NCBI GenBank assembly: GCA_032718475.1
Contig: JAUCBJ010002656.1
Location: forward strand, 8,365 to 72,364
Length of the DNA stretch: 64,000 nt
Reading direction: 5' to 3'
Origin: Nemertoderma westbladi
Taxonomy: Eukaryota > Animalia > Xenacoelomorpha
Positions 1 through 64,000 of this stretch are shown piece by piece; position 1 is the first letter of the stretch, and each line of letters opens with the position of its first letter. The notes below the pieces were generated by a model. It saw nothing but the letters and a program-made list of their open reading frames with translations, did no database searches and was not told where the DNA came from. The translations under genes were made by a program, and so were the position numbers.

Positions 1-174
1 ACACGCCTTCTGTTCAATACTGGCCTACAAATAAATAAAACTTGACAGAAATAAGTAAACCATATAAAGGAATAAGGGGTGATCAATCCCTAATCCCTTA
101 AACAGCCTACCGGTATACAACAATCAAATCGAATAATACTAGTGTACTTATACGGAAGTACCGGTTAGAACAGC

Positions 175-285
175 TAGGCCTACGGACCTACAGAAGTACT
201 GGTTCTGGCAGTTGGGCCTACTGACCTACGGCAGTACCGGTTCTGGCAGTTGGGCCTACTGACCTACAGATGTACCGGTTCAGGT
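175..285. repeat. Short degenerate ~36-bp tandem repeat (about 3 copies)
   Basis: GGCCTACTGACCTAC..GTACCGGTTCTGGCAGTTG recurs at about 177, 215 and 253. Confidence 0.6.
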
Positions 286-348
286 TTACCGGTTGACCGG
301 TACTTTCAACTTTATTGCTTACTGCAACAAAGAAGCTATATCCTTTAA

Positions 349-1523
349 TGTTCGCGCTTTCAGACCTTTGGCAGTTCAACCCGCCAAATTAAGATGTCTT
401 CTAGATATTAAATCGCTTTTTAGCCTATGACAAGTATTTGATTCACTACACTAGTCGAAACCAATCTGTGCGCGACCATTCACCCGCTGGATATTCGCGG
501 GAGATTGGGTTCGACGGTTTAATTTTATTGCTATGTAAGCCTAATGTATTATTCGACTGACAGTATTATATAATCTCTGACAATATTATTCACCTTCGGG
601 AATATTAACAGTTCCTTTAGGACGTGGCGCTTTATCTATATAAACAGAGTTATGACTTAAACTACTCACAACGATATGGCTCAATTATAATTCACATATA
701 TGGCGCATTCTTTAGGAATTGCTTCTTTAACAGACTCACTCATACGCAATGCTGCACAATACTGCACACTAATCTGCCAATCTTCACTGATTTTAGTCAC
801 ATATAAAAGGAACACAGACTGACTCATGTAGGGTCTATCAAATAACATTAGATTCACTTCAAACCACTTTAACATAAGTCACAATCGTTATTGGTAACCT
901 TTCTCTCTTACCTTCGGTATATCAAGAATATTGGGTGTCGGGGTTATTTCTCGTTATTCCAATATAATAATTCATCAACAAATATAATGAATAACCGACA
1001 ACAAATAGCAGTATGCAGTATTCACAGATCAATCGTGCCAGTTTGTTTTGAGTTAAGACAATCAGTCAGTTAAAGGATATATGTCCTTATAATTAAACCT
1101 ACTAGTGTTGAGCTAAAAAGCAGAAAGCACAAAACACTAAAAAGCCGTTCTTTCGTGGCTTTGAAAAACTCGTGACTACTGCTCTATACGAGGATACCAA
1201 CTACCCTTATTCCACGAAACTCCCGTTCAACACAGAGAAAGAGCAGTGAGATAGGAAAATTTCAGTTCAGTAGCTCTGTGATAGGTCAAAATCAAGGCTA
1301 ACTCAAATTCTATTGGGAGATACAAAAACAAGGCTATGACGCAACCTCCCTAGGCTTGTTGGCCGATTAAACAGAGCCCAGATGCCTGCGTACAGCAAAT
1401 CAGCCAATAAGCTGGTAACTTGCACTATTTTTAGCTATAGATCACTTTGAGAGTATTCTTAGCGACTGGGGGGGAACTGGCCAACAAGGCAAACGAATCA
1501 GTTATCCCACAAAAGCTTTTACA
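349..1523 (-). mobile_element. Solo LTR of the BEL/Pao family seen at 32198-33353
   Basis: Starts TGTTCGCGCTTTCAGACCTTT exactly like 32198 and is colinear with it for at least 750 bp. Ends CAAAAGCTTTTACA, like CAAAAGCCTTTACA at 33340-33353. On the minus strand the termini are TGT...AACA. No matching TSD. Confidence 0.8.
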
Positions 1524-1700
1524 AACTTATTTGTTTTCTTTTCTTGTGGGACTCTTGTTGTTCTGTACATGTCTACTATGATGGGATAGGTGAGGTTTAA
1601 ACACTCAGGTATTTTAAAGACTTCAGGGGGGACATCATCTACACCACTGGCACGATTGGTCTTAATGCTCTTTGCAGCAGCCTTCACTTCTGCAAAGTAG
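1524..1700 (-). pseudogene. Inverted duplicate of part of the RTE-like LINE fragment
   Basis: Reverse complement of about 1960-2132; peptide VKAAAKSIKTNRASGVDDVPPEVFK. Confidence 0.8.
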
Positions 1701-1759
1701 ATATATTGATCAATATATTGATACTATATTGATCAATATATTGATACTATATTGATCAA

Positions 1760-2529
1760 TTTGCTAATTTTCAAAAATTTGGTGCTGACAACCACTGCCG
1801 AAAAATACAATTTTGGGAACTCTTATGTTAACGCCTCAATAATGGTTGGAAGGCCCACTTTGAAAAGCTCCTTAATAATGACAGGGTATTGCCTGATCAC
1901 TTTATAGAAGTAAAAGTGTCTGAGTCTGTACTCCCAGATATTCCCATTGGCGATATCTCCTTTGCAGAAGTGAAGGCTGCTGCAAAGAGCATTAAGACCA
2001 ATCGTGCTAGTGGAGTAAATGGTGTTCCCCTGAGGTCTTTAAAATACCTGAGTGTTTAAAGCTCATCTATCCTATCATAGTAGACATGTACCGAACAACA
2101 AGAGTCCCACAAGAAATGAAAACAAATAAGTTAGTGCCAGTTACCAAGAATGGCAATCTTTTCGGGGAATCTTATTGATCTTGATTGCTGCAAAGCTATA
2201 CAATAGAATTCTATTAAATCGCATCAGGGATCCCATTGAGAGACTACTCCGTGGAAATCAGAATGGGTTCCGTAAAGGTCGTGGGACCATGGAGCCCATT
2301 TTGGTACTTAGAAGGATAATTGAAGAGTTATCAAAAAAGAAAGACAGGCATCTGGCTGTTATCTTTGTAGACTTATTCAAGGCCTTTGATTCAGTCTCTC
2401 GCTCACGTATGTTCAGCATACTTTCATTATATGGGATTCCGGATGCAATTTTTGCAGCAATCAGATCAGTATACGATGGTTCGACAACATTTGTGTCTTC
2501 TGTTGACAGTGACACAGAACCATGTGAAG
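1760..2529 (+). pseudogene. Frameshifted RTE-like non-LTR reverse transcriptase fragment
   Basis: IAAKLYNRILLNRI, NQNGFRKGRGT, IFVDLFKAFDSV, YGIP (N-terminal RT motifs); frame broken upstream and truncated near 2530. Confidence 0.85.
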
Positions 2530-3405
2530 TGTTATGGGGCGAATTGTTACGGGAGCGATCCCTGAGGCACTTCACCACCCGGAAAACTAATATGTCACCT
2601 CAAAAACTTATTAACCAAAATGGGAGGCAATTAACACCCCGGCTTGTAAGGACCCCAAAGGTCAACTTACAACCAGGGAGCCTTGCCAAGAGAACCAAAT
2701 TGAATGTCAGATGACCGCGCAAGCTATTCATGTATATTAAATGTTAAGCTATTGTTTCATGTGTACATTTATTGGTATGTCAGATGACCGCGCAAGCTAT
2801 TCATGTATATTTAATGTTAAGCTATTGTTTCATGTGTACATTTATTGGTACAGTGCATATAACCAATCTACTATAGGTAACGGCGTACTAACATTATGCC
2901 GTCACCAATAGATAGTGAGAGAGGGGATTAATTAAGAGAGATCAGTCAATTAATCAAATGGCACTAGCCAATAGTAGAGCAGAAGCCCTGACGCCCCATT
3001 GGTCAGGGCAGCAACCACAAACCCCTCTCAAACTAACAGTAGCTTATACCAGAGTAATAACAATTTATATCTCAGTACATGGGCCTCTCAAACCTGAGAA
3101 GCAGCTTTAGTTTAACAGAATTTGTATTATGGATAACATGTGTATCTCAGTGCAGATATCAGAATCAGACTTGTGCTATTACTGGTAACTGTTTATTACC
3201 TATGATATTTTCTATTATACATGAAAGCAGAAACAAGAATCTAGTTTTCCCCAACATCTATATCAGGAACATCAATCACTACAGAACAAGTTAAAACAGA
3301 CCTCTTTCAGACAAACTGTATCACCCGCTCGGTAACCAGCCACCTATTTACTCTAAGACCCAGCCGGCTACTATGACACTAACTAATGTTAATGAACAGG
3401 TTACA
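2530..3405. mobile_element. Putative LTR-like insertion truncating the RT fragment
   Basis: RT homology stops at TGTTATGG. Segment ends GTTACA, contains CCAAT boxes and a ~73-bp direct duplication (about 2704-2850). No clean TSD. Confidence 0.35.
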
Positions 3406-3799
3406 ATGAAATGTTATTCTAACCAAAACAATAAACGATAGTCATGAGAACAGGTTAAATTTTCATATTTGTCATTGTTGGCAGTGGTTGTCGGCTGTCG
3501 GCATAGCATTTACACCCTAATTTACTTCAGGTATTATTTCCATGTATTCCATTCCCGAACAGACAATAATTATATAATATTACAGGATTCATATTCTATC
3601 ACCACATAAACTACATCACACAACAACCAGTGCAACTACTTCCACCAATATGTTGAAATAACATATATATAACATATATATTGCATATACCTGTAAATTA
3701 AGTTTAGAAAGTTTTTGTAATTTTTAAGTTGTTTTAGTGTAGAATTATTAATATGATGCAATGACGAATCCCAAAGAAATTATCCCTATTACAGTCTAG

Positions 3800-5545
3800 T
3801 CAATTATTTGTGTGCCGGATTATTTTTGCAGCCAACATTTCCCGAAGTTTATTTACTTTAACTTTACAATTACCAGACCTGGGAAACCTGTTGACAAAGA
3901 TGATGTGATCAGGAATCTTGTAATCAGCAATTATCTTGGAAAGAAAATGTTTAATATCTGCACTAGAGCTGTGTACTGGTTTGCCAGGTTTACCAATATG
4001 CAGAATGATAGCAGCACCGACCATCTGAGTGAAATTAACTTCATCATAGATACTGAACACTTTACTGTCAGAGACTTTAGGATGTGTGTCGATAACATCT
4101 TCTATTTCACTTGGATATATTTTCACCATAAACTCTGACCTTTTTATAACGTCTTTGTCACGACCAACCACAGTGAGGTAGCCATTTTTATCCAAAAAGC
4201 CCAAATCACCAGTTCGATACCATCCATCTTCAGTGATGACCTCATTAGTGGCCTCAGTATTTTTCAAATAACCTTTCATTGTGAGCTCATTTTTAACATA
4301 AACTTCACCAGTCTGATTTATATCAACAATTTCGTTGTCATCATCAGTAATTTTGATTTCCACACCCTCAGCAGGGATACCTGTATTGGAGATTCGCATT
4401 TCTTTTATGTCATTTAAACTACCCAAGGCCATTGCTGGACATTCTGTACTTCCATAAATTTGCCTAGTCTTAATGTGTTTAAATTCTTCTTCCAAGTCTG
4501 CCAAGAGCACATGAGGGATCGCCATACCTGAAGCATTCACAAGTCTCACAGATGAGAAATCGTACTTATCTTTATATTCTAGCATGCTCAATATAGACAT
4601 AGTGCCACTGCTTAACACATTGACTTTGTATTTTTGAATGGATTCACAGATCTTTATGGCATCAGGAAAGGGAGCAGGGATGATAACTTTATCTCCCAAT
4701 ACTGCTGGAAGTATTATCCCTACTGCTAAATTTCCAATGCCACCCATGGGAGGCTCAATAATACGGACAACCTGCCTCCTCTTACTATTGTTATTAGGTT
4801 CTGGTTTCTTGAGTGGAACATTATTCATGTTTCGGAGAGCAAAGTGTGAAATTGGGACAGCTTTAGGAACCCCAGTGGTTCCACTTGTAAACAATATTAC
4901 CCCAGGATTATCAAGGTTCACTTTGATTTCTGTTGGCCCATTTCCATTATTACCAAGCAGGCAAACTTCATCCCAATTTAATGTTCCCACTCGTTTTGTA
5001 TCATCCAGAAACACAACATGTTTAAGCTTTGGCAGTTTTTTACAATTGAACTTCCCCTCCCCTGTTACTTCTGGGCATAACATCGTTTTGAAGATATGGT
5101 AATAATCACGATTATTCCATCCTGGAGATGATACCAACACCTTAACACCAACTTTCTCTAAAACTGTTGCCCACTCAGGAGGAGAATAATTGGCAAATAT
5201 AGGAACCACTGTCAAACCAGCGAGAATTGCCCCCCAAAATGTAGTGACCCATCGAATTGATGATCCAGACAATATAGCCAACCTGTCGCCATCATGCAAA
5301 CCCATCTGCCGTAAACCATTTGCAAATTTGTTTGCTTCTTCATAAATCATTCCAAAGGTCGCCTCCTCATTGGTTCCATTGTTTATATAAGCAATATCGT
5401 TTTTGTACACCACATTGGCGAATTTTATGAAGTCACCTAATGCACCATACTGTAACTGTGTTCTTCTTTCTGTCTTAGTAATACTTTTTGTTAGGGGAGT
5501 ATTTCTCTGATGTAGCGGAATTGTTATGCTGGCAATATCAGACAT
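3800..5545 (-). CDS. Acyl-CoA synthetase / AMP-binding enzyme (ANL superfamily; ACSF2, 4-coumarate-CoA ligase and luciferase-like), 581 aa, intronless
   Basis: P-loop ILFTSGTTGVPKAV, QIYGSTE, GEVYVK..TMKGY, GWYRTGDLGFLD, VGRDKD, C-terminal catalytic Lys region FPRSGNCKV; TATA-like element at about 5622-5634. Confidence 0.92.
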   Translation of the reverse strand: MSDIASITIPLHQRNTPLTKSITKTERRTQLQYGALGDFIKFANVVYKNDIAYINNGTNEEATFGMIYEEANKFANGLRQMGLHDGDRLAILSGSSIRWVTTFWGAILAGLTVVPIFANYSPPEWATVLEKVGVKVLVSSPGWNNRDYYHIFKTMLCPEVTGEGKFNCKKLPKLKHVVFLDDTKRVGTLNWDEVCLLGNNGNGPTEIKVNLDNPGVILFTSGTTGVPKAVPISHFALRNMNNVPLKKPEPNNNSKRRQVVRIIEPPMGGIGNLAVGIILPAVLGDKVIIPAPFPDAIKICESIQKYKVNVLSSGTMSILSMLEYKDKYDFSSVRLVNASGMAIPHVLLADLEEEFKHIKTRQIYGSTECPAMALGSLNDIKEMRISNTGIPAEGVEIKITDDDNEIVDINQTGEVYVKNELTMKGYLKNTEATNEVITEDGWYRTGDLGFLDKNGYLTVVGRDKDVIKRSEFMVKIYPSEIEDVIDTHPKVSDSKVFSIYDEVNFTQMVGAAIILHIGKPGKPVHSSSADIKHFLSKIIADYKIPDHIIFVNRFPRSGNCKVKVNKLREMLAAKIIRHTNN

Positions 5546-6929
5546 TATTCATAAAGAATGCATTTAAAATTGATAAATAATTCAAAATATTGATTGTAGC
5601 ATGTGATAATTATCGTAAGGGTTTTATATATAAAATTAGCTGTAATCAGAGATAAATTCTTTTTTCAAGAGTTTTTTTACTTATAATTTCAAGATAATTT
5701 TTACTTATTTTAAACAGACACAAAGAGAAAAAGACACCCACCCCACATTGCCCAGAGTTTTAAACGCCAAAAAGAGAAAAAAACACCCTACATTACCCAG
5801 GGCTGCCATAAAAAAAAAATAAAAAAAATAACATCCCCACATCGCCCAGGGCTGCCAATTCTCCCAAAATCAGTAATACTGTTCGGACTATATAGTTGCG
5901 ATGCCACATCACCCAGTAGGCCCACAACCACCACCACAGTACTGGTTGCCAGTACTAAATACTACAGTGCTGACTTCTGGAAATTGTTAAGCTGTGTAGT
6001 GTAAGTCTGACAGATATTAACTTTGTAATTACTGTATTTAGGCATGATTTGTGCCTGATTTAGAATTATAAAAATGTATTATATATTATATTTGTATTTT
6101 ATTATGAAATGCTGAGGAGAGTAATCAGAATCCAATTTACAGTTGCTTCAATTGTGGAACTAAACTGGGTAATGTCATTCCTGACATTGCATGCATACTT
6201 AATTGAAACCCAATATGTTTTTGAAGATGCATTGGAGAGCATAATTTATGGTCCATCTGCTTCGAATAATATAGAGCTTTGGTGTAGGGAGTTGAGAGAC
6301 TGGGTTGGGGGTGTGCTGAAAGACCTACTATATAGTATATATATGTACGTTGGCCTTATTATTGTGATGCGCGGATGCTGTGTGTGATCCTGTGTGTGTG
6401 TGTTCCCCGCATGGCGGGTATGGTAGCCATCAGCTGGGGAATAGTACCGGGTTCCAGATTGTGTGCTCGGTCTGACGGACTGCGGATGAGGGTCAACATT
6501 TGGAAACAGATGTCTGTTTGGTGGCTGAATATTGTAATTCTATTAGGACATTTTTAGATTTTATCGTTTCACTCGAGCCTGCGCAACTATACCTACAGCC
6601 ACAGAGTAGCTGGCGGACATAGCATTGAGGATGTCGATCATTTGCCATTCGTCATCTACCGAGACGCTCTTCTTTAGTTTAATTGCTCGAATTAATGCAA
6701 TTCCTTCATCTTGGAGATTAATAACCTTAGTGACATCCATTTATATCAATAATATAGTTCAGCAGTAGTCAGATAGAATAAGTCAGCAGTACAGTAGTAT
6801 TGGTTAGTACAGCAGTGGTAGTACAGACGAAACCATAGAGTTAAATTTGAGTGATAATACATTTATAGCTGGTAATGGTTGTCTACAAATAGCTAGAGAT
6901 GATTCTAAAGTTAGTATATTCTTTTTGAC

Positions 6930-7570
6930 AGATATATTTCGTGGCAGTTTATTACCACATCTTCTCCTTGGATGGACAGTATATGGGAGCGCCTTATAGG
7001 GTTGATGAAGACATTATTGGAGAAGGTATTGGGTAGTGCATTTGTGCCTTTGGAAGAGGTACACACCTTTGTTGTAGAACCGAAACGGTGATGAATGACA
7101 GACCATTAGCTTACATGTATGGTAACAATGACGACCCCCATCCATTGACTCCGTCTATGTTGGATTTAAGCAACCACATTTCTACCGTGTATAAACCAGT
7201 TATTGATGATTGCGATTTATTTAATGACCCCTTTTATGGTCTCCCGACTCGAAAAGATCTCATGGTTCGACATAATCGCATTTATAAGTTGCTTAGCGAT
7301 TACTGGAGTCACTGGTCCCATGACTACTTTACCATGTTAAGTGAATATCATAGGTGGAACATTACAGAACCTAAAGAAGTAGTACATATGGTGGATATCC
7401 TACTTATAAGGGATTCTAATGTACCCAGAGCACAGTTCCGTATGGGTAAGTTTATCCAGGAAAGGATGGATGGATGAGGTCCGCAACTCTTCAAACTCCC
7501 AATGGCCAGATTCAAAGACCTGTTAGGAAACTGGATCCCTTGGAGTTTTGTGTTGTTGAAGAAACTTCGA
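6930..7570 (+). pseudogene. BEL/Pao integrase C-terminus plus DUF5641-like region, degenerate
   Basis: WQFITTSSPWMDSIWERLIGLMK, MNDRPL, PLTPSML, YWSHWSHDY, later RPVRKLDPLE; frameshifts present. Confidence 0.8.
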
Positions 7571-7835
7571 ATGAGCTATTACCGTTGATGGTTGACAAGA
7601 GTAATGTTATAAAGTACTGTTCAACCTATAGTGATAAAAGATAAAATTCTCAAAAAAATAGCACTCAGCAAAACTGAAAATGAGAGTGAATGAAGTTAAA
7701 ATATTATGTCAAGTTCATATTTACTTGTGGCATAGTGTAAATAAATAAAGTTTATATAATTGTACTGTGTTGTGCAGTAAGTATATATATTTTATCGGTG
7801 TTTGGTGTCATATATATTTATAGTATAGTTTTCTT

Positions 7836-7860
7836 TTTGGGCGGGAGAATGTCGCAATTA
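7836..7860 (+). mobile_element. Polypurine tract and start of 3' LTR of the 6.9-kb BEL/Pao remnant
   Basis: TTTGGGCGGGAGAA followed directly by TGTCGC at 7850, downstream of the integrase. Confidence 0.55.
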
Positions 7861-8399
7861 TTCAGTAGAATTCACCTATCATTATGATTTACAGTATTTT
7901 CCTGTAACAGCGTCTTATCAACTTCCAAATAGTTCCACCTTGGTGTATTTGTTGCATTGAATTAATTTTTGAAATTTATTATTTTTGAAAAATTTTGAAA
8001 TTTTTTTATATTTTATTTAAACTAGTTCAGAGGTGGAAAGTACAAATTGAATCACATTTCTACTTGAATCAGGAAAATTATTCAAATTATTAAAATTTAT
8101 TAAAACGTAGTGTTCTATAATAATACTTCTTTATTACCACATCCCATCACTTCAAGTTAATCTAAACTATTAATAAATTAATAATAATAACATTATCATT
8201 AATTACGAAATTCCAACAACGAGACTATCTGCACTGAAGCTAGTAAATGCAATCCAAGAATAAATACATGAAAATGTTTAAACTACAATAATATATGTAT
8301 GTATATATGTATATATAGGCCTACTTAACTACATATGGCATATGAATATTGAGAAATATTTATATTTAAACATCAATATGTTAGCTTTAATTAAAGCTC

Positions 8400-8657
8400 T
8401 CACTCGTTACACAATAGAATTCTTTTCACAATTATATAAAGTTACAACAGCATATTGGATTAATTAAGTATATTGATTTCTTCCATAAGAATCTTGTATA
8501 CTGATATGCATATGCACAGGCGTAAGCAATACTCATTACACAATACAATTCTTTTCACAATTATATAAAGTTACAACAGCATATTGGATTAAGTATATTG
8601 ATTTCTTCCAAAAGAATCTTGTATACTGATATGCATATGCGACAGGCGTAAGCAATA
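8400..8657. repeat. Direct tandem duplication, ~127 bp x2
   Basis: TTACACAATA..TTCTTTTCACAATTATATAAAG...CAGGCGTAAGCAAT occurs twice. Confidence 0.8.
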
Positions 8658-10339
8658 ATGCACACATTGATGTAGTATCGCTTGTTTAAATTTAATTTGA
8701 TATTGTGAAGACTATATTATTGTGAAGACTACAGTATATTATTATTAAACTGATATCACCCACTCTGTAAATGCAGATTATGATTCAGACTGCTGGTGTA
8801 AAGTCGAGGTCATACCAGATCTACTTTTCTGTGAACTAACTCAAGGAAGTCATAGCCATGGATTATTTCTACCACAATCTATAAGCATTATTTAATACTG
8901 GTGGAACAGAACAGCATGCATATTATATTTCCTGGGTTTCTTTAATGTCAGTCTTCATCTCTCCTCAATATTTCCATGTTAAATTCTGTTGACAGAATTT
9001 TGAAATTTTGTTTCAAAAAAGTTATGGCAAAGTAAATGGAAATAGAATGGCGGTATATATACAGGGCCTGATGTCACAAGACCTAATGACATTGTCCTCA
9101 TAATGGCTTATACACAGTATAACAGACCTACTAGGTATGAGGCAGTCAGGTACTGACTGTTACAGTACCAGCGGACCAGCATTGAATTTCATATTACTGG
9201 TACAGTGTGTGTGACATTGTGATAACTGTGGTAGGACTGGGTATAGTAGAACTGCAGCAGGTATGCACCACAGTACTCACTACTACTGGTACTCGGAATA
9301 CTAGATCTGTAGATGCTATCAAGCATTAATTAATGACTCTGTACTAAATGGTAGCCTGAGGGCATGGTAGCATATCATGAAACATACATTTTTTATATTA
9401 GGTACGTAAGGTACAGTACAGTAGGTACTGGTAGTTCTGTAGGTAAGTCACATGCTCACAAAAATTGACAAAAGACACTTCATTGCGCTAGAGGAATTTT
9501 TGGGGCTTTGTGTAACTATAAAATTCTTAATAAGTAGTTCCATAAGTTTAACACTGTTATTACTGTACTACAGACTGCAGTAGTAGTAATTGGGCAGGTC
9601 AGGTATTCTAGTTCATTGATCAAGAAACTTGCCACCTCCGTACAGCATACAGGAGGTGTCACCTGTAGCTGCATAGACCCTCTTACTAAGGGCAAATCTG
9701 TTCCTGTAATTAGGAACCCCATTCGTTCTGGGATAGTGACGCCCTTGGTCCTGGATTAAGGACCCATATACTTGCTGCAGGGGTATATGGCCTTGCCAGG
9801 CAAATGGTGATCTACCAATGGTTGGTCAGGAGTAGAGTGTTCTCATGTCCAATCTGAGTGTACTTCACTGCGGCCTGCACCTGGCAACAGGGCATGGCCT
9901 AGCAGATGAGCTGCACAGCCATTGGTGGGTCATGTGCGTCAGAGTAGGTATGGGTGATGCACCTCATATCTGACCCCACTGCGACACCCACCCTGTGTGG
10001 AATGGCAAACCCATTGTGTGGTATTTACCCCGAGAGCTGCCTCGGTAAAAAAGCACCCCCAACCCCCATTATTGATTACATTAGTAATGCAGAGTTCCAG
10101 CCACTAGAGGCCAGTGGAATTACCGGACACAATCGGCCTCACATGCGTCAGTTATCTCCTGACCGGCTGCCTGTCTCACCCCCTACTAAAGAGAGAGCAG
10201 CCAATAATTCTGTGAGTCCTTTTTGGCCCAAACCCTGGGTGGCCAGGGAGGCCAGATTGTGAGGGGGAGAGGGATTCTGGAGTTGGAGGCTACTCTCATG
10301 TTCCACCCCGACCAACCAAGCCATTGGTGAATATGATGA

Positions 10340-10752
10340 AAGTCCCTAGACTGGATGGCACATTCACAAGAATGCTACGCCGGGTTCATTGTGTCAAGTA
10401 CAATGCACACATCTCCAACCAGCACTATTTAACATTGTAGGTGTCTCATTGGTTCCCCCAAGCTTGACACTACAACAAAGCCACCTCCGCTTTGTAGGAC
10501 ATTGCTTTCACAGTCAGGACCAGCCAGTGCATTCTCTTGTGCTTTGACAGTCTCATGGAGTGAATAAGCATCGTGGACAGCCCATGACATCCTTGAGACG
10601 CATCTTAAAGGACACTGGCCTTGAAGATGCGGATGATCTAGCAAATGTCATGGGTGATAGGGAGTTGTGGCGGTGCAATTTTGTCGACAAGCCGGCACAG
10701 CATTCGTTTCTTAGTCATTTATAGTCATTTGAGGTATTAGTCTTGAGTCATT
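10340..10752 (+). pseudogene. 3' end of an RTE-like LINE
   Basis: Broken frames read LDGTFTRMLRRV, LRFVGHCF, HGVNKHRGQP, DTGLEDADDLANVMGDRELWR (typical RTE C-terminus), followed by AGTCATTT-type short tail repeats. Confidence 0.7.
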
Positions 10753-10953
10753 TGTATATGTAATATATATATATATATAATGCAGCTGCAATGCAGCACG
10801 CTGATCCTAGTAGTAGTAGTAGTGGTAGTAATAGGTAGAGTCAGATCACTCCAGGCTTGAAGTGACTGTTGGAAGTTCCTGGTTGTGGGCGCATTCAATA
10901 AACAAAATAAATAAATGATTGTGGTAAATAAGTTTTTAGTTTCATTGGACTAA

Positions 10954-11198
10954 AAAAAAAGCAAACAGTCGGCCGAAGCCGGAGGCAACCCGAAGGCTCC
11001 TCTTTTGATAGCTGCTACCCGAGAGGGTAGGGTGGGTGCTACTCCTATCCCAAGTTTTGCTCCCAGATATTTAACTGGTACTCATTTTATCGACCCCAGT
11101 GGATGAAAGGCTGTGTGGACCCTGGCGGGGCTGAACCTACAACCAATAGATTGCAGGCCCGGCGCTCAAACCAACTGAGCTACCCCGACTTCATTATC
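10954..11198 (-). mobile_element. tRNA-derived SINE with a Meta-like core and 13-bp TSD
   Basis: Minus strand has A-box TAGCTCAGTTGG, B-box GGTTCAGCCCC and core CAGCCTTTCATCC..GGGGTCGATAAAATGAGTACCAG; TSD TTCATTGGACTAA at 10941-10953 and 11199-11211. Confidence 0.85.
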
Positions 11199-11611
11199 TT
11201 CATTGGACTAATGTTATATTATAATAAATGTTTAATAGGTTATTTATGACAGGTAAAATTTAATATAATAATAATGCTATCAATTATTGTACTCTCTCTC
11301 TCTCTTTCTTGTTTTGCAAAGTCGCAATAGGGCCAGTGTTTTGAAAGAAAATATTTGCAGTGCCATTTAAAAGCTTTACCAAAATGGCCTATAGTTACTA
11401 GTTATGAGGCACAAAAATTACAAATTTTCAAAATTTTCACTTTTTATGTTTTTTGGATTTTTGAACAAGATCTTAAATTAATATACAAAAAATACCATCA
11501 AATAATTTCATTTCTAACATTTTTGTACACTAAATCTGTCACTTGCACGGCTTTTTCAAAAAAATGAGTTGATGTAATACATTATCTCAAAAGATTCTTA
11601 GAAAGATGACT

Positions 11612-12121
11612 TGGAAACGTCTGATTTTTTGTTGTACGTAGATTTCACTAGTCTGAATCCGACCGAAAAAAATTTTCAAAAAATGTACTGGGGTGGTTAT
11701 TTTGCAGCTCCGAAATTACAAGTAGTGCACAATTTTCATAAAATTTGAAAGTTACAATTTTCGGCTAATTGTTTTTCAATACAGGTTTTCTGGGGTGTAA
11801 AATCCATTGAAAAATATTTATAATTGATCTAATTACTATACATTGCTGTTTTAGTCCTCTATGTAGGCAAAAACTGAAAATAAAACAAGTAACCAACACA
11901 TTTCGGTTTGAACACAAAATTTAATTTTTAATTCACCTATACGATGCTATAAATTCACATTTATAGGTTTTCTGGGGCGCTGATTCTACAGTATTAGAAT
12001 ACATTTGTAATTTGCCAGATCATTGCTACACGTATTTTTCCCATCACCAAAAAGTACAAGTTTGAGATGTCCAGTGCTGTTTTTATTGATTCCATCAGAT
12101 TCAGGACCCTCATAAACCCGT
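11612..12121 (-). repeat. Inverted homologue of the internal region of the TTAA element at about 40815-41360
   Basis: Shared blocks such as AAATGTACTGGGGTGGTTAT, AAGTAGTGCACAATTTTCA and GATGCTATAAATTCACATTT; cut by the LINE 3' tail. Confidence 0.8.
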
Positions 12122-12345
12122 ATATTTATTTTTATTTATTTCGTTTATTTTCGTACACCAGCAAGCTGGGAACAACATGAAGTAATGAGAATCTATAGAG
12201 TGCACAATAATTGTACCGGTAAGTAAGTAACAGTAACAGTATAATACTTAAAGTAGAATTAAGTACAGTAGAAAATATACAAACAACCATACTTAAATAG
12301 AATAAGAATACAGCAGTATAATATAAACACACCATCGAAACTATA

Positions 12346-15300
12346 CTAATATGAAGCAACATAAGTTAACATATCACGTAATTCTTCTTCAGAGAAACCG
12401 TCAACAAAGTCTGGACCAGTTATGCACTTAATTATATCGCGACAGCAATTTACGCGCCATAACTGAGAATTATCAATATAAATATACTTCAACTTATTTA
12501 TATCATTAGCACATAATTTATGTAAGTAAGGTTGATCAAGTTCATTACATAATCTTCTAAGATTGAGACCACACTTACTTCTACAGTCAAACAATGTAAG
12601 ATATGATAGAAATCTAACGGGCAATTTACAAGATCTAATAATCGTTCTAGAAAAATTCAAAAAGCGCCTGCAGAGCATTACCCGTGGATGTGAAAAATGT
12701 ATTAAACGTTCAACTATAAACCTATGTGCAGTAAAGGGAAGACCCCAAATCATACATATATTATTATTCCATGCAGTAAATATCCTGGCGCATTCATGTG
12801 AAAACAAGTCCCATACCGGGCTGCCATAAAAACTAGTAGCATACATTCTCTGTATATTAGTCAAGCAATATGAGCCTGCAAAATAGAATTCTTGTCTCAA
12901 ATTTGCTAGTTTGCCTAAAAATGCACCACGTTTCATGAGTGTATCCGCAGCCAAATTGCACCTATAGTCCAGGACAATTCCCAAATGGGTTGCCTGTCGT
13001 ACCCATGGTAACGAAATTCCAGAAACAACAATATTTACCTGAGGAGGGCACCAATTAAAATTAAAGGGTATACATTTCGATTTACACTTTGATTGATTTA
13101 CATTAACACTCAGGCGAAGCTTAAATTCTGCACAAAACCTTTCACAAATGTCTATCATAAACTGTAAACCCGATACCGACGGACACAACAACAAAACGTC
13201 GTCGGCATAAGCCAAACAACCAAAGTAATGACTACCAATAAAACAACCTACATTCGAATCTTTTAATCGATTAATAAGAATGTTCAATATAACGCAAAAC
13301 AGAATCGGAGATATACACGACCCCTGTCTTACCCCATTGCCAATTGTAAATGCATCGGACTTATGCATATTCCATCGCACAAAACAAGTCTGATTACAGT
13401 AAATATATAACAGGCACCTTAAATATAAACTATTAATACCCTTTTTAATAAGTTCCAAGAATAATTTCTTCCATTCCACCAAGTCAAATGCCTTAGTGAA
13501 ATCCAGAAGACATGAATAAACTGGCGTTGACTGTCTTAAATAATTATTTATAACCTCAGTCGCTGTCCAAGAGCATAATACAGTGCTGGACAGCGGCTGA
13601 TACCCAAATTGCAAGTCATGCAAATCTAACTTACTACCCTGTGTAGTTAATATAACTAACTCGAATATCTTTAAAACCAATGACGCTATAGCAATTGCAC
13701 GATAATTACTGGAAGACGCAATATTTCCCAACTTATTCTTTATAATTGGAATTAATGCAATAGACAATAAACATTTAGGTATCACACCATGAGTTAAAAA
13801 TATATTAAATAACTTTGCTATATGTTCGAAGAACACATCGCCACCATTAATTAATGAATCCGAATCGAAACTATAAAATACGTAACTTTTCGAACTTTTT
13901 AGCTTTTGCATTGCATCCTTAACATCGTCAACAGTTACTGCCGTACTAGTTATCAAATCATTATCACGAATAATATTATTCAGATCATTAAGCAAACTGT
14001 CATATTCAACCTCACTACTTTGATTATACAATTCTTTGTAAATCCGAGAAAAATTATCGGCTATATGCTGAGCCTCGGTTTCACCGTCTACAGCACTACT
14101 TTGTACATTACTGCACCCACGTAAATTACGAATCTCGTCAAAAATTCTAGAATTACCAGAGATAGCAGCCTCTAAAAGTTTCTCCCTTTTTATTTTATCC
14201 GTCATTTTCTTCAACCTGCGCACCGCATATTTATATTGAGCACGTGAGCGTTGGCGTAGATGAAACAAATTGCCCTGTGAGGCATTTGGCCTCCCCGCCG
14301 AGACCCAGAGTCCATGATAAAAAGTTGCATCTGTTTTATATTGTTTTACATGAGTATTCCACCCAGGCATAATTTCTCCCTGTGTAGCATCGCTATTGAC
14401 CGATCCTCCGCTCTGAGGTAAACACTCGGCCGCTATCTCGATAGAATCAAGCACATTTAACATATATTGCTCAATTAACATTATATGCTCAATAGATGAA
14501 CAAAAAGCATTACTACAACCAACGACACAAGATGGCACTGTTAAACCATTTAACCTGTCATCAAGTCTACGCTGAAATTCATGTTTCTGGTCATCTGATG
14601 CTTTACTATAGTTAGACCTATTAGGTCTAACTTCATCTTGTACTGTGTAGTCTAAATCATCTACTTCAACTTTAAAATATATTGGGCTATGGTTGGACAA
14701 ATTATTACCTTGATGCAAAACATCTGCATTGAAATTGCAATTAAATAGTGATTCACTGACAACAAAATGATCAATAGTCGACTTAAAGGCTACATCATTT
14801 ACAGTATGTACATATGTATAATCAATGGGGATCGTGTCCCAAATAACATATAACGAATGACTATCTATAAATTCACGCACTTTACGAACATGCATAGTCG
14901 AACGAATAAAATCGGCATTGAAATCGCCACACCATAAAATATTTGAACAATTTGTTTGCGAAATTACTGTAGCAACATCATTGAGAATGGACAATAAATC
15001 ATCATTGACAGTGGACATCGAACGATCATCCACCGGAAAATAGCTATTAAAAATAACCATTTTCTTTCCTGGTAAATTTAACTCCAGTGCCTGTAAGCGG
15101 TTATTATTTCTATCCAATTTCACAATATTAATGTATTTCTCAATTGATTTATGCCATAAAATACATAATCCACCAGAAGGTCTACCCTGATGAACAACAT
15201 TTATATCATTATAGTGAGCTGGTACAAAAGCAGAACCGCAATTAGGAAAATGATAATTGAATCTGTGAGCACTATGTTCTAAGAAAAAATGTTCTTGCAA

Positions 15301-15420
15301 ACACACAATATTTGAACTAAATATGACATCACTTAGTACATCAATTTTATCTGCACTAAACCTGGTCGAATTATATGAAGTTATAGTAAGTTTAGAACCT
15401 ACAGCAGTAAGTCCTGCCAT
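12346..15420 (-). CDS. LINE ORF2: AP endonuclease plus reverse transcriptase, 1024 aa, intact
   Basis: APE motifs CLQEH, GRPSGG, WCGDFNAD, STIDHF, SNHSPI; RT motifs NYRAIAI, LQFGY, LLDFTKAFD, GVRQGSCISP, LAYADD. Confidence 0.95.
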   Translation of the reverse strand: MAGLTAVGSKLTITSYNSTRFSADKIDVLSDVIFSSNIVCLQEHFFLEHSAHRFNYHFPNCGSAFVPAHYNDINVVHQGRPSGGLCILWHKSIEKYINIVKLDRNNNRLQALELNLPGKKMVIFNSYFPVDDRSMSTVNDDLLSILNDVATVISQTNCSNILWCGDFNADFIRSTMHVRKVREFIDSHSLYVIWDTIPIDYTYVHTVNDVAFKSTIDHFVVSESLFNCNFNADVLHQGNNLSNHSPIYFKVEVDDLDYTVQDEVRPNRSNYSKASDDQKHEFQRRLDDRLNGLTVPSCVVGCSNAFCSSIEHIMLIEQYMLNVLDSIEIAAECLPQSGGSVNSDATQGEIMPGWNTHVKQYKTDATFYHGLWVSAGRPNASQGNLFHLRQRSRAQYKYAVRRLKKMTDKIKREKLLEAAISGNSRIFDEIRNLRGCSNVQSSAVDGETEAQHIADNFSRIYKELYNQSSEVEYDSLLNDLNNIIRDNDLITSTAVTVDDVKDAMQKLKSSKSYVFYSFDSDSLINGGDVFFEHIAKLFNIFLTHGVIPKCLLSIALIPIIKNKLGNIASSSNYRAIAIASLVLKIFELVILTTQGSKLDLHDLQFGYQPLSSTVLCSWTATEVINNYLRQSTPVYSCLLDFTKAFDLVEWKKLFLELIKKGINSLYLRCLLYIYCNQTCFVRWNMHKSDAFTIGNGVRQGSCISPILFCVILNILINRLKDSNVGCFIGSHYFGCLAYADDVLLLCPSVSGLQFMIDICERFCAEFKLRLSVNVNQSKCKSKCIPFNFNWCPPQVNIVVSGISLPWVRQATHLGIVLDYRCNLAADTLMKRGAFLGKLANLRQEFYFAGSYCLTNIQRMYATSFYGSPVWDLFSHECARIFTAWNNNICMIWGLPFTAHRFIVERLIHFSHPRVMLCRRFLNFSRTIIRSCKLPVRFLSYLTLFDCRSKCGLNLRRLCNELDQPYLHKLCANDINKLKYIYIDNSQLWRVNCCRDIIKCITGPDFVDGFSEEELRDMLTYVASY

Positions 15421-15473
15421 TGGTAAGTTTTTGAGTTCTGGAACATTACTGACTTATCAGTCCTAAGTCTCGT

Positions 15474-16508
15474 TAAGAATGTGACGAAGCTTCCCTCCGC
15501 GACTGTGAGAAGTCCTCTCGACGTGGCTGGAATTGTCTATGGCTAGCTGTGAACCATTCTCGGACATATACACGGGGCGCCTTGGGTTCCTACCACCACA
15601 TTTGCTCTCTGTTTACCATCATTACGTTTATATCGCCTATTGGTAACTAATTGGTAGCCTTCTTCATCCATCCCAGGCGGAGTTGATTGCCGATATCGCT
15701 TCACACTGCCTCTAGTACTATTTGGAGTACCTGTTGGAGTAGCTCCCCATTCTTCTCGCTGTGATCGCGGATTATTTACTCTACTTGTTCCAGTGGAGCT
15801 GGCTACAGTGGTTAGTACCGATGAATACGGCGGATGTACGGCGGGCCCGGCCATTCCACTTCTCAAAGTCTGCGGAGGGTAACTTAACATGCTGGAAGAT
15901 TGACCTACTCTCTCAGTCTGTACCGGTAGGTTGTGGCCAGGTGTAGGTTGTACCGGTACTGGTTGACCTACATTCTTCTGTATTTGCTTCAGCAGCCTAC
16001 CTTCCAATCCCTTTATTTCATCTTTTACTAAATTCTCCAATTTCTGAATACTATCGTTTACTAATGACATGCCGGTTCGATTGTCAGCGATTGCGATATC
16101 AACATCCATGTCTGCTTCTTTGATAACTGGTAGAGACAGTGCGTCGAGTGCAGCTATAGCGATAGTGGGTAATAGTCCGCCGTGGTCTAGTTCTCTCAGT
16201 TTGTCCAGAATGTCCTTTACATTTGCAGTACTAGCTAACCGTTCATGAGTATCTCTCCTATTGACTACCTCTAAGTCGAACTTTTCGAACAGAAGTACCT
16301 TGGCCACGAAAATTTCCTCTGGTGTAAATCTCGTTAGAATGATACGAACTACCCGATCCATTGTGCTCGAAGACATACCTTGCATAATCAGAGTTAGACA
16401 TGCATTTACAATTACTATATTCCCATTACTACTACTATTTCCAGTCTGATTGGCAGTAACAGCGCCGGTACCGGTAGTACCGGTATTAGCTACACTTCCT
16501 TCAGTCAT
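15474..16508 (-). pseudogene. LINE ORF1 copy A with internal deletion of the RRM-like segment
   Basis: Near-identical to copy B up to VVVGT, then jumps out of frame into the ORF1 C-terminal motif PRVYVREWF...SHS*. Confidence 0.75.
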
Positions 16509-18506
16509 GTCAGTGTGTTTTCAGCAGATAGGCCTGACTTGATGCCAAACACACATACACATTAACAAACGTTTCCATAAGTTCTGGCTCCTCATAAATA
16601 CTACCCGAGCCATCCTCACTCTCTGATAGTCCCAACTGCGCCAGTTCTAGTCAGCGCTTCTGCTTGGCCTGATATTGCATAAGCCCCCTTAGCCGGGCAT
16701 GCATATCATCCCGCATACGCTTTCCCGCTCTCTCTCTCTCTCTCTCTATCCTCTCGTAAACTTTGGTCGGCCAACTCTGCCTCTCTCGTCTCCCGCTCTC
16801 TACGCTCATTCTCTACTCTCGTCTCCCGCTCTCTACGCTCATTCTCTACTCTCGTCTCCCGCTCTTTACGCTCATTCTCTATTTTTGTGTCCCGTTCCTA
16901 GCGCTCCCTACAGTTTCTCGCCACCCTCTCGGCTCTCTCTCTACATTCCCTGGCTAACTCTCTCTCTCTTTCTAATAATGCAGTTCCCTCATCCAACTGC
17001 CTCTCTAATTCTTTCTGGTCTAGCGCCGCAATGTCTAGTTGACACGCCAGATCTATCTCTAACACCCTTCTTGCTTTCGTGGAGGATGTAGTGGACTTAT
17101 TGGGCACGACGGACTCCCATCACCTCTCTGTTCTACTAACTTTCCCCCGCTTTCTTGGGTACTCGCTAATCGACGAGACCGAATCCTCGGAGTTAACCTC
17201 GGGTTCGACCTCGTGCGGATCTGCCCAACCCACTAACTTAATTCCCCTAGCATCCACTAAATACGGCCCTACGTACACTATTTCAGGCTCCATAACCACG
17301 GATCGGCACAGTTTGAATAGTTCGGTGGTGACCCCCCTCACTCTCTCACTCGCCAGTTCTCCCTGCCCAAAACGAACTTGATGCTGAAAATGTTTATTCG
17401 ACTCACCTAGCCGCTGGCTCAACTTTCCCTGGTTTACCTTCTCTCCCTCTTTGGCCTCCTTTAACAGTTTCTTAGTAACGTTGTAGGCCCATTGAAGCCG
17501 ATCGCTGGTCCCGACGTCCTCTTTGCCGACATCTCCTCCTCCTCTCCTGGTTCGGCGTCGTACCGGCGGCCCCACCGTCGCCATTCCGGTGGGCCATCCG
17601 CCGCCCTCGGCCTGTGGCTGGCCGGCGACTTCGGTACTCCGACCGCCATCATGCGTCGACTCGTACCTTCCTCGTGGTAGACGGCCGCCCTCCGCTTAGG
17701 CTACCGGATCATCCCTCGTCGGCGAATCTGGCGTAACTGGCCGATACCATCTCGTCGTGGCCTTGCGGATCATTTGGTTGGTGTCGTCCGGGGTCCGCGG
17801 CGGCGTTCTCTCTCCCTCTAATAATCGGGGTTCTCCTGTGCTCATCTTTGCTGGCGTCTGGCAGTCACAGTTCAGTTCAGTTGGGAATCCTTCACTGTGA
17901 CGGGATCAAGGGATCCCGACCAGATAAATCAACTACGCATCACCGTTTTGTCTTAGGGGTGGTGCTGGCAGCTTGGCCGAGGCCGATGTGGGAAAAAAAA
18001 CAATCGGAGTTCGATGTTGTCTCTTGATGTTGTCTGATAATAATAGGCCTAATAATAATAGCACGGTAGAGTAGTGAATAATCAAACCGGTATGTTAGTA
18101 GAATATTGGTGACGTTGAGGAATGTTGCTGGTTTGCACTAGAAACCAATAACTGAGTAACTGGACCGGTAATGGCATAATATATGTATAATTAATTCTAT
18201 ACTAATGTGGCCTTTCACCTAGTGGATGCTCTCCCTCGCCCCTATTGGCTAATAATCTACTTCACGCCTCTCCCCTCTCTGGGCGTGTTTCCCCCCCTGT
18301 TGGCCCCTGCTGGTTGTTTCCCCTTCCGAAGTGATTTGACCTCTAACCTCCCTTTGTGTGGCTTTGGGGTTTGTGTTGTCCCCAGTGTTGGTTGTGATAC
18401 GAGAATAGTTATTGCTAATCTCGTATCTCCAACATATTGCTGAAAAGGTGCCACTTCCCATTTTATGAGTGTAATGCGGCGGAATTGAATCCGCTTACAA
18501 TTTTTT
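15576..18506. repeat. ~2.93-kb direct duplication, copy A
   Basis: Near-identical to 18706-21637 with an offset of about 3130 and only scattered substitutions. Confidence 0.95.
16570..18499 (-). mobile_element. Putative LTR plus degenerate gag-like N-terminus (copy A)
   Basis: Starts TGTAAGCGG on the minus strand; CCAAT-containing non-coding leader; then stop-interrupted frame MATVGPP...STTSSTKARRVLEIDL...ERERE coiled coil, cut by the LINE 5' end. Confidence 0.5.
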
Positions 18507-19638
18507 CAAGCTGAGTGGTCGCCACTGTTACTTTGAAACTAGCCATTTCGGCTTCTTTGTGCGATTTCTTCTCCACCTTCCTCGCCTTCACATTTACTGC
18601 AGCCAAACATGACTCGATATCGGCTATTGTCGTGTCTGCATCACATCAATTTACAAATAACTGACTCGGGGCTGCTCGTAAAGTCACATTTGAGTTTGAT
18701 TGGTCCGCGCCTCGGGTTCCTACCACCACATTTGCTCTCTGTTTACCATCATTACGTTTATATCGCCTATTGGTAACTAATTGGTAGCCTTCTTCATCCA
18801 TCCCAGACGGAGTTGATTGCCGATATCGCTTCACACTGCCTCTAGTACTATTTGGAGTACCTGTTGGAGTAGCTCCCCATTCTTCTCGCTGTGATCGCGG
18901 ATTATTTACTCTACTTGTTCCAGTGGAGCTGGCTACAGTGGTTAGTACCGATGAATACGGCGGACGTACGGCGGGCCCGGCCATTCCACTTCTCAAAGTC
19001 TGCGGAGGGTAACTTAACATGCTGGAAGATTGACCTACTCTCTCAGTCTGTACCGGTAGGTTGTGGCCAGGTGTAGGTTGTACCGGTACTGGTTGACCTA
19101 CATTCTTCTGTATTTGCTTCAGCAGCCTACCTTCCAATCCCTTTATTTCATCTTTTACTAAATTCTCCAATTTCTGAATACTATCGTTTACTAATGACAT
19201 GCCGGTTCGATTGTCAGCGATTGCGATATCAACATCCATGTCTGCTTCTTTGATAACTGGTAGAGACAGTGCGTCGAGTGCAGCTATAGCGATAGTGGGT
19301 AATAGTCCGCCGTGGTCTAGTTCTCTCAGTTTGTCCAGAATGTCCTTTACATTTGCAGTACTAGCTAACCGTTCATGAGTATCTCTCCTATTGACTACCT
19401 CTAAGTCGAACTTTTCGAACAGTAGTACCTTGGCCGCGAAAATTTCCTCTGGTGTAAATCTCGTTAGAATGATACGAACTACCCGATCCATTGTGCTCGA
19501 AGACATACCTTGCATAATCAGAGTTAGACATGCATTTACAATTACTATATTCCCATTACTACTACTATTTCCAGTCTGATTGGCAGTAACAGCGCCGGTA
19601 CCGGTAGTACTGGTATCAGCTACACTTCCTTCAGTCAT
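18500..19638 (-). pseudogene. LINE ORF1 copy B, retaining the RRM-like segment behind a premature stop and truncated at the duplication junction
   Basis: After QLFVN* the frame continues CDADTTIADIESCL...EMASFKVTVATTQLEKI. Confidence 0.8.
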
Positions 19639-21637
19639 GTCAGTGTGTTTTCAGCAGATAGGCCTGACTTGATGCCAAACACACATACACATTAACAAAC
19701 GTTTCCATAAGTTCTGGCTCCTCATAAATACTACCCGAGCCATCCTCACTCTCTGATAGTCCCAACTGCGCCAGTTCTAGTCAGCGCTTCTGCTTGGCCT
19801 GATATTGCATAAGCCCCCTTAGCCGGGCATGCATATCATCCCGCATACGCTTTCCCGCTCTCTCTCTCTCTCTCTCTATCCTCTCGTAAACTTTGGTCGG
19901 CCAACTCTGCCTCTCTCGTCTCCCGCTCTCTACGCTCATTCTCTACTCTCGTCTCCCGCTCTCTACGCTCGTTCTCTACTCTCGTTCTCCCGCTCTTTGC
20001 GCTCATTCTCTATTTTTGTGTCCCGTTCCTAGCGCTCCCTACAGTTTCTCGCCACCCTCTCGGCTCTCTCTCTACATTCCCTGGCTAACTCTCTCTCTCT
20101 TTCTAATAACGCAGTTCCCTCATCCAACTGCCTCTCTAATTCTTTCTGGTCTAGCGCCGCAATGTCTAGTTGACACGCCAGATCTATCTCTAACACCCTT
20201 CTTGCTTTCGTGGAGGATGTAGTGGACTTATCGGGCACGACGGACTCCCATCGCCTCTCTGTTTTACTAACTTTCCCCCGCTTTCTTGGGTTCTCGCTAA
20301 TCGACGAGACCGAATCCTCGGAGTTAACCTCGGGTTCGACCTCGTGCGGATCTGCCCAACCCACTAACTTAATTCCCCTAGCATCCACTAAATACGGCCC
20401 TACGTACACTATTTCAGGCTCCATAACCACGGATCGCCACAGTTTGAATAGTTCGGTGGTGACCCCCCTCGCTCTCTCACTCGCCAGTTCTCCCTGCCCA
20501 AAACGAACTAGATGCTGAAAATGTGTATTCGACTCACCTAGCCGCTGGCTCAACTTTCCCTGATTTACCTTCTCTCCCTCTTTGGCCTCCTTTAACAGTT
20601 TCTTAGTAACGTTGTAGGCCCGTTGAAGCCGATCGCTGGTCCCGACGTCCTCTTTGCCGACATCTCCTCTTCCTCTCCTGGTTCGGCGTCATACCGGCGG
20701 CCCCACCGTCGCCATTCCGGTGGGACATCCGTCGCCCTCGGCCTGTGGCTGGCCGGCGACTTCGGTACTCCGACCGCCATCATGCGTCGACTCGTACCTT
20801 CCTCGTGGTAGACGGCCACCCTCCGCTTAGGCTACCGAATCATCCCTCGTCGGCGAATCTGGTGTCACTGGCCGATACCGTCTCGTCGCGGCCTTGCGGA
20901 TCGATTGGTTGGTGTCGTCCGGGGTCCGCGGCGGCATTCTCTCTCCCTCTAATAATCGGGGTTCTCCTGTGCTCATCTTTGCTGGCGTCTGGCAGTCACA
21001 GTTCAGTTCAGTTGGGAATCCTTCACTGTGACGGGATCAAGGGATCCCGACCAGATAAATCAACTCCCCATCACCGTTTTGTCTTAGGGGTGGTGCTGGC
21101 AGCTTGACCGAGGCCGATGTGGGAAAAAAAACAATCGGAGTTCGATGTTGTCTCTTGATGTTGTCTGATAATAATAGGCCTAATAATAATAGCACGGTAG
21201 AGTAGTGAATAATCAAACCGGTATGTTAGTAGAATATTGGTGACGTTGAGGAATGTTGCCGGTCTGCACTAGAAACCAATAACTGAGTAACTGGACCGGT
21301 AATGGCATAATATATGTATAATTAATTCTATACTACTGTGGCCTTTCACCTAGTGGATGCTCTCCCTCGCCCCTATTGGCTAATAATCTACTTCACGCCT
21401 CTCCCCTCTCTGGGCGTGTTTCCCCCCCTGTTGGCCCCTGTTGGTTGTTTCCCCTTCCGAGGTGATTTGACCTCTAACCTCCCTTTGTGTGGCTTTGGGG
21501 TTTGTGTTGTCCCCAGTGTTGGTTGTGATACGAGAATAGTTATTGCTAATCTCGTATCTCCAACATATTGCTGAAAAGGTGCCACTTCCCACTTTATGAG
21601 TGTAATGCGGCGGAATTGAATCCGCTTACAATTTTTT
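18706..21637. repeat. ~2.93-kb direct duplication, copy B
   Basis: Near-identical to 15576-18506. Confidence 0.95.
19700..21630 (-). mobile_element. Putative LTR plus degenerate gag-like N-terminus (copy B)
   Basis: Same as copy A; ORF 20029-20553 reads through one stop present in copy A. Confidence 0.5.
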
Positions 21638-21649
21638 AATCAATCAATC

Positions 21650-21814
21650 ATTTGAAAAAGGAGCACTCTTTGTTACTAATTTCAATTGAGCGAAATTCAG
21701 CTATTTTTTCACTCATGTATCACTCATGTCACTCAGTATTTTATTCATGACAGAATAGCTGAATTTCGCTCAATTGAACTTAGTAACAAAGAATGCTCCT
21801 TTTTCAAATACTGT
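21650..21814. mobile_element. Small MITE-like palindrome with ~55-bp inverted arms
   Basis: ATTTGAAAAAGGAGCACTCTTTGTTACTAA..GAGCGAAATTCAGCTATT pairs with AATAGCTGAATTTCGCTC..TTAGTAACAAAGAATGCTCCTTTTTCAAAT. Confidence 0.7.
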
Positions 21815-21980
21815 TTATCGAATAAGATTATTATTATTTATTATATTAAAATTATTATAAATATTATAACTTGATAAATTATTTTATACATTATGTTTAT
21901 TGTAAGGTATTGCTTTTTATTTGAGCAACAAAATTATTTTCTCGCGCGGAATTATACCAGTAGTACTTATTATTTTTTAG

Positions 21981-22094
21981 CTGACCCATGCCATAACAAT
22001 GACTGCGGTGGACACGGAAGCTGTAGCAGTGTCGATGGGGCAGCTCAATGTCAATATGACAAAGGCTATGATTCCAATGGAGGTGCTTGTGTTG
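21981..22094 (+). CDS. EGF-like domain exon (phase 1-1) of an extracellular modular protein
   Basis: tttttag|...|gtgagt, 114 bp; DPCHNNDCGGHGSCSSVDGAAQCQYDKGYDSNGGACV (fifth Cys replaced by Tyr). Confidence 0.8.
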
Positions 22095-22561
22095 GTGAGT
22101 ACATAAATGTAACTGAAAAATTCGCTTTCTTGCACCCAAATTAAATATTTTTATCTATCATGACTAATTTTAGTAACGATAATCAGATTTCTAATACTTT
22201 AATCGATTATTTCACCGAGCCTTCGCCCCTTAGTATTCCCCAACGAGTCGTCGCGTACGAAAACATCATAAGTTAACCCTTCCCAACCAGGATCCCGTCA
22301 CAATTTTTGATAATGGTCACCCAAAAAATTTATTCACATTGACTGTGGCCATTTACATTTTCTTGAGTGCTGTCGCCATTTTTAGGTGTTGTCACAAGTT
22401 CCACCTATCACGTGGAAGTTACGGTAGGTTTGTTTTAATACTATATTTGAATGATAATGGGGTATTACATTATAAAACATCTGTGATCGGATATATAAAA
22501 CTGCTCACAACATGGTAAATAATGAATTTTGGAAGCCTATAAATTTTATTATTTGTTACAG

Positions 22562-22765
22562 TCATTTGTAAAACAGAGGGCGGAAAGGATTGCGTATTTC
22601 CATTCAAAGCTGACACGGTTGATACAAATGATTACAATGAATGTCTTCATGAACCTGTAGCAGACAAATATTGGTGTGCTCTTACCGTAACTGGCGCTGC
22701 GAGTGGGGCATACACTGGAGTCGCGGATGCAGATAACTGGGGATACTGTGAGACAGGATGCCCAG
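22562..22765 (+). CDS. Fibronectin type II-like domain exon (phase 1-1), not in the ORF track
   Basis: ttacag|...|gtaaat, 204 bp; ICKTEGGKDCVFPFKADTVDTNDYNECLHEPVADKYWCALTVTGAASGAYTGVADADNWGYCETGCP; splices in frame to the EGF exon. Confidence 0.85.
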
Positions 22766-22818
22766 GTAAATAGGTAATTTTATATATACTGTACAGTTGT
22801 AGCTGCACATAATAAACC

Positions 22819-25800
22819 ACACGTTCGTGGGGCCTTCGCGCAGCACGAGGCCCAGTTATTAGATACAAATTAAAATTGAGCGACTGTATCACAAAATCAG
22901 GTTTTGAGAAATTTACCCACACCACCAATCAAACAAAGAAAGGGGGACAGTACGTGTTCACCCCTTTTAATCCCCCCCCCCCCTCCCCAACCTTCCCAAC
23001 CACCAATACATAACCGGGACATCTACCACCCACGGAAGGGTAGCACGAACTTATTTCCAATCGCACGTTAAATATGCAAAGCCAGGTGGTTTATAGGAAT
23101 ATAATAAACGCAGTACTCGTTTTCATTATAAGCCTCTTTGCGTTCGTCCTGTTTTGTATTTAAATATATTTCTTAAACGCAGGCTGACGATATTTATAAT
23201 AATAATAACTAGGGATGCGATCAATATGTGAAGCCAGGTGGTTTATATAATTATTTAGTCAACGCAGTACTCGTCTTCATTATATGCCTCGTTGCGCTTG
23301 TCGCTTGTCCTGTTTTGTCATAAAATATTTTTCCTAAACGCAGACTGACGATCTTTATACAGTTATAACTATGCGAAGTTTCGAAACTGTGCGATACATC
23401 TATGTGGAGATGTGTGATATGAGGAGATGTGTGATACAACGTCAACGCATCTTATGCCGATGTAGTAATATGGGTATTGAAATAATATTAAATCAATGTA
23501 CACTCTTAAAGCTGCAGCGAAAAAATGTAGCTAATTTCCTAGGTTACATATAAAATAATAATATTATTTTTAAGAACATTAATTTTACTACTTTGCAAAA
23601 ATTCAATTAAAAAATAACCAGACATATACATTGTGGAATAAACTATTTCAGAAGCCTACAACAGCCATGCCATGGATGGTATTTATGTTATTATATCTGT
23701 CATTTACCTGAGATAGCAATACAACACTTATAGTAGTAGAGTCAATACAGGAAGGATGTTGGGATGTTGGAATGCTGTCTGGGCTGGAATAGCAATACTG
23801 GTTGCCTATTACAACTCCTCTCTGGTTAGTCTACAGCCACAACTCCAAGCCAGCTAGCTCCACACCAGCAGAGACTTGACCAATAATCATTCCCAGCAAC
23901 TAGCTGCCTTACACACACATCCTTCCATCGTACCAGCATGTTAGCCAATAAATGAGCAGTATTTAATGAGAATCAATTTTTTATGCCGTTTTAATTACTT
24001 TAGATCAATTAAAGACACAATTATTAAAGCAAATCACTTGAACTAATTAAAATCTATAATAGAATGGCGTATGTGGATTACATCTGTATAATTTTTAAGT
24101 ATAATTATGTAAATCTTATACTGTAAAACAATTAATTTCCTTTAAAAGGCAGGTTGAAAATTGTGTTTTTACCGTAATCAACTTAATTAACTAATTAACT
24201 GCTATTATCTTAGCTTCTCGAAGGCCACACGGAAATTCTACTTGGAAAATTTCTAAACTTTTGCCAAACAACATGTGTACCAAGTTTGGCTAGATTTCAT
24301 CAAAGATTGGCCGAGTTATTAACGTTTAAAATTGAACACGACAGAACGACACGTTCGTGGGGCCTTCGCGCAGCACGAGGCCCAGTTATGAGATACAAAT
24401 TAAAATTGAGCGACTGTATCACAAAATCAGGTTTTGAGAAATTTACCCACACCACCAATCAATCAAAGAAAGGGGGACAGTACGTGTTCACCCCTTTTAA
24501 TCCCCCCCCCCCCCCACCCTTCCCAACCACCAATACATAACCGCGACATCTACCACCCACGGAAGGGTAGCACGAACTTATTTCCAATCGCACGTTCAAT
24601 ATGCAAAGCCAGGTGGTTTATAGGAATATAATAAACGCAGTACTCGTATTCATTATAAGCCTCGTTGCGTTCGTCCTGTTTTGTATTTAAATATATTTCT
24701 TAAACGCAGGCTAGGACGTTCTTTATAATAATAATAACTAGGGATGCGATCAATATGTGAAGCCAGGTGGTTTATATAATAATTTAGTCAACGCAGTACT
24801 CGTCTTCATTATATGCCTCGTTGCGCTCGTCGCTTGTCCTGTTTTGTCATAAAATATTTTTCCTAAACGCAGACTGACGATCTTTATACAGTTATAACTA
24901 TGCGAAGTTTCGAAACTGTTCGAGTAACTGTTGATACATCTATGTGGAGATGTGTGATATGTGGAGATGTGTGATACAACGCCAACGCATCTTATGCCGA
25001 TGTAGTAATATGGGTATTGAAATAATATTAAATCAATGTACACTCTTAAAGCTGCAGCGAAAAAATGTAGCTAATTTCCTAGGTTACATATAAAATAATA
25101 ATATTATTTTTAAGAACATTAATTTTACTACTTTGCAAAAATTCAATTAAAAAATAACCAGACATATACATTGTGGAATAAACTATTTCAGAAGCCTACA
25201 ACAGCCATGCCATGGATGGTATTTATGTTATTATATCCTGTCATTTACCTGAGATAGCAATACAACACTTATAGTAGAGTCAATACAGGAAGGATGTTGG
25301 GATGTTGGATTTAAAGAATGCTGTCTGGGCTGGAATAGCAATACTGGTTGCCTATTACAATTCCTCTCTGGTTAGTCTACAGCCACAACTCCAAGCCAGC
25401 TAGCTCCACACCAGCAGAGACTTGACCAATAATCATTCCCAGCAACTAGCTGCCTTACACACACATCCTTCCATCGTACCAGCATGTTGGCCAATAAATG
25501 AGCAGTATTTAATGAGAATCAATTTTTTATGACGTTTTAATTACTTTAGATCAATTAAAGACACAATTATTAAAGCAAATCACTTGAACTAATTAAAAAC
25601 TATAATAGAATGGCGTATGTGGATTACATCTGTATAATTTTTAAATATAATTATTTAAATCTTATACTGTAAAACAATTAATTTCCTTTAAAAGGCAGGT
25701 TGAAAATGGTGTTTTTACCGTAATCAACTTAATTAACTAATTAACTGCTATTATCTTAGCTTCTCGAAGACCACACGGAAATTCTACTTGGAAAATTTCT

Positions 25801-27759
25801 AAACTTTTGCCAAACAGCATGTGTACCAAGTTTGGATAGATTTTATCAAAGATTGGCCGAGTTATTAACGTTTAAAATTGAACACGACAGAACGACAGAA
25901 CGACAGAACGACAGGTTGATTAATGGTACCACTACGCTAAGGCTCACTCACTTCGTGGCTCGCCCCACAATAAATAATAATATAATATAATAATATTCAA
26001 CCTTTGAATTCCATGGGTCACACTTATGAGAGATCACCACCATAGCTCACATACTGTGTCAGCCATGGTTTCAAATGATTTCTCTTTATATTAACTTACA
26101 CGTTCGTGGGGCCTTCGCGCAGCACGAGGCCCAGTTATGAGATACAAATTAAAATTGAGCGACTGTATCACAAAATCAGGTTTTGAAAAATTTACCCACA
26201 CCACCAATCAATCAAAGAAAGGGGGACAGTACGTGTTCACCCCTTTTAATCCCCCCCCCCCCCCACCCTTCCCAACCACCAATACATAACCGCGACATCT
26301 ACCACCCACGGAAGGATAGCACGAACTTATTTTCAATCGCACGTTCAATATGCAAAGCCAGGTGGTTTATAGGAATATAATAAACGCAGTACTCGTTTTC
26401 ATTATAAGCCTCGTTGCGTTCGTCCTGTTTTGTATTTAAATATATTTCTTAAACGCAGGCTAGGACGTTCTTTATAATAATAATAACTAGGGATGCGATC
26501 AATATGTGAAGCCAGGTGGTTTATATAATAATTTAGTCAACGCAGTCTCGTCTTCATTATATGCCACGTTGCGCTCGTCGCTTGTCCTGTTTTGTTATAA
26601 AATATTTTTCCTAAACGCAGACTGACGATCTTTATACAGTTATAACTATGCGAAGTTTCGAAACTGTGCGAGTAACTGTTGATACATTATGTATGTGGAG
26701 ATGTGTGATATGTGGAGATGTGTGATACAACGCCAACGCATCGTATGCTGATGTAGTAATATGGGTATTGAAATAATATTAAATTAATGTACACTCTTCT
26801 TAAAGCTGCAGCGAAAAAATGTAGCTAATTTCCTAGGTTACAATATAAAATAATAATAATATTTTTAAGAACATTAATTTTACTACTTTGCAAAAATTCA
26901 ATTAAAAAATAACCAGACATATACATTGTGGAATAAACTATTTCAGAAGCCTTCCCATGCCTTCCCTGCCATGGATAGTATTTATGTTATTATATCTGTC
27001 ATTTACCTGAGATAGCAATACAAAACTTATAGTAGAGTCAATACAGGAAGGATGTTGGGATGTTGAATTTAAAGAATGAATGCTGTCTGGGCTGGAATAG
27101 CAATACTGGTTGCCTATTACTATTCCTCTCTGGTTAGTCTACAGCCACAACTCCCAGCTAGCTCCACACCAGCAGAGACTTGACCAATAATCATTCCCAG
27201 CAACTAGCTGCTTTACACACACATCCTTCCATCGTACCAGCATGTTGGCCAATAAATGAGCAGTATTTAATGAGAATCAATTTTTTTTGCCGTTTTAATT
27301 ACTTTAGATCAATTAAAGACACAATTATTAAAGCAAATCACTTGAACTAATTAAAAACTATAATAGAATGGGGTATGTGGATTACATCTGTATAATTTTT
27401 AATTATAATTATTTAAATCTTATACTGTAAAACAATTAATTTCCTTTAAAAGGCAGGTTGAAAATGGTGTTTTTACCGTAATAACTTAATTAACGAATTA
27501 ACTGCTATTATCTTAGCTTCTCGAAGGCCACACGGAAATTCTACTTGGAAAATTTCTAAACTTTTGCCAAACAACATGTGTACCAAGTTTGGATAGATTT
27601 CATCAAAGATTGGCCGAGTTATTAACGTTTAAAATTGAACGCGACAGAACGACAGAACGACAGAACGACAGAACGACAGAACGACAGAACGACAGAACGA
27701 CAGGTTGATTAATGGTACCACTACGCTAAGGCTCACTCACTTCGTGGCTCGCCCCACAA
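22819..27759. mobile_element. Head-to-tail trimer of a ~1.6-kb non-autonomous Helentron/HINE (DINE-1-like) element in an intron
   Basis: Units start ACACGTTCGTGGGGCC at 22819, 24349 and 26098. Terminal hairpin GGGCCTTCG..CGAGGCCC, subterminal inverted GTGGGGC/GCCCCAC, (ACAGAACG)n microsatellite. Ends at 25970 and 27759; no TSD, no ORF. Confidence 0.65.
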
Positions 27760-28035
27760 GGTGGATCGGTACAACAATGTTCACTCTCTGAAGAATCAGA
27801 TGGAGCAATTGGAGAATATTTATACTTTACTTATAGGCCTACTGCTGTATTGGGTTACCGATCATTATTAACACTACTGTAGTACTGTAGTAGCAGCATG
27901 CTGGCAAGACAATATATAATAAATAAATATATCACCTAATTATCTAATTGAGAAATTATGTAATTAAGCATAATTTTACAAATATTATAAACAGTTTTAC
28001 TATAATGTAGTAATATAACTTTATTATTTATGCAG

Positions 28036-28068
28036 GAATTCCGATAACACCAGTTCCAACTCCCTCAG
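28036..28068 (+). CDS. 33-bp micro-exon (phase 1-1) encoding a Pro/Thr linker, GIPITPVPTPS
   Basis: tttatgcag|...|gtatga; frame-compatible with the FN2 exon. Confidence 0.6.
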
Positions 28069-28309
28069 GTATGAATATTCTTACTAGTTTACTCTATCTT
28101 ACTCTACCTAGTATCTTACTTTATTATTGGTGTTATGGGTGATTGAGTGGTTTTATAAATATTGTATTGTAGTTCTGCTACACCTCACACTCTGGGGGCG
28201 CTATACTGTATTTCCGTAGGGCTAGGCAAAAGGTCAGGTTCTGTGGTCGGTACTTTTCGAGTCTATATCGGTTACGGTAATTCTGAATTGATCTTAGTGA
28301 AAAGCACGT

Positions 28310-29889
28310 GATATAATGGTGATATTGAAAAATATCAAGATATGACAAATATCGAGTGTAAAAATAACGCGAGTAAAAATATCAAGTGTTGAAAAATGAC
28401 GATAATAATATCGAGAGTTCAAAAAATATCGAGAATAAAAATATCGAGAGTAAAAATATCGAGTGTTGAAAAATATCGAGAGTAAAAATATCAAGTGTTG
28501 AAAAATATCGAGTATTGAAAAATATCGAGAGTACAAATATCAAGTGTTGAAAAATATCGAGAGTAAAAATATCGAGTGTTGAAAAATATCGAGAGTAAAA
28601 ATATCGAGTGTTGAAAAATATCGAGTATTGAAAAATATCGAGAGTAAAAATATCGAGTGTTGAAAAATATCGAGAGTTGAAAAATATCGATAGTAAAAAT
28701 ATCGAGTGTTGAAAAATATCGAGAGTAAAAATATCGAGTGTTGAAAAATATCGAGTGTTGAAAAATATCGAGAGTAAAAATATCGAGTGTTGAAAAATAT
28801 CGAGTATTGAAAAATATCGAGAGTAAAAATATCGAGTGTTGAAAAATATCGAGAGTTGAAAAATATCGATAGTAAAAATATCGAGAGTAAAAATATCGAG
28901 TGTTGAAAAATATCGAGAGTTGAAAAATATCGATAGTAAAAATATCGAGTGTTGAAAAATATCGATAGTAAAAATATCGAGTGTTGAAAAATATCGATAG
29001 TAAAAATATCGAGTGTTGAAAAATATCGAGAGTAAAAATATCGAGTGTTGAAAAATATCGAGTATTGAAAAATATCGAGAGTAAAAATATCGAGTGTTGA
29101 AAAATATCGAGAGTTGAAAAATATCGATAGTAAAAATATCGGGTGTTGAAAAATATCGAGTGTTGAAAAATATCAAGTGTTGAAAAATATCGAGTGTTGA
29201 AAAATATCGATAGTAAAAATATCGAGTGTTGAAAAATATCGATAGTAAAAATATCGAGTGTTGAAAAATATCGATAGTAAAAATATCGAGTGTTGAAAAA
29301 TATCGAGTATTGAAAAATATCGAGAGTAAAAATATCGAGTGTTGAAAAATATCGAGAGTTGAAAAATATCGATAGTAAAAATATCGGGTGTTGAAAAATA
29401 TCGAGTGTTGAAAAATATCAAGTGTTGAAAAATATCGAGTGTTGAAAAATATCGATAGTAAAAATATCGAGTGTTGAAAAATATCGATAGTAAAAATATC
29501 GAGTGTTGAAAAATATCGAGTGTTGAAAAATATCGAGTGTTGAAAAATATCGAGAGTAAAAATATCGAGTGTTGAAAAATATCGAGAGTAAAAATATCGA
29601 ATGTTGAAAAATATCGAGTATTGAAAAATATTTAGAGTAAAATATCAAGTGTTGAAAAATATCAATAGTAAAAATATCGAGAGTAAAAATATCGAGTGTT
29701 GAAAAATATCGAGAGTAAAATATCGAGTGTTGAAAAATATCGAGAGTAAAAATATCGAGTGTTGAAAAATATCGAGAGTAAAAATATCGAGTGTTGAAAA
29801 ATATCGAGAGTAAAAATATCGAGTGTTGAAAAATATCGAAATTAAAAATATCGAGTGTTGAAAAATATCGAGAGTAAAAATATCGATAG
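28310..29889 (+). repeat. Satellite of mixed 15/17-bp units (ATCGAGAGTAAAAAT / ATCGAGTGTTGAAAAAT)
   Basis: Directly visible, roughly 95-100 units. Confidence 0.95.
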
Positions 29890-29919
29890 CAACAATTTTT
29901 TTAATAAGGGTTGTATGAT

Positions 29920-30175
29920 AATTTTTTTCCTAGAGATGTTCTAGTACAAAAAAATGTGTTCTAGAACAAAAATATTTATCAACATTGGTAGCTTACACGT
30001 GTTCTATAACATTTATAAAATGAAGTAGAAAATGCTAGCTGTTTTAAAAAATTAAAAATGTGATCTAGAACTAAAAAATGTGTTCTAGAACAAAAATATT
30101 TATCCAAATTGATAGCTAGCACTTCTTCTACAATATTTATTAAAAAATAGCAAAAACTAGCTAGTATAATAAATC
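29920..30175. repeat. AT-rich dispersed repeat with ~120-bp subunits, also at about 58215-58600
   Basis: TTCTAGAACAAAAATATTTATC...GATAGCTA and AAAACTAGCTAGTATAA shared between the two sites. Confidence 0.7.
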
Positions 30176-30288
30176 TGTAAATTGGGTACCCAAGGTGTAT
30201 TAATGCCATTTATTTGCGCGTGCACTGTTGTATCCCATGCACTGCAATATTGTCCCATAATTCTAAATAAAATGCACGCAAAATGCAA

Positions 30289-30475
30289 TATTTTTTGCTC
30301 TCGATATTTTTCAACACTCGATATTTTTCAACACTCGATATTTTTCAACACTCGATATTTTAACTCTCGATATTTTTCAACACTCGATATTTTTACTCTC
30401 GATATTTTTACTCTCGTTATTTTTACTCTAGATATTTTTCAACACTCGATATTTTTCAACACTCGATATTTTTAC
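30289..30475 (-). repeat. Inverted block of the same 15/17-bp satellite
   Basis: CTCGATATTTTTCAACA and CTCGATATTTTTACT units. Confidence 0.9.
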
Positions 30476-30489
30476 CAGGTGGCACGATA

Positions 30490-32197
30490 ATAGATTTACG
30501 TTCTTGTAATCAAAGCCATCTAATGTTCTGGCTAAAGTCTGAAACTTCTACAGAAGCACAGAAGAATTCTAAGCCGATGTTCTGCTGCTTAGAAAATAGT
30601 AAAACATAAACCGTAATGCATTGCGCGGTTTTACATAGGCCCTTGTCAGAAATAAAATGAAAATCGCTCTGATTGGCTGAGCTAGGCAGAACAAAGAAAG
30701 GTTCCATGTGTACAGAAAATCAGCTGACAGATGTCGTCATCTGAGCTCCAGTCTTTTAGAGTATTATGCGCATTGCGGCAAAAATGACTTGTTATGTCCG
30801 CCAAAGCACCTACACGGTACATTACAGGGAAAAATGACTTGTTATGTCCGCAAAAGCATTTACACCGCTCCCAGAAAATGGGATTTAAGTCTATAAAATA
30901 TATAAAATCACAGTTTCTAAAATATAAAAATACTCTAAACAGTTAGTCCTTCTTATGTGAACGGCATTTACGAAGTTTTTTGAGGCTAGCAAGAGTCCTT
31001 TTCTCTTTGGGGCGAGCCACATTACTAGGAGGGCTATAACTCCTGGGTGAAGGGTGCAATACAATTGCATTGGAAGGTTTAGGGTTACGGTCGGTGTATC
31101 CGCCGGTTGAGGTACCTGGTTTATCGATATCAACCTCAGTGGAGTGAGGTCGAACAACCTTCAGAGCGCGTTTCAAGACAGCAGCTCTTACTGGTCTCTG
31201 ACGAGTCGTCTGCACGAGAGCGGTAGGTGGACTGTGAGTAGTGAGAAATTTCCTCGGTTTGATGGTTCTTTCCAACTCGCGTTCTCGGGCTCTATCGGAA
31301 TCGATATGCTTCTCCTCGAGCTGATTTTCCACCGCTTGTCGTTGGAAGCATTTGTCCAAAACTCTTGCAGAGAGTAGGGTCGTCCGAGTTTGATATCTTC
31401 TTCGAGATTCCGGATTTCCCGATCGAACTGAGGTAAAGCTAATTATTTTACCGCTTGGACTTGCTGCTGCAATTTACGTTTCTCTAAACAATTGTAGGTT
31501 CCTTTTCCGATCTTTTGTCGAATAGTGTCTAACGCGTTTCGTTCAACTCTCTCCTCCACCTCGGTGACAGGTTGTATCGGGGTTAAACCGGGACGATTAT
31601 ACGGGTTGAACGGCGATATTAAATGTCCGCGTCCCAATCCGGCTAGGTAGGATGGGCGAATATCTAGAGAGCCCACTACTGGAGTGCCACGGACTAATTG
31701 TTCAGGTAACACTAGATCTTTGAACAGTGAGTACAGTTCAGGAGGATCCGTCATACTATTAGGATCAAGAGTCTGAGGTCTCACCAGGGAATGAGGAGGT
31801 CTGACCGAGTATTCCGGAACTCTGATCATAGGTTTATTTAAGGATCGTTTGAGCTGAGCGAGCATAGGTGATACGTCGAACAAGTTTCGCTCGAAACTCC
31901 CGTAAGTATAGCGAGTAAAACTGTGTTTAGCGCAACGTCTCCGCGGATGTTTATGTCTTTCCGTGTGTTGGTTGAGTCTAGGGCATTCATCGTAATAATA
32001 CCAAAGACGCACGTCTTGTAGGGGAAACGCGGGTGATCTTTCTCCAGTTTTACAATGCTTCTCTCAAGAATTCCAAATATACGTTGAAGTCACTGCGTTT
32101 ATCCGGTTCTTTAACGTCTTCTCTTTTGAGTCTATTTCGAATAGAATTTTTCGTGTTTGATTTCCGTTTTTGTTCCGACTCTGCTGGGTATGATATT
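30490..32197 (-). mobile_element. Older, internally deleted BEL/Pao relative: partial 3' LTR (to 30864), PPT and remnants of the extra ORF
   Basis: TTTACA|CCGCTCCCAGAAAATGGGATTTAAGTCTATAAAATA identical to 33348 onward. ORFs 31443-32012 and 30943-31359 match the N- and C-terminal parts of the large ORF with the middle missing. Confidence 0.85.
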
Positions 32198-33353
32198 TGT
32201 TCGCGCTTTCAGACCTTTAGCAGTTTAACCTGCCAAATTGGGATGTCTTCTAGATAATAGATCGTCTTTAGCCTATGACAAGTATTTGATACACTACATT
32301 AGCCGAAGCCAGTCTATGCGCGATCATTCACCCGCTGGATATACCCCGGGAGACTGGATTCGGAAGCTTAACCGTATTGCGGGGTAGGCCTACTGTATTA
32401 TTCGACTGATCGTAATATATATAATCTCTGACAAATATTATTCACTTTCGGGAAATATTAACAGTTCCTTTAGGACGTGGCGCTTTAAATATATAAACAG
32501 AGTTATGACTTAAACTAGACACAACGGGATGGCTATAGATTCACGTATATGGCGCATTCTTTAGGAGATGCTTTGTTATCAATCACAATCATACACAATA
32601 CTGCACAATGCTGCACACTAATCTGCCGACCTTCACTAATTTTAGTCACATATAAGGAGAACAACAGACAATACGTGTAGGGCCTATAAAATAGCATTAG
32701 ATTCACTTCAAACCACTTAATGTAAGTCGCAATCGTTATATGTATCCGATCTCTCTAACCTTTAGTATATCAAGAAGATTGGGGTGTCTGATTATTTATC
32801 AGTATTCCAAATATAATATTCCATCAACAAATATAATGAATAACCGACAGTAAAAGCAGTAAAATGTTAAGGTATAAATTGATATGATCGTTTTGGTTAG
32901 TATGAGTTATGATAACAGATATATGTTCTATAATTAAGCCTACTAATGTTGGGCTAAAGACTGAAACACGGAGGTTCCAAAGAGTTGTAGGCTGTGGACA
33001 AAATCACATACTGACTCAACTCCACGAGTTTCTATATACAATCTCTAACACAGAGGCAAAAAACGCTCTGATTGGTCGACCAAACAAAGAAGGAACAGAG
33101 AACAAAGAAAAGCTACACGTGTACAGCATCAGCTGTTAGCCGTCGTCATGGTAGCTACACTGTTTACAGAGGATTTGGCGCATTGCGTCATAAAATTGCG
33201 AATTATGTCCGCTAAAGTACACATACAGAAGAAATGGCTTTTATGTCCTCTAAAACACCAGTACAGTAAGGACACGGCCTTTTATGCCTGTTAAACCAAC
33301 TACAGAGTACTTCACGGGGAAAATAACCGGCTAATTCCGCAAAAGCCTTTACA
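32198..33353 (-). mobile_element. 3' LTR (~1156 bp) of a BEL/Pao retrotransposon
   Basis: Minus strand reads PPT-like GGGAGCGG, then TGTAAAGG ... GCGCGAACA; homologous to 349-1523 and 30490-30864. Confidence 0.85.
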
Positions 33354-33431
33354 CCGCTCCCAGAAAATGGGATTTAAGTCTATAAAATATAACAAATCAC
33401 AGTTTCTAAAATATAAAAATACTCTAAACAG

Positions 33432-36400
33432 TTAGTCTTTCTTACGCGGACGGCGTTTACGCAGTTTTTTGAGGCTAGCAAGAGTCCTTTTCTCTTTGGG
33501 GCGAGCCACTTTACTAGGAGGGCTGTAACTCCTGGGTGAAGGGTGCAATACAATTGCATCAGAAGGTTTAGGATTACGATCGGTGTATCCGCCGGTCGAG
33601 GTACCTGGTTGATCGATATCAACTTCAGTGGAGCGAGGTCTAACGGCCTTTAGGGCGCATCTTAGGACAGCAGCTCCTACGGGTCCTTGATGGGTCGTCT
33701 GGACAATGGCGGTAGGCGGACCGTGAGTGGTGAGAAACTTCCTTTGTTTAATGGTTCTTTCCAGCTCGCGTTCTCGGGCTCGATATTCGTAGGGCCGTCG
33801 AGATACTTCCTGTAACTCAGGGTGCGAGTTGATAAATAAATCGCCATACTCAGGGTCTTGACGGATGTAATTGATCAAATGGTATGAAGTAATATCGTTA
33901 GGATTGACGTTCCTAAGATATTTTCGAACAAATTTGGTGGAAATACACTCACCAACACGCTTCATTAGTTCGTAACTCGGTGTGCGTGTTTTTTGTTCCA
34001 CAGACGCGAATAAATAAGGATGGAACGCGTAAACTCCCTCGTAAGAGCGTCCAGGGTAGTAGCAATGGCGGGACTCATAATGTAAATCCGCGTTCGCTTC
34101 CCAAGCTCGGATGTAGCGCAGGGTAATCATCTCATCTACGCTTTCTAAATCGCGGTTAAAGGGGCAATTATAACTGGCATGTCCTTTAAGTTGACAGTGG
34201 TGGCATTGGGTCATAAATTGGGGGCAGACTGCAAAAATATGCGAGTTATTAAGTCTGCTATACGCACAATAGATCTCTATCATCGGTTGTTCGTGGAAAT
34301 AGGAGCAGGGTACGTCTGAGTCCATAGGGGTGAAATGGTCTCTCGATGCGCATAATCGACAACGTTTTCGAGAAACATAGTTGGCGTGTCGATAATCGTA
34401 TGCGGTGAGACATTGTGGACCTTGATACCACTCCAAGACGTAATCGTTATCGCTGCTCCGGGGCGCTGTAGGCTGGATCGCTTCAGACTCTAAGCATATT
34501 GGTTCGTCTTCCAATTGCATAGCTGAGGTAGGTGCGGCTGTCTCCGCAAGCGGACCCACTGTCTGAACTTCCACGACAGAATAACCCGTGGCTATTCGGG
34601 CTCTTTGTATAACAGATGAATGTAAGTTCTGTATACAAACGTCCTGAAAGAAGGCAAATCCCGCGCTGTTTAGCTTCTCCGCAGCTGAGTCTCTTAGGCT
34701 GAGTTTGGTCAGAGCGCGGTCCTTGAACTGACTATCAACGTTACGGAACGGAGTCAGAAAGCGCCTGAAACATTCGAAGCGGATGAATTTATTGTGTTCA
34801 TCTAACTTGGCGAGTTTGGTTCCAAGTATTAAGGGATGGGCGCGTATGGTACGACTGCACACATCGGCGAGCCAACCGGCAAGTGCTGCGTTTTCAAAGA
34901 TCGTGTATATAGCTAAGGAGGGACGAAGTGGAACACTCATAAAGCTATACACGGCGCCAGGTGCGGTCAATGGTCCATCAAAGTATAAACGAGAATAATG
35001 ATCTCCATATACTTGTTGGTAATTTATAGGATTTCCAACCTTGAAATTCCATCCGTATTCTTGAAAGGCAAGATGTCCGATGGAGGTTCGTTGTACTTTA
35101 GTAATGCCGATGGGTGTATTTGCATACATAGTGCGGAAGAAACCTCGGCCTTCTGCCCAGGGAGCAATCAGCTGAGTATCAACGAAGGGGTATGGAATGT
35201 TCTCCATATTCCGGAAGTCGTTTTGTAGGTCTCCATAAACAGCTGAGCCGATTTTAAGGATTCTTTCGTTAAACAACATCTCGAGCACGGGCTGGGGTAA
35301 CATTGATCCATCGATACCCATGGCCGGTTTGCGCTCGGTGTCGGCGACATAACGCTGCGCGAGTTCGAATTGTCCATGTCGGAGTTTCTTTTGTGTCTCA
35401 GTAAGAGTCTCAAAAGAATAATCAATCACATCGGAACACGCTCGAGTAAATACGTGGGTAGAACCAGCGAGTCCTCGTATGTGTATCATCCGCGTAGTTC
35501 CCAGTTCTCCAACTGGAACGCTACCTTCGTTGTCGTAAGTGACAACTCCATACATCTCGATAACGTTAAGAGTCTCGTTCCACTCTTTAGTGGCATTTTC
35601 GAGGGTCATTCCCACTGGATGCCACAAGGTAGCGCATTCGCTAGCATTAGGTAGGTCTCTATACTTTAAATATTGCGTAGTATATGTTTCCACATCTCCA
35701 TATCGTTGTATTCTTTCCTCCTCGAATAACACGTCAAGATTCCAGTGTACTAAACGAGTTTTGATGAATCCATCAAGATTATACGGAGGTATTGTTTCTT
35801 TCTCTATTCTGGAAACATTGTATGGTTTTCGAAATGAGTTTATTTTAACTAACTGATCCAGATGTTTATGCAGTTGTTCGAGTTCGACAAGATCGAGAGG
35901 ATTTATGAGTGGCAGAAACCTCAGACTATGTGTAGGATCTTCCGGTTTTACCATGTAATATTGTGTTAGGTTGACGTAATAAGGGTGATCTTTGATCCCA
36001 TAAAACGAGTCTGGTAAAGGTCTAGCGCGTATGTTAATATCGTGTACCATGCGACGGACAAGATCCGCTCTATTGTCCGGAGGTTCAACGAGTATACCAT
36101 CGACACGAGCGGCTTCGATGGGCGGATGTTGCAACATGGGAGCGTCAGCGATAAGATCTCGAGATCTTAGGTTGATATCAACCGGTTGGGGTTGTACCGT
36201 CGCGAAGAGTTTGTCTCCGAAATGGGGAACCATCGAGGGATGAAGGATGGTTTTAGAGTAGAGATCCGTCATAAGGATTTGAGCTTCGGGTTGAGCTAAA
36301 GCTGCTTCTTCTCTCTCATCCATTTCTATATGTCTCTCCTCGAGCTGATTTTCCTCCGCTTGTTGTTGTAGACGCTCATCTAGGAACTCTTGTAAAGAGT

Positions 36401-36866
36401 AGGTTCGTCCACGTTCGATGTCCTCCTCGAGATTTTGTATTTCTCTATCGAACTGGGGTAAAGCTAATTCCTTCACCGCTTGGACTTGTTGTTGCAATTT
36501 ACGTTTCTCCAAACAATCGTAAGTTCCCTTTCCGATTTTCTGCCGGATAGCGTCTAACGCATTTCGTACGACGCTCTCTTCGACTTCCGTAACGGGTTGT
36601 ATCGAGGTGAAGCCGGGACGGTTGTGCGGGTTAAACGGCGATATTAGATGACCGCGTCCCAATCCAGCTAGGTAAGGTTGGCGAATATCTAGCGAGCCTA
36701 CTACCGGAGTGCCACCGATCAACTGTTCGGGTAGCACTAGATCTTTGAACAGTGAGTACAGTTCGGGAGGATCCGTGATAATATTAGGATCAAGAGTCTG
36801 AGGTCTAACTGAGGAATGAGGAGGTCTGACCGAGTATTCCGGAACTCTGATCATTGGTTTGTTCAA
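33432..36866 (-). CDS. Retrotransposon accessory ORF, main part: DEDDy 3'-5' exonuclease-like domain, CCHC zinc knuckles and basic tail
   Basis: ExoI VVTYDNEG; ExoII LPQPVLEMLFNERILKIGSAVYGDL; FVDTQ; SIGHLAFQEYG; ExoIII-like PLRPSLAIYTIFEN; CHHCQLKGHASYNC (CX2CX4HX4C); C-terminal KKLRKRRPRKKD. Confidence 0.75.
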   Translation of the reverse strand: MNKPMIRVPEYSVRPPHSSVRPQTLDPNIITDPPELYSLFKDLVLPEQLIGGTPVVGSLDIRQPYLAGLGRGHLISPFNPHNRPGFTSIQPVTEVEESVVRNALDAIRQKIGKGTYDCLEKRKLQQQVQAVKELALPQFDREIQNLEEDIERGRTYSLQEFLDERLQQQAEENQLEERHIEMDEREEAALAQPEAQILMTDLYSKTILHPSMVPHFGDKLFATVQPQPVDINLRSRDLIADAPMLQHPPIEAARVDGILVEPPDNRADLVRRMVHDINIRARPLPDSFYGIKDHPYYVNLTQYYMVKPEDPTHSLRFLPLINPLDLVELEQLHKHLDQLVKINSFRKPYNVSRIEKETIPPYNLDGFIKTRLVHWNLDVLFEEERIQRYGDVETYTTQYLKYRDLPNASECATLWHPVGMTLENATKEWNETLNVIEMYGVVTYDNEGSVPVGELGTTRMIHIRGLAGSTHVFTRACSDVIDYSFETLTETQKKLRHGQFELAQRYVADTERKPAMGIDGSMLPQPVLEMLFNERILKIGSAVYGDLQNDFRNMENIPYPFVDTQLIAPWAEGRGFFRTMYANTPIGITKVQRTSIGHLAFQEYGWNFKVGNPINYQQVYGDHYSRLYFDGPLTAPGAVYSFMSVPLRPSLAIYTIFENAALAGWLADVCSRTIRAHPLILGTKLAKLDEHNKFIRFECFRRFLTPFRNVDSQFKDRALTKLSLRDSAAEKLNSAGFAFFQDVCIQNLHSSVIQRARIATGYSVVEVQTVGPLAETAAPTSAMQLEDEPICLESEAIQPTAPRSSDNDYVLEWYQGPQCLTAYDYRHANYVSRKRCRLCASRDHFTPMDSDVPCSYFHEQPMIEIYCAYSRLNNSHIFAVCPQFMTQCHHCQLKGHASYNCPFNRDLESVDEMITLRYIRAWEANADLHYESRHCYYPGRSYEGVYAFHPYLFASVEQKTRTPSYELMKRVGECISTKFVRKYLRNVNPNDITSYHLINYIRQDPEYGDLFINSHPELQEVSRRPYEYRARERELERTIKQRKFLTTHGPPTAIVQTTHQGPVGAAVLRCALKAVRPRSTEVDIDQPGTSTGGYTDRNPKPSDAIVLHPSPRSYSPPSKVARPKEKRTLASLKKLRKRRPRKKD

Positions 36867-36957
36867 GGATCATTTGAGTCGAGCGACCGTAGGGGATACG
36901 TCGAACAGGTTTCGCTCGAAACTCCCATAAGTATATCGTGTAAAACTGTGTTTATGT

Positions 36958-37680
36958 TTATGTCGGATGTTTATGTCTTTCCGTTTGCTGATTGGGTCTA
37001 GGGCATTCGTCGCAGTAATACCAAAGACGCATGTCCTGCAGGGGAAACGCGGGTGATCGTTCTCCAGTTTTACAATATTCCTCCATCTGTTCGAAGCTAT
37101 CTGGGACGACAGGTAGCGGTCGATCGGCGGTAAGATACATCATAGTGAAATAGAGTCGTTTGAGCTCTATCATAGGATCATGATGTATACCTTGAGGATA
37201 TCGAGTTTCGAGATTTTGTTGACTGGCAATATTGAGGTATGTCTCTCTCAGGAATTCCAGATAATCGTTGAAGTCGCTGCGTTTATCCGGCTCTTCAACG
37301 TCTTCCCTTTCGAGTCTGTTTCGAATAGAGTTCTCGTGTTCTATTCTCGGTTTATCGTTCCGACTCCGCTGGGTATGATATTTAAATAAAACCATTTCCC
37401 TTTCGGTGTCTACGTCGTCCGTATCGTGTAAATCGATAGGATGGCCAGTAGTTAAGAAGTCCATATACATACCATTACGATGCGTATAGCGAGCGGTGAA
37501 CTTTCTATAATCCAATTCACGCGTAAGTTGCTCCGGGGACATTGGCGGTTCGATATAACGACCATCATCCTCCGTAGTAGTTGGACCAGCGTCGCCGCGT
37601 ATCAAGCTATCGACAAACGCTTGTAAAGGTAGAGTATATCGCTCCCTGATACTAAGATCATCTTCTATCAACTCAGTCAT
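36958..37680 (-). CDS. N-terminal 240 aa of the same accessory ORF, separated by a net 5-bp frameshift
   Basis: The paralogous copy at 31443-32012 reads continuously RHKHPRRRCAKHSF...LNKPMIRVPEY across this junction. Confidence 0.75.
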   Translation of the reverse strand: MTELIEDDLSIRERYTLPLQAFVDSLIRGDAGPTTTEDDGRYIEPPMSPEQLTRELDYRKFTARYTHRNGMYMDFLTTGHPIDLHDTDDVDTEREMVLFKYHTQRSRNDKPRIEHENSIRNRLEREDVEEPDKRSDFNDYLEFLRETYLNIASQQNLETRYPQGIHHDPMIELKRLYFTMMYLTADRPLPVVPDSFEQMEEYCKTGERSPAFPLQDMRLWYYCDECPRPNQQTERHKHPT

Positions 37681-39312
37681 ATCTGCTATGAGTTTATCAA
37701 TATTATAATGAGTTTATATATTAGGCTAGCGGGCGTCGCTGCCTACCCCTCTTTTGCCCCCGGACAGTGCAAGATCCTCAGCGCCGATGTACCGTCGTCG
37801 CTGTTCTTTCGCCAATGATGTAGCTACACAACGACAACGATAACCGGCACAAGTCACTCCACTGTCCGTCCCAAAGGCTTAGATGTACTTCAGGTTCTTT
37901 CTCAAGAGTTAGGGCTACTTTCACAATTGCGACTAGCTACTGTAAACACACTTTAGCAGTAACATTCACCTATGAACGCACAAATTCAACACAACTGCCA
38001 CAAACTGTACACATTCGGGCCATTTGTCCGTTAGTCAGTACCTTCCAGAATGTCACTTTATTTATTATGTATCCTTGGATACTAGCAGTGCGCTATTTAT
38101 TCCCTATGCTATTCAATGGGGCAAGCTTTCTATTGTTCTTTTAACTCACTTCTAATTCTAGCGTGGTTGTTGCTATGGTGACATTATGGAAAGCTAGCGG
38201 TAGAATTAGGGTAATTCTCATGCATACAGATCTGGGATGCTATTTAATAGTAATTCTTTAATTGTCAATATCCTCTCTATACATGATTTTATGAATTTTA
38301 TCGGCTATTGACTATATATTGGAGATTCTCGCACACTAATACACTTAATAGAGTGAATCTCCGCTCCCATGATCTATTAATTAATGGAATTTTGGGAATG
38401 TTATAAATTGTATAAAAATGACAATTTATTAAATTCATTAAAATATATGAATTTAAATTTATTCCCGTAAATTTTATTATTTAATGTTAAATAGACACAA
38501 TTTTATTCCAGAACATGTCTGGGGACTGGGATCCTTGATTCTAGGAATTTTGACCTTTTAAGAGTATCGGTAAGTGCTACGATATCTTAATCGACTAGAA
38601 TTTTAAAGGATCTAAAATTTGACAGATTTTGTAAATATTAATAATTAATATTTAGGATGGGCACCAGTTTATTCCAGAACTTGTCTGGGGACGTTAACCA
38701 CTGATTCTAGAATTTGTCTTTCAAGTATATCGGTGGGTGCTGCGATATCTTAATCGACTAGAATTGCAGATGGTCAAAGGGTTTAACAGATTTATTTGCG
38801 TTGTACGCTACTGTTAAAAGGACATCACGCTACTATATGTATTATTCAATATACGGTATGAGAGCAATATCGCACGAAGCAATGTCAGTGAGAAGAGGCA
38901 AGTCGATTCCAAGGTCTACCCAGAGCTTGGTTTAGCCGAGACACGAGGATCTGAATTTTGCATTCCTAATACTCTGCTTACCAATAATACTTAAATATAG
39001 TAGGAGCTTTATTGTACTTTAATAAGTACGGACATTTCATCTTACTGTAATTACGTATTTGTAATGTAATACGTACAGTAAGGAAAGGGAAAAAGAATTA
39101 TTTCTCGCCGTCGCACTAAATATATAATATATAAGTAATTAAGTAATAAACGCGAATATATATTGCACTAATCTACTAAATAATCGCTAAAATAACATTC
39201 TACTAAATAAAATTAAAGAAAACGATTATAATAAAATTACATAATAATATATACATAAATATAAAAGAATAAAACAAATACAAATATAGTCATACACCTA
39301 CTCCAGCCGTTG

Positions 39313-39887
39313 TTAAGTTGGGGAGTCCCTAGATGTTTGTTGGATTAGGGAGGTGGTCGTGGGAAGAGTATCTTGCCTCCCATAGTTTCCGGAGAGTTCT
39401 CTGTCTCTTTCCAGTAAACATAAGCGACCAACTGGGCGATTGAGCTGCTGTGTCTCGAAGACAATTCCCGGTTTCTTGAAGTTACGTCGCATGACGACGA
39501 GTTCTACCGATCGCACCAAACCGTCATCCGAGATGTGAGTCTCGATGATACGACCTGTCTGCCACCGCTTACGTGGAAGATCTACATCCACAATAAGAAC
39601 CATGTCTCCAGCGCTGACGTTTTCTTGCTGCGCAAACCACTTAGTTCGAAGTTGTAGCGTGGGCAGATAATGTTTTTCGAAATGGTCAGCGAAACGACCG
39701 GATAACAACTGCATGAGTTGCCAAGTTTGCCGGCAGTATTCGTCTCCGTCTGTGATTTCCGATTGTGGGAGCATGGCTACAGGTTTCTTCAGTAGGAAAT
39801 GCGCGGGTGTTAGCGCTTCCAGGGAATCGGGACTCGATGAGACTGGCATAAGCGGTCTCTCGTTGAGATAGGCGGCGATTTCCTCCA
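39313..39887 (-). pseudogene. BEL/Pao Pol C-terminus (integrase end plus DUF5641-like region), 5'-truncated by a TTAA insertion
   Basis: EIAAYLNERPL, EALTPAHFL, YLPTLQLRTKW, GDMVLI, WQTGRIIETHISDDGLVRSV, RPVGRLCLL. Confidence 0.9.
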
Positions 39888-39891
39888 TTAA

Positions 39892-41387
39892 CCCTATTAA
39901 ACCCGGGGGGGGTCAATATGACCCCCCCCCCCCCGTGGTTTTTTTATTATAGTTCTGAAACCAACGCAGTTGGGAATCTGAAATTTTATGACTTTTCCTA
40001 AAAATCTATTGTCTTCCTAGTAGTGAAAACCGTTTTCAAAAATATTGGGTACTTTTCGAGTTATAGCACCATTTTTTAACCCTACTTTTGGCACTTTTTT
40101 TGAGACGTTTTTTGAAAATTACATTTCATTAAATATGAATTGTAACATCGCTATTTTTGATTTACACCGGTTTTTTGGTGTTAGAAATTTGATGGAATTC
40201 ATATAAATTGACTTAGAAATTTCAAACTTGTTTTTTTCGGTGGGTGCCAAATTTTGGTGCCAGCACCAAATTTTGAAATAAGTCAATTTTGTAAATTGAT
40301 CGTTTGAAACTTGTTTTTTACGCAATTGGGGTTTTTTGGGTTTCTGGATTCGATGAAATATATACGAGTTGCACCAAGCGTATCAAACTTGTATTTTTCG
40401 GTGCTGTGTGCAAATTTTGGTGCTAGCACGAAATTTTGAAAATCCATTCAATAGATAAAATTGCTTGTGACAATTTATTTCTTGCGTTTTAGAGGTTTAT
40501 GGCTGTTCTGAATTCAATGGAAAATATAATTATCGAACTAGACATCTCAAACTTGTATTTTTCGGATGTGGGTGCAAAATGTGGTGCTAGCACCAAATTT
40601 TGAAAACCATCAAATATATCAATTGATTGTGTCGCCTTGTTTCTTGCGTTATACGGGTTTGTGATGGTTCTGAATTCAATGGAATCAGTAAAAATTTCAT
40701 AAGAGTTCTCAAACTTGTATTTTTCGCCGGTCGGTGAAAATTGTTGTGCCAGCACCAAATTTTGGAAAATATGCAAATTGATAAGTAGATAGTATCACCT
40801 TGTTTCTTGCGTTATACGGGTTTATGAGGGTCCTGAATCCAATGGAATCAATAAAAACAGCACTGGACATCGCAAACTTGTACTTTTTGGTGATGGGTAC
40901 GAAATTTGGTGCTAGCACCAAAATTTGCCAAATTACGCCTAAAAATACAAGTAGCAATGATCTGGCATATTAGAAATGTATTCCATTAGAATCAGCGCCC
41001 TCGAAAACCTGAAAATGTGAATTTATAGCATCGTATAAGTGAATTAAAAATTTTGTGTTCAAACTGAAAAGTGCTGGTTACTTGTTTTTTTCATTTTTTT
41101 CCTACGCAGAGAGGACTAAACAGCCATTTATAGTAATCATATCATTTTTTAATATTTTTCAATGTATTTTGCACCCCAGAAAACCAGTATTAAAAAATAA
41201 TTAGCCTAAAATGTAACTTTCAAATTTGGTGAAAATTGTGCACTACTTATAATTTTGGTGCTGCAATATAACCACCCCAGTACATTTTTTCGAAAAATTT
41301 TTTTTTCGGTCGGATCCAGACAAGTGATACCTACGTACAAACAAAAAATCAGACGTTTTCGTAAATATTTGTAGATTTTAGAGGGGG
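39892..41387 (+). mobile_element. piggyBac-like non-autonomous DNA transposon end with internal ~162-bp repeats
   Basis: TTAA at 39888-39891 followed by CCCTATTAAACCCGGGGGGGGTCAATATGACCCCCC; five CAAACTTGT...GGTGCYAGCACC-type units at about 40220-40925; partner terminus not found. Confidence 0.55.
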
Positions 41388-44300
41388 TACCGCCGTTCCA
41401 TTAACCATAAGGTAACATTCTAACTACCGCCGTTCCATTAACCATAAGGTAACATTCTAACTACCGCCGTTCCATTAACCATAAGGTAACATTCTAACTA
41501 CCGCCGTTCCATTAACCATAAGGTAACATTCAAACTACCGCCGTTCCATTAACCATAAGGTAACATTCTAACTACCGCCGTTCCATTAACCATAAGGTAA
41601 CATTCAAACTACCGCCGTTCCATTAACCATAAGGTAACATTCAAACTACCGCCGTTCCATTAACCATAAGGTAACATTCAAACTACCGCCGTTCCATTAA
41701 CCATAAGGTAACATTCTAACTACCGCCGTTCCATTAACCATAAGGTAACATTCAAACTACCGCCGTTCCATTAACCATAAGGTAACATTCAAACTACCGC
41801 CGTTCCATTAACCATAAGGTAACATTCAAACTACCGCCGTTCCATTAACCATAAGGTAACATTCAAACTACCGCCGTTCCATTAACCATAAGGTAACATT
41901 CAAACTACCGCCGTTCCATTAACCATAAGGTAACATTCAAACTACCGCCGTTCCATTAACCATAAGGTAACATTCAAACTACCGCCGTTCCATTAACCAT
42001 AAGGTAACATTCAAACTACCGCCGTTCCATTAACCATAAGGTAACATTCAAACTACCGCCGTTCCATATTAATCATAAGGTAACATTCAAACTACCGCCG
42101 TTCCATTAACCATAAGGTAACATTCAAACTACCGCCGTTCCATTAACCATAAGGTAACATTCAAACTACCGCCGTTCCATTAACCATAAGGTAACATTCA
42201 AACTACCGCCGTTCCATTAACCATAAGGTAACATTCAAACTACCGCCGTTCCATTAACCATAAGGTAACATTCAAACTACCGCCGTTCCATATTAATCAT
42301 AAGGTAACATTCTAACTACCGCCGTTCCATTAACCATAAGGTAACATTCTAACTACCGCCGTTCCATTAACCATAAGGTAACATTCTAACTACCGCCGTT
42401 CCATTAACCATAAGGTAACATTCAAACTACCGCCGTTCCATTAACCATAAGGTAACATTCAAACTACCGCCGTTCCATTAACCATAAGGTAACATTCAAA
42501 CTACCGCCGTTCCATTAACCATAAGGTAACATTCAAACTACCGCCGTTCCATTAACCATAAGGTAACATTCTAACTACCGCCGTTCCATTAACCATAAGG
42601 TAACATTCAAACTACCGCCGTTCCATTAACCATAAGGTAACATTCTAACTACCGCCGTTCCATTAACCATAAGGTAACATTCTAACTACCGCCGTTCCAT
42701 TAACCATAAGGTAACATTCTAACTACCGCCGTTCCATTAACCATAAGGTAACATTCAAACTACCGCCGTTCCATTAACCATAAGGTAACATTCAAACTAC
42801 CGCCGTTCCATTAACCATAAGGTAACATTCAAACTACCGCCGTTCCATTAACCATAAGGTAACATTCAAACTACCGCCGTTCCATTAACCATAAGGTAAC
42901 ATTCAAACTACCGCCGTTCCATTAACCATAAGGTAACATTCAAACTACCGCCGTTCCATTAACCATAAGGTAACATTCAAACTACCGCCGTTCCATTAAC
43001 CATAAGGTAACATTCAAACTACCGCCGTTCCATTAACCATAAGGTAACATTCAAACTACCGCCGTTCCATTAACCATAAGGTAACATTCTAACTACCGCC
43101 GTTCCATTAACCATAAGGTAACATTCAAACTACCGCCGTTCCATTAACCATAAGGTAACATTCAAACTACCGCCGTTCCATTAACCATAAGGTAACATTC
43201 AAACTACCGCCGTTCCATTAACCATAAGGTAACATTCAAACTACCGCCGTTCCATTAACCATAAGGTAACATTCAAACTACCGCCGTTCCATTAACCATA
43301 AGGTAACATTCAAACTACCGCCGTTCCATTAACCATAAGGTAACATTCAAACTACCGCCGTTCCATTAATCATAAGGTAACATTCAAACTACCGCCGTTC
43401 CATTAATCATAAGGTAACATTCTAACTACCGCCGTTCCATTAACCATAAGGTAACATTCAAACTACCGCCGTTCCATTAACCATAAGGTAACATTCAAAC
43501 TACCACCGTTCCATTAACCATAAGGTAACATTCAAACTACCGCCGTTCCATTAACCATAAGGTAACATTCAAACTACCGCCGTTCCATTAACCATAAGGT
43601 AACATTCAAACTACCGCCGTTCCATTAACCATAAGGTAACATTCAAACTACCGCCGTTCCATTAACCATAAGGTAACATTCAAACTACCGCCGTTCCATT
43701 AACCATAAGGTAACATTCAAACTACCGCCGTTCCATTAACCATAAGGTAACATTCAAACTACCGCCGTTCCATTAACCATAAGGTAACATTCAAACTACC
43801 GCCGTTCCATTAACCATAAGGTAACATTCAAACTACCGCCGTTCCATTAACCATAAGGTAACATTCAAACTACCGCCGTTCCATTAACCATAAGGTAACA
43901 TTCTAACTACCGCCGTTCCATTAATCATAAGGTAACATTCTAACTACCGCCGTTCCATTAACCATAAGGTAACATTCAAACTACCGCCGTTCCATTAACC
44001 ATAAGGTAACATTCAAACTACCGCCGTTCCATTAACCATAAGGTAACATTCAAACTACCGCCGTTCCATTAACCATAAGGTAACATTCAAACTACCGCCG
44101 TTCCATATTAACCATAAGGTAACATTCTAACTACCGCCGTTCCATTAACCATAAGGTAACATTCTAACTACCGCCGTTCCATTAACCATAAGGTAACATT
44201 CTAACTACCGCCGTTCCATTAACCATAAGGTAACATTCAAACTACCGCCGTTCCATTAACCATAAGGTAACATTCAAACTACCGCCGTTCCATTAACCAT

Positions 44301-47300
44301 AAGGTAACATTCAAACTACCGCCGTTCCATTAACCATAAGGTAACATTCAAACTACCGCCGTTCCATATTAACCATAAGGTAACATTCTAACTACCGCCG
44401 TTCCATTAACCATAAGGTAACATTCTAACTACCGCCGTTCCATTAACCATAAGGTAACATTCTAACTACCGCCGTTCCATTAACCATAAGGTAACATTCA
44501 AACTACCGCCGTTCCATTAACCATAAGGTAACATTCTAACTACCGCCGTTCCATTAACCATAAGGTAACATTCAAACTACCGCCGTTCCATTAACCATAA
44601 GGTAACATTCTAACTACCGCCGTTCCATTAACCATAAGGTAACATTCAAACTACCGCCGTTCCATATTAACCATAAGGTAACATTCAAACTACCGCCGTT
44701 CCATTAACCATAAGGTAACATTCAAACTACCGCCGTTCCATTAACCATAAGGTAACATTCAAACTACCGCCGTTCCATTAATCATAAGGTAACATTCAAA
44801 CTACCGCCGTTCCATATTAATCATAAGGTAACATTCAAACTACCGCCGTTCCATTAACCATAAGGTAACATTCAAACTACCGCCGTTCCATATTAACCAT
44901 AAGGTAACATTCAAACTACCGCCGTTCCATTAACCATAAGGTAACATTCAAACTACCGCCGTTCCATTAACCATAAGGTAACATTCAAACTACCGCCGTT
45001 CCATTAACCATAAGGTAACATTCAAACTACCGCCGTTCCATTAACCATAAGGTAACATTCAAACTACCGCCGTTCCATTAACCATAAGGTAACATTCTAA
45101 CTACCGCCGTTCCATTAACCATAAGGTAACATTCTAACTACCGCCGTTCCATTAACCATAAGGTAACATTCAAACTACCGCCGTTCCATATTAACCATAA
45201 GGTAACATTCAAACTACCGCCGTTCCATTAACCATAAGGTAACATTCAAACTACCGCCGTTCCATTAACCATAAGGTAACATTCAAACTACCGCCGTTCC
45301 ATTAACCATAAGGTAACATTCAAACTACCGCCGTTCCATTTAACCATAAGGTAACATTCAAACTACCGCCGTTCCATTAACCATAAGGTAACATTCAAAC
45401 TACCGCCGTTCCATATTAACCATAAGGTAACATTCAAACTACCACCGTTCCATTAACCATAAGGTAACATTCAAACTACCGCCGTTCCATTAACCATAAG
45501 GTAACATTCAAACTACCGCCGTTCCATTAACCATAAGGTAACATTCAAACTACCGCCGTTCCATTAACCATAAGGTAACATTCAAACTACCGCCGTTCCA
45601 TTAACCATAAGGTAACATTCAAACTACCGCCGTTCCATTAACCATAAGGTAACATTCTAACTACCGCCGTTCCATTAACCATAAGGTAACATTCTAACTA
45701 CCGCCGTTCCATTAACCATAAGGTAACATTCAAACTACCGCCGTTCCATTAACCATAAGGTAACATTCAAACTACCGCCGTTCCATTAACCATAAGGTAA
45801 CATTCAAACTACCGCCGTTCCATTAACCATAAGGTAACATTCAAACTACCGCCGTTCCATATTAATCATAAGGTAACATTCTAACTACCGCCGTTCCATT
45901 AACCATAAGGTAACATTCTAACTACCGCCGTTCCATTAACCATAAGGTAACATTCTAACTACCGCCGTTCCATTAACCATAAGGTAACATTCAAACTACC
46001 GCCGTTCCATTAACCATAAGGTAACATTCAAACTACCGCCGTTCCATTAACCATAAGGTAACATTCAAACTACCGCCGTTCCATTAACCATAAGGTAACA
46101 TTCAAACTACCGCCGTTCCTATTAACCATAAGGTAACATTCTAACTACCGCCGTTCCATTAACCATAAGGTAACATTCTAACTACCGCCGTTCCATTAAC
46201 CATAAGGTAACATTCTAACTACCGCCGTTCCATTAACCATAAGGTAACATTCAAACTACCGCCGTTCCATTAACCATAAGGTAACATTCAAACTACCGCC
46301 GTTCCATTAACCATAAGGTAACATTCAAACTACCGCCGTTCCATTAACCATAAGGTAACATTCTAACTACCGCCGTTCCATTAACCATAAGGTAACATTC
46401 AAACTACCGCCGTTCCATATTAACCATAAGGTAACATTCAAACTACCGCCGTTCCATTAACCATAAGGTAACATTCAAACTACCGCCGTTCCATTAACCA
46501 TAAGGTAACATTCAAACTACCGCCGTTCCATTAACCATAAGGTAACATTCAAACTACCGCCGTTCCATATTAATCATAAGGTAACATTCAAACTACCGCC
46601 GTTCCATTAACCATAAGGTAACATTCAAACTACCGCCGTTCCATTAACCATAAGGTAACATTCAAACTACCGCCGTTCCATATTAACCATAAGGTAACAT
46701 TCAAACTACCGCCGTTCCATTAACCATAAGGTAACATTCTAACTACCGCCGTTCCATTAACCATAAGGTAACATTCAAACTACCGCCGTTCCATTAACCA
46801 TAAGGTAACATTCTAACTACCGCCGTTCCATTAACCATAAGGTAACATTCAAACTACCGCCGTTCCATTAAGCATAAGGTAACATTCTAATTACCGCCGT
46901 TCCATTAACCATAAGGTAACATTCAAACTACCGCCGTTCCATTAACCATAAGGTAACATTCAAACTACCGCCGTTCCATTAACCATAAGGTAACATTCAA
47001 ACTACCGCCGTTCCATATTAACCATAAGGTAACATTCTAACTACCACCGTTCCATTAACCATAAGGTAACATTCAAACTACCGCCGTTCCATTAACCATA
47101 AGGTAACATTCAAACTACCGCCGTTCCATTAACCATAAGGTTCCATATTAACATAAGGTAACATTCTACTACCGCCGTTCCATTAACCATAAGGTAACAT
47201 TCAAACTACCGCCGTTCCATTAACCATAAGGTAACATTCAAACCACCGCCGTTCCATATTAACCATAAGGTAACATTCTAACTACCGCCGTTCCATTAAC

Positions 47301-49622
47301 CATAAGGTAACATTCAAACTACCGCCGTTCCATTAACCATAAGGTAACATTCTAACTACCGCCGTTCCATATTAACCATAAGGTAACATTCTAACTACCG
47401 CCGTTCCATTAACCATAAGGTAACATTCAAACTACCGCCGTTCCATATTAACCATAAGGTAACATTCAAACTACCGCCGTTCCATTAACCATAAGGTAAC
47501 ATTCTAACTACCGCCGTTCCATTAACCATAAGGTAACATTCTAACTACCGCCGTTCCATATTAATCATAAGGCAACATTCAAACTACCGCCGTTCCATTA
47601 ACCATAAGGTAACGTTCTTACTACCGCCGTTCCATTAACCATAAGGTAACATTCTAACTACCGCCGTTCCATATTAATCATAAGGTAACATTCTAACTAC
47701 CGCCGTTCCATTAACCATAAGGTAACGTTCTTACTACCGCCGTTCCATTAACCATAAGGTAACATTCTAACTACCGCCGTTCCATATTAATCATAAGGTA
47801 ACATTCTAACTACCGCCGTTCCATTAACCATAAGGTAACATTCTAACTACCGCCGTTCCATTAACCATAAGGTAACATTCTAACTACCGCCGTTCCATTA
47901 ACCATAAGGTAACATTCAAACTACCACCGTTCCATTAACCATAAGGTAACATTCAAACTACCGCCGTTCCATTAACAAGGTAACATTCAAACTACCACCG
48001 TTCCATATTAATCATAAGGTAACATTCTAACTACCGCCGTTCCATTAACCATAAGGTAACATTCAAACTACCACCGTTCCATTAACCATAAGGTAACATT
48101 CAAACTACCGCCGTTCCATATTAATCATAAGGTAACATTCTAACTACCGCCGTTCCATTAACCACAAGGTAACATTCAAACTACCGCCGTTCCATTAACC
48201 ATAAGGTAACATTCAAACTACCGCCGTTCCATATTAACCATAAGGTAACATTCTAACTACCGCCGTTCCATTAACCATAAGGTAACATTCTAACTACCGC
48301 CGTTCCATTAACCATAAGGTAACATTCAAACTACCGCCGTTCCATTAACCATAAGGTAACATTCAAACTACCGCCGTTCCATTAACCATAAGGTAACATT
48401 CAAACTACCGCCGTTCCATTAACCATAAGGTAACATTCAAACTACCGCCGTTCCATTAACCATAAGGTAACATTCAAACTACCGCCGTTCCATTAACCAT
48501 AAGGTAACATTCAAACTACCGCCGTTCCATTAACCATAAGGTAACATTCAAACTACCGCCGTTCCATTAATCATAAGGTAACATTCAAACTACCACCGTT
48601 CCATTAACCATAAGGTAACATTCAAACTACCGCCGTTCCATTAACCATAAGGTAACATTCAAACTACCGCCGTTCCATTAACCATAAGGTAACATTCAAA
48701 CTACCGCCGTTCCATTAACCATAAGGTAACATTCAAACTACCGCCGTTCCATTAACCATAAGGTAACATTCAAACTACCGCCGTTCCATTAATCATAAGG
48801 TAACATTCAAACTACCACCGTTCCATTAACCATAAGGTAACATTCAAACTACCGCCGTTCCATATTAACCATAAGGTAACATTCTAACTACCGCCGTTCC
48901 ATTAACCATAAGGTAACATTCAAACTACCACCGTTCCATTAACCATAAGGTAACATTCAAACTACCGCCGTTCCATATTAATCATAAGGTAACATTCTAA
49001 CTACCGCCGTTCCATTAACCATAAGGTAACATTCAAACTACCACCGTTCCATTAACCATAAGGTAACATTCAAACTACCGCCGTTCCATATTAACCATAA
49101 GGTAACATTCAAACTACCGCCGTTCCATTAACCATAAGGTAACATTCAAACTACCGCCGTTCCATATTAACCATAAGGTAACATTCTAACTACCACCGTT
49201 CTATTAACCATAAGGCAACATTCAAATTACCGCCGTTCCATATTAACCATAAGGTAACATTCAAACTACCGCCGTTCCATTAACCATAAGGTAACATTCA
49301 AACTACCGCCGTTCCATATTAACCATAAGGTAACATTCAAACTACCGCCGTTCCATTAACCATAAGGTAACATTCAAACTACCGCCGTTCCATATTAACC
49401 ATAAGGTAACATTCAAACTACCGCCGTTCCATTAACCATAAGGTAACATTCAAACTACCGCCGTTCCATATTAACCATAAGGTAACATTCTAACTACCGC
49501 CGTTCCATTAACCATAAGGTAACATTCAAACTACCGCCGTTCCATATTAACCATAAGTTAACATTCAAACTACCGCCGTTCCATATTAACCATAAGGTAA
49601 CATTCAAACTACCGCCGTTCCA
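41388..49622. repeat. 37-bp satellite, about 220 copies (TACCGCCGTTCCATTAACCATAAGGTAACATTC[A/T]AAC)
   Basis: Directly visible, highly homogeneous; 39-bp variants with an AT insertion. Confidence 0.98.
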
Positions 49623-49741
49623 TAATTTTAAGAATAAAGACATCGAACTTCTCAGAAAATTATTTTAATTGGCAGATCCCAAACAAGACCCCCTTTTTAA
49701 AATTTTTTCAATTTTATAGTTAGGTAATAGTAGTTCTAAAA

Positions 49742-50118
49742 AGGTGTAAACGTTGTGCCGTCATTGTCGGCATAACGTTGTGCCCACAGTGTTGGTATAA
49801 CGTTGTGCCGACAGTGTGCAGATAATGTGCTAACGTTGTGCCAACAGTGTGGAGATAATGTGCTAATGTTGTGCCGACAGTGTCGGCATTAAGTTGTGAC
49901 GACAGTGTCGGCCTACGTAGTGCCGACAGTGTCGGCGTTACGTTGTACCGACAGTGTCGGCGTTGCATTGTGCTGACAGTGTCGGCATTACGTTGTGCCG
50001 ACTGTGACCGCATTACGTTGGGCCAACAGTGTGGCGGGCTAAAACCTAAATATAAATAGGTTCCGACACTGTCGGCACATCGTTATGTCGGCACAGTGTC
50101 GGTACAACGTTTACACTC
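49742..50118. mobile_element. Mutator-like MITE with internal ~22-bp repeats and 9-bp TSD
   Basis: TIR GTGTAAACGTTGT[G/A]CCG; TSD GTTCTAAAA at 49733-49741 and 50119-50127; internal CGTTGTGCCGACAGTGTCGG repeats. Confidence 0.75.
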
Positions 50119-50970
50119 GTTCTAAAATCAAATCTACCATTGGCAGACATATAATTTCACCCCTCAACTCAAGGACAATGTATTATAATATATATTGATA
50201 CCTTACCTTATTTGAGACAGCCCTCCCATTGGGCCATTGTTTATAATCAGACAGTGCGGTTCCATCTTGCGGACATGTTATGTCTGGCTTGTTACTCCAA
50301 CCGTTGCTGGTGTCTGAAAGCCACAATGCAGAACCAACCAATAGTACCGCCTCGTAAAGCTTGTATGTCTGCAGGAAGAAATAAATAGGCTGATGGTGCA
50401 GTATTATATAGGCAGTTATTTTTTATGACACCTTTTTGGTCTTTCGACCCCTTTTTTTCGAAATTACTTTTATGACCCCTTTTATTGTTCTTTATGACCC
50501 CTTTTTTCGACATTCAGGCTGTATTGAAACAACAACCAGACTGTGATTCACACAATAAACGACTTTATGTCGTACTCTGTTTTAATGAAGTCACTGTATA
50601 ATAAATTAAATACACACTACTGCACATTCAGACATTTACAAAATACCATTGAATTAAATCGACTCTGTGCAGCTCTCCTTATCAACTCTCCTAAACATGG
50701 GCACAAAATGGCGACTATATGGCGTTTTTCTAACTAAAAAGAATCGATCAGGATCACTTTAACCAATAGAGAGGAAAGGAGCAGGATACAGTGGCGGGCT
50801 TTTTTAAACAAAACAAAATTGGCATTGTTGATCTTGATGGTAGGCTGTAGGTAGGGTAAAATATATATCACAATAGTCATGGTCAATTACAACAGAAATC
50901 AAGACAGGTGGTTAATGCTGCACAGTACGGTACCGTACTACTACTCTATGCTATGGTTCCGCGTCATTAG

Positions 50971-52184
50971 TGGGTCAATTGAACCTATTGCATCAGAACT
51001 TTACTTACCTCTGGGTCAATTGAACATATTGCATCAGAACTTAACTTACCGCTGGGTCAATTAGACCTATTGCATCATGACTTTACAGACCTCCGGGTCA
51101 ATTGAACATATTGCATCACAACTTAACTTACCTCTGGGTCAATTGAACCTATTGCATCAGAATTTTACTTACCTCTGGGTCAATTGAACCTATTTCATCA
51201 GAACTTTACTTACCTCTGGGTCAATTGGACCTATTGCATCATGACTTTACAGACCTCTGTGTCAATTGAACCTATTGCATCAGAACTTTACTGACCTCTG
51301 GGTCAATTGAACCTATTGCATCAGAACTTTACTTACCTCTGGGTCAATTGAACCTATTGCATCATGACTTTACAGACCTCTGGGTCAATTGAACATATTG
51401 CATCACAACTTAACTTACCTCTGGGTCAATTGAACCTATTGCATCAGAACTTTACTTACCTCTGGGTCAATTGGACCTATTGCATCATGACTTTACAGAC
51501 CTCTGTGTCAATTGAACCTATTGCATCAGAACTTTACTGACCTCTGGGTCAATTGAACCTATTGCATCAGAACTTTACTGACCTCTGGGTCAATTGGACC
51601 TATTGCATCATGACTTTACAGACCTCTGGGTCAATTGAACATATTGCATCAAAACTTAACTTACCTCTGGGTCAATTGAACCTATTGCATCAGAACTTTA
51701 CTGACCTCTGGGTCAATTGGACCTATTGCATCATGACTTTACAGACCTCTGTGTCAATTGAACCTATTGCATCAGAACTTTACTGACCTCTGGGTCAATT
51801 GGACATATTGCATCAGAACTTTACTGACCTCTGGGTCAATTGAACCTATTGCATCAGAACTTGACTGACCTCTGGGTCAATTGAACCTATTGCATCAGAA
51901 CTTTACTGACCTCTGGGTCAATTGGACCTATTGCATCAGAACTTTACTTACCTCTGGGTCAATTGAACCTATTGCATCATGACTTTACAGACCTCTGGGT
52001 CAATTGAACATATTGCATCAAAACTTAACTTACCTCTGGGTCAATTGGACCTATTGCATCAGAACTTTACTTACCTCTGGGTCAATTGAACCTGTTGCAT
52101 CATGACTTTATAGACCTCTGGGTCAATTGAACATATTGCATCAAAACTTAACTTACCTCTGGGTCAATTGAACCTATTGCATCA
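50971..52184. repeat. 41/42-bp minisatellite, about 29 copies
   Basis: GGGTCAATTGAACCTATTGCATCAGAACTTTACTGACCTCT and recurring variants. Confidence 0.95.
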
Positions 52185-52490
52185 GTTCTTTGGTTAATAA
52201 TAATTAAGGAACCAGAACCGACCAACTTTGGAAGAGAGTCTCGATTTATTCTCTAAAACAAAGACAAAATAAAGACAACAATCAATCACTGTGCGAGGTC
52301 AAACAATGAGTTAAGAATAACGAGCGTTTACACTACACTATATATGGGTACCGTATGCTGCATGTAAAGTAGGTAAAATTGTAAGTTTATCGTAAAAGTG
52401 AAATAATTTAGTTACCATTTCCATTTAAAAAGTACAAGGCAGATTTTAGCCTTGTTTAAAGCATTATTCTTCCCGAAATATGAAAATCCT

Positions 52491-52560
52491 GCAGGACTGG
52501 AACCAACAACCTCTGAACTAGAGATGCGAATTCAATTAAACGAATTAATCCACTACGCCA
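52491..52560 (-). mobile_element. Degenerate tRNA-like SINE head
   Basis: Minus strand TGGCGTAGTGG (A-box) ... GGTTCCAGTCC (B-box-like); no intact cloverleaf. Confidence 0.3.
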
Positions 52561-53064
52561 AGGTTATCCGGTATGTATAACGTACGCTATACTGTACAGT
52601 ACAATATACATTACCTATAGCTTTATGACAATTTGTTAATTAGAAGACCTATAATTTACAGATTTAGGGGGGGGGGGGGGGGGGTGGCGGAATCGTTTGT
52701 GTTGCCTACTGTAGCGTATCTTGAATCGTTTTGGTTGGGAGATTTTCGCATATTATATTATTGCCAAAACAATTTAATAATGTAATGAATAACATGGTAT
52801 AGATTTCGCCCCGATGAACAACGTCTCAATAATTCCTTGGCAACGATAAATAAATAGATTACAAAACACTGAGTCGCCCATCTTAGTTACCGATAAACTT
52901 GGCAAACCCAACAACCCATTGTCGTTTAATTAAATGCTGTCCTTCTTTATTAGCAGCAACGCCATAAAATCTGACCAATAGATCAAGAATTTTTTTTCTT
53001 TTATTATTTCAAAATTTAGTTCCGTATTTTTATAACTGAAAAGTTGTCAGTATTTGAGTAATAA

Positions 53065-53592
53065 ATGGCTGGGCGTGTCCCCCCGCTTTGGTACATGGGC
53101 CAGGGTCCCGGGTGGGGACAACGTGACGATTTGAAACACGCAAACTCCGAGTACAACAACCACATTCGGGACATCAACAACCGGTACAGGGAGCTCGAGA
53201 GACAACGAGAAGACATAATGAAGCGCCTAAACACCATATCGAACGGGCCACCACCCCAGCAGCTGGTGGTAAACGATCCCAACAGAGAAGCATCGGAGGG
53301 TCGGGTACTCAACGACGTTCGTAGCTCGTTGGACGCGGCACTGCGCGAGATGCGATCGTTGAATCTGTACGGCCATCCGCCACCTCCACCACCCCCTATC
53401 TACCCAACTCCTATAATACATCCTATAGACTCCCACAACCCACTGATCGCCGAGTTGCAGTCTATGCTCTATACCTATCTGTCTCAGGGAGGAAAGGACC
53501 CCACGGTCATAGAGAAACTCAATGGAATGCTTTCCGATGCGGTGCGGAATCAGAAAGGTCCTCCAGTTTCAGTGGACCCACTCAACCTACAG
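53065..53592 (+). CDS. CCDC17: CCDC17-like gene, exon 1 (176 codons; coiled coil, poly-Pro)
   Basis: ATG at 53065; donor CAG|gtatta at 53592/53593, phase 0; YLSQGGKDPTVI motif; GC-rich coding composition. Confidence 0.75.
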
Positions 53593-54291
53593 GTATTAGC
53601 GGTTATATAGAGCACACTTTAGCTTGATACAGTTAGTCGATGTAATTTCTTCAAATCGTGTACGATTGATACGAATGATAGGTGATATTTTAGAATAGCC
53701 AATTGCGTATTTGGCGTAAGCCTACAACGATAATGGTATGGTTTCCAGCAACACATATAGATATAATATTATTTATGTAAAGTTGATGACCTAACCTTTA
53801 CCATAATTAAATTATTGTATCTTAAAATAATCTACCAGTTTAACAAACATAAAAAAAATATTCTACCCCCTTGATTACAAATTATTTCCATATTTTACCA
53901 AGATATTTTTTTAATTTATCTATTCTGCTATTACTACTATAGTTATGTTCGTTTGTTGAAATTCAAAACATTTCTCGATTCTTTCCGATTTCAATCACAT
54001 TGCAGATGTAAGGTGGCCATTAGAGCTACTGCGCTTTATTTATTTATTTTCGCGTGAATTAAATTTAGCTTTAATTTAATTTTCGAATAGAATACAATTA
54101 AATAATACTTAATTTACTTTCACTTTCATTTTCGCCTTCATTATAGATTTACTTATGTTGAAATGTGATACTTTATAAAAATACAATCAAAGTTCGTGCA
54201 ATGCTTCATGTACCGAAATATGGCGGGATTTGTAGGTAAGATATCTAGAGTATTAAATTAATATTTAATGTTCAATTTTTGACATCAACAG

Positions 54292-55356
54292 GTGATGACT
54301 TTTGAACTAGAGAATCAACGAATTTTGAAGGAATTGGAAGGTTCGAAGAAGGAGTTGAGTGGGGACGAGAAGGACATTCGGATGATGCAACGAGAGCATG
54401 CGATGCGCATGATGGCGCTGCAACAGGAGATGGAGGTGCTCAAACAGGAGACAATGATACAGGATTTACGACGGGGATTGCGAAGCCCGGACCTGGACAA
54501 ACAACGCGCGGCACCTGCCGTGCCACCATCCGGTGCTGAGCATGAAACGCCCCATCTGTACCAGTGGATGAACAAGTTCACAGGAACAGACCGTCTGGAC
54601 CCGTCGCCGTACGATCCCGCTTCCGGATTCGTGATCTTCTACGATTTTCTCATTGGCATGGACCCGTTGTACCAGAATTCTCGACTGGTCGTGGGTTTGT
54701 ACCACGGCGGCCAGCAGCTGGGCACCCCGATCGCGCTTCCGATTAAACCGCTATACCCCGGGATGACGGCTGCGGGGATCGTTTACTACGGCGTCGCTTC
54801 CGGAAGTTACGCGGTAATCGGAGCGAAACAACCGGTGCAGCGCTGCCGACCGAGTCCGGAGATGGCCCTGGTGGTTGAGGTCCAGGCGACTGGTTCCAAC
54901 TCGGACCAGTCGCTCCGGACCATTGGATTCACCAAGATACAACTGTTTGATGAAGAGAATCGAGTTATCAGCGGTCGTTGGAAGATTCCAGTTCGCGTGA
55001 CGCCGGTTCGTCCAGAGATGACCTACCGCGATATGAACACGGTACCACAGGTCGGAACCGCGGAGCTCCACTACAGAATATGCAACGCTCGGGACGCCGA
55101 TGTTCAGTCGTCATTGCGTGTCTCGATTAATGAGGCTCCGATGTATCGTTACCCCCCGCAGACATTCCGACTGCCCCTCATGCTCCCCGCGCCCGCCCCG
55201 CCCCCACCACCCAGGGCCAGAACGCCCCCACCCGCACCCAAACCAGATCCCAAACCGAATACCGATAACGTGGTCTATGTTCCTCTGGGTGGGAAAGATG
55301 GAATCCCTGGGCCCCCTAAGTTGGGTCCCCCATCCGCCTCCAGTGGAAAGTCGTAA
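54292..55356 (+). CDS. CCDC17: CCDC17-like gene, exon 2 (354 codons; coiled coil, C2-like domain, Pro-rich tail); spliced product about 530 aa
   Basis: Acceptor caacag|GTG in frame; PYDPASGFVIFYDFL, LFDEENRVISGRWKIP and PQVGTAELHYRICNARDADVQ match the CCDC17 C-terminal region as recalled. Confidence 0.82.
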   Translation: MMTFELENQRILKELEGSKKELSGDEKDIRMMQREHAMRMMALQQEMEVLKQETMIQDLRRGLRSPDLDKQRAAPAVPPSGAEHETPHLYQWMNKFTGTDRLDPSPYDPASGFVIFYDFLIGMDPLYQNSRLVVGLYHGGQQLGTPIALPIKPLYPGMTAAGIVYYGVASGSYAVIGAKQPVQRCRPSPEMALVVEVQATGSNSDQSLRTIGFTKIQLFDEENRVISGRWKIPVRVTPVRPEMTYRDMNTVPQVGTAELHYRICNARDADVQSSLRVSINEAPMYRYPPQTFRLPLMLPAPAPPPPPRARTPPPAPKPDPKPNTDNVVYVPLGGKDGIPGPPKLGPPSASSGKS

Positions 55357-57767
55357 ATACTTAAAAAAACGGTTTTAACAATCCCAAATCTAATCGTATC
55401 TAACACTAACATAACAACTAACCATCTTACTCTTACAGTACTACACCTTATTATAGTACTGTATAACGATCTATATTATTATTCAACAATTTAAGCTATA
55501 AATAAATAAATTAGCTATAAATTACTAGTACATTATGTTATACATTATGTACTTTAGTTAAACTCACGGGATTTACAAGTAGCCATCGAGTGCCCATGTT
55601 TAGCATGTCCAATTTAATCCCCTGAAAAAAATATAGAATTTGAATAAAGTAGAAAACAATAAAGATACTGTAAGTCAACAAATATTTTTAATTATTAAAC
55701 ATTATTGCAACTTTTGCATCAATGTATTTTAGGGTATTTTATCAGTAATAATTCTCTTATGCTTGTGTTGTGTTGCACAGGACGTCGATAATAGCATCCC
55801 GGTACTTGCAACATCATTAAACACACTTATATTGAAACATTGTTATATGGAATGATGCTTTCTAGCATGGCATTATGGTGACTCACAGTAGTGTTTATAC
55901 TGTATGGTATAGGAATGGTACGCAATGCTGTTGTCCCGTCTCCACAAAACAGTCTGGTCTCACGCAAAAAAATCGCAGCTTTACGTTCTACATTTTTCCC
56001 GATTGTAAGAAATTCCTACCATTATTCCTTGATAGATCGGCAAACCATTCAATAGTATAAATACAAACCTTCAACTTTCAATATTGATATCGTTAGTTGG
56101 AATATAAAGTAGGACTAGTGCATTTTGTAATCCTCAATATGTTCCCTGTTTAATTGAAAGCTACAAAAAACGTAAGTGGCGCCTTTGAGGGCATTGCGTT
56201 TACTAACTGTTTACTAAAGGTTTACTAACAACATCAAACAACAATTCAATTAAATTCTCACAAATCAAAATAAAAATGTTATAATTATTGCAACAGTTAT
56301 TTCTCAACAAAACGGCTGTTGTCGTTTATTAATTTAACAAAACAGAGAATCAATCATGGCCAGAATAAGGATACCGTTTGAAGCTTCAGTGTGACATTGG
56401 CTTTGATGTTGTGGTTAATGGTGCATTGACTCAAATCTTTTTTCAATCAACTCCATCAAAATAAAGATTCTTAAAGAAAAATGCAACAAAAAGTACCAAT
56501 TTAATAAAAGTTCCTGGCAGAGATAGGGTCGAGGCTGAGAGACTCAACCAAAGGAGCCTCGCTCCCACTTGTTCCTCCTGCAGAGGTTGCTGGTCGCAAT
56601 CCAGATGGGTAATGCGGCATCCATCCTTGGTACCATCAGTGAGGCGGGGGATGGACTGATGGACCTTCTAGGATGATTCGCATCTTATATTTGTGATCTC
56701 TGTTAACTCTAATTGTTATCTTATCAAATGACTGTAAAATAATTAATACATTTAAATAACAATTGTGGATTAAATTATAATTTTTTAATATAAAGTATTT
56801 AATAAATAATAATATTACGTATTAAATGGAAAAATATTCTCTCGAATTTTGAGTTTCTTCACAGGCGCTCGGTAAATAAAATACCACGAGAATAGTTAAA
56901 AAGTTCTACTTTTTTTCCCAAATAATAAATAATTATTATCTTGAACGCTCAAGATATTTCTGATTTATTTGGTTGGTCTGATTTGGCGGGTAGTTCAAAT
57001 GTATATTGAGCAATGAGCTCCCAATAATATATTTCGCAATGACCTATTAGGGAATCATCAGAGTAAGCACATAGTACACTAAATGGATACGATGTTTTTA
57101 ATGCCTGGTATATTGATCAAATTGATCGCAAACACAAGAGAAGTTGGGATTTTCTACGATATAACAAGGATGCTTAGTGCTTACTGACTCCCATGTGGGT
57201 GTTGACTTTGGTGGGAGATTATTATTACCTTTGAGAAATTAATATTCAACCGACGAAAGGGTCATTAAGGGAGATTTCTGGTAATGGTAAACCCATAACT
57301 GCAAGATGTGTTACAGGAAAAAAGGGAGTCTAACAATATCTTGCATCAAAGAAGAGTGGGTTGACTATAGAAAAAAGATTGGCAAGCAAAGTGGCAGACT
57401 ACTGTTGACTATTTCTTATTATGCATACAATAATTTTGGAATGTCAGAGTTTCTAAAATATGATTACAATCAATAGTGTCTAGAGTCCTCTACTTTATTA
57501 GATTTTCTTTCTTTTTGTTCTAGAAAAATTTGATAGTTAAAGTAATAATAATTTTTGGGTGACCTTTCTTAGTGAAATTCTAATTAATTATAAATAAAGA
57601 GCATAGCGAGACAAATAAGAAAACAAGACAAAAAAATGTTACTTTTTTCCACCACTTACGTCGTTTTATTTGTTGTAAGTCTTCTCTCACTTTTATCTGG
57701 GCCTATTTCAGCATAAATATCGAAGCTTCTTCCATAGTGAAATTCGGGCATTACTACAACTTGGGTA

Positions 57768-58159
57768 CAGAGGCGTAGCGAGGGGGGGGGGGATGTTCCC
57801 CCGTGCGCACTCGCCAGGGGCGCTGAAATGCCAGGCAAATGTCAGGGTATTCTTATAAAAATAGGACAAATCAGTAAAAAGTCAGGGATTGTGATACAGT
57901 ATTTACAGGAAATGTGTCATAAGCGAAAAATGTAAAAATTTTCTCTGCTATAATCTATAATAATCTATAATATATTATAATTGCACTATATCAAACTTGT
58001 ATATAATATATTTCAGGATTTGATATAATGTATATACTGTTATATATATATATAATATTAAAAAATACCGCCATAAATGAAAAGTTAAAATTATTGAAGG
58101 GGGGGGGGGGCATCTCAGCTTCATTCCCCCGGGAGCCAGAAGGGGTCGCTACGCCTCTG
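57768..58159. mobile_element. hAT-type MITE with 8-bp TSD
   Basis: TIR CAGAGGCGTAGCGA / TCGCTACGCCTCTG; TSD CTTGGGTA at 57760-57767 and 58160-58167. Confidence 0.9.
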
Positions 58160-58214
58160 CTTGGGTATCAGTTTGACCACTATTTTTCATATAAAAAGGC
58201 TTTTATCATGCGGT

Positions 58215-58600
58215 TTTCTTTCTAGAACAATTATTTGACCTGACAGTAGGATGGAATTTTTTCCAAAAAATGTTCTAGAAATAAATGTATTTGTCAAATT
58301 GATAACTAACACGTGTCCTATAACATTTATAAAAAAGTAGAAAAAACTAGCTAGTATAATCAATAATAAATGTGTTCTAGAAATACAACAAAATTTTTTA
58401 TTTATCAAAATTGATAACTAACACTTGTTCTATAACATTTATAAAAAAAGTAGAAAAAACTAGCTCGTATAAAAAATAAAAAATTTGTTATAAGAATAAA
58501 AAAAAATGTATTCTAGAACAAATATATTTATCAAAATTGATAGCTAACACGTTCTCTATAATGTTTATAAAAAAATTAGCAAAAACTAGCTAGTATAAAA
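58215..58600. repeat. Second occurrence of the AT-rich ~120-bp subunit repeat
   Basis: Three units TTCTAGAA..TTTATCAAAATTGATA[A/G]CTAACAC..AAAAACTAGCT. Confidence 0.7.
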
Positions 58601-59190
58601 ATCAATGTCATGTAAATTACTTTGAAATTTAATTCAACATTATACTTTTTGTTGTTGACAAAATAGTGTTATTTTTTTGTCAAATTCTTAAAGAATTTGA
58701 CAAAAAAAAACTTACAACAAATTATGGTATCTGGTGGTGACGTCATCTGTTAATAAGTCTGTATATTTTAATAATACTGTATCCATAAATGGTTGTTCGT
58801 TAGTCAAGTTTAGAGCAATCTCTTAGTGAAATACAGTATTATTTATGAGGTTGTTGGCTGTTGATTAGGTTTGCAGATTTTAGGAGCTGATTAGAATTCA
58901 AAAGGTAGAATGTCACAAAGGTAGAAATCTGATATTACTGAAGCGTTTTATGTGGTTGTTATCTGTAATTTAGGTTTGCACATCCTCATCCGACATTTTG
59001 CTTAATGACACAGCTAGTTACGGTAACGGAGTTGTGCGCTTGCGGGCTGTACCGTAAACGTAGAATTTGCGCGACTAACGCACTCGAGTTCGGGACAGCT
59101 GAGTGCAGATCGCTCATGTGGTTAAAAGAGTTTGATGTTTTGTAGTATGTATATTATTCGTTGGATCATAGTAAACTACACGTTGGGTCT

Positions 59191-59590
59191 GAGTGACTAC
59201 AGACCCAAGACCCGAATAATAAAGACCTGTACAAATCACATGAGTTAACTTTCGTACATTGTTTTGGTTCCCCAAAAACGCCTCTGTAACCTGCTCCTTT
59301 ACTAATCTGCTCTTTTAAATGGCAATGAGACCTAACGCTCTTTGGGACCTAACGCTCTTAGGGACGTAAGGCGAATTCACCTCTTTGTTTGTACAGGTCC
59401 CAAAGAGCGTTAAGTTTTTTTTAAGCCATTTAAAGGAGCAGGTTAGTAAAGGAGCAGGTTACAGGGAAATAATGTGTGGGGGAACAGGTGTTGGGGGAAT
59501 AAAATAATTAACGCAAGTTAACACATGTTATAATATTATTATTATTATTTGGGTCTTGGTGGGTCTTTGGTCTTTGCTTTGTAGTCACCC
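59191..59590. mobile_element. Mutator-like palindromic MITE with 10-bp TSD
   Basis: Ends GAGTGACTACA / TGTAGTCACCC; TSD CGTTGGGTCT at 59181-59190 and 59591-59600; internal inverted arms CTGTAACCTGCTCCTTTACTAA / TTAGTAAAGGAGCAGGTTACAG. Confidence 0.88.
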
Positions 59591-59780
59591 CGTTGGGTCT
59601 TATCTTGAATCACCACGCGCATCTACATGGAGACCGTCCTAAGCACGTGAACCATCTCGAGGCTTGCCGCTAGGGGGCGAAATGTCTGAAAGAAGACTCC
59701 TTCCCCCATTTCGTTATTTATAATGCTTTTTAGCTGATACTTCGCAGATGTCTATTTACACCATAGACTATGCTTATTTA

Positions 59781-60037
59781 ATAATAATAATAAAAATAAT
59801 AATATTGATTATTTATATAGCGCTTTTCTACGCTCAGCATACTCAAAGCGCTTTTTTACCCCAGCAAAGCAGGTTCCCATTATACCGCAGGGTTGGCGTA
59901 GGCACTAATGTTTAAAGTGTCTTGCCTAGGGACACAACAGTGCGAAATTTCTACAACCTTTAGTCGGATTCGAACCTGAACCACCAAACACTATTGTGTA
60001 AGCAGTTCAGGCGCCGTATCCACTCGGACACTGAGAC
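59781..60037 (-). mobile_element. tRNA-derived SINE with V/CORE-like box and L2-type tail
   Basis: Minus strand A-box TGTCCGAGTGG, B-box GGTTCGAATCC, GTGTCCCTAGGCAAGACACTT, tail AAGCGCTTTGAG..AAAAGCGCTATATAAAT plus (TTA)n. Confidence 0.8.
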
Positions 60038-60547
60038 ATTATAGGGTGGACTATTTGGGGGAGACGCTGATAAGTCTGCCTTTAGGGGGCGAAATATATG
60101 TGTGAAATGAAAACCTTCTCACGTATTATTATTTGTAATCATTTGGAGGTTATACATTGGCAGGTATCTACAGTACTACAGTATGACATAGGCCTTACGT
60201 CATTGTACAATAGTAGATAACCGTTAAGTAAAGTCCAGAGGCATCAGTATGTTTGTGGAGAGAACGCCCAATCATAACTCTAATAAGACGTCTTGTTAAG
60301 TTAATTAATGAATTATTGATGTTTGAAATTATGAAGAAACTTGTGTACTAGAAAGCTGCATGTCTATCTATCTACATTATATAAATATGCATTGTCTGTC
60401 TGTGAGTCTGTAAGTCTGTCCAAGCTATACGCTCCGACACAAGAGCACATGATACATCGATCGAAAGCTCAGGTCCAGAGCACCTAAACTATCGCTATCT
60501 GGAGGCTAATTTTACGCGTTTGCTTGCGTGAATGCTTATCAGTAATT

Positions 60548-60645
60548 CAACTGGTACTCATTTTATCGACCCCAGTGGATGAAAGGAGGAGTGGACCCTG
60601 GCGGGGCTCCAATAGATTGCAGGACCGGCGCTCAACCAACCCCGC
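60548..60645 (-). mobile_element. Partial second copy of the 10954-11198 SINE
   Basis: AACTGGTACTCATTTTATCGACCCCAGTGGATGAAAGG...GGACCCTGGCGGGGCT shared. Confidence 0.8.
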
Positions 60646-61420
60646 GTTTTGCAATAACATAAAATAACTACTAAAAATTTCTCAAAAATCATATACCAAT
60701 ATCATAGGTATAATTATTATACCAAATTTAGGAAAATTATAATATTACTATAATGGCTAGCTAAACTAAATAGCAATTTTGTCACAATCTCCTGTCGTCC
60801 AAAGTCCTACATTGGAAAAAAGTCGCAATCCTTTGTGCGTAATCCCTGGCCTAACGGTCGATGAAAACATTTATTTGCTTTACCTTTGTTTTAATTCTAA
60901 AATATTCAAACTATATTTAGTTCATACACATTTTCCTCTACAAACTTATTTACATTAGGTTTCATTAGTTTTAACCAAAATTTGTTAAAATATGTAACAT
61001 ATCACATACTGAAAATGGGTATGGAACAAAACCCAAAGAAAGTCAGACAATACTACTTTTCAAAACAAGCCTTAGTAATTATGACTTACCAGAGCCAGAC
61101 AAGCAGGGTTATTCCGTTACTGTTGTCTGATAGTGGCAGTGGATTACTGATAAGCAGTACCGGCATTTTAAATCACTGCCAAGTGTTATCTTAAATCCCA
61201 ACCAAATCCCCAGATAGGCACTCAGGGATAGGCACAGCACATCACAAAGAATGAGATAAAGGGATGTGGTTTCATTTAAATTAAAGATATCAATTATTGA
61301 ACGAAAACATAATTCTAAACAAAATGATTGAAAATTTTAGTTCGGTTAAACCCATATAATAAAGCTACTTTTAGCTACTAATAGCTCCATTTCGTTTCAA
61401 TATCGTTGTGGAACTATGTG

Positions 61421-62895
61421 ATGGCAAGCAGTCACTGACTGGCTGGCACACGGTGTAACGAGGATACTATGACAAGCAGTCACTGACTGGCTGGCACACG
61501 AGGTAACGAGGATACTATGACAAGCAGTCACTGACTGGCTGGCACACGAGGTAACGAGGATACTATGACAAGCAGTCACTGACTGGCTGGCACACGGGGT
61601 AACGAGGATACTATGACAAGCAGTCACTGACTGGCTGGCACACGGGGTAACGAGGATACTATGGCAAGCAGTCACTGACTGGCTGGCACACGAGGTAACG
61701 AGGATACTATGGCAAGCAGTCACTGACTGGCTGGCACACGAGGTAACGAGGATACTATGGCAAGCAGTCACTGACTGGCTGGCACACGAGGTAACGAGGA
61801 TACTATGGCAAGCAGTCACTGACTGGCTGGCACACGAGGTAACGAGGATACTATGGCAAGCAGTCACTGACTGGCTGGCACACGAGGTAACGAGGATACT
61901 ATGGCAAGCAGTCACTGACTGGCTGGCACACGAGGTAACGAGGATACTATGGCAAGCAGTCACTGACTGGCTGGCACACGAGGTAACGAGGATACTATGG
62001 CAAGCAGTCACTGACTGGCTGGCACACGAGGTAACGAGGATACTATGGCAAGCAGTCACTGACTGGCTGGCACACGAGGTAACGAGGATACTATGGCAAG
62101 CAGTCACTGACTGGCTGGCACACGAGGTAACGAGGATACTATGGCAAGCAGTCACTGACTGGCTGGCACACGAGGTAACGAGGATACTATGGCAAGCAGT
62201 CACTGACTGGCTGGCACACGAGGTAACGAGGATACTATGGCAAGCAGTCACTGACTGGCTGGCACACGAGGTAACGAGGATACTATGGCAAGCAGTCACT
62301 GACTGGCTGGCACACGAGGTAACGAGGATACTATGGCAAGCAGTCACTGACTGGCTGGCACACGAGGTAACGAGGATACTATGGCAAGCAGTCACTGACT
62401 GGCTGGCACACGAGGTAACGAGGATACTATGGCAAGCAGTCACTGACTGGCTGGCACGCGGGGTAACGAGGATACTATGGCAAGCAGTCACTGACTGGCT
62501 GGCACACGAGGTAACGAGGATACTATGGCAAGTAGTCACTGACTGGCTGGCACACGAGGTAACGAGGATACTATGGCAAGCAGTCACTGACTGGCTGGCA
62601 CACGAGGTAACGAGGATACTATGGCAAGCAGTCACTGACTGGCTGGCACACGAGGTAACGAGGATACTATGGCAAGTAGTCACTGACTGGCTGGCACACG
62701 AGGTAACGAGGATACTATGGCAAGCAGTCACTGACTGGCTGGCACACGAGGTAACGAGGATACTATGGCAAGCAGTCACTGACTGGCTGGCACACGGGGT
62801 AACGAGGATACTATGGCAAGCAGTCACTGACTGGCTGGCACACGGGGTAACGAGGATACTATGGCAAGCAGTCACTGACTGGCTGGCACACGAGG
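61421..62895. repeat. 48-bp minisatellite, about 30 copies
   Basis: TGGCAAGCAGTCACTGACTGGCTGGCACACGAGGTAACGAGGATACTA, nearly invariant. Confidence 0.97.
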
Positions 62896-62928
62896 ATAAT
62901 TGGTATGGTTTTTTCTAGTCTTTGGAAA

Positions 62929-63050
62929 GAGTCTAAAGTTGGAAAAATTTCTGACCACTGTTTATCATTATAAAACCCTGAGAAGTACAAAGTATTCTCA
63001 GTGCTTTATAATGATAAACAGAGGTCAGAAAATTTTCCAACTTTAGACTC
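62929..63050. repeat. Near-perfect 122-bp hairpin (MITE-like)
   Basis: GAGTCTAAAGTTGGAAAAATTTCTGACC..TGAGAA pairs with TTCTCA..GGTCAGAAAATTTTCCAACTTTAGACTC. Confidence 0.85.
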
Positions 63051-63359
63051 CTTACTTAGACCATTATCCAGTCCCTATTCGAGTATATAAAACAGTTATA
63101 CTTACTATTTCATTGTACTGTAATATATTGTGTATCTGCGTTTTTATGGTAAAATCAGAGATTGGATGAGTTATTATTACAGTTATTATTGACATTCGGT
63201 GTTACTAAAAATAATTGGTTTCAGGAGGAAATATAGAATGTTAACTTAGAAATAGCGAATTATGTACATTTGAACAATGTACGAAATGAAATTATGTTAA
63301 ATTAAAGTATGAGTTATAATCGAGTATAATTAATATAATAGTTAGTTATATATACTTAC

Positions 63360-63550
63360 CCAATCTACTATTTTCAATGTGTTCTCCGCGCTTGCCATGA
63401 CAACAAAGCTGAAATCTGTGGAATTCTGTTGCAAGTAGTTCAGAAGAGCCTCTAGGCTTTGATTTCCGAAATTATCAGAGAGAAACACTTTGTAGACGTA
63501 AACATCGGAACGTTGGAACTCTGAATCTATAGATTCCGACCGAAAGCAGC
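63360..63550 (-). CDS. Probable internal coding exon (191 bp, phase 1 to 0) of an unidentified gene, not in the ORF track
   Basis: Minus strand ctaat branch point, ttttttag| ... |gtaagt; open frame CFRSESIDSEFQRSDVYVYKVFLSDNFGNQSLEALLNYLQQNSTDFSFVVMASAENTLKIVDW. Confidence 0.6.
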
Positions 63551-64000
63551 CTAAAAAAGCAATTAGTGATAGAAAATCTGTTTTATTTTAATATAATTTA
63601 CACAAAAATAAAAGAGGACTATAAAGAACAATGACACAATTATCGGAGGATTATATAAACAGATGGTTAAAGAGATCATATTAGACAACTAAATGCAGAC
63701 CGGAGCGATAGATTGCAGAAAATATTTAAACTATATTATAAAATGCAGAAAGAGAAATAGCAAACGGAACGCTCATTTGAAAAATAACAGGTTTTCACTT
63801 TTCCAAGAAAAATTACATCTAAATCTCTAAAAATTAACAATTAAACTGTATACTAAAAAAATAATAAACGCATTTCGAGTTCCGAGCGGACACTAACTAC
63901 CTAATGGAATCATGCAAGGGACACAACCTACCAGAAATGGGGGTGTCGTTAGTACTTTAGTTCTAAACCAGAAATTTCATTTGTTCTAATATAATAATCA

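Follow-up and report, generated by a model that had tools for sequence, protein, structure and literature searches.

On balance, the locus described here is probably the 3' part of a dead copy of an LTR retrotransposon present in many copies, likely a single BEL/Pao element. The product of the third gene would then be a large non-membrane protein that joins an RNase D-like domain to CCHC knuckles and is predicted to be an RNA-binding 3'-5' exoribonuclease. The locus lies on the minus strand of the window, by which we mean the whole 64,000-nt stretch of Nemertoderma westbladi DNA that was analysed.

Layout of the element and state of this copy

Read along the minus strand, a DUF5641 integrase tail is followed by a non-coding stretch, an accessory ORF, a purine tract and an LTR, which is the order given in the first-pass annotation of this DNA. 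The features are as follows.

39313-39886, minus: C-terminal part of a BEL/Pao-type integrase (DUF5641), matching PF18701 and severed at about 39887 by an unrelated repeat
37681-39312, minus: non-coding stretch of 1.6 kb, 35% GC, without a notable minus-strand frame; a spacer or possibly a second LTR-like unit
37681-37820, minus: candidate internal promoter or leader with a GC/CpG-rich 100 nt, a TATA-like box near 37720 and the ATG at 37680
36958-37680, minus: first 240 codons of the accessory ORF, with no known domain, closed by a frameshift and stop in this copy
36870-36960, minus: damaged junction, with a frameshift and stop near 36950-36960 and an in-frame stop at 36870-36872 (three-frame reading)
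33432-36869, minus: main open frame of 1145 aa, with a helical N-terminal part, the exonuclease-like domain, knuckles and a basic tail
34836-35612, minus: RNase D/DEDDy-like 3'-5' exonuclease domain, aa ~420-678 of the 1145-aa frame, with D446 and E448 (ExoI), D547 (ExoII) and candidate Y655/E659 (ExoIII)
34164-34361, minus: zinc-knuckle region with a canonical CX2CX4HX4C motif at 34164-34205 and two degenerate ones
33435-33470, minus: basic C-terminal tail, by its sequence a possible nuclear localisation signal, largely retained in the sibling copy
33354-33362, minus: short PPT-like purine tract, identical in letters to that ahead of the sibling's LTR
32198-33353, minus: 3' LTR of 1,156 nt, TG...CA, with CCAAT at 33075 and a TATA-like box at 33038
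30476-32197, minus: older sibling copy, apparently the insertion site of the main copy
349-1523, minus: related LTR, solo or orphaned, 82% alike over 349-1117 to the 3' 760 nt of the main LTR

The integrase tail lies in a minus-strand frame, 39313-39912, that matches Pfam PF18701 with an E value of 8.8e-21. The element is 5'-truncated in the window: it is cut at about 39887, and no 5' LTR, gag or RT was found within the window. Past 39892, three contigs of sequencing run X5 run on with different letters, by eye integrase-like sequence. At the other end, the 3' LTR, read from 33353 to 32198, has the TG...CA ends and the preceding purine tract found in LTR retrotransposons. In the 5' part of the related LTR at 349-1523 only the first 20 nt align with the main LTR, and no matching target-site duplication was seen there by eye. 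No tRNA gene or Rfam family was matched.

Stop to stop, the accessory gene occupies two frames, of 251 aa (36958-37713) and 1145 aa (33432-36869), and counted from its ATG (37680) through its last sense codon (33435) it is 1415.3 codons long, close to the roughly 1417 estimated earlier. That estimate assumed the repair of a single frameshift; the frameshift is present, and a separate in-frame stop at 36870-36872 had been missed. Because of these two breaks, the copy of the ORF in the window is dead. The nuclease domain itself is intact.

The abrupt join at 32197/32198 leads us to infer that the main copy is nested in its sibling, which matches it by 84-88% over 36325-37076, 37244-37383 and 33293-33781 and lacks the nuclease-knuckle middle of the ORF. 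The sibling's frame at 31443-32063 is open across both places broken in the main copy, and its LTR, beginning at 30853, is interrupted by a satellite. Compared with the sibling, dN/dS is 0.12 in the first frame (37 codons) and 0.08 (133 codons) and 0.15 (116 codons) in the main frame, all figures from outside the nuclease domain, since the sibling does not have it. In the main frame, synonymous changes make up 10 of the 22 listed differences, against 23% of sites. Runs X3-X5 contain gap-free diverged pieces of the ORF, 399-802 nt long. Judged by these substitution patterns, the ORF of the family is under purifying selection. In all four sequencing runs, which come from two organisms, the family is abundant, and three of these runs contain a joint that skips 34512-37313; no run is on record as RNA, and run coverage was not taken as expression.

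Probable linkage of the ORF to the BEL/Pao integrase

DUF5641 is a marker of BEL/Pao elements, and directly after the integrase stop is the usual place of a BEL 3' LTR. In a roo insertion, DUF5641 has been reported together with Peptidase A17 (10.1101/2022.09.05.505575). Within the window, integrase tail, spacer and ORF form one contiguous unit on the same strand, and the likeliest reading is that one pair of LTRs encloses both the ORF and the BEL pol. All 30 bins of the region were covered in each of the four runs, the integrase and the ORF differing at most by a factor of about 2-4; this co-occurrence rests on coverage, no contig being shown to bridge integrase and ORF.

The alternative to be weighed most seriously, unlikely but of real weight, is that two elements meet here. 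In that case an ordinary BEL/Pao element, with most of the spacer as its 3' LTR, would have inserted just upstream of the exonuclease gene, which would belong to another LTR element; the pol of the latter might be gypsy-like, as in rotifers. The spacer has LTR-like signs at both ends, namely a TG at 39296, 17 nt past the integrase stop and after a purine tract, and a CA at 37817-37816 followed by TTGG. Places with a purine tract and TG number three in 9.4 kb, one of them 39296, but the filter behind this count is crude because the real PPT escapes it. The spacer is also internally duplicated over about 165 nt (38467-38602 versus 38631-38765), the region is a nest of insertions, and in run X5 the depth reaches 53-94 in five bins over 37620-39424 against 16-31 in the flanking bins. 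However, run X4 shows no excess depth over the spacer, depth does not change stepwise towards the ORF in runs X1 and X3, and contig depth is a poor measure. In six of six comparisons, the spacer bore no similarity to the terminal LTR. Two elements would further require that one inserted on the same strand no more than about 150 nt from the start codon; no target-site duplication was seen, and integrase, spacer and ORF occur together in all four runs, from two organisms.

If the ORF does belong to the BEL/Pao element, it may be read from its own subgenomic transcript, because a GC-rich island (37820-37721, GC 0.60, 10 CpG) and a TATA match at 37720 stand just before the ATG.

Predicted exonuclease domain and knuckles

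The proposal that the middle of the ORF is a DEDDy/RNase D-like domain is supported by three kinds of profile comparison. Among the 18,950 models of NCBIfam, only two matched the window domain, both of them RNase D (E 0.0036 and 0.023). A blind search of 201 bacterial genomes with a two-sequence profile (A2) gave matches in 71. A PF01612 scan was also made over 61 genomes; of the 25 profile matches there, 20 fell within PF01612 domains, which make up about 0.04% of the DNA in those genomes, and 29 of the 30 best loci carried DEDDy domains. Aligned by HHalign to 70 bacterial domains, the region reached a probability of 92.9 and a score of 49.4, whereas 100 column shuffles gave scores of at most 22.6 and probabilities of at most 4.1%. 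The domain had no Pfam match at the cut-off and no match in a PDB sequence search.

The only relative among 1.84 billion protein representatives is P0002 (E 4.6e-7, 30% identity), a single protein record without genomic context, in which an exonuclease is followed by CCHC knuckles in the same order as in the window protein. It has a weak PF01612 match on the same block (E 0.2). An ESM Atlas search with P0002, which we treat as a lead only, placed first a cluster with PF01612 in 100% and zf-CCHC in 61% of members (score 0.86), mostly Euglenozoa with the layout of the trypanosome enzyme TbRND. Elsewhere, an exact look-up of three window proteins in the protein collection returned none of the three, and searches for homologous proteins in the length ranges 629-2004, 356-1290 and 140-501 aa, for related loci in viral and metagenome contigs, and in plasmids gave no match; a degenerate ExoII pattern had 12 metagenome matches, none of the 12 related by tblastn.

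Similarity reaches significance over only about 47 residues around ExoII. This block, earlier likened to WRN and Mut-7, is by sequence nearer to RNase D in HHalign (90%) than to bacterial WRN/EXD2-like proteins (26%). The other motifs lie where they had been placed, TYDNEG at 35523-35540, FVDTQ at 35172-35186 and the ExoIII-like motif at 34893-34931, but as lone motifs ExoI and ExoIII are not significant, 99 and 158 of 300 shuffles, respectively, scoring as high. HHalign aligns D446/E448 to DTE, and none of the 46 rows of alignments A3 and A4 departs from D446, E448, K539 or D547. The YxxxE motif (Y655/E659) is identical in the window protein and P0002 and was placed by inspection of the two-protein alignment; MAFFT and HHalign place ExoIII elsewhere.

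In fold prediction, an unaided single-sequence AlphaFold model had a pLDDT of 30. A templated model (mean pLDDT 58) did look DnaQ-like, with a best Z of 7.8 (rmsd 3.6, 110 aligned), all 16 rows with Z of at least 5 being DnaQ-like chains and a best Foldseek E of 0.011; these matches are circular, because the templates were bacterial DEDDy N-halves. The untemplated helix had a pLDDT of 45-56, and in the comparison with TbRND the range ended at 250 to 292, where an in-register ExoIII would give about 240 (D230 in the description of that structure, PMC7797062).

A rather improbable alternative is that the domain, though of RNase D fold, binds RNA with little or no catalytic activity, as in EXD1, Maelstrom and Exuperantia, and that together with the knuckles it serves as an RNP scaffold or transport adaptor. 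At the fourth position the acid differs from the canonical aspartate of ExoIII and its placement lacks significance, the domain is interrupted by large insertions, inactive DEDD derivatives in the piRNA pathway are noted in PMC5408684, and the second Atlas match of P0002 is an EXD1-like cluster (0.77). Against this, the catalytic acids are not lost as they are in the dead derivatives EXD1 and Maelstrom: three of the four (D446, E448 and D547) are retained in both proteins, the fourth being uncertain, and these three acids together with the candidate ExoIII Y and E are identical in two proteins only 30% alike.

The canonical knuckle and the basic tail are found where first noted; of the several knuckle motifs claimed, one of three is canonical and the others are degenerate, and Pfam zf-CCHC_3 matches are weak (E 0.03-0.11). 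Inspection of P0002 showed three knuckle motifs, and two of them match retroviral nucleocapsids (E 1e-4). The best 19-residue hydropathy values of the ORF are 1.19 and 0.44, with no transmembrane stretch, and its N-terminus is acidic rather than signal-like. We therefore reject an env reading of the ORF, which lacks a signal peptide and a transmembrane stretch, in agreement with the first description. A gag reading is unlikely, there being no capsid match in Pfam and no N-terminal part in P0002.

It is very unlikely that the ORF is the sole gene of a non-autonomous unit, in the order LTR, primer site at 37814, ORF, PPT and LTR, with the knuckle protein in gag position. Three knuckle-like motifs and CA + T + TGG at 37817-37812, 135 nt before the ATG, would suit such a unit. 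By eye, 14 of 18 letters at 37814 match a tRNA-Lys primer site, with a rough chance of about 0.03-0.14 over all tRNA types. However, the very deep joint from the LTR end to 37815 (37815/32198) expected of such a unit is absent from the 15 best of 331 joints, those of run X1 being incompletely counted, and only a weaker go-back joint is listed; P0002 begins at the nuclease, with no room for a capsid domain, and the 37814 motif has no self-priming complement above shuffles. It is equally improbable that the conserved accessory protein has another fold and resembles RNase D only through a short motif that arose by chance. The lack of Pfam and PDB matches and the low unaided pLDDT might suggest this, but NCBIfam, the Atlas, the shuffle-controlled HHalign comparison and the blind search of genomes converge on one family, and DxE stands in register upstream in both proteins.

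Possible function and relation to known systems

Taking the ORF as a BEL/Pao third gene, we propose that E659 would be the fourth metal ligand, giving D-E-D-E instead of D-E-D-D. As in TbRND, the knuckles may bind single-stranded RNA and pass its 3' end into the active site; the basic tail may direct the protein to the nucleus. Because copies without the nuclease exist (the sibling and the joint skipping 34512-37313), the enzyme would work in trans. As its likeliest target we tentatively suggest host small RNA, piRNA/siRNA or their precursors, aimed at the element, which would make the enzyme a counter-defence; alternative targets would be the 3' ends of the element's own RNA or reverse-transcription intermediates, and RT proofreading was a further idea of the first-pass annotation. 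The full scenario is doubtful as a whole: a high-copy animal BEL/Pao element encoding, from a fossil internal LTR, a 1,400-residue D-E-D-E exoribonuclease with CCHC knuckles that degrades piRNA/siRNA guides, the nuclease-knuckle module having passed among BEL/Pao, gypsy-type and Penelope-like elements.

The closest precedent is in bdelloid rotifers, where Juno and Vesta LTR retrotransposons and Athena/Terminon elements carry a DEDDy exonuclease ORF3 (PMC5408684). Like the window ORF, ORF3 of Juno, Vesta and Athena follows pol as a third ORF that is not env, is RNase D-like and has no transmembrane part, and its activity and role are likewise predicted (PMC5408684). In contrast to the DUF5641 tail of the window, those rotifer clades have a PR-dUTPase-RT-RH-IN order with GPY/F integrase ends, gypsy-type by our reading, and the motif stated there is DEED rather than D-E-D-(E) (PMC5408684). 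Compared with the rotifer proteins by description, the window ORF is large, at about 1,415 codons, with some 690 residues of no known function in front and knuckles behind. The window family is high-copy with a dN/dS of 0.08-0.15, whereas the rotifer study found no clear purifying selection within genomes for its ORF3s (PMC5408684).

TbRND of Trypanosoma brucei (PDB 7c42) also has an RNase D-type 3'-5' domain followed by several CCHC fingers, which bind RNA, a combination called very unusual in its structural description (PMC7797062). That protein differs in being a cellular mitochondrial guide-RNA trimmer with four fingers after a short linker and the canonical D230, according to the same account (PMC7797062). 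A PDB sequence search gave no match between TbRND and the window protein, and TbRND may serve as a functional model rather than as shown kin. Other BEL/Pao elements have an extra gene between integrase and 3' LTR as in the window, an F-type env in roo and a gB/Chuvirus-like glycoprotein in mosquito BEL (PMC13524379, PMC3118150), but these are membrane fusion proteins, and the window ORF has no signal or transmembrane stretch. Dada, with a DEDDy nuclease inside its transposase (PMC3706591), and KolobokD, with a DEDDh nuclease (PMC9587614), are likewise mobile elements with a DnaQ-like 3'-5' exonuclease, but they are DNA transposons whose nucleases are proposed to act on DNA ends (PMC3706591, PMC9587614). 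DEDDy third ORFs, DEDD nucleases in DNA transposons and the exonuclease-plus-CCHC layout are thus already in print. In the literature searched, a DEDDy third gene for BEL/Pao was not found, and retrotransposon cargo of this kind was found described only in rotifers.

In summary, if our reading is true, nuclease-bearing third genes would extend from the gypsy-type and Athena elements of rotifers to BEL/Pao. As a high-copy family with clear purifying selection, this one would be better suited to asking how a retrotransposon benefits from encoding a 3'-5' exonuclease, and the intact nuclease domain of the window copy could be assayed unaltered. The finding would also bear on whether animal retrotransposons encode enzymes against small-RNA silencing.

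Structure and conservation of the accessory gene

Evidence was drawn from the window, four public sequencing runs, one distant relative (P0002) and bacterial reference domains. The gene order proposed for the main copy in the first-pass annotation, namely integrase/DUF5641, 1.6-kb spacer, ORF, purine tract and LTR, was borne out. A related LTR lies elsewhere in the window.

Features of the main copy and the related LTR
39313-39912, minus: DUF5641 frame (E 8.8e-21)
Between DUF5641 frame and accessory ORF, minus: non-coding spacer, 1,632 bases
Accessory ORF, minus: frames of 251 aa and 1145 aa
Between accessory ORF and terminal LTR, minus: short purine tract
33353-32198, minus: terminal LTR, 1,156 nt, TG...CA ends
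349-1523, minus: related LTR, 82% to the terminal LTR over 349-1117

The integrase tail ends abruptly at about 39887, where another repeat cuts it; in run X5, three contigs depart from the window letters past 39892 and, by eye, carry the integrase on. From the ATG at 37680 to its end, the accessory ORF spans 1415.3 codons. The expected size of about 1417 codons thus holds, but the single frameshift expected does not, as a frameshift with stop near 36950-36960 is joined by an in-frame stop at 36870-36872. The sibling, an older copy of the family (30476-32197, minus), adjoins the terminal LTR, is 84-88% alike to the main copy and lacks the middle part of the ORF. Its frame is open across both break sites; therefore, the family encodes the gene as a single long ORF, and the main copy is dead.

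Between the two copies, dN/dS was 0.083 over 133 codons (p 5e-17), 0.116 over 37 codons (p 0.001) and 0.154 over 116 codons (p 6e-9), in three blocks that flank the nuclease domain, which itself lies outside them. All 30 bins of the element were covered in each of the four runs (X1, X3 and X4 from organism A in three studies, X5 from organism B), one of which may be the source of the window itself. ORF pieces from the runs, 399-802 nt long, differed in 12-19% of letters with 0-2 gaps, and 10 of 22 differences within the main frame were synonymous, versus 23% of sites (the 22 fall among 40 listed of 2,361). The accessory ORF is a real, conserved, non-env gene that encodes knuckles and a domain of RNase D type.

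At 32197/32198, the LTR of the main copy abuts the interior of the sibling, and the main copy appears to be an insertion of the family into its own older copy. The LTRs at 349-1523, 30476-30853 and 32198-33353 (all minus) have their first ~20 nt in common, and two are alike over the last ~770 nt; the 5' (U3-like) parts are far more diverged or unalignable, so the promoter part turns over fast.

Repeats, among them LINE fragments and satellites, are abundant in the window, which is DNA of animal type. A LINE at 12346-20688 (minus) carries an endonuclease-RT frame that is open over 1035 aa, and its ORF1-like region is duplicated in tandem (15543-16520 and 18646-19650). A second DUF5641 fragment (7037-7477, plus, E 8.8e-9), unrelated to that of the main copy, represents another BEL/Pao family. 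Flanked on both sides by mobile-element fragments, a single unbroken 582-aa frame at 3800-5548 (minus) matches AMP-binding (E 1e-58) and AMP-binding_C (E 2e-9); this intron-free acyl-CoA ligase-like gene may be a retrocopy or a horizontal gain.

Satellite arrays
41252-49600: 37-nt unit, very homogeneous, ~8 kb
28325-30475: 15-17-nt unit, both orientations present
61400-62918: 42-nt-like unit, two open frames

The exonuclease-like domain

On the accessory ORF, Pfam gave a weak zinc-knuckle match alone, and the two NCBIfam matches to the domain were both RNase D (E 0.0036 and 0.023). Among 1.84 billion representatives, the sole relative was P0002, a 648-aa protein with 30% identity over the domain and CCHC knuckles behind it, in the same order as in the window protein. 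P0002 is encoded on a 9,449-nt contig and has aromatic residues in common with the window protein after the knuckles; its nearest Atlas cluster, PF01612 + zf-CCHC (score 0.86), is a lead only.

In a blind search, a profile of these two proteins only matched in 71 of 201 bacterial genomes. Of its 25 matches in the 61 genomes for which a PF01612 scan was also run, 20 fell inside PF01612 domains, which make up ~0.04% of that DNA. DEDDy domains account for 29 of the best 30 loci. In genome G001, the match at the Pol I exonuclease (L083/L084, G001:C1:4034683-4035194) is in two pieces with stops, probably an assembly error.

HHalign against 70 bacterial domains gave a probability of 92.9% and a score of 49.4 (100 shuffles, at most 22.6), with the strong signal confined to ~47 residues around ExoII. 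The DEDDy assignment is thus supported at ExoII by HHalign, NCBIfam and the blind search, but ExoI and ExoIII are not significant as lone motifs. The block had been called WRN/Mut-7-like; among the bacterial groups compared, it is nearer RNase D (90%) than WRN/EXD2-like domains (26%), Pol I (3%) or short RNase D-like proteins (1%). Extended alignments place TYDNE of the window on bacterial ALDTE (ExoI), and all 46 alignment rows share D446, E448, K539 and D547. The candidate ExoIII, PL-x6-Y-x3-E, is spaced like bacterial PL-x6-Y-x3-D, and its P, L, Y and E are identical in P0002; aligners put ExoIII earlier, across an insertion.

A fold model templated with bacterial N-halves only reached pLDDT 58 overall and 78-91 in the core blocks. 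It matched DnaQ-like chains (best EXD2, Z 7.8, rmsd 3.6, 110 aligned) and, as its best Foldseek match, RNase D (E 0.011), but for the core these matches are circular because the model was built on those N-halves. Compared with TbRND, the T. brucei RNase D-type enzyme, the model is in register at the start (7 to 60, D27 to D80), but its end (250 to 292) departs from the position expected from D230.

Association with the BEL integrase

We consider it likely that the accessory ORF and the BEL integrase form one element. Alternatively, the ORF may be that of another element, with an unrelated BEL element inserted upstream of it. A purine tract and TG lie 17 nt past the integrase stop (one of three such places in 9.4 kb), CA-T-TGG at 37817 is primer-site-like, and X5 depth over the spacer is 2-5 fold in excess, an excess that X4 lacks. 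Against this, integrase, spacer and ORF are one contiguous same-strand unit, integrase and ORF are of similar abundance in all four runs, and the third-ORF position has precedent in other elements. A joint at 37815/32198, expected to be deep for a stand-alone LTR-primer-ORF-LTR unit, is absent from the best 15 of 331 joints.

The TGG-led stretch at 37817-37797 (minus), inside the element and 135 nt ahead of the accessory ATG, resembles what we take to be a tRNA-Lys primer site (14/18 by eye). With the purine tract and TG at 39296, it could mark out a fossil internal LTR; no similarity was found between the spacer and the terminal LTR. The gene probably belongs to a BEL/Pao element.

Predicted activity and precedents

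A GC-rich island and TATA-like box ahead of the ATG suggest that the accessory gene is read from its own transcript. By analogy with TbRND, in which CCHC fingers hold RNA that is trimmed at a two-metal site (PMC7797062, as far as consulted), the protein is likely an RNA 3'-5' exonuclease whose fingers would hold RNA for trimming at such a site. A rival reading takes the domain as a dead RNA-binding scaffold. Copies without the nuclease exist (the sibling, and a joint at 34512-37313 in three of four runs), and the predicted nuclease would therefore act in trans. Its targets might be small RNAs, as counter-defence, or, as a second guess, element RNA or cDNA ends to be trimmed; a role as an anti-silencing nuclease is a prediction we regard as doubtful.

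In the portions of the literature consulted, DEDD nucleases are also carried by the DNA transposons Dada (PMC3706591) and KolobokD (PMC9587614). BEL/Pao third genes on record there encode fusion glycoproteins (PMC3118150, PMC13524379), whereas the probable one in the window is non-env, RNase D-like and knuckle-bearing. The literature searched, chiefly through titles and abstract openings, held no BEL/Pao element with an exonuclease third gene, in keeping with the lack of precedent first suggested for the knuckle-fused gene; the sequence supplements of PMC3118150 could hold some. DEDDy third ORFs are already known from the bdelloid Juno, Vesta and Athena elements (PMC5408684; see also PMC6431247, PMC5718144, PMC6338049; consulted in part). 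The gene in the window, with its RNase D-like domain and knuckles, would probably extend this kind of third gene to BEL/Pao.
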